A DNA stretch of 64,000 nt from Candidatus Omnitrophota bacterium (GTDB lineage: Bacteria; Omnitrophota; Gorgyraeia; Zapsychrales; Zapsychraceae). Where the stretch lies: contig DATDQB010000020.1 of assembly GCA_035292445.1 (NCBI GenBank), positions 27,484-91,483 on the forward strand, given 5' to 3'. A program made the translations under genes and the position numbers. Numbering within the stretch: position 1 is the first letter of the stretch; each line of letters begins with the position of its first letter. The notes beneath the pieces are model-generated. The model was not told where the DNA came from. It did no database searches and worked only from the letters and a program-made list of their open reading frames with translations. Positions 1-64,000 of this stretch are shown piece by piece.

Positions 1-131
<131 letters not shown>

Positions 132-137
132 TTATTT

Positions 138-1412
138 TTATTTGGACTTTTGCAGTACCAATCGATTGATCTTTATTTGTACACCCGCCAACAACCAAAA
201 TAATACGCTCAGCCGTAAAGAGTAGAAATTAGTATCAACAGAACTGTGAACCAAAAAAGCAAACACGCCGGCAAGCGTCCCTAAAGAAATAACCTCTAAG
301 GTTTTCTGTTCATTATACCTCTCCCTTAAAGAACGAAAGCTGTCTTGGAAAAATTTAACCAATAGGCCCATAAATGCCGCCAATCCCAATAAACCAACCT
401 CCGCAGCCAGCTGGACAAAACAATTATGCGCGTAAGTAGGCGCATACTTGGGAATCCGTCGATAAGATTGAAAGACAGGCGCATACATATTGACACCATG
501 TCCCACGAGGGGCCTATCCTTGATCATCTTCCAGCTGTCTGCCCACACCTCCAACCGCCAAGTGATGGTATTGGACCTCTTTAATAAATTCAGCGTTGAC
601 TGCGCATTGAACGACAGCGGGAAAAATACGGTCAAAAAAAGGAATAAAAGAACTAACAACGACGCTTTCATCTCAAAATTCTTTTTCCATAGGAAATAAA
701 CAATAAAGAAAAACAAAATACCGGCAATCCCTCCGGCCCACGCTCCTCTGGTAAAGGTGATCATCAACGCCCATACCATTACCCCGGACATAACAAACGC
801 TGCCCATCTTACGGATTTTGCTATACCTATAAATAAAACCGACAACGACAAAGGGATCATGGTCAGCATAAAAGCGCCCAGGCTGGCGGGAGCGTTAAAG
901 CTCGCCGTCGCGCGGCCATCCTCTGTGACCGGATGCCCATTGAAAATATCCTTTCCCAAGAAATGATACTGCCCAATAGCATCAAGGGCTGTCGCCCAGG
1001 CCGTAAAGGTAAGGATCCCCAACAAAAGAAAGATTTGCTTTCTGTTCGTGAACACTTCCTGGATGAGCCAAAAAATAGCGAACCATTCCATGAACTTTGT
1101 AATAAAATCCGCCAACGACCGCTGCCATAAGCTGCTGAAGGCAACCGAAATAAGACAGATCAACAAAAAACAATAAATGAACCGATTCAGCACGCTTTCC
1201 GGCGGCTTAAAAGCCTTTAAGAGATAACGCTTATCTTTTCGCATCAACGGCCAATGGATAGCGATCCTTTTGATGATCCACAATGCCACGCTGATAATCA
1301 CACAGCTTTCGACGACCGCTGATGAATAAGGAAGCCAAAAAGCCAAAATATAAAAGAACACACGGATCAGCTTATCAATCTTCTCGGAAAACGACGTTAC
1401 AGATGAAGGCAT
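138..1412 (-). CDS. O-antigen ligase / Wzy_C-domain polytopic membrane protein (WaaL-like)
   Basis: 424 aa with about 10 hydrophobic helices. Contains the Wzy_C/O-antigen-ligase signature block YAPTYAHNCFVQLAAEVGLLGLAAFMGLL in a periplasmic-loop position. Confidence 0.6.
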   Translation of the reverse strand: MPSSVTSFSEKIDKLIRVFFYILAFWLPYSSAVVESCVIISVALWIIKRIAIHWPLMRKDKRYLLKAFKPPESVLNRFIYCFLLICLISVAFSSLWQRSLADFITKFMEWFAIFWLIQEVFTNRKQIFLLLGILTFTAWATALDAIGQYHFLGKDIFNGHPVTEDGRATASFNAPASLGAFMLTMIPLSLSVLFIGIAKSVRWAAFVMSGVMVWALMITFTRGAWAGGIAGILFFFIVYFLWKKNFEMKASLLVLLFLFLTVFFPLSFNAQSTLNLLKRSNTITWRLEVWADSWKMIKDRPLVGHGVNMYAPVFQSYRRIPKYAPTYAHNCFVQLAAEVGLLGLAAFMGLLVKFFQDSFRSLRERYNEQKTLEVISLGTLAGVFAFLVHSSVDTNFYSLRLSVLFWLLAGVQIKINRLVLQKSK

Positions 1413-1418
1413 GGAATT

Positions 1419-2846
1419 TTAATAAGCCCCTTTGCCTTTGATGACGATCGGTATCGTCTGGAACAGGATATTCAGATCCAGCCAAAAAGACCAATTACCG
1501 ATGTACCATATGTCCCATTTCAGCAATCGTTTAAAGGAAATATCGCTGCGGCCCCGGATCTGCCAAAGCCCGGTGATGCCGGGACGGACTTCAAGCCTTT
1601 TCAATTGCCTTAGGTCTTCTTTTCGGATCTGCTCAATAGGCAAAGGCCTTGGGCCGACGAGGCTCATATCGCCCTTTAACACGTTGATAAACTGAGGCAA
1701 TTCATCCAGGCTGTACTTGCGCAACCACCGCCCCATTTTCGTCACTCTGGGGTCATCTTTGATCTTAAAGATTGGACCGTCCGCCTCATTCTTAATGCGG
1801 AGTTCTTCGAGCCTTTTGTCGGCATCCGTCTGCATGCTGCGGAATTTATAAAAATCAAAGATACGCCCGGAGCGGCCATAGCGCCTGGACACATAAAATA
1901 TGGGGCCCGGGCTGTCTAATTTGATAAAAACGGCGATGGCCGTAAAAACGGGAATAAGAACAGGCAGCGCCAATACCGTCACGATCAAATCAAAGATGCG
2001 TTTACTGATCTGCAGCCGAAGCGGGGCCGCCTCACGGTATTCTAAGACAGGGATTATGCCGATATTGTACTTGACCAGCTCTCCCGACATCAGTTCAAAC
2101 CCTTGCGGCACCACCCGCACCGCCACCCCCAATTCTTTAGCCTGCTCCAAAATATCCATAAAGACATCGCTGTCATGATAAACGGTAATGAACACCCGCT
2201 GCACAAACTCCTGGCGGCAGACTTTGGCAAAATCATTTAATTTACCGATAATTCTCGGGCCATCGTAAGCCGGGTCGTTATCTTTAAAATCATCCAAAAA
2301 CCCGACGATACGCATGCCCAACCCCTGGCGCTTGTTGATTTCAGCGGCCAGGCTCCTTCCCACCTTTCCGCCGCCGACGATCAAGACATTGGTGTTGTTA
2401 TACCCTTGGGATACCAAATATTCGACAAACCAACGTTTAATTATACGCCACAACGAAAGAAAGCAAATATTCAAACCCGTGCCGATAAACAGGATGCTGC
2501 GGGGAAATTCCTGAAGGCGCCAAAAATAAAGCGCCACGATGATAACGAGTGAGGCCAGTAAAATGGACCTGATCAACCGCGCGATTTCAAAACCTTCCAG
2601 CATTTCCCGCCGGGTTTGATACAAAGACGGCCTTGAAACTAGAAACAGCAAGGTGACCGCGATCCAGGCCGCGAAAACGGCACGGAAAGAGTTGCTCTCC
2701 AGCAAGAAAACGTTATAAAAGGAAGGTTTCCAGGGAATGGTCTCAGGCCTTAAAAAGCAGGCCAAATAAATCGCCAAAGCGATACAGGCAATATCGATGC
2801 AGATGTAGATAAAACGGACGATCGCGTTTCGGTATCTAAGTCTCAT
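1419..2846 (-). CDS. Polyprenyl-phosphate hexose-1-phosphate transferase (bacterial sugar transferase, WbaP/WcaJ-like initiating enzyme)
   Basis: 475 aa with N-terminal TM helices and a central Rossmann segment (VLIVGGGKVG). The C-terminal Bac_transf domain has the hallmark DELPQFINVLKGDMSLVGPRPLP motif. Confidence 0.85.
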   Translation of the reverse strand: MRLRYRNAIVRFIYICIDIACIALAIYLACFLRPETIPWKPSFYNVFLLESNSFRAVFAAWIAVTLLFLVSRPSLYQTRREMLEGFEIARLIRSILLASLVIIVALYFWRLQEFPRSILFIGTGLNICFLSLWRIIKRWFVEYLVSQGYNNTNVLIVGGGKVGRSLAAEINKRQGLGMRIVGFLDDFKDNDPAYDGPRIIGKLNDFAKVCRQEFVQRVFITVYHDSDVFMDILEQAKELGVAVRVVPQGFELMSGELVKYNIGIIPVLEYREAAPLRLQISKRIFDLIVTVLALPVLIPVFTAIAVFIKLDSPGPIFYVSRRYGRSGRIFDFYKFRSMQTDADKRLEELRIKNEADGPIFKIKDDPRVTKMGRWLRKYSLDELPQFINVLKGDMSLVGPRPLPIEQIRKEDLRQLKRLEVRPGITGLWQIRGRSDISFKRLLKWDIWYIGNWSFWLDLNILFQTIPIVIKGKGAY

Positions 2847-3610
2847 GGCTTCTCTTTCTGCATTTTATCCTTCACCCACGCCAAACAAGAAAGGTATAGA
2901 AAACGCGTATTGCCGAAAATATATCTTTTCCATAACCGTTGCGGCTCGCTCAAAAGCCTAAATAACCATTCCAAACCGGCCCGCTGCATCCAACGGGGAG
3001 CCTGCTTCTTTACGCCGGCGATAAAATCAAAAGCGGCGCCCACCCCGATCATCACGGGGACATCCAGTTTATCACGATGATGGAACATCCAGTATTCCTG
3101 TTTAGGGGCCCCCAGCCCGACCCATAGGATATCGGCTGAGGCATTATTGATCATCGTCAGGATCGGTGCATCTTCCGGCTCGTTCTTGTCCCGAAAAGGC
3201 GGCGCCCAATGGCCGACGATATTTATCTTGGGGAATTGGGATCTTAATTGTTGCGCCAGACGTTGATTGTTCTCCTGTGTCCCCCCGTAGAAGAAATGCC
3301 GGTACCCCCTCGCCTGTCCTTTTTCACATAAAGCCAGCATCAGATCCGGACCATAGGTACGGCCGATGGCTTTCTCCCCCCGCCATTTGCCCACCCACAC
3401 AAGGGGCATACCATCGGGCGTGACCATCCCCGCCTCATTAATGATCTGCCTGAATTGCTCATCATCCTGGGATTCAATGACCGTTGCTACGGGGGCAACG
3501 CACACATAAGTCTTAAAGCGTTGGCTGATCCACCCGTCAATGGTTTGGCAGGCCTGCTCTAAATTGGTGACCGATACACGGACGCCTAAAATGTCGAGGA
3601 TTTGGGACAT
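2843..3610 (-). CDS. WecB/TagA/CpsF-family glycosyltransferase (N-acetylmannosaminyl-type transferase)
   Basis: 255 aa with the family signature ILWVGLGAPKQEYWM. Its start codon overlaps the stop of the upstream sugar transferase. Confidence 0.8.
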   Translation of the reverse strand: MSQILDILGVRVSVTNLEQACQTIDGWISQRFKTYVCVAPVATVIESQDDEQFRQIINEAGMVTPDGMPLVWVGKWRGEKAIGRTYGPDLMLALCEKGQARGYRHFFYGGTQENNQRLAQQLRSQFPKINIVGHWAPPFRDKNEPEDAPILTMINNASADILWVGLGAPKQEYWMFHHRDKLDVPVMIGVGAAFDFIAGVKKQAPRWMQRAGLEWLFRLLSEPQRLWKRYIFGNTRFLYLSCLAWVKDKMQKEKP

Positions 3611-3716
3611 TTTTTTATTAATACTAATATTATTGAATATTTATAGGCTGTAGCTTAGCACAAGCGCTACTTTTAGAAAAGGAATTTTTAAGGGGCGGGT
3701 TGAGCTCTTGCGGGCA
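3611..3716. promoter_or_regulatory. AT-rich intergenic spacer, probable promoter region for the wecG-like/wbaP/waaL/gmd transcription unit
   Basis: At 106 nt this is one of only four sizeable non-coding gaps in the window. It is AT-rich (ttttttattaatactaatattattgaatatttatagg) and lies directly upstream of a minus-strand start. Confidence 0.3.
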
Positions 3717-5159
3717 TCACCTGCTTTGGGGCTTCAACAGTGAATCAGACATTAAAGCGATGGACAATAAGAACAAACTGGCGATCGGTAAAGAATACCT
3801 GGTCAAGACATAACAAGCGGCATAAATGCCGATAAAACCTGCCATGAACATAAACATCAAAAAAGCGTACCTTTCCCGCTCATAGTTCTTGGCCGCATCA
3901 TAAAGCTTATGCCGTTGCCGGTAACAAAAATGGACAAGATAAGAAAATCCCAAAATGGTGAGGGTTGCGATGACCAACCGGATCCCATAACGCAATAAGG
4001 TATTGTTGAACAACCGCTCCAGCCAATCGGGATACAGGACAAAACCAATGCGCGTGGATTCCCAGAAAAACAATTTAAACAATTCCACGACGAAAAAGAA
4101 AGAAAATTGGAACGGGTGTTCCATGATCTTGACTACGGCTATCTCAACCATCGCTTTATGTTTTTTTTCATCGGGATAGGCTTCTAAAAATATATTTCTT
4201 TCTATGACCGTCATATCAACCGAACCAAACCATTCTGTATATCGACACATCTCTTTACTAAAAATCTTCTCACAGACACCTGTACCGGGGATTGAAGCAA
4301 TGTGGGAGAGGATGATCTCTTTCGTTAACGGACGAGCCCGCTTTATGGCACTTCCCATGAAAAGATAATTGTATTTGCCGCCTGTGTAAGTAAAATACCC
4401 GTTATATTTCCTGTTCATTAATTTGACGACGAAAATCCCCCCATTGACCACCAATATTACCGTTAACATAAAAATAGCGGCATTCTTGCAGACATCCCAT
4501 TTTCTCATCCATAGGGAACGCAGCCATATGCTAAGAAATGGCAAAAGACTAAAAATCGTAACAGGCCAAAATACTCCCTTGCCTAAGATCAGCAGTAGTA
4601 AAACACTCGCCGTTACCAATGCTATATTGAAGCAATGCCTGGCATTTCTTTCGTAGATACGCCGCCATGATTCTCCCAACAAAATAACGGACAAAAGGAC
4701 GAAGGGAAAAGCAATGATCTCCGAGTAAAGGCTGAATGCCGCATTGACAATGGCCGGAGAAAACCCAAAATACAGTACTGTCAGGATCTTAATGAAATTA
4801 TGGACACGAAGTTTATCGAGGATATATAAAAGCAGCAGCTGGGTTGAAAAAAGCAGCATGACTTGAATGAGTTTCTGAAAATACTGATAATTCAGCGAAA
4901 AAACCTCTTCCATCTTCATGGAAAACGCGATTGTGAATATAAAAAACGGTTCCCGCTGTGGGCCATCAATAAAATAACTTAGCCAGCCCTTCTCAAAGAC
5001 CGTCCTCCCGGAGAGCTCATAATCAACGGCGTCAAAATGAATGCCCATCTCGCTCGTGAAATAAAGATACGTCCAATAACTGAAGGATAGAAAAATGACA
5101 ATGATCAAGGTCATCAAATATACCGAAGGATTCTCAAATAATTTGGCTATTTTTCTCAT
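3717..5159 (-). CDS. Polytopic membrane protein, possibly a GT-C-fold (ArnT/PMT-like) glycosyltransferase
   Basis: 480 aa with more than 10 hydrophobic helices, an acidic first loop (FDAVDYELSGRT) and a large soluble loop of about 90 aa in the middle. This architecture resembles GT-C transferases rather than a Wzx flippase. No sharp motif is visible. Confidence 0.35.
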   Translation of the reverse strand: MRKIAKLFENPSVYLMTLIIVIFLSFSYWTYLYFTSEMGIHFDAVDYELSGRTVFEKGWLSYFIDGPQREPFFIFTIAFSMKMEEVFSLNYQYFQKLIQVMLLFSTQLLLLYILDKLRVHNFIKILTVLYFGFSPAIVNAAFSLYSEIIAFPFVLLSVILLGESWRRIYERNARHCFNIALVTASVLLLLILGKGVFWPVTIFSLLPFLSIWLRSLWMRKWDVCKNAAIFMLTVILVVNGGIFVVKLMNRKYNGYFTYTGGKYNYLFMGSAIKRARPLTKEIILSHIASIPGTGVCEKIFSKEMCRYTEWFGSVDMTVIERNIFLEAYPDEKKHKAMVEIAVVKIMEHPFQFSFFFVVELFKLFFWESTRIGFVLYPDWLERLFNNTLLRYGIRLVIATLTILGFSYLVHFCYRQRHKLYDAAKNYERERYAFLMFMFMAGFIGIYAACYVLTRYSLPIASLFLLSIALMSDSLLKPQSR

Positions 5160-5183
5160 TGTATTTGCTTTATTTTTACCTAA

Positions 5184-5834
5184 TTAAGCTGATCGCTGGC
5201 GTTCAGACCACAATGTGCGCACTTTATAAATATTATTGTGTTTTGAGGAGAAGACCGCATCCGCCTGAATGGAGCGGTAAAAACGGTTCGGCCGTGCATT
5301 GTTGGCATCGACCTGGGTCATGCAGTAGTCAAACCCCCGCTCATGGAATGCCCTTAGCGCCCTTTTCATCACCAAAATGGGCGCCATGGGGATATATTCC
5401 AGATCAAAATTATTGTGCCACGTCAACAAATACGGCTTTATGCCGACGGCTTTGATCTTTCCGGGAATAACGAACCTTGATTCGAACATGTCAAACAATT
5501 CACCGGGATGCCGCAGGACCTGTTTAAAAAGTTGTATGTACTGCTTGAAACCGATCAGCTTCTTAAGATTTTTCATCGTTGAAGAAAAATCGGTCGTTGC
5601 CGTGATAAAGCACACGAGTTCATCATCTTTGAAATAGCCGAAACCGAAACACTCTTTGGAGCCTAAGATCGCCCGGTAAATGCTTCGAAGGTGTCCTTCC
5701 CCCATTTGGGCGTTGTGCGACCATTCCTGGGCGTTCTTAAAATGGATGGCGGCGCATCGGTCGGCGTCTTGGAGATTGAGTTCTCTAATCATAGACTTCG
5801 GCCTTGCTTTGATGCCGGGCAATAACACGCTCAT
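5184..5834 (-). CDS. Hypothetical protein, possible GNAT-like acyltransferase
   Basis: 216 aa. A C-terminal block (ILVMKRALRAFHERGFDYCMTQVDANNARPNRFYRSIQ) resembles GNAT motif A/B. The start probably lies at an internal Met near 5792 to avoid overlapping the GT4 gene. Confidence 0.3.
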   Translation of the reverse strand: MSVLLPGIKARPKSMIRELNLQDADRCAAIHFKNAQEWSHNAQMGEGHLRSIYRAILGSKECFGFGYFKDDELVCFITATTDFSSTMKNLKKLIGFKQYIQLFKQVLRHPGELFDMFESRFVIPGKIKAVGIKPYLLTWHNNFDLEYIPMAPILVMKRALRAFHERGFDYCMTQVDANNARPNRFYRSIQADAVFSSKHNNIYKVRTLWSERQRSA

Positions 5835-6984
5835 ATATACTTATTAATTCCTGATAATTCTTTTCCGGCGCATATTTTTCTTCAAAAGTCCTTCTCGCAT
5901 TCTGGCGCAAAGATTTCAGATCAGCCTCTTCGTACATCCATTTTATCTTTTGAGCAAGGTCCTGGCTGTCTCCGGAGGTGAAGAAAACACCGTTCTCTTT
6001 ATCCTTAACAAGTTCCCGCAAACTGCCCAAACGGCTCGCCACGACAGGCAGCCCGAAGGAAAAGCTTTCTGAGACGATCCTGGGAAAATTCTCGTAACAA
6101 CGCGAAGGGACAACGGCAAACTTGGCCTGGCTCATCAAGTCTTCCCAAGCCTCATGCGAGGTAAAGCCCAAGATCTCGATGTTTTTAAGATGGTGCTCCT
6201 CAATGAAACGATTTATCTGCTCGCGCATCGGCCCTTCGCCCGCGATCTTCAAGGGCAATGGCGCTAAAAGCCGGTAAGCCTCGAGCAGAACGTCCAATCC
6301 TTTTTCCTGGCTTAAACGGCCCATATATAACGCATAATCTTTATGCTCCTTCAGCTTATAAGAATAGCTTTCCGCAAAATTCGGTTTGACAAAGATCCTT
6401 TCCCCAGGGATACCCCCTTCAATATATTTCCTTTTTGTGAATTCTGATGCGCAAATATAAGCGTTGATCTGATTCAACCACGTTTTTTGCTTGTGATGCC
6501 TTTGCATCATCCGTGTGACAAGGGTGGTGGCCAAGCGCGAGTTTTTATAGCACTTATGCCTTATGCCCTCACCCACCCCTATCTTCAAGCAATCTTCACA
6601 GACCATGTTATCGCGGAAGAATAAGGCGTTGGCGCAAAACATGCGGAAATTATGCAAACTTTGAACAACGGGAACGCCTTCCTCCTGGCAGGCATAATAA
6701 ACAGAAGGCGTCATCATAAAGTGAACATTATGAAAATGGGCGATATCCGGCCTTTCTCTTTTTAAGATGGAGCGGACCTCCCTATAAGTTACCCTCGACC
6801 AACCAATATTCAGATAAGTAAACAGCCTTCTCAAAGGAGAAAGCGATGAAAGCTCGCGGTTATCCCGTCGATACGAAACAACCTCTTGCCCATGTTGGCC
6901 TAATAATCTCTGTTCGGAGGCAACCACCGCGTCTTCGCCTCCTTCGAACTGATATCGGTTATGTCCGATCAATATCTTCATCAA
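5785..6984 (-). CDS. Glycosyltransferase family 4 (GT-B, group 1)
   Basis: 399 aa. The C-terminal GT1/GT4 motif ENFPRIVSESFSFGLPVVASRLGSLRELV (E-x7-E) is present. Confidence 0.8.
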   Translation of the reverse strand: MMKILIGHNRYQFEGGEDAVVASEQRLLGQHGQEVVSYRRDNRELSSLSPLRRLFTYLNIGWSRVTYREVRSILKRERPDIAHFHNVHFMMTPSVYYACQEEGVPVVQSLHNFRMFCANALFFRDNMVCEDCLKIGVGEGIRHKCYKNSRLATTLVTRMMQRHHKQKTWLNQINAYICASEFTKRKYIEGGIPGERIFVKPNFAESYSYKLKEHKDYALYMGRLSQEKGLDVLLEAYRLLAPLPLKIAGEGPMREQINRFIEEHHLKNIEILGFTSHEAWEDLMSQAKFAVVPSRCYENFPRIVSESFSFGLPVVASRLGSLRELVKDKENGVFFTSGDSQDLAQKIKWMYEEADLKSLRQNARRTFEEKYAPEKNYQELISIYERVIARHQSKAEVYD

Positions 6985-6996
6985 AGGTCAACTGTT

Positions 6997-7998
6997 TTAG
7001 ACATTATAAATATCGGGTTTATAAGTCCTGATATTTTTTTTGATCCAATGGCAGGTGCTTCGCAGTCCTTCTTCCAGAGAGATCTTATCTTTCCAATTCG
7101 TCGTGGTATGCAATTTGGTGGCATTAGCCACCAAGCGATAAACTTCGCTCTTAGGGGGCCTTTTGCGTTTTTGGTCCCTCTTCACTTTGACCCGTCTTTT
7201 GATCACTCGTTGGATCACATCGATCAGCTCCGGCAGCGTTGTCTCCACCCCGCTTCCCGAGTTGAAGACTTGGCCGACGGCCTTGGGGGCTTCGGCGATC
7301 TTTAAAAAGGCCTCGACCGTATTGCCCACATAATTGAAATCACGGCTGACATCCAGATTGCCCAATTCGATTGCTTTCTTGCCCGAATAGATCTGAGAAA
7401 CGATCGTCGGGATAATGGCGCGGGCCGACTGACGCGGGCCAAAAGTATTGAAAGGCCTTAAGATGGTGACCGGCAGATCGAAGGAACGGTAAAAAGACAA
7501 CGCCAAACTATCAGCCGCCGATTTACTGGCAGCATAAGGCGATTGAGGATTAATGGGATGGCTTTCATCGATAGGCACGTATTGCGCCGTCCCATAGACT
7601 TCGCTGGTTGAAGTATGGACGATCCTTTTTACCTTGAGCTTTCTGGCCGCCTGAAGGACATTGAGCGTTCCTTTGACATTGGTATCGATATAACTATCCG
7701 GCGAATGATAACTGAAAGGGATGCCAATGAGGGCCGCTAAATGAAAAACGATCTCTGTCCCCTCCATGGCCGTCTGAACGCCGTTAGGGTCCCGCACATC
7801 CCCCGTGAACACATCGATCTTTTGGAGGATTTTTTTGGGCGCCTGCTCGATCCATCCCCAGCTGTTAAAGGAATTGTAATAAACGAAGGCCCTGACCGAA
7901 GCCCCTTTTTCGACCAACCTCTCCACTAAATGGCTCCCGATAAATCCATCGGCTCCGGTTACCAACACCCTTTTATTTTTCCAATTCATAGCACCCAA
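6997..7998 (-). CDS. NAD-dependent nucleotide-sugar epimerase/dehydratase (extended SDR)
   Basis: 333 aa with an N-terminal VLVTGADGFIGSHLVERL Rossmann motif, a TSTSEVYG block and a YAASK catalytic Y-x3-K. Confidence 0.75.
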   Translation of the reverse strand: MGAMNWKNKRVLVTGADGFIGSHLVERLVEKGASVRAFVYYNSFNSWGWIEQAPKKILQKIDVFTGDVRDPNGVQTAMEGTEIVFHLAALIGIPFSYHSPDSYIDTNVKGTLNVLQAARKLKVKRIVHTSTSEVYGTAQYVPIDESHPINPQSPYAASKSAADSLALSFYRSFDLPVTILRPFNTFGPRQSARAIIPTIVSQIYSGKKAIELGNLDVSRDFNYVGNTVEAFLKIAEAPKAVGQVFNSGSGVETTLPELIDVIQRVIKRRVKVKRDQKRKRPPKSEVYRLVANATKLHTTTNWKDKISLEEGLRSTCHWIKKNIRTYKPDIYNV

Positions 7999-8018
7999 CT
8001 TTCTTAAAATATGAACGG

Positions 8019-9515
8019 TTATATTTTAATGATCTCCCCTTGAGGCAATTGACGGCAATAGGCCAATGTCATGCCAAAAAGGCTCCATACGGGTATGGCC
8101 GTATAAGGCAACTCAAAAATAAGAAGTAAATTTGCCGCTACAAACCAGTTGATCAAACAACTGCACAAAAGCAGCCCCACCCACGACCGATGCAACACAA
8201 AAATCCTTATCATCCTATAAAATAAAATAAAGATAGAACATATGAACGCCAACCCTATTATCCCGCTTCGATAGATCAGATGTAAGTACGAATTGTGGGC
8301 TTCGACCCAGCCATCGCGGGTCCACTCCCCGTATCCCATCTTGAAGATCTCTATACTGATGGAACGAAAAGGTTTCCCGTAATCGAAACCGAATATCGGC
8401 TTCGTCTTAACGAAATCGACGATCATATCTCTCCAGATCAAAATACGAAAAAGTCCCGTGCCGATGCTTGTCTTTGACTGGTACTGCGATTCCGACGTAT
8501 CCACTTCAAGATGCAACGGCTCCTGTAACGCATTACTCATAGTTGTATCGTTCGTAGCCATATCGCTCTTCCCAAAATGAATATTCTCTGCTAATTGATC
8601 ACCTGCACGCCCTAACTTCTTAAAAGTTTTAAAGCCGAGGGCTTCCATTTTCTCTTCATTAGGATTATAAAATTTTATCTCCTCGCTTTCAACTCTCTGG
8701 AAAGAGCCTTTTTCATCAGCGATCCTTTTGTCATAGGATACATACATATCATACATTTCCCGGAACATGAAGATCGATCTAAATCCCTCGTTTTTAAAGC
8801 AAAACGTGATCCCTATCGTCATTAAAATAAACACCACAACCCCCAATACCATTTTCCGTCTGGGGACCATATCTCGAATGGAAAATAAAAGAACAACCAA
8901 AAATAGTACGCTCACCAGATTTGAAAGGATCATCATTCTTGCCGTATAGATAAATCGTGGATATGGGATCAAAACGAGCAACGCGACCAACAAGAACAAT
9001 CTTAGATATTTGTTTGGTAACGACCTGACCAAGACCAGGCCTAGGGCGGAACACATGAACAGATAATAATCACCGAAATTGTTCTCATAGAAGATAAGCA
9101 AGAAGATCAGGATGATCAAAGTACAAACGGGAACATTGAAGAAATCCCGCCTGTAGAAATAATAACCGAAGAGAATAAATATCGGATAATAATGGAGCGC
9201 CGCATGCCGCAACGCCAGAGGCCCCCACTCCAGGTATCCTATAAACGCCTTAGAAAGAACAAAGATCCCATAACAAAGGATGAGCAAATGCCATTTGGTA
9301 AACCGTATGGGCTTAAGCCGCCATTTTATCAACAACAACAAGAAACACAACGTCAGGAGAATTTCCCCCACAAAGACCGGAAAATCGAAAAAAGAGAACT
9401 GAATATGCACTTCGGCAAAAACATTCCAGTAAAGAAGATACCCAAGAGAAACACAGCCTATGGCCACAAGAGCTAAGGCGTCAACAATGAATTCTTTGTC
9501 AAAAACTTTCCCCAT
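8019..9515 (-). CDS. Wzy-like O-antigen polymerase (Wzy_C domain polytopic membrane protein)
   Basis: About 498 aa after trimming the track ORF to the internal Met (MGKVFDKEF), so that it abuts the upstream GT2 stop at 9521. It has many TM helices, a long soluble loop of about 100 aa and the C-terminal Wzy_C block WVEAHNSYLHLIYRSGIIGLAF. Confidence 0.55.
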   Translation of the reverse strand: MGKVFDKEFIVDALALVAIGCVSLGYLLYWNVFAEVHIQFSFFDFPVFVGEILLTLCFLLLLIKWRLKPIRFTKWHLLILCYGIFVLSKAFIGYLEWGPLALRHAALHYYPIFILFGYYFYRRDFFNVPVCTLIILIFLLIFYENNFGDYYLFMCSALGLVLVRSLPNKYLRLFLLVALLVLIPYPRFIYTARMMILSNLVSVLFLVVLLFSIRDMVPRRKMVLGVVVFILMTIGITFCFKNEGFRSIFMFREMYDMYVSYDKRIADEKGSFQRVESEEIKFYNPNEEKMEALGFKTFKKLGRAGDQLAENIHFGKSDMATNDTTMSNALQEPLHLEVDTSESQYQSKTSIGTGLFRILIWRDMIVDFVKTKPIFGFDYGKPFRSISIEIFKMGYGEWTRDGWVEAHNSYLHLIYRSGIIGLAFICSIFILFYRMIRIFVLHRSWVGLLLCSCLINWFVAANLLLIFELPYTAIPVWSLFGMTLAYCRQLPQGEIIKI

Positions 9516-9520
9516 AGTTG

Positions 9521-10486
9521 TCAGATATTCTGCGGGTTCATCAATATATAGGCTAATTTCTTGTCTAATCTGCGTCTTTTCAACCACCGTGAGAAAGTCG
9601 GGACCAAGGTCAACAACACGCCGGCAGAGCAAACGGCAAGCATCTTGATGTTAGTGGGGTCCAATTGCATAGCCTTGCGAAAATATGATCTGGCCCTTGT
9701 CGCGTTGGACTCGATCTCATCATAGCCCACATGAAAATAAAAATTGGCCTTGGCCTGGTTAGCCTCCCTCTGCGTGATCCATCCATTATTGGTGTGCTTA
9801 TCTATCACCGCTAACGCTTTCTCTAGACGGGAATATTTAGAGCTTTCATTAACGACATGTTTTCTGTAAACTCCCTGGACTTCATCCAAGAAAACCCCAC
9901 CTGACAAGCGCAGGATCCTCAGCCAGAGATCGAAATCTTCTGCCGTGACGATCTCTTCATTTTCATCGAAATAACCAACCTTATTCAAAATGGCGCTTCT
10001 GACAATGACCGAAGAAGAACAAATAAAATTATTTTTGGTCAGCCTTTTGTATAAAGACCCGCAGCGATCATTAATTTTAGGACCGCGGATGCTCCCATCC
10101 TCAGTTAAGTCAGGGCTTTTTATTTGAAGCTTACAAAAACACAAACCATAAGACCCATCTTTCAGAAGTAGTTCTGTTTGTTTTTCCAATTTCTCGGGAA
10201 ACCACATATCATCCGAATCAAGGAACGCGATAAAATCTCCCTTAGCCTGTTTGATCCCGAAATTGCGGGAAGCGGCAATGATGCCTTTATTGGCGAACTG
10301 ATAATAACGTATCCTTTGATCGGGAACGGACCGGACGATCTGCTCCGTCTTATCTTTTGAAAAATTATCGACAATGATCAACTCAAGATTCCTGTGTGTT
10401 TGACCTAGGACAGAGTCTATCGCTTCTTTAATAAAGGCGGCGTGATTAAAAGTCGGCATGACCACCGATATTAGCGGCTCACTCAT
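9521..10486 (-). CDS. Glycosyltransferase family 2
   Basis: 321 aa. The N-terminal GT2 motif ISVVMPTFNHAAFIKEAIDSVLGQT...ELIIVDNFSKDKT and a DSDD motif (FLDSDDMW) are present. Confidence 0.8.
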   Translation of the reverse strand: MSEPLISVVMPTFNHAAFIKEAIDSVLGQTHRNLELIIVDNFSKDKTEQIVRSVPDQRIRYYQFANKGIIAASRNFGIKQAKGDFIAFLDSDDMWFPEKLEKQTELLLKDGSYGLCFCKLQIKSPDLTEDGSIRGPKINDRCGSLYKRLTKNNFICSSSVIVRSAILNKVGYFDENEEIVTAEDFDLWLRILRLSGGVFLDEVQGVYRKHVVNESSKYSRLEKALAVIDKHTNNGWITQREANQAKANFYFHVGYDEIESNATRARSYFRKAMQLDPTNIKMLAVCSAGVLLTLVPTFSRWLKRRRLDKKLAYILMNPQNI

Positions 10487-11448
10487 TTTTTCTTTCCCGC
10501 CTTAATAGGCTTCTCGAACATCCGCATGGTGGCCAATACCTCTTCCTCCATGTTATTCCTTAATTTAAAACCCGTTTTCTTTAATTTTGTAATTTGGTAA
10601 ACGAAGGGTTGCGCCTTCCGCTCCTTGTCCTTAACGGACAGATCGAGCTGAACCGATTTCCTATAATGGTCCTCGTAAATCTGCGCTACTTTTAAAGCGA
10701 CATCGCATACGGATAAACAACACTCACCGCCAAGATTGAAAATGCCATCTTGCCAGCGTTGAGGGTCCATCGAAAGGACATGCTCTAGCGCCCCCAGGAC
10801 ATCGGTCATCGCGATAAAATCGCGAAATGGATTTCCTTGAGGCACGATCCTTTGGGTTTCTACGGCGTCGCGACAAAACGCATTAAATACGAGTTGTTTG
10901 GCCGTTTCCGCGATCTCATCGTCCTGCGGGTAACCATAAGCATTGGAGAGCCTGAAGATCGCTGTTTTCATGCCCCCCTTACCATTAAGATCCGAAACTA
11001 TCTTTTCGGCTTCCCATTTTGACCGGGCATAATTGTTTTGCGGGTCCGCAGGGTACTGCTCATTGATGTCCCCCGATAATTGTCCGTAGATCTGGAACGT
11101 TGAGAAGTATATGAATTTCTTAATACCAAGCTGAGCCGCGTGATGCGCCGCATGCCTCGTTCCTTCCACATTGACCAACACAGCTAGATCGTTATTCTCC
11201 TGACATAATTTCTGCGGCAATGCGGCTAAATGAACGATGACTTCAGGGCTCTCTTGGTTCAAGGCCTGTTGGATCGACTTCTTATCTTGTAAATCCATAT
11301 AAACTACGCGGCAGTTTCCCTTTGCCCATACCGGGTACTGGCGCCTTGTGGTCGACAAAATAATATCGTCATGGGGCCGTTTTTCCTTAAGAAAACTTGC
11401 CAACCGCCCGCCGATGTAACCTAGTCCGCCGGTAATAAAGATCTTCAT
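10483..11448 (-). CDS. NAD(P)-dependent epimerase/reductase (SDR). By position, probably the 4-ketoreductase of the CDP-6-deoxyhexose branch
   Basis: 321 aa with the MKIFITGGLGYIGGRLASFL Rossmann motif and a YARSK catalytic pair. It lies immediately downstream of the cupin and rfbG genes. Confidence 0.65.
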   Translation of the reverse strand: MKIFITGGLGYIGGRLASFLKEKRPHDDIILSTTRRQYPVWAKGNCRVVYMDLQDKKSIQQALNQESPEVIVHLAALPQKLCQENNDLAVLVNVEGTRHAAHHAAQLGIKKFIYFSTFQIYGQLSGDINEQYPADPQNNYARSKWEAEKIVSDLNGKGGMKTAIFRLSNAYGYPQDDEIAETAKQLVFNAFCRDAVETQRIVPQGNPFRDFIAMTDVLGALEHVLSMDPQRWQDGIFNLGGECCLSVCDVALKVAQIYEDHYRKSVQLDLSVKDKERKAQPFVYQITKLKKTGFKLRNNMEEEVLATMRMFEKPIKAGKKK

Positions 11449-11454
11449 TTTAGA

Positions 11455-11892
11455 TTAATCCCAAGAATAAGGAATTGATGGGTCGGAGATCTCTAATTGT
11501 ACGGACTCCTTTGGGTTATGGGGCATATCCGTGCAATTGGCGATCATCGCCGGTCCGGTGCTTTTGGCTTTAAAAGAATACCAAACATTAGGGGGGATGC
11601 GCACCAGCTGATAATTACCCTCTCCGATCCTGATTTCCTGGACTTCGCCCTTTGTCGAGGAATCAGCACGGTCATCGTAAATGACCAGCTGAAGAACCCC
11701 GACAGGCACGGCGAAATGCTGCGTTTGTTTAAGGTGTTTTTTCCATCCCTTTATAAAGCCGGGGTTGACGGTCGAAAAATAAATTTCCCCAAACCGCTCA
11801 AAATAAGGGGCATCGCATCGAAGCATACGCTTGACACTGCCTCTTTCGTCGTTCATTTCTTTCAGTTTCTCAATGATGACGCCTTTGATCAT
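11455..11892 (-). CDS. RmlC/FdtA-like cupin (NDP-4-keto-6-deoxyhexose 3,5-epimerase or 3,4-ketoisomerase)
   Basis: 145 aa. The size and sequence (DERGSVKRML, GWKKHLKQTQHFAVPVG) fit the small cupin sugar epimerase/isomerase family. It is translationally coupled to rfbG. Confidence 0.55.
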   Translation of the reverse strand: MIKGVIIEKLKEMNDERGSVKRMLRCDAPYFERFGEIYFSTVNPGFIKGWKKHLKQTQHFAVPVGVLQLVIYDDRADSSTKGEVQEIRIGEGNYQLVRIPPNVWYSFKAKSTGPAMIANCTDMPHNPKESVQLEISDPSIPYSWD

Positions 11893-13046
11893 GGATGATT
11901 TTTAAGCTGCGACCATTTGATGTTTTGTTCTTGGGCTTTTTGAATATACTGTTGAATTTGTCCCATGGAAAATCGAACCATATCTTCCTTCTTTTGATAA
12001 TAAACCTTATACCACGCTGCTGTTAACTGCACTGTTTCTTTAAATGTTAACGCCGGACGCCAGCTCAGCCGTTGGTCGGCTTTATCGATCGATAATTGTA
12101 AAAGCGTTGCTTCCTTTCTCTCCCCTTCCAAAGCCGCATGCTCCCAACGGCCTTTTTGTTCCATAAATGTTGCGCTTAGCTCGACCAGCTCGGAAACGGA
12201 ATGGACATCCTGAACACGCGGCCCAAAATTGAACGATTCACCGGCTACACCGTCCGGATTTGTTAGAAGGGATGCTCCCAACCATAAATAACCGCTGATC
12301 GGCTCTAAGACATGCTGCCACGGGCGGGTGGCCTCTGGCTTTCGAATGAGGGCTTTCTGATTCTGGCTCCACGATCTCATGCAATCCGGGATGATCCTAT
12401 CTTTCGCCCAATCGCCCCCTCCGATTACGTTTCCCGCGCGGGCTGACGCGCATTTTATGCCCTCTCCTTTATTAAAAAATGACCGGCAATAAGCGCTGAA
12501 GGCAAGCTCAGCGCACGCCTTAGATGCGCTGTAGGGATCAGCCCCTCCTAGCCGGTCGGTTTCCTTATAACCTTGATTCCACCCGACATTTTCATAGCAT
12601 TTATCGCTGGTAATAATCACTACCGCTTTTACCGTCGGACTATTTTTAACACATTCAAGGACATTGACAGTGCCGCCTAAATTGGTATCAAAGGTGATTT
12701 TTGGTTCATCATAAGAATGACGGACGATAGGTTGGGCAGCCAAATGAAAAACTATCTCAGGCTTAAATTGAGCGAACGCTTTCTCAAGATCGCGGATAGC
12801 ACAAATATCCTTTCTGTGGTCCTTTAGTTTTTTCTTTAATGACAGGGCCTCGAAAAGACAAGGCTGCGTGGGAAGGTATTTGGAAAACCCGGCCACTTGG
12901 GCCCCTAAATGGACCAACCAAAGGCTAAGCCATGACCCTTTAAAGCCCGTATGGCCCGTGACCAGGACCCTTTTGTTCTTATATTGATTTTTGAATAGTT
13001 GGGGAGGGATTACCACTTCTTCCATGCGGGGCGGCCTTCTTCCCAA
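11889..13046 (-). CDS. rfbG: CDP-glucose 4,6-dehydratase
   Basis: The N-terminus KNKRVLVTGHTGFKGSWLSLWLVHLGAQVAGFS and later blocks (EIVFHLAAQPIVRHSY, ITSDKCYEN, ARAGNVIGGGDW, RPWQHVLEP) match RfbG/DdhB almost block for block. The true start is probably the Met at about 13025. Confidence 0.9.
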   Translation of the reverse strand: MGRRPPRMEEVVIPPQLFKNQYKNKRVLVTGHTGFKGSWLSLWLVHLGAQVAGFSKYLPTQPCLFEALSLKKKLKDHRKDICAIRDLEKAFAQFKPEIVFHLAAQPIVRHSYDEPKITFDTNLGGTVNVLECVKNSPTVKAVVIITSDKCYENVGWNQGYKETDRLGGADPYSASKACAELAFSAYCRSFFNKGEGIKCASARAGNVIGGGDWAKDRIIPDCMRSWSQNQKALIRKPEATRPWQHVLEPISGYLWLGASLLTNPDGVAGESFNFGPRVQDVHSVSELVELSATFMEQKGRWEHAALEGERKEATLLQLSIDKADQRLSWRPALTFKETVQLTAAWYKVYYQKKEDMVRFSMGQIQQYIQKAQEQNIKWSQLKNHP

Positions 13047-13783
13047 AGCGTTTTTAAATACTCATAATCCCTATGAGTGTCCATGCATTGCCAAAAACCT
13101 TTGTGCACAAAAACCTTCAATTGACCATCCCTGGCTAATTTGACGAGCGCATCCTTTTCCAAAACACACTGGTTATCATCGCTGAGATAGTCAAAAATCT
13201 TTTTGTTAAAAACGAAATATCCACCGCTGATCGAATTCTTATGGTCATGCGGTTTCTCGTTGAACGCAAGGACACGATCGTCCTCGATCAATAATTCGCC
13301 ATAACGCGATTGAGGAACGACCCCGGTGACCGTGCCGATCTTACCGTGCGCTCTATGAAATTTTAACAACTCCTTGATATCCATATCAATGACGCCATCG
13401 CCATAAGTCAGCATGAACTCGTCATCTTCTATAAATTTCTCGATCTTTTTGACACGCGCGCCTGTCATGACATGTTCACCGGTATCGACCAGCGTTACTT
13501 TCCACCCCTTTTCCAAATGGCGCGGATGGATCGTTATATTTGCTTTACCGAACTCCACGGTAAAATCGTTGGCGATCAATTCGTATTCATAAAAGAAGCG
13601 CCGGATCACTTCCCCCTTGTACCCTAAGCACAGCACAAAATCCTTAAACCCATAGTGCGCATATGTCTTCATGATATGCCAAAGAAGGGGCATGCCCCCG
13701 ATCTCGACCATCGGTTTAGGCTTGACCTCGGTTTCTTCCCGCAACCGGGTCCCTTGCCCCCCACATAAAATAACGACTTTCAT
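13010..13783 (-). CDS. rfbF: Glucose-1-phosphate cytidylyltransferase
   Basis: 257 aa. MKVVILCGGQGTRLREETEVKPKPMVEIGGMPLLWHIMKTYAHYGFKDFVLCLGYKG...GFWQCMDTHRD...PWKKW is a near-textbook RfbF sequence. Confidence 0.92.
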   Translation of the reverse strand: MKVVILCGGQGTRLREETEVKPKPMVEIGGMPLLWHIMKTYAHYGFKDFVLCLGYKGEVIRRFFYEYELIANDFTVEFGKANITIHPRHLEKGWKVTLVDTGEHVMTGARVKKIEKFIEDDEFMLTYGDGVIDMDIKELLKFHRAHGKIGTVTGVVPQSRYGELLIEDDRVLAFNEKPHDHKNSISGGYFVFNKKIFDYLSDDNQCVLEKDALVKLARDGQLKVFVHKGFWQCMDTHRDYEYLKTLWEEGRPAWKKW

Positions 13784-14814
13784 CTTTTTCCTTCTAGTAA
13801 GACTTGTTTTTCTTTGTTTGCGGCTACCTTATAGGGCCTCTTATGGCCCAAATTTCCCAATTTCCTAAAAAATGCCATGATCTTCCTGGGAAAATACCAA
13901 GTACCGATCAGATCAAAACAGAAAGACGCATTCTTATATTTCGAATCCCGCTCACCGCCCGCTTTTTTAGCTAACACCGTCAATACAGTTACATCCATGC
14001 CTCCGGGAATGGTGTCAAACTTGAATTCAAGGCATTCAAAACCGTTCTCGTTGAGCAATCTTAACAAAGAACGTTTAGAAAAATAGGCGAAATGCGTCAA
14101 ATCTATAGGCAAATTCTTGCCTCTCCATCGTCCGAATAGAATCCAGTCAAACACTGTTCCTATATCATAAGGAACTTCGAGATACACAAGACCTCCATCT
14201 TTTACAACCCCTCTTAAATGGCTGATCTCCTTTCGGATATCAACGCAATGCGCTAATACATCGCAAAATAGAACCATATCAACTCCATGATCAGATTTCA
14301 CCTGAGTGGACCAAATATTCAGCTTTTTCACTTTGGGGCTGCAAGATTCTCTGGGAATCGGGTCCAAAACGGTACACCGGTACTTTTCTTCCGCCAGGTC
14401 CTTTAGCATAAACCCGTCCCGGCCGCCGATATCATATATTTCCCTAATTTCCCGCTTATATTTTTTCTCGGCATTTTTAACCATACTATAAATGCGCGCT
14501 GAATAAGCGGAGAGGAATTCACTATTGTTATAAACGAAATCGCCGAAATCTTGGATACGCTCCTCCAGCCGAAAATAGGCATTGTTGTAGATTTCATTCA
14601 ATTCTTGCTCGGTAAAGAATTTGCTGTTGTAGAATAACCGGCACCCCATGCAGCATGAAAGCTCACCTGTAAGATATTCCTGTTTGGCAACCTTGACCAA
14701 AAATTCATCAATGGAAATATCCATGATTTCATTTGTGCCGCTTGATTTAATGGAAAAGGACAGTGAAAATGCCGGTTTATTAGCGCAAATAGGGCATGAG
14801 CTGTAATTTTTCAT
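13780..14814 (-). CDS. SAM-dependent methyltransferase with N-terminal zinc-ribbon (sugar C-/O-methyltransferase-like)
   Basis: 344 aa. It has an N-terminal CPIC...CCMGC zinc ribbon, a class-I methyltransferase motif I IYDIGGRDGFMLKDL and a post-I VKDGGLVYLEVP block. The architecture resembles NDP-hexose C-methyltransferases (TylC3 type). Confidence 0.5.
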   Translation of the reverse strand: MKNYSSCPICANKPAFSLSFSIKSSGTNEIMDISIDEFLVKVAKQEYLTGELSCCMGCRLFYNSKFFTEQELNEIYNNAYFRLEERIQDFGDFVYNNSEFLSAYSARIYSMVKNAEKKYKREIREIYDIGGRDGFMLKDLAEEKYRCTVLDPIPRESCSPKVKKLNIWSTQVKSDHGVDMVLFCDVLAHCVDIRKEISHLRGVVKDGGLVYLEVPYDIGTVFDWILFGRWRGKNLPIDLTHFAYFSKRSLLRLLNENGFECLEFKFDTIPGGMDVTVLTVLAKKAGGERDSKYKNASFCFDLIGTWYFPRKIMAFFRKLGNLGHKRPYKVAANKEKQVLLEGKR

Positions 14815-14832
14815 TGTACGTTTGAGCCTAGA

Positions 14833-15960
14833 TTATGCATTAATAACCTCGTTAACCGTCTTGATAACAAAATCGCATTCTTGCTGTGTTAATTTCGGAT
14901 ATAAAGGTATGGAGATCGTCGAATCCCCTATACGCTCACAGACCGGGAAATCTCCCCGTTTGAAGCGATATTTATTTTGGTAATAGCTCATCAAATGGAT
15001 CGAGCGATAATTCACCGCGACCCCCACGCCCCTTTGCTGCAATTGATGGAGATACTCGTCTCTTTTTTTGGGGTCCACCCAAATGGTAAACAAATGATAG
15101 GCATGTTTGGTCCCGGGAAGCACGATCGGGTATTTAATATATTGATTCTTTTCAAAGGCTTTGAAAAAGCTATCGGCGATCTGTTTGCGAAGCTTTAAGT
15201 ATCCTTCGATGCGGTCGATCTGATGCAGCAAAAGCGCCGCTTCAATATTGCTCATATTGCATTTAAACCCGAGGAAGGCCATATCATAATGCCGGTATAG
15301 TTTTGTATAACGGTCGGCGGCGTCTGTGTCTAATCCATGCGACCTGGCTTTCACAAACCATTCATAGATATTTTTGTCCTGCGTTGATATCGCGCCGCCC
15401 TCTCCGCTTGTAATATTTTTCGTCGCATAAAAACTGTAACAGGAGATATCCGCCAATTGGCCGGCACGAATGCCGTCGCGTTCCCCCTCGAGGCAATGGG
15501 CGCTGTCTTCGATGATCTTCAAATTATGTTTTTTAGCTATTTCTTTTATTCTTTTCATGTCGCACATCTGCCCAAATAAATGCACCGGCAAAATGGCCTT
15601 GGTCTTAGGCGTAATGGCCCGCTCGATCAACGCGGCGTTTATGTTCCCAGTTTCAGCTTCACAATCGACAAAAACGGGCTTGGCATAGCACATTTCAATG
15701 GCGTTGGCGGTTGCCACAAACGACATCGGCGTTGTAATGACCTCATCGCCTTCGCCGATACCAAAATGTTTTAAAGACAATTCCAACGCGCTGGTACAAG
15801 AGGTCAACCCAACGGCATAAGGGGCACGGACATACGCCGCCAATTTCTCTTCGAACTTTTTTGTCCACTCCCCTGTGGTCAAAAAGATCGACTTGAGGAC
15901 TTTGCTCAGCTCGTCAATGTCTTCTTGGGAAATGTTATGTTTGAAAAATTCGACTTTCAT
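14833..15960 (-). CDS. DegT/DnrJ/EryC1/StrS-family PLP-dependent sugar aminotransferase
   Basis: About 375 aa from the internal Met (MKVEFFK) just downstream of the rmlB stop. The catalytic Lys block YSFYATKNITSGEGGAI is present. Confidence 0.8.
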   Translation of the reverse strand: MKVEFFKHNISQEDIDELSKVLKSIFLTTGEWTKKFEEKLAAYVRAPYAVGLTSCTSALELSLKHFGIGEGDEVITTPMSFVATANAIEMCYAKPVFVDCEAETGNINAALIERAITPKTKAILPVHLFGQMCDMKRIKEIAKKHNLKIIEDSAHCLEGERDGIRAGQLADISCYSFYATKNITSGEGGAISTQDKNIYEWFVKARSHGLDTDAADRYTKLYRHYDMAFLGFKCNMSNIEAALLLHQIDRIEGYLKLRKQIADSFFKAFEKNQYIKYPIVLPGTKHAYHLFTIWVDPKKRDEYLHQLQQRGVGVAVNYRSIHLMSYYQNKYRFKRGDFPVCERIGDSTISIPLYPKLTQQECDFVIKTVNEVINA

Positions 15961-15967
15961 CGCTTGA

Positions 15968-16999
15968 TCAATGCATTTCGATTTTGCCATTAGCCGTATG
16001 GATGGGGACATGCTTCATCCACTCCAATTCCTGCCACCAGTCGGGATTGTCCCGATACCATTGAATGGTCTTTCTTAAGCCTTCCTCAACGCTCGTCCTC
16101 GCCTGCCAATCCAATAATTTCTTGGCTTTCTCCGTCGTGGCGCAGTGAAGCTGAACTTGGCCTGGGCGGTTGCCGATATAATCCAACAGGTCCTTGGATC
16201 GGTTAAGTTCTTTAAGGACCAATCTTGCTATATCCAAGACACTGACGGCCTTGCCCGTACCGATATTGATGATTTGATTCTTGATCTTCCCGAAATCTTT
16301 TATGTGAAGGGCCTTGTCAATGGCTTCACAGTGGTCTTCGACGAAGATCCAATCCCGTTTGGCCGTGCCGTCGCCATGGACCGTTAAGGGCTCGTTCTTA
16401 AGAGCGCTGGTGATGAACCGGGGCGTCATTTTTTCCAAATGCTGGCGGGGGCCGTAATTATTGAACGGGCGCAAAATTACGGCCGGGACGTCATAACAGC
16501 TCCAATAAGAATAGACCAAACGGTCGGCCCCGGCTTTGGCACCCGCATACGGCGACATCGGATTCAACGGGTGGTCTTCGCTTATAATATTCCCGATGGC
16601 TGTTCCATAAACTTCCGAAGTGGAAATGTGGATGAACCGCTCGATGTGTTTGAATTTGATCAAGGCGTTCATTAAGGTCTGTGTGCCGATAACGTCCGTA
16701 TGAAAAAATTTGGTGTTGTCAAAAATAGATCTGGCCACATGCGTTTCGGCGGCCAGATGAACGACCATATTGGCCCTTTCCATGAGATCATTAACAATAT
16801 AGGGGTTCGTCACATCGCCGTACCAGAACTCAAAACGCCCGGACTCTCTAATCTTTTGAGAGATATTCTTCTGATTACCGGCATAGGTCAAGGAATCCAG
16901 CACAACGAGATGGTACTCGGGGTATTTCTCGAATAAATATTGCAACAAGTTGCTGCCGATAAAGCCTGCAGCTCCCGTCAAAAGAATTATCTTCTTCAT
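15968..16999 (-). CDS. rmlB: dTDP-glucose 4,6-dehydratase
   Basis: 343 aa. MKKIILLTGAAGFIGSNLLQYL...VVLDSLTYAGNQKNI is the RmlB signature, followed by ISTSEVYG and YAGAK. Confidence 0.85.
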   Translation of the reverse strand: MKKIILLTGAAGFIGSNLLQYLFEKYPEYHLVVLDSLTYAGNQKNISQKIRESGRFEFWYGDVTNPYIVNDLMERANMVVHLAAETHVARSIFDNTKFFHTDVIGTQTLMNALIKFKHIERFIHISTSEVYGTAIGNIISEDHPLNPMSPYAGAKAGADRLVYSYWSCYDVPAVILRPFNNYGPRQHLEKMTPRFITSALKNEPLTVHGDGTAKRDWIFVEDHCEAIDKALHIKDFGKIKNQIINIGTGKAVSVLDIARLVLKELNRSKDLLDYIGNRPGQVQLHCATTEKAKKLLDWQARTSVEEGLRKTIQWYRDNPDWWQELEWMKHVPIHTANGKIEMH

Positions 17000-17841
17000 T
17001 TTCTCTTCTTTCTTAGGACATAAAGTTTTTGAATGCCGAAATCCCCGGAATTCTCGGTTTCCTTATATTGGGCAAAAAAGTTATTGATCGGATTCTCAAA
17101 TGAGTCTTTATCGCTCTTTCCCATAGTGAGGTACCTTAAAAAACGGGAGGCGACATAATAAATGCTCGAGAATTTCCTGACCGCCACTATATCAAAATAA
17201 GGCTTCAGGAATTCTTCGCATTTCGTCTCCTTCAAATATAAATTGAACTCATGGACTTTCAAAGGCTTCAAATGCGCCAATGCCCTCAAGGCATTCATCT
17301 TTTTGAGGCTTCCCTCAAAAGCTTCCGACATCAAATAGAGCCCTCCGGGCTTAAGAACGCGATGGATCTCCAGTATGGCCTTTTTTTGGTTCTTCCAATT
17401 CGGCAAGTTGATCAAGACACGAATGGTATAAGCTGCGTTGAAATGATCGTCTTGAAACGGGATATTTAAAATGTTGCCTTCAATAAATCGGATCCTGTCC
17501 TGAGGGTCCTTTTCTTTTTTCCGGCTCTTGGCAATGGCAATGGCTTTCTCACTATAATCGAAGGCTTCTATGCGGGCATCTTTGGCCTTCGCTACCTTAT
17601 AGGTGGAGAATCCATTTGAACAACCGGCATCTAAAATAAGTCCCCTGTCGGGTAAGTACGCCAAGATATTGTCAATTTCCAACTTCATCATATTTATATC
17701 GCCCCATGAGACCTCATTCGATGCTTTAAATTTCTCGGCATTAGACTCCCAGAAAGAATGGTTCATCCTCATCTTTCTTAATTCTTCATCATTAAGAGTT
17801 ACATTTAAACTTAACGGATTATGCGTGTTTTGACGGTTCAT
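16996..17841 (-). CDS. Class I SAM-dependent methyltransferase
   Basis: About 281 aa from the internal Met at 17841, which abuts the upstream GT4 stop. Motif I is ILDAGCSNGFST and the post-II motif is VLKPGGLYLMSE. Confidence 0.65.
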   Translation of the reverse strand: MNRQNTHNPLSLNVTLNDEELRKMRMNHSFWESNAEKFKASNEVSWGDINMMKLEIDNILAYLPDRGLILDAGCSNGFSTYKVAKAKDARIEAFDYSEKAIAIAKSRKKEKDPQDRIRFIEGNILNIPFQDDHFNAAYTIRVLINLPNWKNQKKAILEIHRVLKPGGLYLMSEAFEGSLKKMNALRALAHLKPLKVHEFNLYLKETKCEEFLKPYFDIVAVRKFSSIYYVASRFLRYLTMGKSDKDSFENPINNFFAQYKETENSGDFGIQKLYVLRKKRK

Positions 17842-19160
17842 TGGCTTAACTGGAACTGCTTTTGAGCTGTGAGGTCCTTTAAATATGAGAGATATTGCTT
17901 GGCCTGGTATTCTTGAGAACACATTTGCCTTAATTGATCGTTCGTCTTTTGTCCTGCGTTCTCGCTTGTTAAACATTCCCAAAGGGCTTGTGCATACGCT
18001 TGAGCATCCAATTCATTCACCAGCCTTCCGTCCTGGTCGCATTGAATAAGATCGCGCGCCACGCCGCGGTTAAAAGCCACGACCGGCGTGTGGCACATAA
18101 ATGATTCAATGACAACCCTCGGGCCAAAATCATCGATCGATGGGCAGGCAAAAATATCGGCAGCCTGAAAGGCCGACGCCATTTTTTGCTCGCCATTGAT
18201 ATGGCCCAAATGCTTCCAAGGAAAAGCCAGTTCAGGCGCTAAGAATCCCTCTGGATTACCTCCGAAAGTTGCAAGAACGACTCTGCCTTTAATGGCATTA
18301 GGCTCGTTTTCCATTCTCTTTTGTAACAGCCGCAGCGCCTCGATCAGGTAACTGGCCCCTTTTCTTTTGTTGGCTACATCTAAATTGAAACAACCGAAAA
18401 GAATGATCTTCGCTTCCTGGGGCAGGTCCCATTCCCTGCGGGATTGCCTTTTATCCCCTTTTCTGAAAATATCCGGATCGACGCCAAGCATAATGCGTTT
18501 AATGGGCTGACGTTTAAAGAGCGAGCTTCTTTCGATATGTTCCTGCACCCAGCTCGAGGCGGTGATCAAGTGGATCGGCAAACCATCCCAATTTTTCTTC
18601 TTTTCATCCCAGTTACGCCTTGATATATCGTTAACAAATGCATTCTTTAATTGGGGGCACTCACCGCAAGAATCTTCGAATTTCCGGCAATCATTATGAA
18701 AATGACACCCTCCCGTTAATGGCTCCATGTCCATCGTTGTCCATACAATAGGCGCGCAAGAATAATGCTGAATATCCCTGATGAGTTGCGGCGAAAGAAA
18801 AGATTGCACGGAATGTAAGCAAAGAATGTCGACTTTTTGTAAATATTTTTTTAACTTGTTCAAAGAAATAAAGGCAAGGCCGAAATTGAATATGGTCTCC
18901 GGGACCCATCTTATCTTCTTCAACTCCCAGCGTAATTTTGCCCAAAGAAATGGCAGGATACTTGGCCCTTTTTGAAAGAAATCTTTTAAAGGACGCAGCG
19001 GCCCTTCGCAGACCTGAATAACCGAATCGTCAACCCCCTTCTTTCTATAAACCAGCATCGTGGAATTCACCCCAAGCTTTCGCAAAGAAGTATGAAGCGA
19101 GTAAACCGCTTTTCCCGCGCCATCAAAATCGTTATTGGTCAAATGGATGATATTCATCAA
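17838..19160 (-). CDS. Glycosyltransferase family 4 (GT-B)
   Basis: 440 aa. A C-terminal GT1/GT4 region (FACPSIDDFGPRVVIESFMCHTPVVAF) is present. Confidence 0.7.
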   Translation of the reverse strand: MMNIIHLTNNDFDGAGKAVYSLHTSLRKLGVNSTMLVYRKKGVDDSVIQVCEGPLRPLKDFFQKGPSILPFLWAKLRWELKKIRWVPETIFNFGLAFISLNKLKKYLQKVDILCLHSVQSFLSPQLIRDIQHYSCAPIVWTTMDMEPLTGGCHFHNDCRKFEDSCGECPQLKNAFVNDISRRNWDEKKKNWDGLPIHLITASSWVQEHIERSSLFKRQPIKRIMLGVDPDIFRKGDKRQSRREWDLPQEAKIILFGCFNLDVANKRKGASYLIEALRLLQKRMENEPNAIKGRVVLATFGGNPEGFLAPELAFPWKHLGHINGEQKMASAFQAADIFACPSIDDFGPRVVIESFMCHTPVVAFNRGVARDLIQCDQDGRLVNELDAQAYAQALWECLTSENAGQKTNDQLRQMCSQEYQAKQYLSYLKDLTAQKQFQLSQ

Positions 19161-19190
19161 TAGTCATGTAAAGATTGACGACTCGGCTGG

Positions 19191-21143
19191 CTATACAGTA
19201 ATCTTTTCCTTAGATTCTGGAGCGAGCTCTAATTTCTCGTCTTTTTGAATGGATTGTTTGGGTCGGGGCTTGATCTCTAGCTCTCGGCTGCCATAAATAG
19301 CACGGATTTTTGCATCTAAGACCTTCTGCACCTGAAGTGTAGAATTAATGCGTTTTTCAATGTGCTTGTATCCAATAATTTTGTGGAAAAGGTTACGCAA
19401 CTTGATCTTCCAATCCTTCAAACCAAGCGTCGGGTAGGCATCTTCTTTCTCCAAATTCTCGATATTCTCCAGAAGTGAAGTTAAGATGAGCGTCTCTTCG
19501 AAATTCCTTCCATAAGGCAGGAGTTCATCTAGAGGAATAATTTTTTCTTCTTTTTCTAAAGGAGAAAAGTCGCCTGTTTCGATGGCTTTAACCTTCATTT
19601 CTATTTCTTCGGTCACATCCTCCGGTTTAATTAACTTGAATTCCTTTAGGGCATTATCGTACTCTTTGCTCACAAAATAATATTCAAACAGAAGTTTGTG
19701 CTTATTGGGCAATTCTTCAACGTCAAACAGATTATCCAGCTTATATTCCTTGGCCTTTTTACAAAATTCCTCGAACCGCTCCATCCGTTTTAAATACGTG
19801 CTGTTGCCGTCCAGGCTTTCCCAATAAAGATGGCCTTTTGACAGATCGATCCCGTACTTTTCCGGATTGGCGTGGCCCGCCGAGCCCGGGTAATATTCAC
19901 AAAAGTTCAAAGAAGGATTGACCATGCTGAAAGCTTTTTTGTTATCCCTTAAGAAATCCATGAGGTATTTAAAATCGTCTTCCGTCTCCGTAGGCAGGCC
20001 GAACATGATATTGACGCTCACATAAAGGCCTGATTTCTTGCCTTCGCGGAGCACGGCGGCGATATCGACGTCCTTGCAAAGGTTCTTGCCCACATCCATC
20101 AACACTTTTAACGAGGGGGTTTCCATGCCGTAGCCCAAAAGCGTACAGCCGGCTTTTTTGAGCTTCTTGTAAAGAGGCATTCGCATTTCCTTGCGGATAA
20201 CGGCATTCTCAAGATTCCACTTCACCCTTTTGTTAAGCCCCGATTCGATCATCAGATCGCAAAATTTCTCCAGCTCGTTTATCTTTGAATTGGAAATGTT
20301 GTCGCACATGCGGAAATAACAGACGTTGGGGTATTGCTCTAATTGGTATTTGATTTCCGCGAAAACGCGTTCTGCCGTGCGCACGCGGAATTGGTTCATG
20401 AACCCGATGGCGCTGCAATAATTGCACTTATTCACGCATCCCCGCGTTGTGTACGTAGGCAAAGTATTGGGCTGATCGTAATATTTGAATTCAAAATCAC
20501 TGAAATCCGGAAAGGGCAGCGAATCCAGCTTTTTGATAAACTCGGCATGGGGCCCGCGGATCAACTTACCGTTATGTTTATAAACAAAACCGGGAACGGC
20601 TTGGCCCTCTTGGCCATTTTTGACCATCTGCATATAACCTAAAAGCGCATTCTCCCCTTCATCCTGGCTTATGGCATGGATATAATCCCGGGCCAGCAAT
20701 GTATCGGTATTTTCCATAAAGCTCGCGACGTCAGGTCCGCCTAACAGATGGATAAATTCTCCGGGCATCATATTGTGCATATCTTCAAAGAAGATCTCGG
20801 CTAATAACCGCGAGGAGCATTGGCAGGAACACCCTACAACGAGCGGATTTAATTCGCGAAGCCGTTGCATGTACTCAAGGAAAATGGCGCGATTCTCTTT
20901 ATAATAATGCTGCATCGCCTCGCGTTCCATGCAGTAATTATAACCATTGGCCATATCCCAATAGCGCCGGTACTTTTTCCCCCCAAAATTATAAGCATAC
21001 GCATTCAGGTCCAATACGGTACATGAAACGTCATTTTCCCGTAAAAAGCTTTTCAATAGTGCGGGCCCTAAAGGCGGGCATCCGACACCCCAGAACGGCA
21101 TCTGGATAATGACAAGATCGGTTTTATGTCCTTTTTTGATCAT
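19191..21143 (-). CDS. B12-binding domain / radical SAM protein (class B radical SAM, methyltransferase-like)
   Basis: 650 aa. It has an N-terminal cobalamin-binding-like segment and a canonical Cx3Cx2C cluster (TTRGCVNKCNYCS). A strong RBS (AGGGAGG) lies 7 nt upstream of the ATG. Confidence 0.8.
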   Translation of the reverse strand: MIKKGHKTDLVIIQMPFWGVGCPPLGPALLKSFLRENDVSCTVLDLNAYAYNFGGKKYRRYWDMANGYNYCMEREAMQHYYKENRAIFLEYMQRLRELNPLVVGCSCQCSSRLLAEIFFEDMHNMMPGEFIHLLGGPDVASFMENTDTLLARDYIHAISQDEGENALLGYMQMVKNGQEGQAVPGFVYKHNGKLIRGPHAEFIKKLDSLPFPDFSDFEFKYYDQPNTLPTYTTRGCVNKCNYCSAIGFMNQFRVRTAERVFAEIKYQLEQYPNVCYFRMCDNISNSKINELEKFCDLMIESGLNKRVKWNLENAVIRKEMRMPLYKKLKKAGCTLLGYGMETPSLKVLMDVGKNLCKDVDIAAVLREGKKSGLYVSVNIMFGLPTETEDDFKYLMDFLRDNKKAFSMVNPSLNFCEYYPGSAGHANPEKYGIDLSKGHLYWESLDGNSTYLKRMERFEEFCKKAKEYKLDNLFDVEELPNKHKLLFEYYFVSKEYDNALKEFKLIKPEDVTEEIEMKVKAIETGDFSPLEKEEKIIPLDELLPYGRNFEETLILTSLLENIENLEKEDAYPTLGLKDWKIKLRNLFHKIIGYKHIEKRINSTLQVQKVLDAKIRAIYGSRELEIKPRPKQSIQKDEKLELAPESKEKITV

Positions 21144-21270
21144 CAGAACCTCCCTAATTATTTATACTTATATATATTAACATACTGTTTAATTTGTGTC
21201 TTCAACTATTATCTGATTTCATCATTTTTATCAGAATCATAACTATTTGTAGCGAAATGATTTACATAAT
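21144..21270. promoter_or_regulatory. AT-rich intergenic region with RBS; probable internal promoter upstream of the B12-radical-SAM gene
   Basis: The 127-nt gap is strongly AT-rich. The minus-strand reading ends ...TATAAGTATAAATAATTAGGGAGGTTCTGATG, with a -10-like TATAAAT and an AGGGAGG Shine-Dalgarno. Confidence 0.35.
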
Positions 21271-21801
21271 TTATAAAGGCGATTGGATCAATTTCTTTTC
21301 TTCAAGGCCCTCCATAATAGCATCAACGATACCGCCGTGATCAACCCTTTCATCATCATTATTAACGACCAGATCCGGATGCAGCGGAGGTTCAAAGTTT
21401 ATATCGACACCGACCACATGCGTTATCTCACCTGCCAAAGCCTTTTTATATAATCCCTTCGGGTCCCGTTTCATGACGGTGTCCATGGACACATCGAGAT
21501 AAACCTCGAAATATTGGGACAAATTCTTCCTATTCCATTCTTGGGATTCGGGGAACAAAGACAAAAGCGCGAACACGACATCTATGCCCTGCTTTTCCAA
21601 ATACTGGCAGAAGCGGCAGATACGCTGGGCATTCTTCTTTCTTTCCTCAATAGTGTGGCCTAAATCATCGCCCATGATGTTCCTGAAAATATCCCCGTCA
21701 AAGAACACGACCGGACGACCCATGGCCGCCAACCTGTCCCTAAGCTTCCGGCCGATGGTCGTTTTTCCCGCGCCTGACAGACCTATGATCCATATAACCA
21801 T
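21271..21801 (-). CDS. Adenylylsulfate (APS) kinase-family protein; by context a Cj1415-like cytidine diphosphoramidate 3'-kinase
   Basis: 176 aa with the Walker A motif IIGLSGAGKTT and APS-kinase layout. The size and neighbourhood match C. jejuni Cj1415 rather than a sulfate-assimilation operon. Confidence 0.8.
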   Translation of the reverse strand: MVIWIIGLSGAGKTTIGRKLRDRLAAMGRPVVFFDGDIFRNIMGDDLGHTIEERKKNAQRICRFCQYLEKQGIDVVFALLSLFPESQEWNRKNLSQYFEVYLDVSMDTVMKRDPKGLYKKALAGEITHVVGVDINFEPPLHPDLVVNNDDERVDHGGIVDAIMEGLEEKKLIQSPL

Positions 21802-21813
21802 CTTGTTCCTTGC

Positions 21814-22593
21814 TTAATTGACAGAAACTACTTTCCCGTCAACAAATAACTCTTTAGCCAACTCATAATCATTTAAGCCGTCGATCTCAAGCCAGCCGCC
21901 GTTGATCTTGACACCGTAGATATCTTCCCCTTCGTTAATAATGCCCTGGAGCATATCGGTCATGAAAGCCTTTTCAAAGGGACGATCGCAGCCCCACGGT
22001 TTTCCTCCCGCTTGACTTATCTTTTCAGCGTTCAGGAACGATCTTTTGAAAGTATCGATCCCCCGCCCCTTGAATTTCATGAGCCCGATGTAACCCGCCT
22101 GCACGTCGGCAATGGCATGGGCGGGCTGGCCGATCACCTTGATCCTGTCTTTGTCGGCGAACCGCAACGCTTCCGCGTCCGCGAGCGGATCAGTGAACCG
22201 CCTTTTCCAATACCTCTCCCAGTTCATGTCGACCACAACGGAAATATCGTGAGGGGCTGCCATGAGCTTTCGCAGCACATCTTCGTTATAAATGATATCC
22301 CCGTAGGAGACGATCGACTCATCCTTCATTTCATGCTGGACGCACCATAAGGTCATGACCATATTGGTCGTGGCGTAACGCTCATTGACATAATACTTGA
22401 CGTCCTTGCGGGAGATCTTCTGCGCCATGTACCCTTTGACGGCAATGATGTCCCGGATGCCGCAGCGCTTCATCATATCGACCTGATGGTCGAAGATGCT
22501 CGTATCGCCGATCGGCACCAGGCATTTCGGTTTTTCGTCGGTGAATGGCCTTAGCCGCTTGCCCTCACCGGCTGCAAGAATGACAGCATTCAT
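21814..22593 (-). CDS. Nucleotidyltransferase (LicC/MobA-like NTP-transferase); by context a Cj1416-like CTP:phosphoglutamine cytidylyltransferase
   Basis: 259 aa. The N-terminal AVILAAGEGKRLRPFTDEKPKCLVPIG motif is the sugar-/phospho-ligand nucleotidyltransferase signature. Confidence 0.75.
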   Translation of the reverse strand: MNAVILAAGEGKRLRPFTDEKPKCLVPIGDTSIFDHQVDMMKRCGIRDIIAVKGYMAQKISRKDVKYYVNERYATTNMVMTLWCVQHEMKDESIVSYGDIIYNEDVLRKLMAAPHDISVVVDMNWERYWKRRFTDPLADAEALRFADKDRIKVIGQPAHAIADVQAGYIGLMKFKGRGIDTFKRSFLNAEKISQAGGKPWGCDRPFEKAFMTDMLQGIINEGEDIYGVKINGGWLEIDGLNDYELAKELFVDGKVVSVN

Positions 22594-22601
22594 CTTTAAC
22601 C

Positions 22602-23540
22602 TTATCCGTCCGTCGTTTTCTGGCTTAATAAAACGGTTATCCTCGCGAAACTGTTGACGAACCCGAATAACTTCTTCTTGGACAGGTTTTCAAAAAAATC
22701 ATCCACCTTCAAATTCAACGGATATCTCTTTGGAATTTCCGATACATAATAATGGGCGCCCACGGACCTTAATGGCAAAAATCCATTTCCCCGGCAAAGC
22801 GCTTTCAAACTCCGCTTGGTGTAGAGCTTCTTCTTCAACTTGTATTTCCAGACATCGTGGCCTTTAAGCATAGACTTTGAATTAAAGAATTTGCTGTTCT
22901 CGAACCTCGCAAAAATAACACCCAGCGTAGACTCGCAGAGAATGGACTTAAAAGACGGGAAAAGCTCGTATTTCTGCCCAAACAGCAAATAGGTCATGGA
23001 GCGGCAGAACCTGCGGAACGACGTGAAATCATTGAGCCCATAGGCCGAGCGCTGGGCAATAAGTAGATGCCCGCCCGGTTTAAGAACGCGCCAAGCCTCC
23101 TTAATCGTGGTTGTATCATCATAAAGATAATGAAGAACACCGGAGGCCACGATCAGATCAAATGTGTTGTCTTCATAGCTCCATCTCGTTTCAAGATTAC
23201 CCACCGTGAAATAATAGTTGCCGTCGAGATCATCCCTTCGGCAACGCTGGGTGGCGATATCACAGAATTTTTCCGAAATATCGATGCCATGGATCTCATG
23301 CCCGCGCTGGCCTATCCGCAACGCGGTCTGGCCTGCGCCGTAACCCAGCTCCATGACCTTAGCGCCCTTGGGAAGTTCAAGCTCATCGACATATTTCAAG
23401 ACTTTCTCTAACCGGCGATTGAGCGAACGGACCGTGTGGCTATCCCAGTCATCATACTGTTTATCCCACTTGACGATCTGTTGGCTGTTCCACCAGCCGC
23501 TCACGGCTTCGATCTGCTGTTCTTTGGTAATATTTTTCAT
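22602..23540 (-). CDS. Class I SAM-dependent methyltransferase (Cj1419/Cj1420-like candidate)
   Basis: 312 aa. Motif I is VMELGYGAGQTA and the post-II motif is VLKPGGHLLIAQ. Confidence 0.7.
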   Translation of the reverse strand: MKNITKEQQIEAVSGWWNSQQIVKWDKQYDDWDSHTVRSLNRRLEKVLKYVDELELPKGAKVMELGYGAGQTALRIGQRGHEIHGIDISEKFCDIATQRCRRDDLDGNYYFTVGNLETRWSYEDNTFDLIVASGVLHYLYDDTTTIKEAWRVLKPGGHLLIAQRSAYGLNDFTSFRRFCRSMTYLLFGQKYELFPSFKSILCESTLGVIFARFENSKFFNSKSMLKGHDVWKYKLKKKLYTKRSLKALCRGNGFLPLRSVGAHYYVSEIPKRYPLNLKVDDFFENLSKKKLFGFVNSFARITVLLSQKTTDG

Positions 23541-23562
23541 CGCGTCCCCAATATTGATCAGA

Positions 23563-25530
23563 TTAAACTAAGATTTCCACTTTTTGTGCATTTTGCGTAA
23601 TGTTTAAATAACTTTCTAAGATCTCAGGTACAAATACGTTCGGCAGTTTATAAGGAACGATATATTTCTCCCGTGGGCCATCCAAAAATTCCTCCACCAT
23701 TTTAACGCCTTCAGCATAATCATTCATAGCCCTCAAGCTCGAACCATAACCGTTCTTGGCATTCTCGCGCAAGATCTGGTATTGCGGCCTGTAGAGCGCT
23801 AAGACCGGTTTGTGTCCGTAGATGGCCTCAAAAAAGACCGTGCTGGGGATGTCGCACAGGACACGGTCGATATAAGGAAACCATTTGGTGACCTTATGCG
23901 AATCGAATTGGATATTTTCATAATTATTCTTGCGTATGATCTCCGCCATCAGATCAACGCTCTGTCCGGGTTGAATGAGCGCCTTCCAAATGAAGAAAAT
24001 ATCTTTTCTCTTCGAGAAGTATTCGGCCAAAGCCTTGTGCCACTGAACGAACTCCGCGGGAAAGGGCTGGTTCTTCTGCACGGACCTGCCGGGAGTCGCC
24101 CCGTAGATGATGGGGACAAAAAGGACCACGCGCCTGCCGCCGGCGGAAACAACGGGCCTGATCTTTTGGTCCTTCGGGAACATGCGGGTCAATTTCCGGA
24201 AAAGATAGGAAAATTCGTGAACTTGCGGATACGCATAATTGAATTCCTTTACAAGCGACTTCTCATGCTCCGCTTCGCTGGCCGACGGGCTGAAAAAGAT
24301 GTCATATTGCCTATTCACGTAAAAAAACCGGCTTTTACACTCATAGGCGTCTGAGCCGTGCGCGAAACCGATGCTTTTTGTCGATGGCGTCAGCCTGGCG
24401 GCCGCGATCGCCGCATGCTCATCGACCGTCCATATATTGGGCGTTGCCACGAAATCAATGTTATTTCTTACATAAAATTCTTTATAGTCCTTAATTCTCG
24501 CGAGCAACTCGGGACAGATATCAAAATAAAAATACTTAAACCGCGACTTAAGGATATGGGAAACATCGATCCCGCATAAATTATTAATCCATCGCATGAC
24601 ATCTCCCCGCAGGATCTTATGGAACAAATCCTCACATGCAACATAGCCCGCTGGATCATGAAGCCCGGTCTCTATACCCCTCGCCCCTAAGTGACTCAAC
24701 GAAAGTTTTTTGGCCGCCTTGCCGGTCTCGAAGTAAATATCAAAACCGTATTTGCGTGAATCCATGACAAAATCCATCGTGCCCATAAGATCGCCGAGAA
24801 CAAAGATCCGCCCTTTCGGTAAATTTGCTTGTTGCGATTTAATACATATCTTCAATCCCCTGTAATAATTCTTAAGTTTTGAGACGGGTAGGATCTTTTT
24901 CAACGAAGCTTTAAAAGTTCGAGGATGGATAGTCGCCTTCAAAGACCGTAAAAAAGAAGGTTTTCTAATTACCGGTACAGGCGCATTAAAAGCAAGACGT
25001 TCGTAGGCTATGCCCCTATCCTTGCAAAGCGGCTCTATTAACTGGGAGAACGGGCTTTCACCGACGGTAAAGGACTGGTCCAGCATTCTTCCGAAAGGAT
25101 GGCCTGAGGGATCGCTCTCTAATAACCGCTCCATCTCTTCGGGGGTGTACTTTGGCCCGTAGAAAAAGATCTTTCCCGGCTTTGCCGACTCGATGAACTT
25201 ACGCAAGATTCTTGTGCTAAGGATTACGTTGTCGGTGAGATATTTGATCGTAAAATAATAAATTGTTGCCAAATTGATCCCTAACTTCTGCGCCTCCGGA
25301 AAGGCCTCTTTAAGCTGTTTGTCAAAATCGTCATACCACGCCAATTGTGCCAAGAGGAATTCATCCGTATTACCCCTGACCTCATAGGAGGTATAAAAAT
25401 CTTCAAGCGGGACATACGAAATGCCACAACGTTCAAGGTCCAATTGCGCCCGCTCGTTTAAGGCTACGGCCCGGGTGTTGGCAGGAAAGGTATAACTCTC
25501 ATGCCATTGTTCAACTAAACAGTAGTCCAT
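23563..25530 (-). CDS. Large hypothetical protein with a GT-B-like C-terminal region (candidate transferase; paralog of 50910-52766)
   Basis: 655 aa. A C-terminal pattern (DIPSTVFFEAIYGHKPVLAL) is typical of GT-B sugar-nucleotide-binding domains. An N-terminal block (PGKIFFYGPKYT) is shared with the 618-aa ORF at 50910-52766. Confidence 0.4.
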   Translation of the reverse strand: MDYCLVEQWHESYTFPANTRAVALNERAQLDLERCGISYVPLEDFYTSYEVRGNTDEFLLAQLAWYDDFDKQLKEAFPEAQKLGINLATIYYFTIKYLTDNVILSTRILRKFIESAKPGKIFFYGPKYTPEEMERLLESDPSGHPFGRMLDQSFTVGESPFSQLIEPLCKDRGIAYERLAFNAPVPVIRKPSFLRSLKATIHPRTFKASLKKILPVSKLKNYYRGLKICIKSQQANLPKGRIFVLGDLMGTMDFVMDSRKYGFDIYFETGKAAKKLSLSHLGARGIETGLHDPAGYVACEDLFHKILRGDVMRWINNLCGIDVSHILKSRFKYFYFDICPELLARIKDYKEFYVRNNIDFVATPNIWTVDEHAAIAAARLTPSTKSIGFAHGSDAYECKSRFFYVNRQYDIFFSPSASEAEHEKSLVKEFNYAYPQVHEFSYLFRKLTRMFPKDQKIRPVVSAGGRRVVLFVPIIYGATPGRSVQKNQPFPAEFVQWHKALAEYFSKRKDIFFIWKALIQPGQSVDLMAEIIRKNNYENIQFDSHKVTKWFPYIDRVLCDIPSTVFFEAIYGHKPVLALYRPQYQILRENAKNGYGSSLRAMNDYAEGVKMVEEFLDGPREKYIVPYKLPNVFVPEILESYLNITQNAQKVEILV

Positions 25531-26588
25531 AAATTATCCTTGGCTCTTTCATAATCTTTCACCATAGATGTCATTGAGTTAAACGCTTCTTCTGAGGCCA
25601 GGGCCTTGACCTCGTCTAATTTTTCCTTCCGTTCATCCTCGGAAAAATCGCGCGGACACTTCTCCCGCTCCAACACCGTGGGAGTATAAGGCGTCGGCTC
25701 CGTTTCGAGAAAGGAACAAATTTGCGATAAAACTTCGTGTGTATTTGTCACGGTTTCATCAAAGGTGACCCTTAAAACCCTCTCACGTCCTTTCTGTGAA
25801 AGCGACTTTAAGGCTTTGTTATAGTGCTTTCTGATGCCTTCGATCATATAAATAACCCTGCCCATCTCGGACAAGCTATTGTACTTTGCCGCCCAATCCG
25901 CGGCATAATAAGGAACGACACTCCCGTTAACTTGGGTCAATACAACCTGGCAGATCTTGCTGTCATAGGTCTCGGAACCGTGCGTGATCCCTTTTTTGTC
26001 GGCACGGGCTGTTGACCTTACTTCCTCGCCATAATGGTGATTAAACCATGAGTAGACCATATCCACCGGATGACGATCGATGAATACTATCTTTAGGAAA
26101 GGAAAAGCCTCGAACCAGCTTTTCGCGTGCCACAAAGCGTCGGACAACGCCAAAACGAGCAGCGGCCGCTTTGTTTCAATATCATCGACGATAAGCCCGC
26201 CCCTTTCTGAAAGGAACCGGTCAAGGTATTTCAAAGGGTCATCCGTATTAAATATGCTGGTTTCATCGACAAAACGCATGTTCATTTCCCTGCCGATCAT
26301 GTTGTCGTATAACTTGAAATCAACTATATAGCGCAGCAAGAACACCAGCACCTCATCGGATAATTTGCCTAAATGATTAAGCGTTCCCAGATGCTCCAAC
26401 AAAATGCTCATCTTGAAATGTTCCGCCCGCTCAAGGCTGCCCACAATGGGCGCCAGCATGCTCTTTCCAGACGTGGGGGCGCCGGTCACGATGACCAAAT
26501 CCTTCAGGAACGTTTCTTTGACCAGTTTTAATTCTTTATTTGCGCTGCTCATATTATTTTTCCGTGAGTTCACTGATCTTCTTTTCAC
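25515..26588 (-). CDS. Sulfotransferase-fold protein (3'-phosphonucleotide-dependent group transferase)
   Basis: 357 aa. A 5'-PSB-like P-loop (IVTGAPTSGKSMLAP) and a 3'-PB-like motif (FIDRHPVDMVYSW, compare eukaryotic RNPKDVAVSYYHF) are both present. Confidence 0.65.
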   Translation of the reverse strand: MKRRSVNSRKNNMSSANKELKLVKETFLKDLVIVTGAPTSGKSMLAPIVGSLERAEHFKMSILLEHLGTLNHLGKLSDEVLVFLLRYIVDFKLYDNMIGREMNMRFVDETSIFNTDDPLKYLDRFLSERGGLIVDDIETKRPLLVLALSDALWHAKSWFEAFPFLKIVFIDRHPVDMVYSWFNHHYGEEVRSTARADKKGITHGSETYDSKICQVVLTQVNGSVVPYYAADWAAKYNSLSEMGRVIYMIEGIRKHYNKALKSLSQKGRERVLRVTFDETVTNTHEVLSQICSFLETEPTPYTPTVLEREKCPRDFSEDERKEKLDEVKALASEEAFNSMTSMVKDYERAKDNLWTTV

Positions 26589-26727
26589 ACCAATCCTTCA
26601 ACACGGTCAAATTCTTGATCGTTTGCTGGACGCTGTACCTGGAATCAGGCCTTTGCCTGGCTGTCTCTTCCCACGTGCGTCCGTCTTTGCTTCCTTTGAT
26701 CTTGGTCATGCACAACCTCTTTCTTGC

Positions 26728-27723
26728 CTAAACCTGGCCGACAACCTGACGACCTTCATAGATCGCTTCTTGCATTGAATAACGGCCATCATATTCTTTT
26801 GCCATCGACTGCAATAACGCAAACGCATCATGTGAGGCCATGCGCTGGATCTCCTCCAACTTCTTGTCCCTGGCCTGCGGATGTACTATCCTCGGGCAGT
26901 TTTCCTTTTTGCAAACACGGGCCGTCTGCCGTGTAGGAGATGTCCCTAAGAAATCAGCAATCTCTTTAATGACGGCGTCCGTATGCGCCGCCAGTCTTTC
27001 AAAAGAAATGATCTTTATCTGCTGTCGCTGTGACGGCGATAAAGCATCATATTTCTGATAATGGCTGTCTTCCAATTTCTTTATCATATGGATGATCCTG
27101 TCGATCTCGGACATATTAAGGTAATCCTGTTCCCAACCGGCGGCGTAATAAGGAAGCGTCTTCGCTCCCCATTCGATCGTCAACGTGGCATTTCGCGGGT
27201 TATCAAAATAGTCGCCGCCATAACCTTTGCCGTACCAGTTAAGCACCATGTCCACGGGGTGTCGCGTGATATGAATCATCCGCATTTGCGGAAAGGAGCT
27301 GAAATAAATATCGGCATGCCAGAGGGCATCATGCACCATGAGAAGATAGAGCCGCCCAGAGCTCTCCATCGCCATTAACGCCGCATCGCCTTCTTTGGCA
27401 AACAGTCTTTTGAGGTAATGGACCGGCCGCGATGATCTCCAAACGCTGCTTAGGTCCCCAAACCTTAAATTCATATTTCTGCCGATCGTCAAATCATAAA
27501 CCATCGCATCAACCGCATAGCGCATCAAACATTTGGCCGCATCATCGGGGATAGACCTTAGGACCTGCATCATGGGAACCTGTTCCATCAAATAATTGAT
27601 GGCGACATGTTCCACTCTGGCCATGCTTGAGACGATCGGCGCCAGCAATGTCTTGCCCGAGCGGGTCAATCCGGTGATCAACACGAGGTTTTTGATGAAA
27701 TTTTGCCGGGTTATTTTAGTCAT
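26728..27723 (-). CDS. Sulfotransferase-fold protein, paralog of 25515-26588
   Basis: 331 aa. It carries the same two motifs (LITGLTRSGKTLLAP and ITRHPVDMVLNWYGKGYG) and is clearly alignable to the neighbouring paralog. Confidence 0.65.
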   Translation of the reverse strand: MTKITRQNFIKNLVLITGLTRSGKTLLAPIVSSMARVEHVAINYLMEQVPMMQVLRSIPDDAAKCLMRYAVDAMVYDLTIGRNMNLRFGDLSSVWRSSRPVHYLKRLFAKEGDAALMAMESSGRLYLLMVHDALWHADIYFSSFPQMRMIHITRHPVDMVLNWYGKGYGGDYFDNPRNATLTIEWGAKTLPYYAAGWEQDYLNMSEIDRIIHMIKKLEDSHYQKYDALSPSQRQQIKIISFERLAAHTDAVIKEIADFLGTSPTRQTARVCKKENCPRIVHPQARDKKLEEIQRMASHDAFALLQSMAKEYDGRYSMQEAIYEGRQVVGQV

Positions 27724-27732
27724 GGGAGATCT

Positions 27733-28419
27733 TTATTTTTTTATGCTGTCCGCGATCCGAAGATCGCTGTTAAAAAATTTCTCGATCAAAAGGCGGTCAT
27801 GTTCACTCATGGGCTTTTGCCGTTCCGGATGCCATTCAATGCCTAAGATCGGATGGGTTTCATGGATGAACCCTTCAATAATGTCATCTTTGACGGCCCA
27901 AGCTAATAGCCCCGCCCCTAAATGGTTTTCTTTAACGGCACAACGATGATAGGAATTAACCTCGAGCTTATCCGAGCCGTAAAACTCTTTAAAATAGTCC
28001 ATCGTAATAGTGACCGTATGAGATTTTGTCACGTGCCCGTCAATTTCGCCTTCCAGCTTTCCGCCAAAATAACAATTTATCAATTGCATGCCACGGCACA
28101 CGCCTAAGACGGGCTTTTTGTTTGCAATAGCCCAGTCCAATAGTTTTGCTTCCGTTATATCCCGGGCCGATCCAGCCCATTTTCCGGACGAATTCTTTTT
28201 TAGTTCCACATTTTCACCATTGCCCAAAATCAACGCCTCGCAACCGAGCTCCTTCACGTAAGTTTCCACGTCCTTGAGCCGGCTTGGTATCAATAAAGGC
28301 ATGTAATCGCATGACTCCAGGTAAACGACCCAGTCGTGGCTGAGGGCATCGCGCAGTTCAACGTATTCCTTCGTCTCAACGGTCCTCATAGTGATGGCAA
28401 CTTTCTTGATCTTACGCAT
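27733..28419 (-). CDS. Class I glutamine amidotransferase-like / peptidase C26 hydrolase; by context a Cj1417-like gamma-glutamyl-CDP-amidate hydrolase
   Basis: 228 aa. It has the GATase1 nucleophile elbow LGVCRGMQLIN and a C-terminal IEWHPE (His/Glu) block. Confidence 0.75.
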   Translation of the reverse strand: MRKIKKVAITMRTVETKEYVELRDALSHDWVVYLESCDYMPLLIPSRLKDVETYVKELGCEALILGNGENVELKKNSSGKWAGSARDITEAKLLDWAIANKKPVLGVCRGMQLINCYFGGKLEGEIDGHVTKSHTVTITMDYFKEFYGSDKLEVNSYHRCAVKENHLGAGLLAWAVKDDIIEGFIHETHPILGIEWHPERQKPMSEHDRLLIEKFFNSDLRIADSIKK

Positions 28420-30832
28420 GGCGCTGACCCATTTCGGTTAAGGGGGTTATTATCTTTTTTTCACAATCCAGGAAAACCTGTTCGGATTTCAACAGCCTCT
28501 CGTATATCAACTCGCCGCATCCGATCGCCGCAGGAATGCCGAATTCAGCGCAGCGAATGGAAATATGGGAAGCCACCCCGCCGTACTTGGTGATGATGCC
28601 CATCGGGCTTTTGGCAAAGATCCAGTCAAAGCCCGGGTCCGCGTTCTCAAGAAGCACAATATGGCCGCTCAGGTCTATTTCTTGCATAGTCTTAATGGTG
28701 TTAAAAGGTAAGAGCTTCCCCTGGATGTTCTTTTTCGTAATAAAATTGGGCTTTGCTTCATAGGGGGCAACAAAGTAAAAATCTTTAACCGATGCAATTA
28801 CAGGGGGAAGTATCACCAAGTCATACCATTCCCTTTCCTTTTTATGCCGATCAATGCTTTGTTGGATCATGTGCCTGGCATAATGGTGGTCGCCCTTTTC
28901 CGGATTCCTGAATTTCATGAGCGTCGGCAGATCCGCGTGGCACAGCTCTTCCCGCTTAAACCCCAACAGCTCACCCGCCTCGGCAATGAGCTCAAGCGCG
29001 TCGCTGAGGCTCTTGGTGAACTCAAACTTCGCATATTCCCGGTTTTCGGTCGCTGATCTGATGAAATTCAGCAGATCTTCTGCCTTACCGTTAAGGCCGC
29101 GCTCGCGCATAGCATCCGTAATCCGTTGATATACAGCCGGAGAGACTTCAAATTTATGGTCTGGCCGCTTTGTCGCTTTGGATGCGGCTTTTTGGCTAAA
29201 AAGGTGCGATGACTGGTCATAACGCGGCGTTGTAATGTCATAGGTCCCCGCGCGCAGATGGCCATAGCGCTTCAGAAAATCCTTTTTGGAAAGTTTTCCG
29301 TCCTGAAATAAATAGGAATCGTCATTAAACTGCGAGGCGACCGTACGGATGGAATTGAAAAAATCATGGTAAAAATCTTCCGTGATGACCCCCTGGTCCT
29401 TTAGACTGTTCAACAAACTTTTTGCAATGAATGCCAGCCTTGCCTGGCGAGAAAAAGGCAGCGTGCCGTATTTCTTGCAGTTTTGCAAGATATGGAATGC
29501 CGTATTCAATATTTCCCAGGGTGTCTTTTCCTGTTTCTCATGAAAGGCAATGATCTGCTCGCGCCGATCAGTAAGAAAACGGACCATATCAAGGTCTTCT
29601 TGGGAGATCCTTTGGTAATCCTGAAGAAGCCTCGCCGTTAAGCGCTTGATCGCCTGCTTAAACTCATCGATCCCCCCCCTTGTGAAACCCTCTTGCAGGA
29701 GAGCCTCGAGGGATCTGTCTGTCGAGAAATCATAACATGTCCAAAGGATCTCAAATTCCACCTTATCCTGAAGCGACGGATTCTTCTTTAATTTCCCTAA
29801 ATAAAAATTGATCAGCTTTTCTCTCAGATCGTCAGAAATGTCGACCGGTGTCAGCGAATTGAAACTGATGCGGGTATCGATATAGGGCTTTTTGGCAAAC
29901 GACACCATGAGCTCAGCGGGAAAAACATCATAATACCCAAGCGATGTCCTGGCCTCATGCCAGATCTCATCGGTGACAATGAAACTATAGATGGTATAGT
30001 CAAGCGTGTTGGGGCGGCTTCCGATGATCTCCGATGGGTTCCAATCCGGCATGTCCCCGAACACGGTCCCCTCCCCGGCCAAATGCGGTATCCGCCGGGA
30101 ATACCGATTGAACTTTTTGGCCATGTCGATGATCAGATGCTCGACAAATTCATCTTGAGGGATTTCCAACGCGCTGTTAGCCGCCAACGGCCGCACCTGG
30201 AAGATCACCACGCGATTGGACCGCGTGATCGCGAATTCAATATCAAGCACTTGGCCGGAAAATAATGCCTCGATCTCTTTAACAGCCCTCAATAAATTCG
30301 CCCATTTCTCCTCCAACTCGCTTCCATTGAAGTGGGATATATAAACCGTCTGGCCTTCCATGCCTCCTGTCACCGTGTCCGTCCTGCCGCTTCTCTCATC
30401 AAAATTAATGACATAATACGGCGCGTTGGTGCCGATCTGCCGGGTGAAAATAACGCCGCTCACGATGATATCCCGCGTCTGCGGCTGGATAAGGATCTGG
30501 TCATCCTTGGTATGGACTTTTGATTTGCTGTATGAGGCAACAACGCGTTCAACGGCTTCCCTGATATGCTCCGGCTTGGGCTCGACATTCAACTCGCTAT
30601 GAAAAGCTCCGGCCTGTGATTGAAGCTGTGTGTCCTCGGCGAAAGCGGAGCTGCGCACAATAAGTCTTTCCGATTTGAACCGCTCACAGACCGCTTCGAC
30701 CACTTTCTCTTTGCCGTTCACCCATTCATGGACGGTACAATAGAAAATGTCTTCGATCCGGGAGTTCTTTACCCTCGGTTTCAACCAGTTCAGCACGTTT
30801 GTTTTTGATAATCTTTCTATTTCAGATTGCAT
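28412..30832 (-). CDS. PEP-synthase / pyruvate-phosphate-dikinase-like phosphotransferase lacking the PEP-binding barrel; by context a Cj1418-like L-glutamine (amide) kinase
   Basis: 806 aa. It has an N-terminal PPDK_N/ATP-grasp hallmark (LIVRSSAFAEDTQLQSQAG) and a C-terminal phospho-His swivel domain (KYGGVASHISIRCAEFGIPAAIGCG). There is no TIM-barrel PEP domain. Confidence 0.7.
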   Translation of the reverse strand: MQSEIERLSKTNVLNWLKPRVKNSRIEDIFYCTVHEWVNGKEKVVEAVCERFKSERLIVRSSAFAEDTQLQSQAGAFHSELNVEPKPEHIREAVERVVASYSKSKVHTKDDQILIQPQTRDIIVSGVIFTRQIGTNAPYYVINFDERSGRTDTVTGGMEGQTVYISHFNGSELEEKWANLLRAVKEIEALFSGQVLDIEFAITRSNRVVIFQVRPLAANSALEIPQDEFVEHLIIDMAKKFNRYSRRIPHLAGEGTVFGDMPDWNPSEIIGSRPNTLDYTIYSFIVTDEIWHEARTSLGYYDVFPAELMVSFAKKPYIDTRISFNSLTPVDISDDLREKLINFYLGKLKKNPSLQDKVEFEILWTCYDFSTDRSLEALLQEGFTRGGIDEFKQAIKRLTARLLQDYQRISQEDLDMVRFLTDRREQIIAFHEKQEKTPWEILNTAFHILQNCKKYGTLPFSRQARLAFIAKSLLNSLKDQGVITEDFYHDFFNSIRTVASQFNDDSYLFQDGKLSKKDFLKRYGHLRAGTYDITTPRYDQSSHLFSQKAASKATKRPDHKFEVSPAVYQRITDAMRERGLNGKAEDLLNFIRSATENREYAKFEFTKSLSDALELIAEAGELLGFKREELCHADLPTLMKFRNPEKGDHHYARHMIQQSIDRHKKEREWYDLVILPPVIASVKDFYFVAPYEAKPNFITKKNIQGKLLPFNTIKTMQEIDLSGHIVLLENADPGFDWIFAKSPMGIITKYGGVASHISIRCAEFGIPAAIGCGELIYERLLKSEQVFLDCEKKIITPLTEMGQRHA

Positions 30833-32069
30833 GCGATACCTTCTTGTTTCCGGTCACTTCAAAGACCTTCTCCCCCATGACTTCGGCCAGGTATTGTGCG
30901 ATCAACTGATTTCCTTTTTTTGTAATGTGGCCCCCATACAGATCCTCTGTATAAAAAGTCGCCAAATCCTGCTTAAGAATAAAATCGCTTAGATCAATGA
31001 CGGTCATCTCCTTGCCGATCTCTTGGTAGAATGGACGATAAGCAGATCCCCTCTTAAAATGCACAATACGCTTTAGGTCCATAAGCTGCGGTATAACGAC
31101 GATGACGGGCTGATGCCCGCGACCTTCGGCCCCGGCCTTGAAACGCATCAAAATGGATTTTAACAAAGCACAAGATTCTTTATCAGAATACATTTGATGG
31201 GCTTGATCGATATTACCCTCCATAATGATCTGAAACGGCCTGTTCTCGAGCGTCGAATTGGAACGCTTCACGGACCGCGCCAGAACCCGGACAATGAGGC
31301 TTGCGATCAGCCGGCTGTTCCTTTTAAAATTACGAAAATAACTTAGCGTGTAAGGAAAACGGAATTGCATATGCCGAAACTTTGAGGCGTAAAACCCGTC
31401 GTTTTTCCGAAGGTCTCTCAATTTCGGTTCCAGCTCTCTAAAATCCTCTTGTGTTTGCATCACGTTCGGTAAAAGCTCCAACTGTCCGTCTTTGAGCACG
31501 AACCTCGGCTTGAAAGCAAACGTGTTACCGAACTCCAGATAATGCTTCCAATACGACTGCACGCGGCAGATCGTCTCCGGGACAAAGGAGAATATAACAA
31601 TCTTCACCGAATCCGCCAGCTGCGTCCGCTCATAACGTAACAATGTTTGGTCAACCCCGTAATTTCCCACCCCGTAATTGGACACGCCGATACCTAACAG
31701 CTGCGTCAAATAGACCTGCCAAGTCTCGTCGTCATTGACCTGCCGGCAAAAATTGTAAGAATCCCCGAAGGTGGCGATTGTCTCTTCTTTATCCGCCAAC
31801 AACGGATTTGTCCTGCCGCCTTTGGCATCGATCGTGAACGTCGTACGAACGTCGCGCGCCTTTTCCGCGCCCGAGGTATGGGGCCTTCGCACCCATCCTA
31901 ACTGCCCATCGAAGCCGTGATTGAAAAACTTCTCCAACCCCTGCTTGTCCAAAGCCGGCAATTCATCTGCTTCCGTGATAAGCCATTGGAAATCCCTGTG
32001 CAAATATTTGATCAGCGCAATAAAAGCCACCTCAAGCAATATAATTCCTATTAGGATAGAGTAGATCAT
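30822..32069 (-). CDS. Membrane-anchored SGNH/GDSL-family hydrolase (candidate glycan O-acyl esterase/transferase)
   Basis: 415 aa. It has an N-terminal TM helix and a GDSL block-I TIATFGDSYNF. The size and anchor resemble AlgJ/AlgX-type proteins. Confidence 0.5.
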   Translation of the reverse strand: MIYSILIGIILLEVAFIALIKYLHRDFQWLITEADELPALDKQGLEKFFNHGFDGQLGWVRRPHTSGAEKARDVRTTFTIDAKGGRTNPLLADKEETIATFGDSYNFCRQVNDDETWQVYLTQLLGIGVSNYGVGNYGVDQTLLRYERTQLADSVKIVIFSFVPETICRVQSYWKHYLEFGNTFAFKPRFVLKDGQLELLPNVMQTQEDFRELEPKLRDLRKNDGFYASKFRHMQFRFPYTLSYFRNFKRNSRLIASLIVRVLARSVKRSNSTLENRPFQIIMEGNIDQAHQMYSDKESCALLKSILMRFKAGAEGRGHQPVIVVIPQLMDLKRIVHFKRGSAYRPFYQEIGKEMTVIDLSDFILKQDLATFYTEDLYGGHITKKGNQLIAQYLAEVMGEKVFEVTGNKKVSHAI

Positions 32070-33154
32070 CGCTCTTCTTTCGCCAAAAGATGCCTGGCGC
32101 GGCCTCCATTAACATAATCCCATCGTAAAGGGCTTCCCTTTTTAATATTCTTGATAGCCTGCTTTCCCCAGAATTTATCGGCATATTTGGGGCTCAATCC
32201 ATGGCCGGGCCTGATGGAGCGGACATTGTTCTCATCAAACTTCTCGCCCTTTTTGATGTCCCTGACCGCAAACAACGACCGCCTGAAAACACGGCTTTTC
32301 ATTTCCTCTTGGCTAATGACGTTCTTTTCCTGGCCTAACGCTTTCTCCACAAGCCGGATATGATCAACCAATGTTTTCAGCTCATGCGGATCGATGGAAA
32401 AGAAACTATCCGGTGTCTTGTGCCGCTTCGATAGAATAAAATGCTTTTCAACGAGGACCGCCCCCAGGGTAACGGCAACCAATGCCATGTCGACCCCTAA
32501 AGTGTGATCGGAAAACCCAATGGGGCACTTAAATCGTTCCTCCATCGCCGGAATAGCGCGTAAATTCATCTCCTCAGGAATTGCCGGATAATTGCTGACG
32601 CATTTTAATAGAATGATCTCTTTTGCCCCTGCTTCGCGTGCCGCCTTAACAGCCTCTTCTATTTCCTGTTCGGAAGCCATGCCGCTGGACATAATTAATG
32701 GTTTCTTGGTCTTGGCGGCATACTTGATCAATGGTATGTCGACCAATTCAAAGGAAGAAATTTTGTGCGCCGGAACATTGAGATCTTCCAACAGATCAAT
32801 GCTCGTTTTATCAAAAGCCGATGAAAAAAAGCAGATCCCTTCATCGTCACAAACCTTTTTCAGCTTCTTGAACCAATGCCACGGGGTATAGCCCTTTTTA
32901 TAAAGCTGATACAAAGTTTGCCCGCCCCATTTGGGATGTTTGACCTGAAAATATTTGTTACTGCTGTTCAATGTAATGGTATCCGGCGTATACGTCTGGA
33001 ATTTCACCGCATCGGCCCCGCAGGCCTTGGCCTCTTTGATCATGTTGACGGCACGGTCGAACTTTTGGCCATGATTGGCGGAGATCTCCGCGACAATAAA
33101 TGCCGGGCAATTGTCACCTATTTGTTTATTGCCGATACGTATTTTTGTCATCAT
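32066..33154 (-). CDS. NeuB-family nonulosonic acid synthase (sialic/pseudaminic/legionaminic acid synthase), copy 1
   Basis: 362 aa. IVAEISANHGQKFDRAVNMIKEAKACGADAVKFQTY is present, followed by a C-terminal SAF domain. Confidence 0.85.
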   Translation of the reverse strand: MMTKIRIGNKQIGDNCPAFIVAEISANHGQKFDRAVNMIKEAKACGADAVKFQTYTPDTITLNSSNKYFQVKHPKWGGQTLYQLYKKGYTPWHWFKKLKKVCDDEGICFFSSAFDKTSIDLLEDLNVPAHKISSFELVDIPLIKYAAKTKKPLIMSSGMASEQEIEEAVKAAREAGAKEIILLKCVSNYPAIPEEMNLRAIPAMEERFKCPIGFSDHTLGVDMALVAVTLGAVLVEKHFILSKRHKTPDSFFSIDPHELKTLVDHIRLVEKALGQEKNVISQEEMKSRVFRRSLFAVRDIKKGEKFDENNVRSIRPGHGLSPKYADKFWGKQAIKNIKKGSPLRWDYVNGGRARHLLAKEER

Positions 33155-34611
33155 TTATCCTTTAGATAAACAAGCGCTTTGGACCTGACATTCTTGACCG
33201 TCAAATTCTTCCGGAACTCAAATCGGGCCTTTTCAAAGGCGCGGATCGAGGCGGCATTCTTTTCCTTTATGATCGCCGTCACGGAACGGATATCGCTTCT
33301 TTGCCTTAACAAACGATCGACACTGCGCGAAATGACAGATGGGCTTAAGCTCAACCCTCTGATAGAGGGATCCAAACTGATACTAATAACAGCGTCCTTA
33401 CGCGCAGGGTCCACTTGGAATCGGATTTGCCCTTGCACGTCTTCTTGACCGTTTAAAACATAGAACATGCAATTCTTATCCTTTAACTTTCCGTCAAACC
33501 ATTTCAAATGCTCATTCCAACGAATCTTGCGGGTATTCGATGAATTGGCCCGGGCCAAAGGATCATTGGATATTTGAAATATCCTTTTAGCATCCTCATA
33601 TCGGGCTTTTCTCAACTGGAATCTACCCTTATAGTAATGGAAAAGTACATCCTGAATGATCCGCCTCGCGCCAAGGCCATCCACCAACGATTGTCCTTTA
33701 AAGGACCTTTCCCGTCGAATGGCTTCACTCTTATAGGCCAACAAGGTCTCCTTAAGTTCATCCATCAAACGGGGATGGTTCGAGCGTCCAATATAGGCGA
33801 CGAACCCCAATCGTTCATACTTCTTGATGTTCGGTAGCTGATTGTCCGCCAAGCATAGAGCTATCGTTGGGACCCCCATGCCGGCCAGTTCGTTCAACGT
33901 TTGTCCACCGGCGGAAATGCACAGATCCACCTTGGCCATGAGCCTTCTTAGATCTTTTGCATTTAAAAAAGGATAGGCCCTGATGTCCGTGGACCGGCCT
34001 GCATGAACGGGGCCGATGACATGGGATTGTAACCCGCATTCTCTAACAACACGAATGATCCTATCCATCAGATCCCTGTTCCTGGTCCCTCCTAGGCTGA
34101 TCAAAATATGAGCCAAATCTTTACGAATATTTTTCTTCTTCTTAAGGTTAAAACCATTTCTAAGCATCGCATAACGCTGGCCAATGAGATATTGCAAGCC
34201 CTTGCGATTCCTGTACCCCACGTCCCTTTTATCGCTGATCGTCGCATTAATGACCGCATGCGCATCATAGGCCAGGCGATCATAGTCATCGAAGACAACG
34301 ACGAACGGCTTTCGGTCGCTGGCATAGAGTTGGCGATAGAACGCTAGCGGCGCCTGATAGGAATCGACAAAGACGATCGTATCCTTCTTTAAATTCTTCA
34401 ACACGCTGCGAGATCGCTTCAACCAATCGATCGATTCATAGGGGCATCCCGCTTCTCTCATATATTTTCGACCATAAGCATCGGCCCTGACGAGAAATCG
34501 CACGTTCATCTTAGGCTTAAACGTTGCAAACCCCTGGAAAAGGCTTAAGCACCTGCTTAAATGGCCAAAGCCCTGTTTCTTCCCGCCTTCTGTTAATATA
34601 CGGATGTCCAT
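33151..34611 (-). CDS. Bifunctional PseG-like UDP-sugar hydrolase / PseH-like GNAT N-acetyltransferase fusion
   Basis: 486 aa. The N-terminal GFGHLSRCLSL motif is the PseG G-x-G-H-x-x-R signature, and the hydrolase domain spans about 320 aa. The C-terminal 150 aa form a GNAT fold (QIRFQV...ISISLDPSIRGLSLS...ASIRAFEKARF), resembling PseH. Confidence 0.6.
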   Translation of the reverse strand: MDIRILTEGGKKQGFGHLSRCLSLFQGFATFKPKMNVRFLVRADAYGRKYMREAGCPYESIDWLKRSRSVLKNLKKDTIVFVDSYQAPLAFYRQLYASDRKPFVVVFDDYDRLAYDAHAVINATISDKRDVGYRNRKGLQYLIGQRYAMLRNGFNLKKKKNIRKDLAHILISLGGTRNRDLMDRIIRVVRECGLQSHVIGPVHAGRSTDIRAYPFLNAKDLRRLMAKVDLCISAGGQTLNELAGMGVPTIALCLADNQLPNIKKYERLGFVAYIGRSNHPRLMDELKETLLAYKSEAIRRERSFKGQSLVDGLGARRIIQDVLFHYYKGRFQLRKARYEDAKRIFQISNDPLARANSSNTRKIRWNEHLKWFDGKLKDKNCMFYVLNGQEDVQGQIRFQVDPARKDAVISISLDPSIRGLSLSPSVISRSVDRLLRQRSDIRSVTAIIKEKNAASIRAFEKARFEFRKNLTVKNVRSKALVYLKDK

Positions 34612-34613
34612 CT

Positions 34614-35393
34614 CTATTTCCTTACAGGAATCCCCTGCTTTTCCATATCTTCTTTACATGTCATCGGTGTAATGCTCGTAAAATGAAAGATGCTGGCAGC
34701 GGATACGGCCGAGGCCCCTTGTTGGATCGCGGCACTGCAATCACTGGGGCTCGCCGCTCCTCCCGCCACAATTAAAGGAATATCCCTGACGATGGAGGCC
34801 GCATACCGGATCAGATCCAGATCGTACCCGCTCATTTTTCCGTCCAGATCCACGTTATTGAGCAATATCTCCCCGACTTTACAATATTCCATCAATATTT
34901 TAAGGACCTCTTCAAAGGTATAGCGGATCTCACGCCCCGCATGGGAATACAACTTATACTGGCCATCCTCCCCTTTTCGAACATCGATGGATGCGACAAT
35001 GCATTGGCTTCCAAAGACCTCGACCGCCTGTTTGACGACATCAATGTCGTCAAAAATAATCGTGTTCAGCGATACTTTATCCGCTCCCGCCTCCAACGCG
35101 TTGGCGATGTCTTGGCAGGACCTTAAACCACCCCCTACAGTTAACGGCATAAAACAATGGTCCGCAACAGTTGAAACGGTATGCAGGTCAATGCCCCGAC
35201 CCTTTTTGGAGGCGTCGATATCCAGTAAGATCAACTCATCAATGTTACGGTTGTTATACACCCTGGCCACCGTTATCGGATTGCCCAGATTGCGACGGAC
35301 ATCGAACTGGATCGTTTTAACGACGGAATAACCGTCCAACAGGACAAGCGGTATGACGCGGTGGCGCAACATGATCAATATTTCCCCTTGCAA
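34614..35393 (-). CDS. HisF-like cyclase subunit (imidazole-glycerol-phosphate-synthase-like; acetamidino-sugar amidotransferase component), copy 1
   Basis: 259 aa. RVIPLVLLDGYSVVKTIQF...DELILLDIDAS...PLTVGGGLRS is present. Confidence 0.8.
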   Translation of the reverse strand: MQGEILIMLRHRVIPLVLLDGYSVVKTIQFDVRRNLGNPITVARVYNNRNIDELILLDIDASKKGRGIDLHTVSTVADHCFMPLTVGGGLRSCQDIANALEAGADKVSLNTIIFDDIDVVKQAVEVFGSQCIVASIDVRKGEDGQYKLYSHAGREIRYTFEEVLKILMEYCKVGEILLNNVDLDGKMSGYDLDLIRYAASIVRDIPLIVAGGAASPSDCSAAIQQGASAVSAASIFHFTSITPMTCKEDMEKQGIPVRK

Positions 35394-35986
35394 AAATTTT
35401 CAAGTAACTTAAGCCCGGCCTTTTGGCTTTTCTCCGGATGGAATTGAAAACCTAAAATGTTCTCCTTTTGGACGCCGGCAATAAAATCCTTCCCGTAATG
35501 GCAGGTGGCCGTTTGGACCTTTTCATCGGGAACGAATTCGTAACTGTGCACGAAATAAAAACACGGGGCGGCCGGCATGTTATCAAATACAGGAAAATTG
35601 CCAAAACTCACATCATTCCATCCTATGTGGGGCAGCTTGACGCCGTTAAGGCTATGGCGCAAATGGGACACCCTTCCTTTAATAAGGTCCAACCCTTCGC
35701 TTGGCCCGCCTTCTTCCCCTTGGCTGGCGAGCAGTTGCATCCCCAAACAAATGCCCAAAATGGGTGTCTTATCTTCGATAACTCTTTTTCTGATGGCCTC
35801 ACGCAATCCCGTCGATTTTAAACGGCTTGAACCTTCGGCAAAACTTCCGACACCAGGCAAGATCATCTTTTCACAATTAATGACGTCTTCAAGACGATCC
35901 GACACTTTATGTTCCACGTTCAAGAACTTGAGCGCACGGCTGACGCTGGCAATATTGCTGATCTTTAGATCGATGACCGTGATCAT
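35375..35986 (-). CDS. HisH-like glutamine amidotransferase subunit
   Basis: 203 aa with a GATase1 fold (ILGICLGMQLL). It forms a pair with the HisF-like gene. Confidence 0.8.
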   Translation of the reverse strand: MITVIDLKISNIASVSRALKFLNVEHKVSDRLEDVINCEKMILPGVGSFAEGSSRLKSTGLREAIRKRVIEDKTPILGICLGMQLLASQGEEGGPSEGLDLIKGRVSHLRHSLNGVKLPHIGWNDVSFGNFPVFDNMPAAPCFYFVHSYEFVPDEKVQTATCHYGKDFIAGVQKENILGFQFHPEKSQKAGLKLLENFCKGKY

Positions 35987-37179
35987 TTATTAGGCTCCTT
36001 GAGCGAAACGGCCCTTACCATATCAAGCGATTCATCTTCAGAAATATCATAGCCATAATCGGTCTTCGTCAACCGGCCGTTCTCCTTAACTAAATTTCCC
36101 TTCGCATCGCAAACAAAAATCTTTTTGTTGGTGAACCGATCGAGCGTGGCCCAAAATTCTTCTTCCGTGATATTCAAATACTTGATGAAATCCAGAATAT
36201 ACCTCATGGGCAATTCGCCGTCATATTGGCGGGCAAGTCTTAAAGCCTTATCGCGCGATATATTGCCCCGGCGAATCTCCAAGCTGAGCTGGTCCGTTGC
36301 CCGGGAATACCCGTATTTTAGGAACTTCATGTAATCATGCAGGCCGCTGGCCCATTTACAGTCAAGGTTCTCGTAATCAAAATACGCGTTCTCGACGCGG
36401 CCGTAAGGGCAGGCCTTCCATCCCAATGATTTCATCATTTCCGCGTTCTTGGCGCCATTCCATGGCAGATAGTAACCAAGGAACAATCCCGTAACGCCGA
36501 CCTCTTTTAATTCCTTGTCGCTGGGATATTCAAAAGTAATCAAATCCTTGCGGTCGAACCCCTCTTCATAAAGATCCGATATCCGGTACCCGTACATCTG
36601 GAATTGTTCAAGCCAGTTGCGGTCCAAATAATTATTCTCCCGTTTGGCCGCCGGGCCGCCGTACTCGAACTGGGAATTCTCTCCCCAAATGACCAGCGGC
36701 ACTTTGTATTGGACCGCGACACGAATGGGTGCCGTAAAAATGCCGATATGCTCCGGCCAGCAACTATCACCTAGATCAAAAAATCCTTTGCGGACCATTT
36801 CCCGGTATGCTTTGCGGTTGGCCGATACGAACAGAACATCGAAACCAAGCTCCCGAAGGTACAATAAATTTTCTTTGCCATGCTCGGTCATTTCGCAAGG
36901 CACATGATTGACGCACAATGGGTTCATGCCGTATTTGTATTTCATCGTATAGGCCTGGAAACAGCTGTCCTTGCCACCGCTCACGGGAATGATGCAGTCC
37001 CACCAAGTCCCGTTCTTGTTACGGTAGCGCTCCAGGACCTCGATAAATTCCTTTTCGCGGCCGGCCCAATCAATTTCCTTTTTACGAAGGGCCGAACGGC
37101 AAGCGTCGCAAATTCCATGCTCGTCGAAGACCTGCTCGGGCCGCGTGTCCGGCATTATGCAGTTATTGCAGTATTTCAT
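35983..37179 (-). CDS. N-acetyl sugar amidotransferase (PP-loop ATP pyrophosphatase, WbuX/LPS-biosynthesis family), copy 1
   Basis: 398 aa. It has an N-terminal zinc ribbon (CNNC...CDAC) followed by the PP-loop IIPVSGGKDS. Confidence 0.8.
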   Translation of the reverse strand: MKYCNNCIMPDTRPEQVFDEHGICDACRSALRKKEIDWAGREKEFIEVLERYRNKNGTWWDCIIPVSGGKDSCFQAYTMKYKYGMNPLCVNHVPCEMTEHGKENLLYLRELGFDVLFVSANRKAYREMVRKGFFDLGDSCWPEHIGIFTAPIRVAVQYKVPLVIWGENSQFEYGGPAAKRENNYLDRNWLEQFQMYGYRISDLYEEGFDRKDLITFEYPSDKELKEVGVTGLFLGYYLPWNGAKNAEMMKSLGWKACPYGRVENAYFDYENLDCKWASGLHDYMKFLKYGYSRATDQLSLEIRRGNISRDKALRLARQYDGELPMRYILDFIKYLNITEEEFWATLDRFTNKKIFVCDAKGNLVKENGRLTKTDYGYDISEDESLDMVRAVSLKEPNK

Positions 37180-37915
37180 TGTATTTGCGATCCGTTCTTT
37201 GCTTTGTCAGCTTTTCCAAATAAAAATTAGCCAAAAGGATATCATCCGGCGTGTCTATTTCCAAAGTATAGATCTTCTCTTTCTGGACCACCGGTATAAT
37301 TTCCTTGCATAAATAAACATGGGCCTTTCTGATCCCGATCGTTTCATATAGATTTTTTGCCCGTACCACGATGACGGAACCGTCCAATAAATAATGGTTC
37401 GAGAACTCCTGCCTTCGGATGGCGTACACATCGCTTTCAAGCGGTTGCAACCGGTTCTTTTTATTCGCCACCTTCATTAATTCCGGGCGTTGTTCCACCT
37501 CATAGCAAGTGACGCATGAATCGGCATCATCCGCTTCAACGAGTCGCTGAACAACCTCGTCAATAAGGCCCTGCGGCCGGAAAGGAACATTGGCCTGCAG
37601 CCAAACAACGATATCGGCGTTGTAATTCTGTGTTTTTTTCAAATGTTCCACCGCATGAAGCAGCGCTTCTTCAATGGGGGAATCGTCTTTCGCGTACTGG
37701 GCCGGCCGGTCGATCACCTCAACTTTGTAACGATGCAGGACATTTTCCTTAATGAGCGGGCAATCCGTGGAAATAACGACCTTATCGAGCAGTTTCGCTT
37801 CCAACGCCGATTCGATGGTGTAGCCGATAAGCGGCTTCCCGTTCAGGTCCATGATATTCTTGTTTTTGATCCCTTTACTCCCCCCGCGGGCGGGAATTAT
37901 ACCTACGATCTTCAT
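37163..37915 (-). CDS. Acylneuraminate (nonulosonate) cytidylyltransferase, CMP-sugar synthetase, copy 1
   Basis: The signature MKIVGIIPARGGSKGIKNKNI is present. The likely start is the internal Met at 37915. Confidence 0.85.
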   Translation of the reverse strand: MKIVGIIPARGGSKGIKNKNIMDLNGKPLIGYTIESALEAKLLDKVVISTDCPLIKENVLHRYKVEVIDRPAQYAKDDSPIEEALLHAVEHLKKTQNYNADIVVWLQANVPFRPQGLIDEVVQRLVEADDADSCVTCYEVEQRPELMKVANKKNRLQPLESDVYAIRRQEFSNHYLLDGSVIVVRAKNLYETIGIRKAHVYLCKEIIPVVQKEKIYTLEIDTPDDILLANFYLEKLTKQRTDRKYNEILQ

Positions 37916-37997
37916 ATTGTCTCCCGTCATTCTTTTTTTCTATTCTGACGAGGCTCGCCCGCCAAAATTAATTTATTTTGGCGAGGCGGCCTATTAT

Positions 37998-39743
37998 TTA
38001 TAAATCGGCTTTCGAGGCACCTCGAATGGTAGGTTTTTCGTCGTTTGTCATTGTCGCTAAGTCAACTCTTTTCGAGTGTCGTCCCGGATGTCGTTTCGTA
38101 TTCTGTCCTCCCAATTCATTGACAGCCCACCAGGATAAAGCAATGATCTCTTCATCAGGTAAGTCGCTAAAATTTGTCGACACCTGCTCACCCTGCTCGC
38201 CTAACTTAAGAAAATACTGCTCGATCATATCATCATCCGCCGGGCCTTTTTTGCCCGTAACAGCTTTGGCAATAAGCCCTTTTTCTAAAGCCAAGTCCCA
38301 GAATGACGTTGCCGGATAAGCGGTCGTAAAGAAGAATACTTCCGGCTTTAAACCGATCTCCCTGCATACATCAACGGTTTCCTGGACGGTTTCCTTTGTT
38401 TCGCCGGGAGAGCCGATCATAAAAGAACAATCGGCATACCCTAAAACACGCTGCGTTTCTCTGATGGCGATCTTGATCTTCTCCGGTGTTTGGCCGCTTT
38501 TATCAATACTTTTAAGTATGATGGGGCTGGCCGTCTCGACGCCATAGCCGGCCTGCCTCATACCGACCTCATACGCTAACTCCAAGATGTTCTTCCGTCC
38601 TTGCTTTTGGGCGCGGACAACATCATCGGCGATGATATTGGTCCGGCACGTTGCCCCCCACATGACCTCAAAACCGTCTTTTTTCTTGCGATCACGCAGT
38701 TCATCGCACAATTCCATGGCCCAACGGTAATCCGTCATCAGCAGATCATCAAGGAAATGGATGTAGCCCGCGTTATAGCGCGCGCTGACGTATTGCATCT
38801 CATCCACCACTTCTTTCGGGCTTCGCAGGCGATATGTCTTCCCCAAATAAGAAGCGTAACAATAATCGCAGGCCTTGGCGGCGTAAGGGCAGCCGCGGGA
38901 GGCGATCATCTCGACAGAATTTATTGATACGCTGGCGCTTCCGTCCGACCATTTATTTTTCCAGTTCAAGTGGCCCACAGGGTTCTTTTTGTATACTTCA
39001 TCAATAGGCCATCGGGACCTTAAAGGCCATGGCAATGAATCCAAACCGAGCTCACGGGACGGCACGGATGAGCGTGAGCCGTTATTGCGGGCCTCAAACC
39101 GGCCGTTGCCCAGATCATGCCGGTAAGCGATCCCTTCAAGCCCTTCAAAAGATAACCGCTTTTCGATGCGCTGAAGAATTTCCGAAAAAATAACCTCCCC
39201 CTCTTTGATAACGGCTACGTCGATAGGCAACCTTTGGACCATAAAATCCGGCAAGCATGAGGCAATGCCGCCACCGAGAATGATCGGAATATTTGGTGCG
39301 TATTTCTTACAAAGACGCGTGATCTGCCGGATCCGCCCATATTGAGTAATGATCCCGCCGATACCAATAACATCCGGCCGGGCCTTCGACAAACATGCGA
39401 CAATATGATTTTCCACCCAACGGTCGAACTCCGCGGGCGACATTTTAATAGGTTCTTTCCTCAACGCATTAAGGTCCAATGCCTCCACGCGGTGCCCATC
39501 CATCAGCGCTACCGAAGCGACATATCCCTGGCCTAAAGGCATGATGTTCGGGTATGACCATTCGCGGATGGGCGGATTGATCAAAAGAAGCTTTAACCCC
39601 CCTTCCCGCGGGGTAAACAATTTCTCGGATTCCTCCGTCGTGATGCGCGGCCAGTTAGAATACTCTATCTGGCTGGAAAGATTAAAACGCTCGAAAAATC
39701 TTTCCGGTGCCGCCGTTTGCTCTGTAATAATTGTATCGGGCAT
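37998..39743 (-). CDS. B12-binding domain / radical SAM protein, copy 2 (non-canonical cluster spacing)
   Basis: 581 aa. It has an N-terminal B12-domain-like LKLLLINPPIRE...PLGQGYVASVAL. The cysteine cluster is SRGCPYAAKACDYC (Cx6Cx2C). It aligns to the 53661-55253 paralog. Confidence 0.7.
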   Translation of the reverse strand: MPDTIITEQTAAPERFFERFNLSSQIEYSNWPRITTEESEKLFTPREGGLKLLLINPPIREWSYPNIMPLGQGYVASVALMDGHRVEALDLNALRKEPIKMSPAEFDRWVENHIVACLSKARPDVIGIGGIITQYGRIRQITRLCKKYAPNIPIILGGGIASCLPDFMVQRLPIDVAVIKEGEVIFSEILQRIEKRLSFEGLEGIAYRHDLGNGRFEARNNGSRSSVPSRELGLDSLPWPLRSRWPIDEVYKKNPVGHLNWKNKWSDGSASVSINSVEMIASRGCPYAAKACDYCYASYLGKTYRLRSPKEVVDEMQYVSARYNAGYIHFLDDLLMTDYRWAMELCDELRDRKKKDGFEVMWGATCRTNIIADDVVRAQKQGRKNILELAYEVGMRQAGYGVETASPIILKSIDKSGQTPEKIKIAIRETQRVLGYADCSFMIGSPGETKETVQETVDVCREIGLKPEVFFFTTAYPATSFWDLALEKGLIAKAVTGKKGPADDDMIEQYFLKLGEQGEQVSTNFSDLPDEEIIALSWWAVNELGGQNTKRHPGRHSKRVDLATMTNDEKPTIRGASKADL

Positions 39744-39753
39744 AAAACCCTCC

Positions 39754-40416
39754 TTATTTTTTCACCACATAACATGGGCTTTGACAAAATGATAAATATT
39801 GAACCTGGACTTTCTTGTCCTTGAAATAATCATTCACGGCTTTTGTCTCTCCAGGGAAAAAATTATAATCATCCAAGATCAGAACGCCTCCCTTGGATAG
39901 CCGCGGGTAGAGCAGCTCTAAAATGACTTTTGAAGGCTCGTAAATATCGACATCCAGATTGATCAAAGAAACTTTCAGGTCCGGATGACTTTTAAGATAA
40001 TCCGGCAAAGTTTTTGTGATATCACCTTCGATCAGATCAATGTCCTTGTAAACGCCTTTGTGTTTCAGCACTTCGATCAATTGGTCCCGGGAAATACTCT
40101 CATCGCCGCACATGGTGATGTGGCGTTCCCGCAATCCCTTATCCGGCTCGAATGCCGTTTCAGGGAATTCCCCGAAAGAATCAAAGCCGACGATCCGTTT
40201 ATTGGATTTACCACGGATCAGTTCACGAAACGCCGCAAAGCGCACGAGAGAACACCCCTTTAATATTCCGAATTCCATGATGTCACCGGGGACATCCAAC
40301 GCCATTTTAAAGAGCTCATAATGCGCGATGATTTTCTTCAGACGCGAGTTGTCGCAGGAAAGATAAAAATTATTTTCATAATCGAATGTTTTGTCAAAAT
40401 CCGGTAATGTGATCAT
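39754..40416 (-). CDS. Macrocin-O-methyltransferase (TylF)-family SAM-dependent O-methyltransferase
   Basis: 220 aa. GDIMEFGILKGCS is present, and the C-terminal acidic metal-binding region (DDYNFFPGE) is typical of TylF/MycF sugar O-methyltransferases. Confidence 0.6.
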   Translation of the reverse strand: MITLPDFDKTFDYENNFYLSCDNSRLKKIIAHYELFKMALDVPGDIMEFGILKGCSLVRFAAFRELIRGKSNKRIVGFDSFGEFPETAFEPDKGLRERHITMCGDESISRDQLIEVLKHKGVYKDIDLIEGDITKTLPDYLKSHPDLKVSLINLDVDIYEPSKVILELLYPRLSKGGVLILDDYNFFPGETKAVNDYFKDKKVQVQYLSFCQSPCYVVKK

Positions 40417-40418
40417 GG

Positions 40419-41642
40419 TCAGACTCCTACTGATACCTTTTCCTCAACGGCACTCAGCAACCCTTCGATGACACGCTCGCAGTCTCTGCGGCTCATGGCC
40501 GGATATAAAGGAAGGGTGATCGCGGTATCGTAATATTTCTCAGCCTGCGGAAAATCGCCTCTTTTATACCCGAACCGGTCCCTGTAAAAAGGAAGAAAAT
40601 GTATCGGGATATAGTGGACGTGCACGCCGATCTTTTTGGCCCTTAATTCCTCGAATATTTTCCGCCGAGATTTCTTCAGATTGGCCGGATTTAATCGCAC
40701 CATATATAAATGCCAGGTGTTCTGCCGGTCATTTTCCTGATAAGGAACGATCAATTTGTTGGACCTGGAAAAGGCCTGATCGTATAAAGCAGCGATCTCA
40801 CGGCGGCGCTTTAGGAAACGGTCCAATTTCTTCAACTGGCTCAAACCCAACGCGCATTGCATATCGGTGATGCGGTAATTGAACCCCAAGGCTTGCATCT
40901 CGTAATACCACGGGGCTTTTGTCTTGCTCTTCTCACCGTTATTGAAGGTGTTCTCATTATCCGCAGCCTGCTCCGTCAAAAGCATGTCCTCATCAAGATT
41001 GGTGATCCCATGCGTTCGAAATAATTTAATCTTTTTGGCGAATTGCGCGTCATTGGTCGTTACCATCCCCCCTTCGCCGGTCGTGATATGCTTGACCGGA
41101 TGAAAAGAGAAGATCGTCATATCCGTGAGGCTGCCAACGGGCCGATCCTTATAGGTCGCACCGAGTGCGTGGGCCGCGTCTTCAATGACAATGAGGTTAT
41201 GTTTCCTGGCAATGGCGTTGATCTCATCCATATCGCACGGCTGGCCGGTAAAATCAACAGGGATGATGGCCTTTGTTCGCGGCGTAATGGCTTTCTCCAA
41301 CTTTTTGGGGTCCATGCAATACGTGTCGGGTTTGATATCCGCGAACTTGACCTTGGCTCCTAGAAAAAGCGCGCAATTCCCGCTGGCCGAAAATGAGATC
41401 GGGGAAGTGATGACCTCGTCCCCTTCGCCCACCCCCGCCGCGAAACACGCGCAATGAAGGGCCGCAGTACCTGTAGCCACCGCCACCGCGTATTTGGCGC
41501 CCACCCGTTTGGCGATCGCCTCTTCAAACTCGGCGATCTTGGGCCCTTGGGTGAGCCAATCGCTTTTCAAGACCTCGACAACGGCTTCGATATCGTCGTC
41601 TTCGATCGTTTGTTTTCCGTAAGGAATAAATGATTCAGGCAT
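40419..41642 (-). CDS. DegT/DnrJ/EryC1/StrS-family PLP-dependent sugar aminotransferase (PseC/LegC-like)
   Basis: 407 aa. The catalytic Lys block is FSFHPVKHITTGEGGMV. Confidence 0.85.
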   Translation of the reverse strand: MPESFIPYGKQTIEDDDIEAVVEVLKSDWLTQGPKIAEFEEAIAKRVGAKYAVAVATGTAALHCACFAAGVGEGDEVITSPISFSASGNCALFLGAKVKFADIKPDTYCMDPKKLEKAITPRTKAIIPVDFTGQPCDMDEINAIARKHNLIVIEDAAHALGATYKDRPVGSLTDMTIFSFHPVKHITTGEGGMVTTNDAQFAKKIKLFRTHGITNLDEDMLLTEQAADNENTFNNGEKSKTKAPWYYEMQALGFNYRITDMQCALGLSQLKKLDRFLKRRREIAALYDQAFSRSNKLIVPYQENDRQNTWHLYMVRLNPANLKKSRRKIFEELRAKKIGVHVHYIPIHFLPFYRDRFGYKRGDFPQAEKYYDTAITLPLYPAMSRRDCERVIEGLLSAVEEKVSVGV

Positions 41643-41655
41643 ACTCCAGAGTCCT

Positions 41656-43089
41656 TTACCTGTAATTCAGCTCTTTTAAGCTGGCGATGTTGCTGTATTG
41701 GGGCAGATCAAGGTCCCCAAAATTATCAAAACTTTCATAAACCGCTTTCATCTCTTTTAAACCGTCCTTGACACTTACTTTCGATTTGAACCCGAGGACC
41801 TTCTCGATCTTCGAAAAATCGACGCGGTAATTGCGCTGGTCCACGATCTTTTCCTGGATCTCGACCATCGTGCCGGGAAAAACTTCTTGCGTCATTTTGG
41901 CCAGCTCGGCGATGGTATGGTTTTGTTCACCTGCGCCGACATTAAAACATTGCGCCCGCACCTCTTCGATGGGCGCGTCTAATGTCTTAATAATGGCCTC
42001 ACAAACATCCTGAACATGGACATTGGGCCGCCACTGGTTGCCGCCGAAAACATCGATCTTTCCCTTCTGAAGGGCGTTCTTGGCGAAGGTATTAACGACC
42101 AGGTCAAAACGGGGCCGAAAAGAATGCCCGAACACTGTCCCAAGCCTTAAGATCGTGGGCGCGAATAACGGATTCGGAAGGTTACAGACAGAAAGGATCG
42201 ATTCCTCGACCAGCGCTTTGATCCGCGCGTACAATGATACCGGCTGTAGAGGGGATTCTTCCGTCAAGAAAACATCCGGATTCTCGCTGGCGCCATAAAC
42301 GCTGCATGACGATGTATAGATGAACCGGTTGATATTCAAATGGGAGCATAAATGCGCCATGGACGTCACGGAAAGATAGTTGGTCTTAAGCGTTGTTTGT
42401 GGGGCCAGGGAACACGCCGGGTCTCCCACGAGCTCTGCCAGATAGACGACCGCATCCACCCCATCGACAGCCTGCACGATGTCATCGATATTGGTCGCGT
42501 CCCCCTGGATCAGAGTGAAATAGTTCGGATCAAGCCCTTTGAGGGAATTGTCGGAATAAATCAATTTATCCAGGACCCGTACGTGCCAGCCCAACCGGAT
42601 AAGATTGCGCACCAAAACCGACCCGATGTACCCGGCGCCGCCGACGACAAGAACGGTATGCCGCGCCAATTTTACATCGGATGACTGTTCATACTGTCCA
42701 AGTGACTCTAGGTTGATCATACCCAAAACTTTTGATTCATCAGAAACGACCGGAACCATCGCGTAAAGGAACTGCACTTGGCCGTAGCGCTGTTTGATAT
42801 CTTCAATTATCTCGCTTATTTTGTATTCTTTATTGAATTGATTCTCTTGAATGTAAACAGGCGATTGATTCATGATCGCTTTTAAGGGCGTGCTGACCGA
42901 ATGGCCATGAAGGATCGCTTTGCGTAAATCTCCGGGGGAGACGACACCGCGGAGCTTATAGTCCTTATCAACGATCATTACGATCGTCCATTGACGCCCT
43001 TCCACCAGCTGTAAGGCGTCCGAGATCTTATTTTCCTCCCGCAGGCATTCGGCCTTGATCAACTGAGAGCTCTTTAATTTTCTAGGCAT
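41656..43089 (-). CDS. CBS-pair domain fused to NAD-dependent nucleotide-sugar dehydratase/epimerase (PseB/LegB-like candidate)
   Basis: 477 aa. It has an N-terminal CBS pair, then the Rossmann motif VLVVGGAGYIGSVLVRNL, TSSCSVYG and a YARIK catalytic pair. Confidence 0.7.
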   Translation of the reverse strand: MPRKLKSSQLIKAECLREENKISDALQLVEGRQWTIVMIVDKDYKLRGVVSPGDLRKAILHGHSVSTPLKAIMNQSPVYIQENQFNKEYKISEIIEDIKQRYGQVQFLYAMVPVVSDESKVLGMINLESLGQYEQSSDVKLARHTVLVVGGAGYIGSVLVRNLIRLGWHVRVLDKLIYSDNSLKGLDPNYFTLIQGDATNIDDIVQAVDGVDAVVYLAELVGDPACSLAPQTTLKTNYLSVTSMAHLCSHLNINRFIYTSSCSVYGASENPDVFLTEESPLQPVSLYARIKALVEESILSVCNLPNPLFAPTILRLGTVFGHSFRPRFDLVVNTFAKNALQKGKIDVFGGNQWRPNVHVQDVCEAIIKTLDAPIEEVRAQCFNVGAGEQNHTIAELAKMTQEVFPGTMVEIQEKIVDQRNYRVDFSKIEKVLGFKSKVSVKDGLKEMKAVYESFDNFGDLDLPQYSNIASLKELNYR

Positions 43090-43098
43090 ATGTTCCCC

Positions 43099-43539
43099 CT
43101 ATCTTTCTTCGATCTTCCACGGGTCCCAATATTTGGCGTCATAACGGTAATCGTCCCCGAGGCTTTCCTGCAGGGTCGATGTCGAATAGAAGATTACCTT
43201 CGTGTCTTTTGTCAACGTCTTGAACCCGTTGGCATAACCGGCAGGGATCATCAATACGGCCGGCGTCTTCTCGCTAAGCACAAAACGTTCGACCTTCGCG
43301 TCTTTACTGGGACTCTTCCAGTCGTCTATCTTGACCGCCGCAAGGATCGCCGAACCGCAGGTGACGCTCGCATATTTCGCTTCTTTTTTATGGGCATGCC
43401 AAGCCCGGATGAACCCCGCGCGGTGGTTTGAAACGATATAAAACCGCCGGATATCTTTCATATCGAAATCATTGCAGAACTGGATCTGCCCCCGGTCATC
43501 GACGGCCAGTCCGCCTTTTATCAATTTGACTTCATCCAT
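43099..43539 (-). CDS. FdtA/WxcM-like cupin (NDP-4-keto-6-deoxy-sugar 3,4-ketoisomerase family)
   Basis: 146 aa. GFIRAWHAHKKEAKY matches the FdtA RGFHAHKK motif. Confidence 0.6.
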   Translation of the reverse strand: MDEVKLIKGGLAVDDRGQIQFCNDFDMKDIRRFYIVSNHRAGFIRAWHAHKKEAKYASVTCGSAILAAVKIDDWKSPSKDAKVERFVLSEKTPAVLMIPAGYANGFKTLTKDTKVIFYSTSTLQESLGDDYRYDAKYWDPWKIEER

Positions 43540-44781
43540 TTAGTTCTCCTTATCCCCATAGACCGTATGCCGCAATTTCCATTGCCCGCCCTCTTTGCGC
43601 CAAAGGTGAGGTGAGCGGAATTCATCACATAATTCATGAAACCGTGCTTGGTCCATGCCGATATGCCCCATAACCTCTTTAAAATATTTTTCCGGGAACT
43701 CCCCGTCAAAACGTTTGACGAGCGCGATCCCTTCTTCACGGGAAATATGCCTATTACGGATCTCTTGCGAAGCATCATATGTTGCACGCCCAATACCGAA
43801 CTTTATATACGTTGTGTAATAGTGAAACCCGTCAATTTTATCGTCCAAGCTGTTATATTTGCTGTATGTCCCTTCGGAACGGACAGGGTTTGCCTGAAAT
43901 CCCGCATTTTCAACCGAATAATAATACGCCTCTTGAGGCGTCCACTTCAAATAGTAGCCCAAGTAATGCACCTCTATTTTATGCTGTTCGATTTCTCTAT
44001 AATCCGCGGGCAAATATATTTTTATTTCGTGATCGCTTAGGCCATATTTTTCCTTTAATTCACGAACGGAAACCCCGCTGATAAATAGCTCTTCATAACG
44101 ATTGGCCGAATAATAGGATTTATCGCGCAACGATGTTTGGTTATCCGCGAAAGGATTCCCGTATTCCGACTCATTTTCCCCGTAAAATATAAGCGGGATA
44201 TTAAATTTTATAGCGATCTTGGGTGCTAAGTTCTTTTGGCCTAAAATGAACGGCTGAAAGGGATGCAGGAGGTTCTCGATCGCCAGGCGTGTTAATAACG
44301 TGTGCACGCTCCCATTATAATTAAAAGAAATATTATCGAATCCCCCCTTATCAATCCAGTTCCGGAAGTTCTTGTACCCGACATCTGTATAAAGGATCGG
44401 CGGCCACGTAACCGTTAAGGGATGCATGCCATATTTTGTTTTCAGGACATGGGACTGTAAGATACTGTCTTTCCCCCCGCTTCCTGGGACAATGCAGTCA
44501 TATTCTCCGTCATGGCGGCGGTACTTATCGCACAACGCCTGCAATTCCATCTCCCGCTGCTTCCAATCAATTGTTTCTTTTATATCCGCATAACGGCACG
44601 CATCACAGATGCCATCGTCACCGATCCTGATGGTTGAGTGGGCCTTATTGACGGCGTGTTTAAATTCGATCGAAGAAGACGGCCGCTGATTGGAGATGAC
44701 GCATCGCTTGCAGAACTTCACCTCTTTAGGCAACCCATATTTTACTTCCAACTCTTCTTTTATATTCTCTTGAACGCCCAT
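43540..44781 (-). CDS. N-acetyl sugar amidotransferase (PP-loop family), copy 2
   Basis: 413 aa. It has a zinc ribbon (CKRC...CDAC) and the PP-loop IVPGSGGKDS. It is a paralog of 35983-37179. Confidence 0.8.
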   Translation of the reverse strand: MGVQENIKEELEVKYGLPKEVKFCKRCVISNQRPSSSIEFKHAVNKAHSTIRIGDDGICDACRYADIKETIDWKQREMELQALCDKYRRHDGEYDCIVPGSGGKDSILQSHVLKTKYGMHPLTVTWPPILYTDVGYKNFRNWIDKGGFDNISFNYNGSVHTLLTRLAIENLLHPFQPFILGQKNLAPKIAIKFNIPLIFYGENESEYGNPFADNQTSLRDKSYYSANRYEELFISGVSVRELKEKYGLSDHEIKIYLPADYREIEQHKIEVHYLGYYLKWTPQEAYYYSVENAGFQANPVRSEGTYSKYNSLDDKIDGFHYYTTYIKFGIGRATYDASQEIRNRHISREEGIALVKRFDGEFPEKYFKEVMGHIGMDQARFHELCDEFRSPHLWRKEGGQWKLRHTVYGDKEN

Positions 44782-44826
44782 TGAATCATTCCTCTCTAAA
44801 TCATAACAGCCAAGTTAGAATGAAAA

Positions 44827-44961
44827 TTCCAAGAAACAAGATACAATAACCAAACAATCATCAATAAACAAATTCCAAATTCAAAACCGACCCAAGTTTG
44901 GTCTATTTGGTTATTGTTATTTGGGTATTGTTTGTTTCTTGTACCTTGGTTATTGGTTATT
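44827..44961. repeat. Imperfect palindromic intergenic repeat element, copy A (about 135 nt)
   Basis: Left arm ttccaagaaacaagatacaataaccaaacaat...ccaaattcaaaaccgacc. Right arm ggtctatttggttattg...tttgtttcttgtaccttgg. The arms are mutually reverse-complementary (caagaaacaa against ttgtttcttg). It shares words (aacaagataca, ccaaattcaaaa, tcttgtaccttgg) with the element at 53499-53635. Confidence 0.55.
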
Positions 44962-44982
44962 TCACGCATAGTATTGTTTGAC

Positions 44983-45867
44983 TTATACAGCCTTCGTCAA
45001 TTCCCCGCTGTCAGCGGTTTTATGCCGGCATGAAATGCCCTGCTTGGTCAGGTATTCCTTAATGGTGGCCAAACTTGCTTTTTCCAATTTTGACGAAAAT
45101 TTCCCTTTTTTCAGGAATTCAACGTTGCCTTCACCCTGATAATCGGATTCAAAGCTGTGGTTCTCGATAAATTCATAATGGATCATTGAAGCCAGACTGA
45201 CGGCATCGGCCTTGCCCTCAGTAATAACTTCCTTAATATGTTCCAATTTGCCGGCGCCGCCGTTGGCGATGACCGGAACGGAAACATTCTCTGAGATCAT
45301 TTTTGTAAGGGCTATGTCATAGCCTTGCCCGGTCCCCTCCCGGTCTACGGAGGTGACCATGATCTCACCGGCCCCCAGGCCAACAGCTTCCTGCGCCCAT
45401 TCAAAGGCGTCCCTGCCCGTATATTCACGGCCGTTATCCGTGTAAACCAGATACCGCCCATCCGGCTGCTTAATGGCTTCTATAGAGACTAATATCGTTG
45501 AAGAACCAAAAACCCGCGCTGCTTCCGTGATCAGCGATGGATTATTGACCGCTGCCGTGTTCAAAGACACCTTATCCGCCCCGGCCCTTAAGACAGCGCG
45601 GATATCCTCAATACTTCGCAAGCCCCCGCCTACGGTAAGCGGTATGAACGATTCCCTGGCTGTGCGCTCAACAATATCCAGCAAATTATTACGCCCATAC
45701 AAACTCGCGACCACGTCCATATAAATAAGTTCGTCAGCGCCATTCTCATAATAGAATCTTGAGAAATTCTCGGGCTTTCCCAGCACACGCAAGCCTTCTA
45801 AGTGAATGCCCTTCACTAAATTAGGCCCTTTGATATCCATCCTGGCTATGACACGAATGTTCTTCAT
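44983..45867 (-). CDS. HisF-like cyclase subunit, copy 2 (C-terminally extended)
   Basis: 294 aa. IRVIARMDIKGPNLVKGIHLEG...DELIYMDVVAS...PLTVGGGLRS is present. No adjacent HisH partner is visible. Confidence 0.75.
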   Translation of the reverse strand: MKNIRVIARMDIKGPNLVKGIHLEGLRVLGKPENFSRFYYENGADELIYMDVVASLYGRNNLLDIVERTARESFIPLTVGGGLRSIEDIRAVLRAGADKVSLNTAAVNNPSLITEAARVFGSSTILVSIEAIKQPDGRYLVYTDNGREYTGRDAFEWAQEAVGLGAGEIMVTSVDREGTGQGYDIALTKMISENVSVPVIANGGAGKLEHIKEVITEGKADAVSLASMIHYEFIENHSFESDYQGEGNVEFLKKGKFSSKLEKASLATIKEYLTKQGISCRHKTADSGELTKAV

Positions 45868-47057
45868 GAGAACCTTAGATCATAAAATTGTTTTTTTAAT
45901 AAATGTTGTGCGATCTTAGTGCTTTTGATCTTATCCTTGATGCGCCTGCTTACTTTTCCGTCGCGATACCGTTCATAAGGATTGGGCTTGCGGCTGATGC
46001 GCCTTGCGAACGGCTTCGATAATCCCTTTTTGATACCTGCGAGTATCCCGGATTTCGTGCCTTGGACATCGATCACATTAGTGCCGCGCACGCGCCCCTT
46101 TTGACGGTCCCCGATATTGACCACCGGAATCCCGAACGATGCCGCCTCGATGATCCCGCTCGATGAATTTCCGACCATGATATCGCAATGCTGCAGGCAG
46201 CTCATATAACGCAACTGCCCCAAACTATCGAATAATCTGTTATTTCGTCCATTTTGCAGGCAAAACTTTTTAATTGTCTCATTGATCGACCGTCCGCCCA
46301 TATCAGCATTTGCCTTTGTAAAGATCGCACGCATGTTCGTCTGTTTAAGCGCGGAACAGATGCCTTTGATCTGGGCGGCCGGCGATTTGCCGTTCAGCGT
46401 CTCGGGATGGAACGTCACCAAAGCCGTCGGCCTGCTCAGATCCATTCGAAGCTCACGGGCCAATTCCCGTTTGTTCAATAATTTCTGCTTATGGACCACA
46501 TCCAACCCCGGCGCCCCGAAATTGAAAACCGATTCCGGTCGCTCTCCCATTTGAATGACGCGCTTTCGGTAATCCTCTGTAGAAACGAAATGAAGTGTTG
46601 CCATCTTGGTTATGGAATGGCGGATCCCTTCGTCAACAACCCCTTGCGTTGATTCTCCCCCATGAATATGCGCAATGGGGATCCGCGCCATATATGCGGC
46701 GATGGCCGAAGACAGGATCTCGAAGCGATCCCCTAAAAGAACGACCCAGTCAGGTTTTAACCGAAAGAACGCTTTGGCAAACAACCGGCATCCCAACCCT
46801 ATAGACTCCGTTACTCCCAAAGAAGTATCATCAAAACGCAACACATTGACTTTTTCATCGATATCAAACCCGTCTTTCAGGATAGTCTTATAGGTCATTC
46901 CGTGCTCTTTTGATAGATGCATCCCGGATACAACAAGCTGAAGCTTCAATGCCTTGTCCTTCTTGACTTCCTTTAAGAACTCATAGAGAAGGCCATAATC
47001 AGCCCTTGAGCCGGTGACCACACAGATCTTTTTACGTTTTAAGCGAGTTGTTCCCAT
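45864..47057 (-). CDS. UDP-N-acetylglucosamine 2-epimerase, hydrolysing type (NeuC/LegG family)
   Basis: 397 aa. The NeuC N-terminal signature is ICVVTGSRADYGLLYEFLKEV...QLVVSGMHL. Confidence 0.85.
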   Translation of the reverse strand: MGTTRLKRKKICVVTGSRADYGLLYEFLKEVKKDKALKLQLVVSGMHLSKEHGMTYKTILKDGFDIDEKVNVLRFDDTSLGVTESIGLGCRLFAKAFFRLKPDWVVLLGDRFEILSSAIAAYMARIPIAHIHGGESTQGVVDEGIRHSITKMATLHFVSTEDYRKRVIQMGERPESVFNFGAPGLDVVHKQKLLNKRELARELRMDLSRPTALVTFHPETLNGKSPAAQIKGICSALKQTNMRAIFTKANADMGGRSINETIKKFCLQNGRNNRLFDSLGQLRYMSCLQHCDIMVGNSSSGIIEAASFGIPVVNIGDRQKGRVRGTNVIDVQGTKSGILAGIKKGLSKPFARRISRKPNPYERYRDGKVSRRIKDKIKSTKIAQHLLKKQFYDLRFS

Positions 47058-48136
47058 TTGATAACGGAGTCCTCCGGGATCCTTCTTTGTACTATTCTGC
47101 CGACGACACGATTGATATCCTTAGGAGCGATGCCTGTGCCCGGTCTTTTCACCACAATATCCCGGTCTGTGATCATCTGTCCTTTTTTCAGCCCATGTAC
47201 CGCGACCAGGCTTTTGCGGGCGATATTCCTATTCTTCATTTCACATGCTGCCGCAGATTTAATGCCGTTTCCCAAACTTAACGTCACATGGCGGATCATA
47301 CGAACCATTTTTTTGAATTCATCCGGCTCCATGGACGCCTTGTGATCTGGTCCCCTCATAACGCGGTCCAACGTGATATGTTTCTCGATGACGCGGGCAC
47401 CCAAAGCGACCGCGGCCACCGCCACTTCAACTCCCAGCGTATGGTCTGAGTATCCTACGGGCAGCTTAAATTGCTTTTCCAAGCTCAACATGGCTTTCAA
47501 GTTCACATCCTTGTACGGGGCCGGATATTCGCTGACACAATGCAGCAAAATGATCTTTGTATTTCCCGCTTTCCTGATGATCTGGACCGCTTCTTGTACT
47601 TCATCCATATTGGACATCCCCGTTGAGAGGATCATTTCCTTCTTTTTCTTGGCGATATATTCTAAGAGCAGTAAATGGGTCAGATCGCCCGAGGAGATCT
47701 TATAGACCTGCACTTTTAAACGCTCCAACAGATCAACGCTTTCAAAATCGAAAGGTGTCGACAAAAAAAGGATCTTCCTCTTTTTGCAATGGTCCTTTAA
47801 TTCTTTAAAACCCTCGAAAGGCAATTCCAATTTTCTAATCAGATCATACTGATCGCGGATATCCGCACCTACATTCCTTCTTTGATAATCCGCCAATTTT
47901 GTTCTTCTCGATAACAGATTCTGTGCCTTGAACGTTTGAAACTTTATACCGTCCGCCCCCGCATTTTTTGCAGCGTCAATAAGCTGTTTGGCAATCTTCA
48001 TATTTCCGTTATGATTGACGCCTGCTTCGGCAATAATAAAAACGTGATTACTGGATAATAGACGCGATGTCACTAACAGCTCCTTTTCGGCGGGCCGGTG
48101 TCCCCCAATATGTGCCCGCTTCTTTGCAATCATCAA
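47039..48136 (-). CDS. NeuB-family nonulosonic acid synthase, copy 2
   Basis: About 365 aa. VFIIAEAGVNHNGNMKIAKQLIDAAKNAGADGIKFQTF is present. The track start is a TTG codon, and the true start is probably further in, to limit overlap with the upstream acetyltransferase. Confidence 0.85.
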   Translation of the reverse strand: MMIAKKRAHIGGHRPAEKELLVTSRLLSSNHVFIIAEAGVNHNGNMKIAKQLIDAAKNAGADGIKFQTFKAQNLLSRRTKLADYQRRNVGADIRDQYDLIRKLELPFEGFKELKDHCKKRKILFLSTPFDFESVDLLERLKVQVYKISSGDLTHLLLLEYIAKKKKEMILSTGMSNMDEVQEAVQIIRKAGNTKIILLHCVSEYPAPYKDVNLKAMLSLEKQFKLPVGYSDHTLGVEVAVAAVALGARVIEKHITLDRVMRGPDHKASMEPDEFKKMVRMIRHVTLSLGNGIKSAAACEMKNRNIARKSLVAVHGLKKGQMITDRDIVVKRPGTGIAPKDINRVVGRIVQRRIPEDSVIKWEQLA

Positions 48137-48716
48137 CCACCGTAGCCCCCGCTCCTATAAGACATCCTGGCGCGATCCTTTTGCCGACGATGACCGTACT
48201 GCCGGGGCCTATCAGAGACCCTTGCCCTATAAATACCCCTCCGCATAACGTCACGCCGGGCGCAACATGAACATGGTCTTCGATAACGCAATCGTGATCG
48301 ACCGATGATGTTGTATTAATAATGGCATTGTTGCCTATGCGACTGCCCGGGCCTATGATAACGCCTGCCGCGATAAATACGCCGCGGCCTAACTGCGCAT
48401 TACCGGATACGACCGCGCTCGGATGGATCACGTTAGGAAAACCAAAACCGATTCGCTGCACATCCTGGAAAAGGCTTTGGCGCGTTTTGTTATCCACCAC
48501 AGACCCAACGCAAATAAAAGCGTACCGATAGCCTTGGTCGAATAATGCCTGTAAGTCCTCATCACGGCCTAGAACAGGGACCCCGTCAACTGACTCTCCT
48601 TTGGTGAATAAAGGATCGGTAATGCCTGCGATCTCATATTGCCCGCTACTTTTTATCGCGTCGATAACAACACGGCAATGACCTCCCCCTCCTATTAATA
48701 AGACTTTGTCTTTCAT
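48048..48716 (-). CDS. NeuD/PglD-family hexapeptide-repeat sugar N/O-acetyltransferase
   Basis: 222 aa. It has an N-terminal Rossmann-like KVLLIGGGGHCRVVIDAI and C-terminal left-handed beta-helix hexapeptide repeats (IGPGSRIGNNAIINTTS...). Confidence 0.8.
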   Translation of the reverse strand: MKDKVLLIGGGGHCRVVIDAIKSSGQYEIAGITDPLFTKGESVDGVPVLGRDEDLQALFDQGYRYAFICVGSVVDNKTRQSLFQDVQRIGFGFPNVIHPSAVVSGNAQLGRGVFIAAGVIIGPGSRIGNNAIINTTSSVDHDCVIEDHVHVAPGVTLCGGVFIGQGSLIGPGSTVIVGKRIAPGCLIGAGATVVDDCKEAGTYWGTPARRKGAVSDIASIIQ

Positions 48717-49816
48717 GTACTGACCTTGGCCTTCTTTAAGATCTCACACACATATTCAATATCTTCATTTGTATTCAACGTTGAACTGGGCAAACATAGG
48801 CCGCGTTCATAGATCTCTTGGGCAACAGCATATTCCGCCTTGGCAAAACGCTGGTACGGCGGGAATGACGTCACCGGCATGAATATTCTTCGTGATTGGA
48901 TCCCCGCCAGTTCTAACTGCTTTTGGGTCTCTTGGACATCGGTCTCAGCATCAAAGAGAGCGCACGTCAACCAAAATGAAGGTTGGGTTTGAGGGTAAGC
49001 TTCTTGGAACACGATCGAACCCAAAGAAGAAAGGCGCCGACGATAGATATCATTAAACGCCTTTTTCTGCTGAAGGAATTGTTCAAAACTCTCCATTTGG
49101 GCGAGCCCTAACGCGGCCTGGATATTCGTCATGCGATAATTAAAACCTATTTCCGAATAATAATGGTCCCCTTCCAGATCCCGCGCTTGATTGACCAGGC
49201 ATCTGATGTGCCGGCTTCGCTTCTCCTGGGCGCTCACGACCATGCCTCCGCTTGCGGTCGTCATCGTTTTATTGCCGTTAAAGCTGAAACATCCGAAATC
49301 CCCGAACGTTCCCACATGGGCTCCCTTATAGGTCGCGCCTAGCGCTTCCGTCGCGTCCTCAACGACAAAAAGGTCATTTTCCTTCGCAATGTCCATGATC
49401 TCATCCATCGCGCAGGGATTGCCGTAAAGATGCACCGGAATGATGGCCTTTGTTCTTTCGGTGATGTTCTTACGGATCTCTTTAGGATCGATATTCCATG
49501 TCTTTGGGTCGACATCCACAAAAACAGGTGTGGCGCCGCAATACATAACGGGGTTGACCGTCGCAATGAACGTTAACGCGGGTACGATCACTTCATCGCC
49601 GGGCCCGATGCCAAGCTCGTGTAAAGATATGTGCAGCGCCGCCGTGCCGCTTTGCGTGGCTACGCCATAAGGCGAGCCTAAACGATGGGCGAGTGTGTCC
49701 TCAAATGTCTTTACAAATGTTCCCACGGAAGACACGTACCCGCTGTCAATGGCCTCATTGACATATTTTTTTTCTGTTGCCCCGACACGGGGCGCGTCTA
49801 AATATATTTTTTTCAT
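48713..49816 (-). CDS. DegT-family PLP-dependent sugar aminotransferase (LegC/PglE-like)
   Basis: 367 aa. The catalytic Lys is in FSFNGNKTMTTASGG. Confidence 0.85.
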   Translation of the reverse strand: MKKIYLDAPRVGATEKKYVNEAIDSGYVSSVGTFVKTFEDTLAHRLGSPYGVATQSGTAALHISLHELGIGPGDEVIVPALTFIATVNPVMYCGATPVFVDVDPKTWNIDPKEIRKNITERTKAIIPVHLYGNPCAMDEIMDIAKENDLFVVEDATEALGATYKGAHVGTFGDFGCFSFNGNKTMTTASGGMVVSAQEKRSRHIRCLVNQARDLEGDHYYSEIGFNYRMTNIQAALGLAQMESFEQFLQQKKAFNDIYRRRLSSLGSIVFQEAYPQTQPSFWLTCALFDAETDVQETQKQLELAGIQSRRIFMPVTSFPPYQRFAKAEYAVAQEIYERGLCLPSSTLNTNEDIEYVCEILKKAKVST

Positions 49817-49834
49817 TGGGTCGGCCTATTGCTT

Positions 49835-50908
49835 TTATACACGGTCGAGTTCCTCAACACTTCTTCGGTATTCTTCCCATTGCCCGACATCGATCCAGGA
49901 CTTCTCGCTGATCGGGAAAACAGACACTTTGCCGCCGGATTTTCTTACCCTTTCGATCAGATCCGTCATATGAAACACTTTATTGCGAGGGATGTAGGTA
50001 AGGGCCTTTTGGCTCAGGACATACATCCCGGTGCTGACCAAATAATCAAAAGAAGGCTTTTCCTGTAACTTGCTCAGCTCTCCCCCGTCATTGATCTCAC
50101 AGATCCCGTAAGGGACGACAAAGTGCCGCATGGAACCCACCAGCGTGATATCATTCCCGTTTTCCTGGTGGAACTTGACTAGTTCGCTGTAATCGCAATC
50201 GATGATAATGTCGCAATTCGTGACAAGGACGTCGCTATGCACCGTATTCAAGAGTTTTGTCAGGCACCCAGCTGTTCCCAGCGGTTTTCTTTCAATGAGA
50301 TATTCGATCTGATACTTGGGCTCTAATTCTTCGAAATAGGCCTTGATGATCTTCGATTTGTAGTTCAACGAGATGTAAAATTTTTTCACGCCGAATTCGC
50401 GTAACTTACCGATGATTATCTCGATGATCGGCTTTCCCTTAATGGGGATGAGCGGCTTAGGCAAAATTTCTGTGAACGGCGCCAGCCGCGTCCCGCTGCC
50501 GCCCGCCATGACCACGACCGGGACATTCAATTTCCGTTGATGGCGTTTCTTTGCCCCGTTAAAGACCGCATCCCACACCAGCACATCGACGATATTTCTA
50601 TTGGCGTCAATGACAGGATAGCAGTCTATTTTCTCTTTAAGCATCGCCTTCTTGACGTCTTCCAAATCATAATTCTCGCCAAATACGCGCGGTTTATTGT
50701 TATAGATCTCCTTGACCCCGCTTGAGACTTTACCGTTGGAGAGCACCCACCGGCGCACATCCCCATCCGTTACCGTGCCCAGTAAACGCTGCTTCTCATC
50801 GACCACGAATGCGATGCGCTTTGAATTATTATCCATGACGCGCATGGCTTCTTTGATGCTCGTTAGTTCCGTAATGAGAAATTTTTCAAGACTCTTTGAC
50901 ATATCCAT
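49835..50908 (-). CDS. CBS-pair domain fused to sugar-1-phosphate nucleotidyltransferase (PtmE-like)
   Basis: 357 aa. An N-terminal CBS pair is followed by VVVMAGGSGTRLAPFTEILPKPLIPIKGKPII. This is the same architecture as the GlcNAc-1-P guanylyltransferase of the C. jejuni legionaminic acid pathway. Confidence 0.7.
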   Translation of the reverse strand: MDMSKSLEKFLITELTSIKEAMRVMDNNSKRIAFVVDEKQRLLGTVTDGDVRRWVLSNGKVSSGVKEIYNNKPRVFGENYDLEDVKKAMLKEKIDCYPVIDANRNIVDVLVWDAVFNGAKKRHQRKLNVPVVVMAGGSGTRLAPFTEILPKPLIPIKGKPIIEIIIGKLREFGVKKFYISLNYKSKIIKAYFEELEPKYQIEYLIERKPLGTAGCLTKLLNTVHSDVLVTNCDIIIDCDYSELVKFHQENGNDITLVGSMRHFVVPYGICEINDGGELSKLQEKPSFDYLVSTGMYVLSQKALTYIPRNKVFHMTDLIERVRKSGGKVSVFPISEKSWIDVGQWEEYRRSVEELDRV

Positions 50909-50909
50909 T

Positions 50910-52766
50910 TTAAACTCCTATCAATTCGCCGCTTGCCGCATATAAATGCTGGTGCAGCCTCTGTTGCGCCTGGCCGTCGCAATAACGGTCGATATATTTT
51001 TTTACATACGCATCCTGGTATTCCTTGAATTCCTCTTCACTGCATTCATGAAGCCAATAGTGGGCGGCTTGCTTGAGCTGGTCATATCCTCTCACGCAAA
51101 ACTTTGGCATCTTGAATACGTCGAACACGGCCTGGTCAAACCTGTCTGATGTGACCTGACAGACCGCTCTTACGCCGCCAACGAGCGCTTCCTGGGTGGC
51201 GCTCGAATTAAAACCGCCGATCACCAGATCAAATATTCCCATAAAATCAAAACTCGCATAATGGGGCGCTTTTTCATTCGCAAAAATGACCCGCTCATGG
51301 CTGATGAGCTTCTTGAATTCAGCGTTCAACTCCTTGCTCTGCTCTATCGCATCCTGGCTTCTTGTCTTGAATATGAAAAAATACTGTTCGTGCTCTTGGA
51401 TGAAACGGTATGCATCGCGATAGCTCGCAATACCTTCCTCCAAATTAAAAAACCCGGCCCTTCCTATCGCCGTATCAAAAAACCCTATCAATTTTCTATC
51501 GAGCGGGACGCCGAATTCCCTTTTCAGCCGATCCTTACGTGCAGGATCATGCTTAGTCTCATAAATGATATCGGAGGGGTACGTGCCTGTATCAACATAA
51601 TTCTCGATGCAGTTCCTTGATCTTGAAAAATTATTGAGCGAAATAAAGTTTGAAAAGATGGTGCCGTAGACCGTATAACTGTAATACAAGTCAATGGGCA
51701 AACTCATATCTTCCCTGTAAACATAATCAAAACTCGCCGATTTGTAGACAAACACGGTTTGAGAACCATGCCTTTCCTGTATCAAGGTGCGCGAGACGCT
51801 CCCCGGGTCCTGAACAGCGATGAATTTCTCAACCCTGTACTTCTCGAAAAACATTCCCCATTCGATGAAATCCTTGATGGTCTTCAGATAAACCCTTAAC
51901 ACACCGAGCTTAGGCTTTTGAACCGACCGGAAAAGTGTTTGTAGGTGCTTGATCCCGGGAAGTATATTCTTTCGATAGACTTCCTGACTGAAATTTCTCG
52001 TCATTTCCTTGAAATAACATTGGTCGAACCCGTTCCCCGAAAGCCTCTCCAGAACCGGCGCCGACATCTTTCTGTCCATGACATAAAGCGTGTCCTTTTG
52101 ATCAACGCCCGTTTCAGGATGGATAAACTCAAGCTTGTTGATGTTCTTTTTCAGATCGATCCCGCTATCGAACATGAGTGCTGCATTCTTGTATTCTTTT
52201 ACTGCATATTTGGTTTCTTTGCCCTTCATGGTAAATTGCAAAATGGTTGGATAGAATTTTATCCCCATTCGGTAAACGAAGCTGGTTTTCAGTTCCTGCT
52301 GATACATCGCGTTAAGGTACCATGCGGGTATCGTAAAGCAATCCGGCAAGAAGCCTTTCTTTTCGGCCAAGATCTTGTAGATCGAATAATAAAATGGCTT
52401 CGGTATGAAATGTATCTTCTCTTTAATGTTGTGTTTCTTGACAAATTCGACGGCGAACGCAAAAGAGATCATAAGATCGGCCAACTGGGCAACGATCTCC
52501 TTTTGCATAAAGTTCTTCGCCCGAGGATCGGCAAAGGCGCGTATCAGGGCTTCTTCCTGTTCTTGCGTCACATAGTCCCGGTAAAACCAATCCATGGCTT
52601 TGGCCGCTTGAGAGCGCACAACATAGCGCTGGGTCAGATCAAATAGATCGCATTCAAGCAAGGTCGCATTGCGGCAATCCCCCTCTGCAACATAAAGGGA
52701 ACTATAGCCCTTGCATCTTGAAGGCTTATATTGAGCCGCGTGTTCTAATAAACAGACTTTTGACAT
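50910..52766 (-). CDS. Large hypothetical protein with a GT-B-like C-terminal region; paralog of 23563-25530 (candidate nonulosonate or other group transferase)
   Basis: 618 aa. The C-terminal LVIGGFNSSATQEALVGGV pattern and the N-terminal KEKIHFIPKPFYYS block are shared with the 655-aa ORF. Confidence 0.4.
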   Translation of the reverse strand: MSKVCLLEHAAQYKPSRCKGYSSLYVAEGDCRNATLLECDLFDLTQRYVVRSQAAKAMDWFYRDYVTQEQEEALIRAFADPRAKNFMQKEIVAQLADLMISFAFAVEFVKKHNIKEKIHFIPKPFYYSIYKILAEKKGFLPDCFTIPAWYLNAMYQQELKTSFVYRMGIKFYPTILQFTMKGKETKYAVKEYKNAALMFDSGIDLKKNINKLEFIHPETGVDQKDTLYVMDRKMSAPVLERLSGNGFDQCYFKEMTRNFSQEVYRKNILPGIKHLQTLFRSVQKPKLGVLRVYLKTIKDFIEWGMFFEKYRVEKFIAVQDPGSVSRTLIQERHGSQTVFVYKSASFDYVYREDMSLPIDLYYSYTVYGTIFSNFISLNNFSRSRNCIENYVDTGTYPSDIIYETKHDPARKDRLKREFGVPLDRKLIGFFDTAIGRAGFFNLEEGIASYRDAYRFIQEHEQYFFIFKTRSQDAIEQSKELNAEFKKLISHERVIFANEKAPHYASFDFMGIFDLVIGGFNSSATQEALVGGVRAVCQVTSDRFDQAVFDVFKMPKFCVRGYDQLKQAAHYWLHECSEEEFKEYQDAYVKKYIDRYCDGQAQQRLHQHLYAASGELIGV

Positions 52767-53473
52767 TTCTTCTCTTCCAGGTATTGCAGGGCGATCGCCA
52801 GATCGCCGCTCGTGTCAATATCAACGGATGACTTTTCATCCATGATAAAAGGCAATATATGCTTGTTGTGGTCCTGTAAATGGCACATGATCTCTGACGA
52901 GCCTAAGTAAATGGCCCCGTTAGGCAAATAATATGTATCTAAACCTTGGCGTTGCCGTTTCGTCAGGGCTTCATCAAAACAGAATTCAATATACCCGGCA
53001 TCATTCGTTCTCATCAGCCAGGCCGTCTTCTGAGGGGCTCGCGTGACAGAGATCAGATGATCTTTTTCTGTTTTTTTGTGCCGAAAATAATGCTCGATCG
53101 CCTGATCGATCTCTTTAGCTGACCTTAACGGCGACGTTGGCTGAAGAAGGACAATATAATCATATTGGCAATGCTCGTTCTCCTTGAGCCAGTTGACACA
53201 ATGCTCAATGGCGTGCTCGATCAATGATTCATCCTGGGCGAGTTGCGCCGGCCTTAAGAACGGAACGTCCGCACCGCCCTGACGAGCAATAGCGGCAATG
53301 GCTTCACTGTCCGTCGAAACAATGGTCCGGTCAATGTATTGGGAACCCTTGGCCGCCTCGATCGTCCAGCGGATCAACGATTTGCCACCAAGATCGGCAA
53401 GGTTCTTGTTCTTTAAACCCTTGGACCCGGCTCTTGCCCCAATGAACGCCAATATATTCTTCTTATTGAACAT
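52745..53473 (-). CDS. Acylneuraminate (nonulosonate) cytidylyltransferase, CMP-sugar synthetase, copy 2
   Basis: 242 aa. ILAFIGARAGSKGLKNKN...LLQPTSPLRS is present. Confidence 0.8.
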   Translation of the reverse strand: MFNKKNILAFIGARAGSKGLKNKNLADLGGKSLIRWTIEAAKGSQYIDRTIVSTDSEAIAAIARQGGADVPFLRPAQLAQDESLIEHAIEHCVNWLKENEHCQYDYIVLLQPTSPLRSAKEIDQAIEHYFRHKKTEKDHLISVTRAPQKTAWLMRTNDAGYIEFCFDEALTKRQRQGLDTYYLPNGAIYLGSSEIMCHLQDHNKHILPFIMDEKSSVDIDTSGDLAIALQYLEEKKCQKSVY

Positions 53474-53498
53474 TTCTTAATTGTCCTAATTATCCTTT

Positions 53499-53635
53499 AA
53501 GGTACAAGATAACAAGATACAAGTTCCAAACAAATCCCAAGCACCAAATTCAAAATAACAAACGGTCCGATAGGAATATTTGTTTGAAATTTGGGATTTG
53601 GAGTTTGTTTGTACCTTGTTTCTTGTATCTTGGAA
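53499..53635. repeat. Imperfect palindromic intergenic repeat element, copy B (about 137 nt)
   Basis: Left arm aaggtacaagataacaagatacaagttccaaacaaatcccaagcaccaaattcaaaataacaaacggtcc. Right arm gtttgaaatttgggatttggagtttgtttgtaccttgtttcttgtatcttggaa. The arms are reverse-complementary around the centre ggtccgatagg. It is related to copy A at 44827-44961. Confidence 0.55.
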
Positions 53636-53660
53636 TTTCATATTTCTATTTGATATTCTC

Positions 53661-55253
53661 TTATAATGGTTTCGCTTCTTTTTCTATAGGGGCATTGACC
53701 TTTTTATTGACCATATTGAAAGATGGCCCTGAAACGGCCAACGGCCTTGTCAACGCGTCCGCATCACCCCAATGTTTGCGGGTCTGCTCCAATAACCGCA
53801 GGTCCCTTTGCATGACAATTTGCTGTAAACCCAACAATTGCGCCGGTGAAAATTTATGGGAGATCGTTGCGGTGATCCGGGACGCATCCCCCAGGTCTTT
53901 GACAAAGGCCTCGAGATCGCCGGCATATTGCTGAAGGATCGAATCCTTATACGCGTAGTACCATTCCGATCCCGGATAAGGTGTTGCAAAGTGCGGCTTG
54001 GTATGGATGCCCAGTTTGATCAGGCATTCAATGGTCGTTTTCACACTTTCAAACGATTCCTGGGGAAAACCGATAATGATATTAGGGATGGGGATGATAC
54101 CCGATTCCATGCATATCTTCGGCGCCTCAAGATTGTTCTGTTGATTAACGCCCTTGCCTAAATTCTTAAGAATAAAGGGATCAAAGGACTCGATCCCGTA
54201 AACAAGGTGAGAGCAACCCGACTTATACATAAGGTCCAATAACTCTTTATTCGCCAAACTCGCGTGGCTTGTTCCCGACCAAAATACACCGCCTTTGTTC
54301 TCCTCATCGGGCGTCCCGTCCCGCCGGGAACTCGGTTGAAGCCCCTCTTTGATCCATAGATCACAAAGTTCCTGCAACCAGGATCTTTGTCCGGTGCGGC
54401 GGCTCGTCACATCCATCGTCATAAGGTTCTCATCGATAAAATTGATAAAATCGATCTGATATTTTTTCACTAACGTTTTGACCATATCCACGATATAGCG
54501 CGGGCTGTGGTAGCGGATATTGCGCCCGTACGTAAAACGCACGTCATTCTCGCCATGCTCGTTCTTTTCGATCACCATGTCGCCGGTCGTCCCCAAATGC
54601 CAGCAGAATTTGCAGACCAAACCGCATCCTAAACTGCCCATAATATCTATCCGCCTTTTTGAGCAGAAAGCGGCCTCGCTAAAGAGCAGCTGTGAATTCT
54701 TGAAATAGATCTCCAGAGGAAGCAGGTCCCAGGCCGGATAAGGCAACACATCCATGTCCTTGATATTTGGCCGGACCGGCGTTAGAACGCCCTTTTTATT
54801 CTTGTCCCGGTAACAGATGCCCAACGTATTTGTAAAATCATGGTCGTTCTTACCGATCTTATCGAGGATCTCGGGCCATGTAACGAACGATTCCCCCATA
54901 AGGCCCAGATCGATCTCGGGCAGCCATTCCATCATCTCTTTGGGCATACTGGTAAAGAACCCGCCGCCGGCAACAATAAATGACTTGGGGGAAATTTGCT
55001 TGCAGATCTTAAGCGTTCTCTTGATCGAGCCATACGTCGTTGTCAATCCGCCGATCGCGATGACATCCCAATCATCCGCGGCGCAGACCTTTTTCATCAT
55101 TTCCGGCCCCTTGCGCCAGGCGTTCTCGTCATAGATCTGGACTTGATGCCCCTTTTCGACCGCAATGCTGGCCAACAAACTTATCCCATAAGGGATGTGT
55201 TTTGGGTCATCTTCCTCCCTCACAATAGGATTGATCATCAATACTTTGGCCAT
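53661..55253 (-). CDS. B12-binding domain / radical SAM protein, copy 3
   Basis: 530 aa. It has an N-terminal B12-domain-like AKVLMINPIVRE...PYGISLLASIAV and a canonical cluster SLGCGLVCKFC (Cx3Cx2C). Confidence 0.8.
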   Translation of the reverse strand: MAKVLMINPIVREEDDPKHIPYGISLLASIAVEKGHQVQIYDENAWRKGPEMMKKVCAADDWDVIAIGGLTTTYGSIKRTLKICKQISPKSFIVAGGGFFTSMPKEMMEWLPEIDLGLMGESFVTWPEILDKIGKNDHDFTNTLGICYRDKNKKGVLTPVRPNIKDMDVLPYPAWDLLPLEIYFKNSQLLFSEAAFCSKRRIDIMGSLGCGLVCKFCWHLGTTGDMVIEKNEHGENDVRFTYGRNIRYHSPRYIVDMVKTLVKKYQIDFINFIDENLMTMDVTSRRTGQRSWLQELCDLWIKEGLQPSSRRDGTPDEENKGGVFWSGTSHASLANKELLDLMYKSGCSHLVYGIESFDPFILKNLGKGVNQQNNLEAPKICMESGIIPIPNIIIGFPQESFESVKTTIECLIKLGIHTKPHFATPYPGSEWYYAYKDSILQQYAGDLEAFVKDLGDASRITATISHKFSPAQLLGLQQIVMQRDLRLLEQTRKHWGDADALTRPLAVSGPSFNMVNKKVNAPIEKEAKPL

Positions 55254-56296
55254 TATGCTCGCTCCCCTCTCATCGACCCCAGAAATGAATCCAGGTTAAC
55301 ACATTGGATATTTTCACTAAAAAGGGTTCCCGCTTCCGTGCAGTTATAGGTCTCGGAGGTCTTTTTCTCCAATAACCCCAGGAAATTCCTTCGGTACCAA
55401 TAGTAAGTCGGGTCCGTATAAAATTTTTCTTTTGTTAAAGGGAACTCAAAATCCATGAAACATTGATCAATGTCTGAATCGCCCTCCAGATGATGGATCA
55501 ATTCATAATACGTCTGCGTTTTCTCCTTGGGCGTATCATAATAATAACCAAAGTCCATACCCACCAAGCCAATGCGGGGTATCTTTAAGATGGAATTCGC
55601 GAATACCCATGAGGCCGTTCCCACCGTTCCTCCTGTTGCCATACAGGGAAGTTTATTGATGGCGTATATCCTTTTTGTCAAACTGTCCGGCCTTTTCGGG
55701 TCATCCACAAGCGGGTTCCACCAATAGAGATCGCCCTTGGCTTCCTTTAATCTTTTAACAACATTGCGAGGAGCAGAGCTCGCAATGATAAATCTGCTTA
55801 AATGGCCCTGCTGATCAACGAGCTTAATATGTTCCTGATTCTGTTCGATCGAATTCTTGCGAAACGCCATATCCAGATCCTGCCTTGCGAAATAATCGTC
55901 AGCTTCGGCGTGCTTTTCAAAATCATGGTCGCCGAACCAGCGCACGATCCTGCTCGGATGGGGATCAAGGGTCAAGACAAAATCTGGTATAAGCCCCGCC
56001 TTAAGACAGGCGATATAGGCCCCATCGACGGCGATCACGCTGCCCCGAAACCCTTGCGCCGCGATCCTTTTGATCGAATTTCTCTTATACACGCTTGGCC
56101 CCGCGCTGATCACAATGGCCGATCTGGCCTTTTCACCCACTAAAGGAGGCAATTGTTTGATCGTTCTTTTCGCATCCGGCAAATTCAAACCGGCATGCTT
56201 GACCAATGTATCCGCGTGCCGCTGATAACCAACGCCGGCTACCTGCTCAACGATCTCCTTAAATTTATTTTCCTTAATTCCCGCTCCAGAACTCAC
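55253..56296 (-). CDS. Hypothetical protein (weak resemblance to DUF115/MptE-like proteins of the motility-accessory-factor type; unverified)
   Basis: 347 aa and soluble. A segment AIVISAGPSVYKRN...LTLDPHP recalls the GPS-containing core of DUF115 proteins. No firm motif is visible. Confidence 0.3.
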   Translation of the reverse strand: MSSGAGIKENKFKEIVEQVAGVGYQRHADTLVKHAGLNLPDAKRTIKQLPPLVGEKARSAIVISAGPSVYKRNSIKRIAAQGFRGSVIAVDGAYIACLKAGLIPDFVLTLDPHPSRIVRWFGDHDFEKHAEADDYFARQDLDMAFRKNSIEQNQEHIKLVDQQGHLSRFIIASSAPRNVVKRLKEAKGDLYWWNPLVDDPKRPDSLTKRIYAINKLPCMATGGTVGTASWVFANSILKIPRIGLVGMDFGYYYDTPKEKTQTYYELIHHLEGDSDIDQCFMDFEFPLTKEKFYTDPTYYWYRRNFLGLLEKKTSETYNCTEAGTLFSENIQCVNLDSFLGSMRGERA

Positions 56297-56508
56297 TACT
56301 CACCGTCCCCTTCCCACGTTAATTCCGTTCTTTCCATATAAACCATACTCCCGCCTAGCGAAGCCAACGCTTTCGCCCTTAATTGCTCACGAACAGAAGA
56401 TTTCTCAACCTTTTCATCATTTGCCTTTATAGGATTTTTGACTTTAAAATTGCCTTTTAAGATATCTTCTTCCATTTTTCCCTCCCGCTCATTTTTCCTC
56501 ATTTCCAT
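56296..56508 (-). CDS. Small hypothetical ORF (70 aa), Lys/Glu-rich
   Basis: It fills the 256-nt gap between the ABC exporter stop and the next gene. Its stop overlaps the downstream start (ATGA). There is no similarity clue, so it may be spurious. Confidence 0.25.
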   Translation of the reverse strand: MEMRKNEREGKMEEDILKGNFKVKNPIKANDEKVEKSSVREQLRAKALASLGGSMVYMERTELTWEGDGE

Positions 56509-56551
56509 AAATCAGAAGGAAATGAGCGAGGCTCGCCCCAACGGGGCGGCC

Positions 56552-58330
56552 TTATTTGGTCAGCAGTTCCAACTCCTGCAGTTTGACCATTGTTTGGAAC
56601 GCCCCCCGCTCAATACGGCTCAATTCCTGGTAATTGCCGGACTCAATAACTTCGCCCCTTTCAAAAACATATATGCAATCTGCTTTCTTAATGGTTGAAA
56701 GGCGGTGCGCTATAACAACAATTGTCGTTTCATGAGAAATATTTTCGATGGCTTTTTGTATATACAATTCCGATTGAGTATCGAGCGCGCTTGTCGCCTC
56801 ATCCAGGATCAACAATGTCGGGTTTCTCAATAATGCCCGAGCCAGGGCCAGTCGCTGTTTCTGGCCTCCGGATAAACGGACGCCACGATCTCCAACGATC
56901 GTGTCATAGCCGTCCTTAAATTGCTTTACAAACTCATCCACATAGGCTTTGCGGCAGGCCTCTTCGATATCCGCCTTAGTTGCCTTATCATTTGCCCACA
57001 GGAGATTATCACGGATGGTCATATTAAAGAGTATGCTCTCTTGAGGAACATAGCCGACCTTCTGGCGATAAGAATTAAGGTTAAACTCCATCAGGGGAAC
57101 ACCGTCAAAGCAAATCGTTCCTTCTTTGGGCTCATAAAGCCCTAATATAAGATCAACCAGCGTTGATTTCCCTGCTCCCGATTTTCCAACAAGAGCGACC
57201 ATATTTCCCTTCGGGATATCCAAATTCACATTTTTAAGGACCGGATGGTCCGGCGTATAAGCAAAAGATACTTGCCTTATGGTGATCTTGTCTTCAAATC
57301 CCTCAAACTTTCTTGTGCCGCCTCTTTCCCGAAGATCAAAAGCCATCTGCCTGAAGCGCTTGAGCTGTTCATAGCTTGGAGCAAAACCTTTCAATGTTAA
57401 CCGGTCCGAGATCAAGTTCCCGACGTTCATCGCACCCTTTAACAACGCCAACATTAAGACCGTAAGCGCCGATAAAGGCACGTCAAAATACTTGGACAGG
57501 ACCAGGGCCGTCACGATGATGGCTATGACCAAAGGTCGATACATTAAAGGGACGAATATCCCAAGGATCTGCGATTTGATGGTCACCGCCGTATGGGCAT
57601 CATAGGCCTTTTCCAGTTCTTTAATTCCCTTCTCTTGATTCCCGAATCCCAGGACAATTTTGGCCAAAGTTAAGTTCTCCTGAATGACAACATAGATTTC
57701 ATTGGCCGTTGATGTATTAAGCACCCCTAATCGGTAGCTTAATTTGCCGAACAACAAAAATGGCAATGCGATCAAGATAGTGGCCGCTCCGGTGATCATC
57801 GTCAACTGCCAAGAAATATAGAAAGGCACTATCAGATACGCGGCTGTTTGCACCAGCCGGGAGAAAAAATACGCCAAATTGGTGAACGTATCGACCACGA
57901 CCGACATCTCCCGACTAAAAGTATTGATCAATTCCCCTTGCCGCACTTTACTAAAAAACTCCCATCTGGCCTGAAAAAAATCTCGATAAGTCCCCATCAT
58001 CATTTCACGCAAAAATATGTACTTCGCCCGTAAAATGGAGCGTTTTGCCAGAATTTCAAAAACGCTCGTCAAAATAATAAAGACCAAGAATACCAGCGTC
58101 CAACTTATAAGACTTACGGGTAAATGAAGCCATTGGAGCATTTCAATGGCCTTTTGTGTCATCGGGCTCACATTCTCAAGTTCCGGATTCGTGACAAATT
58201 CAACTAACGGCCCAATGGTAAAGATCGTGGAAACATTGACAATGCTTAAAGCGATGGTCAACAATATCGTCCTAATCAATTGCGGCGAAAACTTCCCAAA
58301 TAATTCTTTTATAAAATCATTTAATTTCAT
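56552..58330 (-). CDS. ABC transporter, fused permease/ATPase (MsbA/PglK-type exporter)
   Basis: 592 aa. Six N-terminal TM helices are followed by Walker A GKSGAGKST, the ABC signature LSGGQKQRLALARALL and Walker B ILDEATSALD. Confidence 0.9.
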   Translation of the reverse strand: MKLNDFIKELFGKFSPQLIRTILLTIALSIVNVSTIFTIGPLVEFVTNPELENVSPMTQKAIEMLQWLHLPVSLISWTLVFLVFIILTSVFEILAKRSILRAKYIFLREMMMGTYRDFFQARWEFFSKVRQGELINTFSREMSVVVDTFTNLAYFFSRLVQTAAYLIVPFYISWQLTMITGAATILIALPFLLFGKLSYRLGVLNTSTANEIYVVIQENLTLAKIVLGFGNQEKGIKELEKAYDAHTAVTIKSQILGIFVPLMYRPLVIAIIVTALVLSKYFDVPLSALTVLMLALLKGAMNVGNLISDRLTLKGFAPSYEQLKRFRQMAFDLRERGGTRKFEGFEDKITIRQVSFAYTPDHPVLKNVNLDIPKGNMVALVGKSGAGKSTLVDLILGLYEPKEGTICFDGVPLMEFNLNSYRQKVGYVPQESILFNMTIRDNLLWANDKATKADIEEACRKAYVDEFVKQFKDGYDTIVGDRGVRLSGGQKQRLALARALLRNPTLLILDEATSALDTQSELYIQKAIENISHETTIVVIAHRLSTIKKADCIYVFERGEVIESGNYQELSRIERGAFQTMVKLQELELLTK

Positions 58331-59552
58331 GATTTACTAAAACCTCCGCGGGATTTTCCTCCAAAAGATACCGATTATTTCTTAGAAAATTTGTGCCAAT
58401 TCTTGATAGATGTCCATAAGCATAATGATCAGGTGGATAAAGACTTCTGTATTTCTTCTGAAGTATGTCTTCATCATCCTTCTTTACCCATATCCCCTCA
58501 AGACGCTCATGCATCTCTTTGACTAGATCCAAGATCTCATCAGGAGTGTTTTCGACCACCTCTAAATCGGCATTTCTATAAAGCTTAGTATCCCACCATT
58601 TATCAGCACCATAAGCAAGAATCTCCCGGTAGCTTAAATACCGTTGCCTTTTGATATCCCAAAGCTTTTTGCTTATATAAACATCCCCTTTCCGCCAAGC
58701 AACGGAATAGAGTATATAAGGGGTATTGGTGTAGGCGACAGGTACATTAAAAAGCCATGGTACCGTAATTAATCCGCCATCTGTGCCGATAAAGAATTTA
58801 CATTTAGCGCTTAAATAAATATCCCCAAAATCTGAATGATATTGACGGGCATAATCAATCACCTTAGGGTGATGGACTGGGATTTCGTCTTTAACAACTT
58901 TGCCCATGCGTAACACATAAAATCCCTTCGAAATAAGATAATTAATGACCAAAGCGTAATTTTTGATATGGCAATCGCGAAAATCATGGGCGGAGGAATC
59001 TTTACCCGGCAGATGCTGTTCTAGATACGCCGAATCCCTGACATGCAAACAAACAAAAGGTTCCCCCTGCTTTATTCCCATTTTCGACAATAACGCTTGG
59101 CCCTGCTTTTCCTCTTCATCGGTAAAACTTAATTGCGGTGGCGTATAAGTAAAATCTTCGAAAGGATCCTTCCATTCCTGTAAAGTAAACCATAAAGGAG
59201 ATTTGCTTGTTAACTGCCGGACCTTCCAATACATATGCAACAAAATCTTGTTTTCAATAATGCACATGACCCTTTTTTGCATTTTTAATAACTGCTCATT
59301 GGCCGGCCTCCCACTGAAGAATATATGCCATTCTTTCTTTGCCGATGGTTGGGTTTTTCGCCTGCGCAAATAAAGCTCTGTATTGGTGGCCAATTCGCCT
59401 AAGCGCGAATAAATAAGGTGCCCGAACCGCCAATTAAAAACAGGTTGTAATAATCTCAATACGGCAAAAACAGGCAAGCCGACAAAGAGCAAAAGCAACC
59501 TTATGGGCGGTTTAATGATTTTCTGGTTAATTAATGCAAGATTAATTGTCAT
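58317..59552 (-). CDS. Hypothetical protein with N-terminal TM helix
   Basis: About 411 aa from the internal Met (MTINLALINQ) at 59552, which abuts the upstream radical SAM stop. No recognisable catalytic motif is visible. Confidence 0.35.
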   Translation of the reverse strand: MTINLALINQKIIKPPIRLLLLFVGLPVFAVLRLLQPVFNWRFGHLIYSRLGELATNTELYLRRRKTQPSAKKEWHIFFSGRPANEQLLKMQKRVMCIIENKILLHMYWKVRQLTSKSPLWFTLQEWKDPFEDFTYTPPQLSFTDEEEKQGQALLSKMGIKQGEPFVCLHVRDSAYLEQHLPGKDSSAHDFRDCHIKNYALVINYLISKGFYVLRMGKVVKDEIPVHHPKVIDYARQYHSDFGDIYLSAKCKFFIGTDGGLITVPWLFNVPVAYTNTPYILYSVAWRKGDVYISKKLWDIKRQRYLSYREILAYGADKWWDTKLYRNADLEVVENTPDEILDLVKEMHERLEGIWVKKDDEDILQKKYRSLYPPDHYAYGHLSRIGTNFLRNNRYLLEENPAEVLVNHEIK

Positions 59553-60657
59553 TATTCGACATTTCCTTGGCTTGAATCGTTGCTCCGCCCTGCCGATCAT
59601 GCAAATTTTTATTCCAGTTTTCCATTTTATCGAGCACATTATAAAACGTTGTATAAGGCGACGGATTGCGGATGAGAAATCCGTCCCTAACCTCTTCTTT
59701 CATTTCAAATGTTTCAACCCAATAATCACATGGTTTACAAAAAGACAATTCATCCCATCGTCCGCTATTGTGTAACTCCCTTAATTCATTCATTCGCTTA
59801 TTATTCCATACGGCCCGTACGCCACCCTCCTTAAAAACATTCCCTACGACAATATCGGGTTGTTCGGCCGTAATGACACAAGGAGACACGTCCCCATTGG
59901 CCCGAATAACGATGTCCCGAAATAATTGTTTACAGGGGACGCGAGGAGGAAGATCGGCGCGCGTAAAGCCGGGTATTTCGGAAATATCCGGCGTCAGGTC
60001 TTTGATATAACCGGTAATGCGAATAACATCTATTTTTTTCTTCCAAAAATCAAGAAAGCTGGGAATCTCATGATAATTGTAGTCCGTTTCGACAAACGTA
60101 ACGCCGATGCGGGGAAGTTTTTTATCCCCTCTGATCCTGATCAATAATTCAACGTTTTCAATCAACTTATCGAGACGGGTAATACCTCGCGCCTTTTTTA
60201 AGGTCTCCGGCGTCATGGCATCGATGCTTACGTTAATGGAGTCATACTGGACATCAACAAGAAGTTGACAAAGCTCCTCATTAAGCGTGAGACCGTTCGT
60301 ATTAAATGTTCCCACTAAACCGCATTCTTTAACTTTCCGAACGGCAAAGGGAAATGTTTTGGCAATCAAAGGCTCGTTGGCCACATTTAACGTAACCGAG
60401 GGCTTATAGGGGGCGACTTCTTCAAAAATGGAGGTGATTTGGATAGCCGACATATGAATGGGCGTCTTATAATAAGGAGAATAGTTTTCCGGTTTCCTTT
60501 TTTCAACACTGTGGTGACGGCAATGGGGACAAGCCAAATTACACGTATTGGTCAACTCCAACCGCACAATATCCGGCATGAGATTATGACTCAATACAAC
60601 TTCTTTCCTTTCACTCTGATTGATAACCATTTGCTTCGACTTGGCATGTACTGTCAT
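59542..60657 (-). CDS. Radical SAM domain protein with Cys-rich C-terminal (SPASM/twitch-like) region
   Basis: 371 aa. The N-terminal cluster is LTNTCNLACPHC (Cx3Cx2C), and C-terminal cysteines are present (SPCVITAEQ...SFCKPCDYW). Confidence 0.75.
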   Translation of the reverse strand: MTVHAKSKQMVINQSERKEVVLSHNLMPDIVRLELTNTCNLACPHCRHHSVEKRKPENYSPYYKTPIHMSAIQITSIFEEVAPYKPSVTLNVANEPLIAKTFPFAVRKVKECGLVGTFNTNGLTLNEELCQLLVDVQYDSINVSIDAMTPETLKKARGITRLDKLIENVELLIRIRGDKKLPRIGVTFVETDYNYHEIPSFLDFWKKKIDVIRITGYIKDLTPDISEIPGFTRADLPPRVPCKQLFRDIVIRANGDVSPCVITAEQPDIVVGNVFKEGGVRAVWNNKRMNELRELHNSGRWDELSFCKPCDYWVETFEMKEEVRDGFLIRNPSPYTTFYNVLDKMENWNKNLHDRQGGATIQAKEMSNNDN

Positions 60658-60667
60658 AAAATCCTCC

Positions 60668-61780
60668 TTAACAACGTGATATTGATGCGGTTGTTGGGTT
60701 TAAACTTGCCGGATTGTCACCATCCACATCCGATTTAGAAATATATAAATTTTCCAGAATAGGGGCACAATGCTCCCCCACTAAGAAAGAAAAACTTTGC
60801 TCTTTCTTTATCTGTTGAATAGGCGATAATCGCATCGGAAGGATCAAGCGGTCAAAGGGTTCTTCCTCTGCCCCCAACTCCCTCCATGTCTGTCCGAAAG
60901 TTTTATTCGAACAAATAAAATCAGCATAAGCGCAGCCGGTATTTTTTAATTGGAATAAAACTTGTTGCAGCAAAGAAATTCCGTCCCTATGCCCCTCTTC
61001 ATCAGCGGGATAGAAGAAATCCACGATTCGCCCAACCAATGCCTCAAAACTACCGAATGCTTGCTCTATTCGGTAAACGCATACGGCCGGGCGGTGCTGT
61101 TTTCCCGCTAAGATAATACGGTACTTAAAGAACGGATGCTCCGTGTATCTGTGGGTCAAATAGTCTAACGATCGAATGACAGAAAAATTCAACTGAGGAT
61201 ATAATTCCCAACGGGGATTATAATTTTCTTGCTTCGAAATTAAATCTCTCGTCACGGCTGAAGGAAAATCTTTGGGTTTAAAAATAAACTTTTCTAACTC
61301 CCCCTCCAAAGCCTTTGGAGGTAACATCGGGATGCTTTGATCCTTATCCAACACGCAAAGATATCGCGGGATGTGGTGCACGCATGACCAACCCAAACTC
61401 ATCAAAAGAGGCAGGCCCTGCTCACTCGCGTTGAGCGTAAGCACCAAAGGAAACATCTCCTGTGCTTTCTTTATTAATAATACCCCCACTCCTCGAGGAG
61501 CATCCTTTCTGACCATCCAATGAGTAAACCATGCCGACTGGACCTCTTGACCGGGTGTTCCCCAGTGGGCAGCCAATGGAACGTACCCCATAATGCCAAC
61601 CAAGCGGTCATTGTCCCAAGCGCAAATAACTGTCGCCTTAGCGTCATTTTCCTTGAGTTTAACCTGCCACTCAAAAAACTCCCTGGAGCAAAGGGGATGA
61701 TCCGGCCTATACGTCTCACGCACAAATTCAAGAAAATCTTCCCAGTCTGACATTTGCAAGAACTCTTCAACCCTGATCAT
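60668..61780 (-). CDS. Hypothetical protein, possible acyl-CoA/ACP N-acyltransferase-fold enzyme
   Basis: 370 aa and soluble. The assignment rests on size and on the ACP/FkbH genes immediately upstream. No sharp motif is visible. Confidence 0.25.
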   Translation of the reverse strand: MIRVEEFLQMSDWEDFLEFVRETYRPDHPLCSREFFEWQVKLKENDAKATVICAWDNDRLVGIMGYVPLAAHWGTPGQEVQSAWFTHWMVRKDAPRGVGVLLIKKAQEMFPLVLTLNASEQGLPLLMSLGWSCVHHIPRYLCVLDKDQSIPMLPPKALEGELEKFIFKPKDFPSAVTRDLISKQENYNPRWELYPQLNFSVIRSLDYLTHRYTEHPFFKYRIILAGKQHRPAVCVYRIEQAFGSFEALVGRIVDFFYPADEEGHRDGISLLQQVLFQLKNTGCAYADFICSNKTFGQTWRELGAEEEPFDRLILPMRLSPIQQIKKEQSFSFLVGEHCAPILENLYISKSDVDGDNPASLNPTTASISRC

Positions 61781-62007
61781 CTAACATCCTTGTTTGACAA
61801 AATCGATTTAATTAACTTAAAGCTCTGCATTTCTAATACATCCTGGTCGGTCAACTTGACCCCGAATTCTTCCTCAATGGCCGTAATAAGCTTCAAATGG
61901 TTCAATGAATCCCAATTCTCGACCGTATAGGGAGTCGCGCCCTCATTAATCTCATCTTCCGGGACCTCAAGCACTATAGATAAAATTTTCCTGATCTTTT
62001 CTTCCAT
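61777..62007 (-). CDS. Acyl carrier protein
   Basis: 76 aa. The phosphopantetheine-attachment DSL motif sits in ENWDSLNHLKLITAIEEEFG and the protein is acidic. Confidence 0.7.
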   Translation of the reverse strand: MEEKIRKILSIVLEVPEDEINEGATPYTVENWDSLNHLKLITAIEEEFGVKLTDQDVLEMQSFKLIKSILSNKDVR

Positions 62008-63736
62008 TTCTTACCTCAATATAATTAATGTTCTTGGAACGGTATCGGCTGATATCCAAAACATACTTGCTGGAATTTTTGTCTGCGACATCTAATATGA
62101 AGGAACATTCATCATAGAAATTCTTGGCCACACCATTTTTCGCCGTTTGAATATAGTTTGCTTTAACTGTTTTTATACGGCTCTGTTTTAAGGCTTCGAC
62201 CAGCTGATCCATAAAGGCGTATTCCAGATTTCTTCCGATAACCCGACAACTCATCAGGAACGTGTCTATTTCTGCCACAGAAGATTTTGCATCAAGCATC
62301 GCAATGGAAACGCCTGTCACGCCGCTATCACCAAACTTATCCGATACGGAAAACGCATAAACTCTTGCCCCCTCATGGCAAATAAAATTCTTAATCTCAT
62401 TTTCCGTGTAACGCTTAGTCGTCAAATTAAATTGATTTGTCTTTTGGCACATTTGTGAAATGCGCGGGATAAGGCTTTCGTCATTTTCAAAAATGGTCAT
62501 TTTAAGCTTGAGAGAAGCAAAATATTCTTCCATATTAACGAATTCCTTTTTTGCTTCCTCTCTTTCTAACTGTCTTTTATACATCTTTATTTTGCTGATA
62601 TCTTCTTCAGTCGATGATCCCTTATAAAACAAATTCATATGTTCCCTCATGAGCCTTGGATAATCATATAATTTATCAGGCACCTGGAATGTCTTGACTT
62701 CGGGAATCTCTCTTCTGATGAAATCGATTTCAAAAGGGGAATCGTCCACATAAACAATACTGTCCAAGCCGATGTTCAACTCTTGGACTATCGCTCTGAG
62801 ATTAACGGCCTTATCGGACCAATTGATCTTCTTAATAGCAATATGCTCATCCCTTAACTGCATATCAGGATGCCTCGCGATCAGCTCTTCCACTTCTTGA
62901 TAATTATTCTTGGAACATAATCCGATAATGACGCCCTGCTTGGCCAGAGCAAGCGCCAAGGCTTGAATTTCAGCGAAAATCGCGCCATCTTTTGTAGTGG
63001 GGGACATCTCGATCCTTTCCATACCATCTTCTCCTAAAATCCCCTTCCATAACGTGTTATCGCAATCAAAAATGATAGCCTTTTTTGATTTCCCATTGAC
63101 TGAACAAAAAAACGGCATAATATGCTGCGCATAGGCTCGATAAAAATTGACCGTATACAATGCTTTCGAAGAATAATAATGTCTTAAATCAACGCTTTCC
63201 CTAAGCCCGAGGCCCGCTATGACCTTATCAAGATCGATTAAATGAACATTGCGACCAACATGATCTTCCAAATACCGGTTCAATTGCCGGGCGAGTTGCT
63301 CGAAGCGGTTTGTTTCAAGGCTCACCGCATTAAAAGGAAGTGCAGAGAATTTGTTCAGGATGACAAAAGGGGTTTTTTGCAAATTCTTTAATGTAAAATC
63401 GATCTCTCCTTTTACCTTTTCCAATAGCTCATTTAACTGCTTTTCATCCCATGTTTCGGCCTTATATGGTAATCCTTCAAGCACGTTCCAAAGTTCCCAA
63501 AAAATAATAACCCCGTTTGATTCGCAATATTTCCGTGCATCCTGAACAATATTATCGTAATCACCGATGTGGACCTTGGCAGGAATTCCTTCCGCTCGTA
63601 ATGAATATTCCAGAATCTCTTTCAAAAGATTGATGGTAGAATTGGAAAATGCCGCGATATTATAAGTTTCAGCAGTAAGGCTGCGGCCCAATTCTTGATT
63701 CGCTTTTAAAATCTCTGTGTAAGATAGATCTTTCAT
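61967..63736 (-). CDS. FkbH-like HAD-superfamily (subfamily IIIC) phosphatase / acyl-ACP loader
   Basis: 589 aa. The HAD motif I in the IIIC signature context is AIIFDCDNTLWKG, and it is preceded by a long FkbH-type N-terminal domain. Confidence 0.65.
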   Translation of the reverse strand: MKDLSYTEILKANQELGRSLTAETYNIAAFSNSTINLLKEILEYSLRAEGIPAKVHIGDYDNIVQDARKYCESNGVIIFWELWNVLEGLPYKAETWDEKQLNELLEKVKGEIDFTLKNLQKTPFVILNKFSALPFNAVSLETNRFEQLARQLNRYLEDHVGRNVHLIDLDKVIAGLGLRESVDLRHYYSSKALYTVNFYRAYAQHIMPFFCSVNGKSKKAIIFDCDNTLWKGILGEDGMERIEMSPTTKDGAIFAEIQALALALAKQGVIIGLCSKNNYQEVEELIARHPDMQLRDEHIAIKKINWSDKAVNLRAIVQELNIGLDSIVYVDDSPFEIDFIRREIPEVKTFQVPDKLYDYPRLMREHMNLFYKGSSTEEDISKIKMYKRQLEREEAKKEFVNMEEYFASLKLKMTIFENDESLIPRISQMCQKTNQFNLTTKRYTENEIKNFICHEGARVYAFSVSDKFGDSGVTGVSIAMLDAKSSVAEIDTFLMSCRVIGRNLEYAFMDQLVEALKQSRIKTVKANYIQTAKNGVAKNFYDECSFILDVADKNSSKYVLDISRYRSKNINYIEVRNGRKDQENFIYSA

Positions 63737-64000
63737 AACATAACTTGTCCACCATTGACTCTGATGGTCTCTCCTGTTAAAAAATCCGATTTCTCTGAGG
63801 CCAGAAAACTGATAGTCCCGGCAATGTCCTGCGCCGTTGCGATCCTCCCCAGGGGAGTTTGCGCCTCGGTCAACAATCGAACCCTCTCGGGTATATTGGC
63901 AATCAACTCCGTATCTGTCATTCCGGGGGACACCAAGTTTACCCGGATCCCCTTTGGCGCCAATTCAAGAGCCAAAGCCTTGGTGAATCCGTGCAAGCCT
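63733..64000 (-). CDS. Short-chain dehydrogenase/reductase (FabG-like 3-oxoacyl-ACP reductase), C-terminal fragment; gene continues past window end
   Basis: The SDR C-terminus is ALELAPKGIRVNLVSPGMTDTEL...GETIRVNGG. The ORF is open to the window edge. Confidence 0.7.
   Translation of the reverse strand, partial: GLHGFTKALALELAPKGIRVNLVSPGMTDTELIANIPERVRLLTEAQTPLGRIATAQDIAGTISFLASEKSDFLTGETIRVNGGQVML

Follow-up and report, generated by a model that had tools for sequence, protein, structure and literature searches.

In the loading modules of the trans-AT polyketide synthases (PKS) for FR901464/spliceostatin (GAT-ACP-DH-KR) and bryostatin (BryA), glyceryl-ACP is converted to lactyl-ACP by a DH/KR route. 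The butirosin pathway assembles a hydroxyacyl side chain on an ACP of its own, BtrI, from which the acyltransferase BtrH passes it to the amine of an amino sugar; this acyl group is AHBA derived from glutamate, BtrH does not belong to the GNAT enzymes, and the product is a secondary-metabolite aminoglycoside. FkbH loading modules are described as giving lactate-ACP, listed as D-lactate-ACP (PMC7901079). The flagellin-glycan locus of Campylobacter jejuni NCTC 11168, like the locus described here, places an FkbH-domain gene (cj1302) among nonulosonic acid and glycan genes (PMC7099621), and the pseudaminic acid (Pse) of C. jejuni bears a 2,3-di-O-methylglyceroyl amide, a chemically proven C3 hydroxyacyl amide on a sugar (PMC3068675); no link of cj1302 to this acyl group was found in the literature searched. 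As of 2017, the genes that install C3 hydroxyacyl groups were still called unidentified for the Pse5Am7Gra of Tannerella forsythia and for Vibrio vulnificus (PMC5378307). Mentions of FkbH together with polysaccharide were few in the literature searched, and none came with an assigned function.

The window, by which is meant the whole 64-kb stretch of Candidatus Omnitrophota DNA that was analysed, ends inside a gene set that the initial annotation read as an FkbH-like loader, an ACP, a 370-aa protein and an SDR cut by the edge. All four open reading frames are present on the minus strand, and three further genes accompany them:

63733-64000, minus strand: SDR fragment, comprising the final 88 codons of a FabG-like SDR gene that runs past the window edge
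61967-63736, minus strand: FkbH-domain HAD-IIIC protein of 589 aa (TIGR01686)
61777-62007, minus strand: ACP of 76 aa (Pfam PP-binding)
60668-61780, minus strand: predicted tandem-GNAT protein of 370 aa, from a family without a name
59542-60657, minus strand: radical SAM/SPASM enzyme (Radical_SAM and SPASM domains), a conserved neighbour of the module
58317-59552, minus strand: TIGR04372-family glycosyltransferase, a conserved neighbour of the module
56552-58330, minus strand: half-size ABC exporter resembling HepA, MsbA and PglK (ABC_membrane and ABC_tran), a frequent neighbour of the module

By their coordinates, the SDR and FkbH genes overlap by 4 nt, the FkbH and ACP genes by 41 nt, and the ACP and 370-aa genes by 4 nt, with a gap of 10 nt to the next gene; the first four genes are probably co-transcribed as a carrier-protein-dependent module for sugar N-acylation. 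The TIGR04372 protein (226 bits against a cutoff of 45) probably transfers the modified sugar. Its gene has an ambiguous start, with the longest open reading frame extending to 59639, and is called as 411-427 aa on contigs L001 and L002. The best NCBIfam match of the ABC protein is HepA_fam_ABC (1.8e-116, below the cutoff of that model), and it probably exports a glycan or lipid-linked glycan.

The 589-aa protein matches the FkbH model TIGR01686 over residues 218-546 (274.4 bits; cutoff 146.65), the HAD-IIIC model TIGR01681 (63.7 bits; cutoff 35.75) and the structure of BF1531 (PDB 3slr, 4.5e-36). The motifs D224-C-D226-N-T (DxDxT), S275-K276, D331-D332 and S-C497-R are kept in 16 of 16 orthologues, and the conserved C-terminal cysteine, Cys497 here, presumably carries the glyceryl thioester as in OzmB. 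Judged by its sequence, the protein is proposed to be a glyceryl-ACP synthase/phosphatase that uses 1,3-bisphosphoglycerate. The 76-aa protein matches PP-binding (29.6 bits against a cutoff of 20.8; 8.5e-7), and the serine of its WDS motif, the phosphopantetheine site, is likewise kept in 16/16 orthologues; it scores below the cutoff of every AcpP equivalog model and is therefore not the housekeeping AcpP. With an FkbH domain above cutoff, intact HAD motifs and C-terminal cysteine, and an adjacent ACP, the locus resembles the FkbH/OzmB-type systems of methoxymalonyl-ACP, tetronate and oxazolomycin biosynthesis. Unlike them, it is accompanied by no PKS, FkbI/FkbK or ketosynthase within 10 kb, and its product would pass to a GNAT-type transferase in a glycan locus.

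The 370-aa protein, which had been suggested as the acyltransferase with the caveat that it might have another fold, belongs to a family of about 1,994 cluster representatives that no Pfam or NCBIfam model covers. Its sole domain match, Acetyltransf_9, scores 22.6 bits and misses the cutoff of 25; among 48 family members, 15 are hit by Pfam GNAT models (Acetyltransf_1, E<=1e-3). A confident AF2 model (pLDDT 87.2, pTM 0.87) predicts a tandem GNAT, an acyltransferase fold, rather than a non-acyltransferase one. The best Foldseek matches are N-myristoyltransferases (NMT; E 2.7e-12, TMq about 0.5), and Eis-like 2hv2 and VipF are also matched with probability 1.0 and TMq of 0.47-0.55 over the full length. 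The profile search that the initial annotation had called for found AAC(2') as the best sequence match (1.3e-6), and the N-terminal domain of the family has profile similarity to both AAC(2') and NMT. The protein shares the two-GNAT fold of NMT and Eis-like 2hv2, with a sequence identity of only 10-14%. It has a G-x-G at the beta4-alpha3 junction, the place where GNAT enzymes bind pantetheine, and a family-specific C-terminal motif, S-D-x-D-G-D-x-P. In other genomes the family domain is fused to ACP (P0097 and P0161) or to FkbH and ACP together (P0156), and these fusions indirectly imply that the donor is an acyl-ACP and not an acyl-CoA. The protein is proposed to be an acyl-ACP:amino-sugar N-acyltransferase; beyond the predicted GNAT fold and the fusions themselves, we infer both the acyl-transfer activity and the acceptor. 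A hydroxyacyl group built on an ACP and moved to an amino-sugar amine recalls BtrI and BtrH, from which the locus differs in its loader, in the acyl group, in the non-GNAT nature of BtrH and in that butirosin is no surface glycan.

The SDR fragment matches adh_short_C2 (4e-25), and its complete gene was read from metagenome contigs that carry identical genes. On L001 (8817-10004), this gene encodes a protein of 395 aa with MaoC_dehydratas and SDR domains, whose C-terminal end is identical to the translation of the window fragment. The FabG-like SDR noticed at the edge is real, but it is not a reductase alone: it is the C-terminal half of a MaoC-dehydratase/SDR fusion. The fusion has GDDNKIH, TGGIG and YxxxK motifs, kept in 7-8 of 8 orthologues, and by analogy it is proposed to act as dehydratase and ketoreductase on glyceryl-ACP. 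Past the edge, the MaoC-SDR gene is succeeded by genes for a DegT aminotransferase, two Methyltransf_13/14 proteins, a DUF6016 protein, an epimerase, a Zn-ADH and a methyltransferase. One of these proteins, CMT2, matches D-mycarose 3-C-methyltransferase (9e-81), and the DUF6016 protein is a WbuC-family cupin. The adjacent DegT protein is about equally similar to PseC, LegC, perosamine synthase and QdtB, and its regiochemistry is ambiguous.

Every biochemically characterised FkbH serves a polyketide or tetronate pathway (PMC3679948, PMC7489565, PMC4552970), so that the module could be part of a pathway to polyketides, tetronates, methoxymalonyl units or lipids and adjoin sugar genes by accident. 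This is given only the faintest chance: the 10 kb past the edge, where the initial annotation had advised looking, carry sugar genes and neither PKS nor lipid genes; KS, AT and other PKS domains were absent from the window open reading frames scanned and from the same 10 kb; the 3HCDH (FkbK-type) and Acyl-CoA_dh (FkbI-type) dehydrogenase domains were found in no gene within 10 kb on either side; and the same sugar-gene surroundings recur in eight phyla. A stray PKS or lipid locus is largely refuted by the sugar genes past the edge and by this recurrent synteny.

The genes for FkbH, ACP and the tandem GNAT are adjacent in all 11 genome loci, which represent Omnitrophota, Bacteroidota, Elusimicrobia, Cyanobacteria, Nitrospirae, Myxococcota, Acidobacteria and Alphaproteobacteria. 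Because of this adjacency and the single-polypeptide fusions, the arrangement of SDR, FkbH, ACP and GNAT is far beyond chance. MaoC and SDR, fused or split, are present in eight of the loci; the other three are without them, and therefore the acyl group differs among lineages. In the cyanobacterial loci, two methyltransferases take the place of MaoC-SDR. The usual company of the module is a sugar aminotransferase, the WbuC cupin, 3-C-methyltransferases, the radical SAM enzyme and the TIGR04372 glycosyltransferase. DegT lies within 10 kb of the module in 9/11 loci, in several of which the GNAT gene is directly followed by DegT and WbuC, and the TIGR04372 glycosyltransferase is found in 7/11. 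Strong radical SAM/SPASM orthologues adjoin the module in L008, L009, L012, L013, L015, L020, L021, L022 and L029, and orthologues of the ABC exporter come after the cassette in L007, L015 and L018. NeuB is within 10 kb of the module in only two of the 11 loci. The module also occurs in cultured organisms, namely Desertibaculum subflavum and Microcoleus.

An acyl-decoration module for an amino sugar, built on FkbH and ACP as the initial annotation had envisaged, is supported by the acyltransferase fold, the fusions and the sugar-gene surroundings. It is rather likely that the module N-acylates an amino sugar by way of FkbH loading, conversion to a lactyl group by MaoC-SDR and GNAT transfer to the C-methylated amino-deoxyhexose of its own cassette. 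On the strength of FkbH family membership and intact catalytic motifs, the FkbH enzyme would dephosphorylate 1,3-bisphosphoglycerate from glycolysis and load a glyceryl thioester onto the 76-aa ACP. MaoC-SDR would then dehydrate glyceryl-ACP, a 3-hydroxyacyl thioester, to enol-pyruvoyl/pyruvoyl-ACP and reduce the 2-keto group to give lactyl-ACP, a route modelled on the PKS starter modules, and a neighbouring methyltransferase may O-methylate the ACP-bound product. Loader, ACP, dehydratase and ketoreductase are common to this locus and the trans-AT PKS lactyl starters, whereas here a MaoC hot-dog domain is fused to a FabG-like SDR, there is no KS extension, and transfer is presumably to an amine. 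With no downstream KS or PKS module in the window open reading frames scanned or the 10 kb past the edge, the PKS loading module is therefore only a functional analogy. The MaoC hot-dog and FabG-like SDR domains are not homologous to the PKS DH and KR domains with the known glyceryl-to-lactyl route, and for this reason the acyl product is put forward by analogy only. Finally, the tandem-GNAT enzyme would move the acyl group from the ACP to the amine of a nucleotide-activated amino sugar.

The acceptor is most likely the product of a conserved cassette of approximately 12 genes that continues past the window edge. Its SDR epimerase/dehydratase, two homologues of NDP-hexose 3-C-methyltransferase, WbuC cupin and DegT aminotransferase together would make a C-methyl-branched amino-deoxyhexose; the TIGR04372 glycosyltransferase would install the modified sugar, and export of the glycan would fall to the ABC transporter.

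The initial annotation had instead placed a glyceroyl, O-methyl-glyceroyl or 3-hydroxyacyl group on a Pse or Leg derivative. Its nonulosonic acid context is borne out: the window contains two NeuB genes, Leg-type and Pse-type gene sets that look complete, two CMP-sugar synthetase genes, a Maf/MptE-like protein that might serve as transferase, and a TylF-type methyltransferase. The island that contains the module is at least 75 kb long (the 64-kb window and about 10 kb past the edge) and would also make Leg- and Pse-type nonulosonic acids. If glyceroyl- or O-methyl-glyceroyl-ACP were the product, the 370-aa enzyme could acylate the Pse- or Leg-type acid of the window at N5 or N7, a pattern seen in Pse5Am7Gra or 2,3-di-O-methylglyceroyl-Pse; N-glyceroyl and di-O-methylglyceroyl nonulosonic acids are chemically known (PMC5378307, PMC3068675), cj1302 offers a parallel, and the cyanobacterial exchange of MaoC-SDR for two methyltransferases fits an O-methylglyceroyl group. 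In two loci, L017 (where FkbH and ACP are present too) and L031, a relative of the 370-aa family has NeuB and NeuC as neighbours, so that a nonulosonic acid acceptor is possible for the family. However, both of these loci carry a polysaccharide deacetylase, which would free the amine, and none was found among the window open reading frames scanned. The nonulosonic acid pathways of the window are 5-30 kb from the module, and both are already equipped with N-acetyltransferases (48048-48716, PglD-like; 33151-34611, a PseG/GNAT fusion). Closely related modules are accompanied by a DegT aminotransferase, WbuC, 3-C-methyltransferases and a glycosyltransferase of their own, and rarely by NeuB. With glyceroyl as the final group, the fused dehydratase-reductase would have no role, and its action on glyceryl-ACP would give lactyl-ACP via pyruvoyl-ACP; a 3-hydroxyacyl substituent is improbable with ketosynthase and acyl-ACP ligase absent. 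Glyceroylation of Pse or Leg is accordingly considered unlikely. Unlike in C. jejuni, where Pse is the acceptor, synteny here favours an amino sugar derived from a hexose, and the C-methylated amino-deoxyhexose of the cassette is the more likely acceptor.

A different kind of substrate for the GNAT enzyme, such as a protein N-terminus or lysine, the amine of a lipid or amino acid, or a sugar hydroxyl (O-acylation), is accorded a slim chance. GNAT enzymes are chemically versatile, and the best structural matches are N-myristoyltransferases of proteins. Moreover, on pSymB of Sinorhizobium meliloti, an MBOAT-ACP-FkbH set, whose FkbH homologue is 31% identical over 93% of the protein, adjoins the rkp capsule-export genes, suggesting that FkbH-derived units can also feed O-acylation. 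That set, for which no function was found in the literature searched, pairs FkbH with its own ACP among polysaccharide genes, as here, but its transferase is a membrane MBOAT with the O-acylation logic of Dlt and AlgI, not a cytoplasmic tandem GNAT. In contrast, the 370-aa family is consistently found within sugar-nucleotide gene sets and directly beside sugar aminotransferases, the best match of its profile is an N-acetyltransferase of aminoglycosides, which are amino sugars, and no candidate gene for a protein or lipid substrate is conserved nearby.

The module is a variant on known FkbH/ACP and GNAT types, present in at least eight phyla and without earlier study. More broadly, it may be, tentatively and at somewhat short of an even chance, that FkbH, ACP and tandem GNAT constitute a widespread, unrecognised system that installs glycolysis-derived, carrier-tailored C3 units as amides on bacterial amino sugars, in which a dehydratase/reductase would lead to lactyl groups and methyltransferases to O-methyl-glyceroyl groups. 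Non-acetyl N-acyl groups on bacterial surface sugars, among them glyceroyl, di-O-methylglyceroyl, lactyl-type and hydroxybutanoyl, are immunodominant. The module is a concrete gene set, in which a loader and a carrier are combined with optional tailoring enzymes and with a new acyltransferase family (about 2,000 sequence clusters); if the proposal is true, it would supply the missing genetic basis for the N-glyceroyl, N-lactyl and N-methoxypropanoyl groups of surface glycans. The 370-aa proteins would be the first sugar N-acyltransferases of the tandem-GNAT type to depend on an ACP, and FkbH chemistry, so far on record only for polyketides and tetronates, would extend into glycan biosynthesis.

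Every gene in the 3' part of the window is encoded on the minus strand. The initial annotation recognised among them an FkbH-like loader, an acyl carrier protein (ACP), an adjoining ORF of 370 aa and a FabG-like reductase cut by the window edge, and read the set as a module for N-acyl (glyceroyl or hydroxyacyl) decoration of an amino sugar. Coordinates and domain matches bear out the gene content:

63733-64000, minus strand: C-terminus of a FabG-like SDR
61967-63736, minus strand: FkbH-domain protein, 589 aa (NCBIfam FkbH domain, 274 bits against a cutoff of 146.65, residues 218-546; HAD-IIIC also matched)
61777-62007, minus strand: ACP, 76 aa, a PP-binding carrier protein
60668-61780, minus strand: 370-aa ORF, the sole Pfam signal being a sub-threshold GNAT match

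The overlapping gene boundaries (4 nt for SDR/FkbH, 41 nt for FkbH/ACP, 4 nt for ACP/370-aa ORF) suggest that the module genes form a single unit of transcription and translation. The FkbH protein has every testable attribute of its family, and the ACP falls below the cutoffs of all housekeeping AcpP equivalog models and is thus considered a dedicated ACP.

An identical FkbH protein is encoded on several metagenome contigs, one of 208 kb. There the SDR that the window edge truncates is the C-terminal half of a 395-aa fusion protein, joined to a MaoC-type hot-dog dehydratase. The translated fusion has the motif GDDNKIH of hydratases and the motifs TGGIG and YxxxK of SDRs, and the catalytic motifs of FkbH, ACP and MaoC-SDR are kept throughout the related loci. 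Beyond MaoC-SDR, outward from FkbH, a DegT aminotransferase is followed by a pair of Methyltransf_13/14 proteins, one with a match to D-mycarose 3-C-methyltransferase at 9e-81. Next come a DUF6016 protein that is a WbuC-family cupin by NCBIfam, an SDR epimerase/dehydratase, a Zn-ADH and a 220-aa methyltransferase, with a 23S-rRNA-IVP gene and a split transketolase furthest out. The sequence read past the window edge contains no gene for a ketosynthase, an acyltransferase or any other PKS or lipid function, so the module does not look like an outlier of a neighbouring polyketide or lipid locus. The conserved stretch of sugar-tailoring genes from DegT through the split transketolase lies just past window position 64000 (L001:1-8786, on a contig carrying the genes of the window), and its two C-methyltransferases and transketolase suggest a branched-chain sugar of an unusual type.

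The 370-aa protein belongs to a sizeable family that has no Pfam or NCBIfam model. Direct sequence searches of the PDB and NCBIfam gave nothing significant, and tblastn against plasmids returned only an orphan 'GNAT family N-acetyltransferase' (~20% identity, Escherichia albertii plasmids) with no glycan context. Thirteen homologues were found by word-indexed search; with the 48-sequence family alignment, such a search yielded 14 proteins, the only name among them being the 'hypothetical protein' under which the identical sequence of a Candidatus Omnitrophota MAG is deposited. When 1.84 billion representatives were searched exhaustively with a profile, 1,994 matched at E<=1e-3, of which 127 reached E<=1e-30. 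The AlphaFold2 model of the protein (pLDDT 87.2, pTM 0.87, from a 12-sequence alignment) was matched by Foldseek over its full length to N-myristoyltransferases (NMTs) in the PDB (probability 1.0, E about 3e-12, TMq 0.47-0.53), and further to the Eis-like protein 2hv2 (TMq 0.55) and VipF, each of them a tandem-GNAT acyltransferase. The acyltransferase role proposed for this ORF is thus matched by an acyltransferase-type predicted fold, and profile comparison points the same way: the N-terminal domain of the 48-member profile matches aminoglycoside 2'-N-acetyltransferases, AAC(2'), at 1.3e-6 and NMTs at 2e-3, and Pfam Acetyltransf_1 is matched in 15 of the 48 members. The family-invariant G97-x-G99 sits between strand 79-90 and helix 98-109 of the model, the place at which GNATs bind pantetheine phosphate. 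The C-terminal domain has no G-x-G motif and carries a family-specific S-D-x-D-G-D-x-P motif.

Some members of the family have the partners of the module fused to them as N-terminal extensions. P0156 (1,068 aa) consists of FkbH, ACP and the family domain, as does the truncated P0071, and P0097 and P0161 join ACP to the family domain. Because they are fused in single polypeptides, there is strong evidence from sequence that FkbH, ACP and the tandem GNAT would act together, with an acyl-ACP as donor. Loci were scanned in one genome per species with a different alignment (A1) as the query, as the 48-sequence alignment was too diverse, and neighbours were assigned by phmmer mapping with the window proteins and by Pfam on unassigned ORFs. 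The 11 genome loci are from Omnitrophota, Bacteroidota, Elusimicrobia, Cyanobacteria, Nitrospirae, Myxococcota, Acidobacteria and the cultured alphaproteobacterium Desertibaculum subflavum. FkbH and ACP adjoin the tandem GNAT in all 11; DegT lies within 10 kb in nine, MaoC and SDR (fused or split) are nearby in eight, and so is a SPASM radical-SAM enzyme (five strong and three weak matches). A WbuC cupin and a TIGR04372 glycosyltransferase each occur in seven, C-methyltransferases in five, and NeuB in two. The same pattern was found in 13 metagenome loci, several with GNAT, DegT and WbuC directly consecutive. On one soil metagenome contig (L027:146-3879), a LuxC-like acyl reductase and a methyltransferase are upstream of the tandem GNAT, and FkbH is absent from the 2.5 kb on that side; other acyl-loading systems may also serve the family.

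To our knowledge, every characterised FkbH enzyme uses 1,3-bisphosphoglycerate to load a glyceryl unit. The resulting glyceryl-ACP belongs to the 3-hydroxyacyl thioesters, the usual substrate class of MaoC dehydratases; its dehydration would give the enol of pyruvoyl-ACP, which the FabG-like reductase could convert to lactyl-ACP. Loading modules of trans-AT PKSs obtain a lactate starter with the same four activities, by the DH/KR route. D-lactate-ACP is also listed as a product of FkbH loading (PMC7901079). By this analogy, the balance tips modestly towards a lactyl group, perhaps O-methylated, as the acyl group in the window, with glyceroyl as the second choice. The glyceroyl or hydroxyacyl group first put forward is therefore not upheld in that form, as MaoC-SDR favours lactyl, and a 3-hydroxybutanoyl donor is unlikely because no ketosynthase or ligase is present to build the C4 unit. 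Nor does the module as a whole belong to the methoxymalonyl or PKS systems, whose defining partners it lacks: methoxymalonyl-ACP synthesis is excluded because FkbI and FkbK are missing, and a PKS starter module is rejected for want of a KS.

Acyl tailoring differs across lineages. The cyanobacterial loci of Oscillatoriales (L011:6963-11835) and Microcoleus (L010) have no MaoC-SDR, and two SAM methyltransferases flank their ACP and GNAT genes; a (di-)O-methylglyceroyl product, like that on C. jejuni pseudaminic acid (Pse), would fit. Acidobacterial loci have a homologue of the 220-aa methyltransferase directly upstream of SDR-MaoC-FkbH, which hints at an O-methylated product.

Because the close subfamily is syntenic with its own set of aminotransferase, cupin, 3-C-methyltransferase and glycosyltransferase, the acceptor is predicted to be a C-methyl-branched amino-deoxyhexose. 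The position of its amine is ambiguous, as the DegT of the cassette is about equally similar to PseC, LegC, perosamine synthase and QdtB. A possible parallel is N-acyl-kansosamine, a 4-amino sugar that has a 3-C-methyl branch and bears a 2-methoxypropanoyl group in amide linkage. The sugar is confirmed to exist (PMC4403928).

The initial annotation placed the substituent on an amino sugar of a nonulosonic acid locus with several O-methyltransferases, one of the TylF type, and pointed to such substituents on Pse/Leg derivatives. The locus itself is confirmed: besides TylF and a Maf/MptE-like protein, the window contains two NeuB genes, one in a Leg-type set (PtmE-like nucleotidyltransferase, DegT, PglD-like acetyltransferase, NeuB, hydrolysing 2-epimerase, CMP-synthetase) and one in a Pse-type set (dehydratase, DegT, PseG/GNAT fusion, NeuB, HisH/HisF-like pair, second CMP-synthetase). 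In Desertibaculum subflavum (L017:3900-13200) the module adjoins NeuB, NeuC and a polysaccharide deacetylase, and the 23% identical family member P0112 (L031:7735-12851) lies between NeuB/NeuC and deacetylase plus CMP-synthetase, with FkbH and ACP absent. Around both of these more distant family members the order is NeuB, NeuC, polysaccharide deacetylase and GNAT, with or without FkbH/ACP/MaoC-SDR, then CMP-synthetase. This arrangement suggests that certain lineages use the family to put a new acyl group on a nonulosonic acid, a sialic-acid-like sugar, after its de-N-acetylation. Such an acceptor is conceivable for the window also, but both of its nonulosonic acid pathways have their own acetyltransferases, and no scanned ORF of the window was identified as a deacetylase. 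With NeuB in two of 11 loci and synteny to the cassette's own sugar genes, the branched amino-deoxyhexose is the better supported acceptor.

Other glycan genes occupy the rest of the window. Wzy_C proteins, an initiating phosphoglycosyltransferase, glycosyltransferases, sulfotransferases and an APS kinase are encoded at the far end. Two Wzy_C-domain proteins of the polymerase, ligase or O-oligosaccharyltransferase kind (138-1412, 8019-9632) and a Bac_transf initiating transferase (1419-2846) indicate that the glycan of the island, polysaccharide or protein-linked, is built on a lipid carrier. The island probably also produces a sulfated glycan; 21271-27723 encodes an APS kinase, a 259-aa nucleotidyltransferase, a methyltransferase, a 655-aa protein without Pfam matches and two sulfotransferase-like proteins. 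Directly downstream of the second NeuB (32066-33154), an 806-aa PPDK_N/PEP-utilizer, a Peptidase_C26/GATase protein and a family-less 415-aa protein (28412-32069) are odd company for a nonulosonic acid pathway. Besides the SPASM enzyme at 59542-60657, three further radical-SAM proteins lie among the sugar genes, two B12-binding enzymes and a protein of 650 aa (53661-55253, 37998-39743, 19191-21143); C-methylation or other radical chemistry on sugars are possibilities. Three large ORFs of the nonulosonic acid part (50910-52766, 618 aa; 43540-44781, 413 aa; 35983-37179, 398 aa) matched no Pfam model at the thresholds applied.

Butirosin BtrI/BtrH build a hydroxyacyl group on an ACP and move it onto an amino-sugar amine; the logic of the module is alike, although the enzymes are unrelated. 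Pse has been proven to carry N-glyceroyl and 2,3-di-O-methylglyceroyl amides in T. forsythia, V. vulnificus and C. jejuni (PMC5378307, PMC3068675, bioRxiv 10.64898/2026.04.20.719630), and the genes behind these amides have been called unidentified (PMC5378307). In C. jejuni, cj1302 is an FkbH-domain gene in the relevant locus, to which PMC7099621 assigns no function. On S. meliloti pSymB (L033:8636-13671), one block about 4 kb from the rkp capsule-export genes encodes an MBOAT, a product labelled 'TonB-dependent receptor', an ACP and an FkbH-like HAD protein; this last shares 31% identity with the FkbH protein of the window and is left unannotated in many RefSeq records. By analogy with Dlt/AlgI, the block may be a glyceryl O-acylation system. 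An FkbH-ACP pair is thus found beside capsule genes with another kind of transferase, the MBOAT, suggesting that FkbH-derived units are used more generally in polysaccharide decoration.

Support for the module consists entirely of sequence, structure prediction, fusions and synteny. The core of the proposal, a putative FkbH/ACP-based N-acyl decoration module with a dedicated acyltransferase, is supported; the specific acyl group and a nonulosonic acid acceptor are not, in the form first given. An acyltransferase family without an earlier name is thereby defined, the chemistry of the proposed mechanism would be that of familiar enzymes, and with the module the question of how bacterial sugars acquire C3 hydroxyacyl amides becomes open to direct test.
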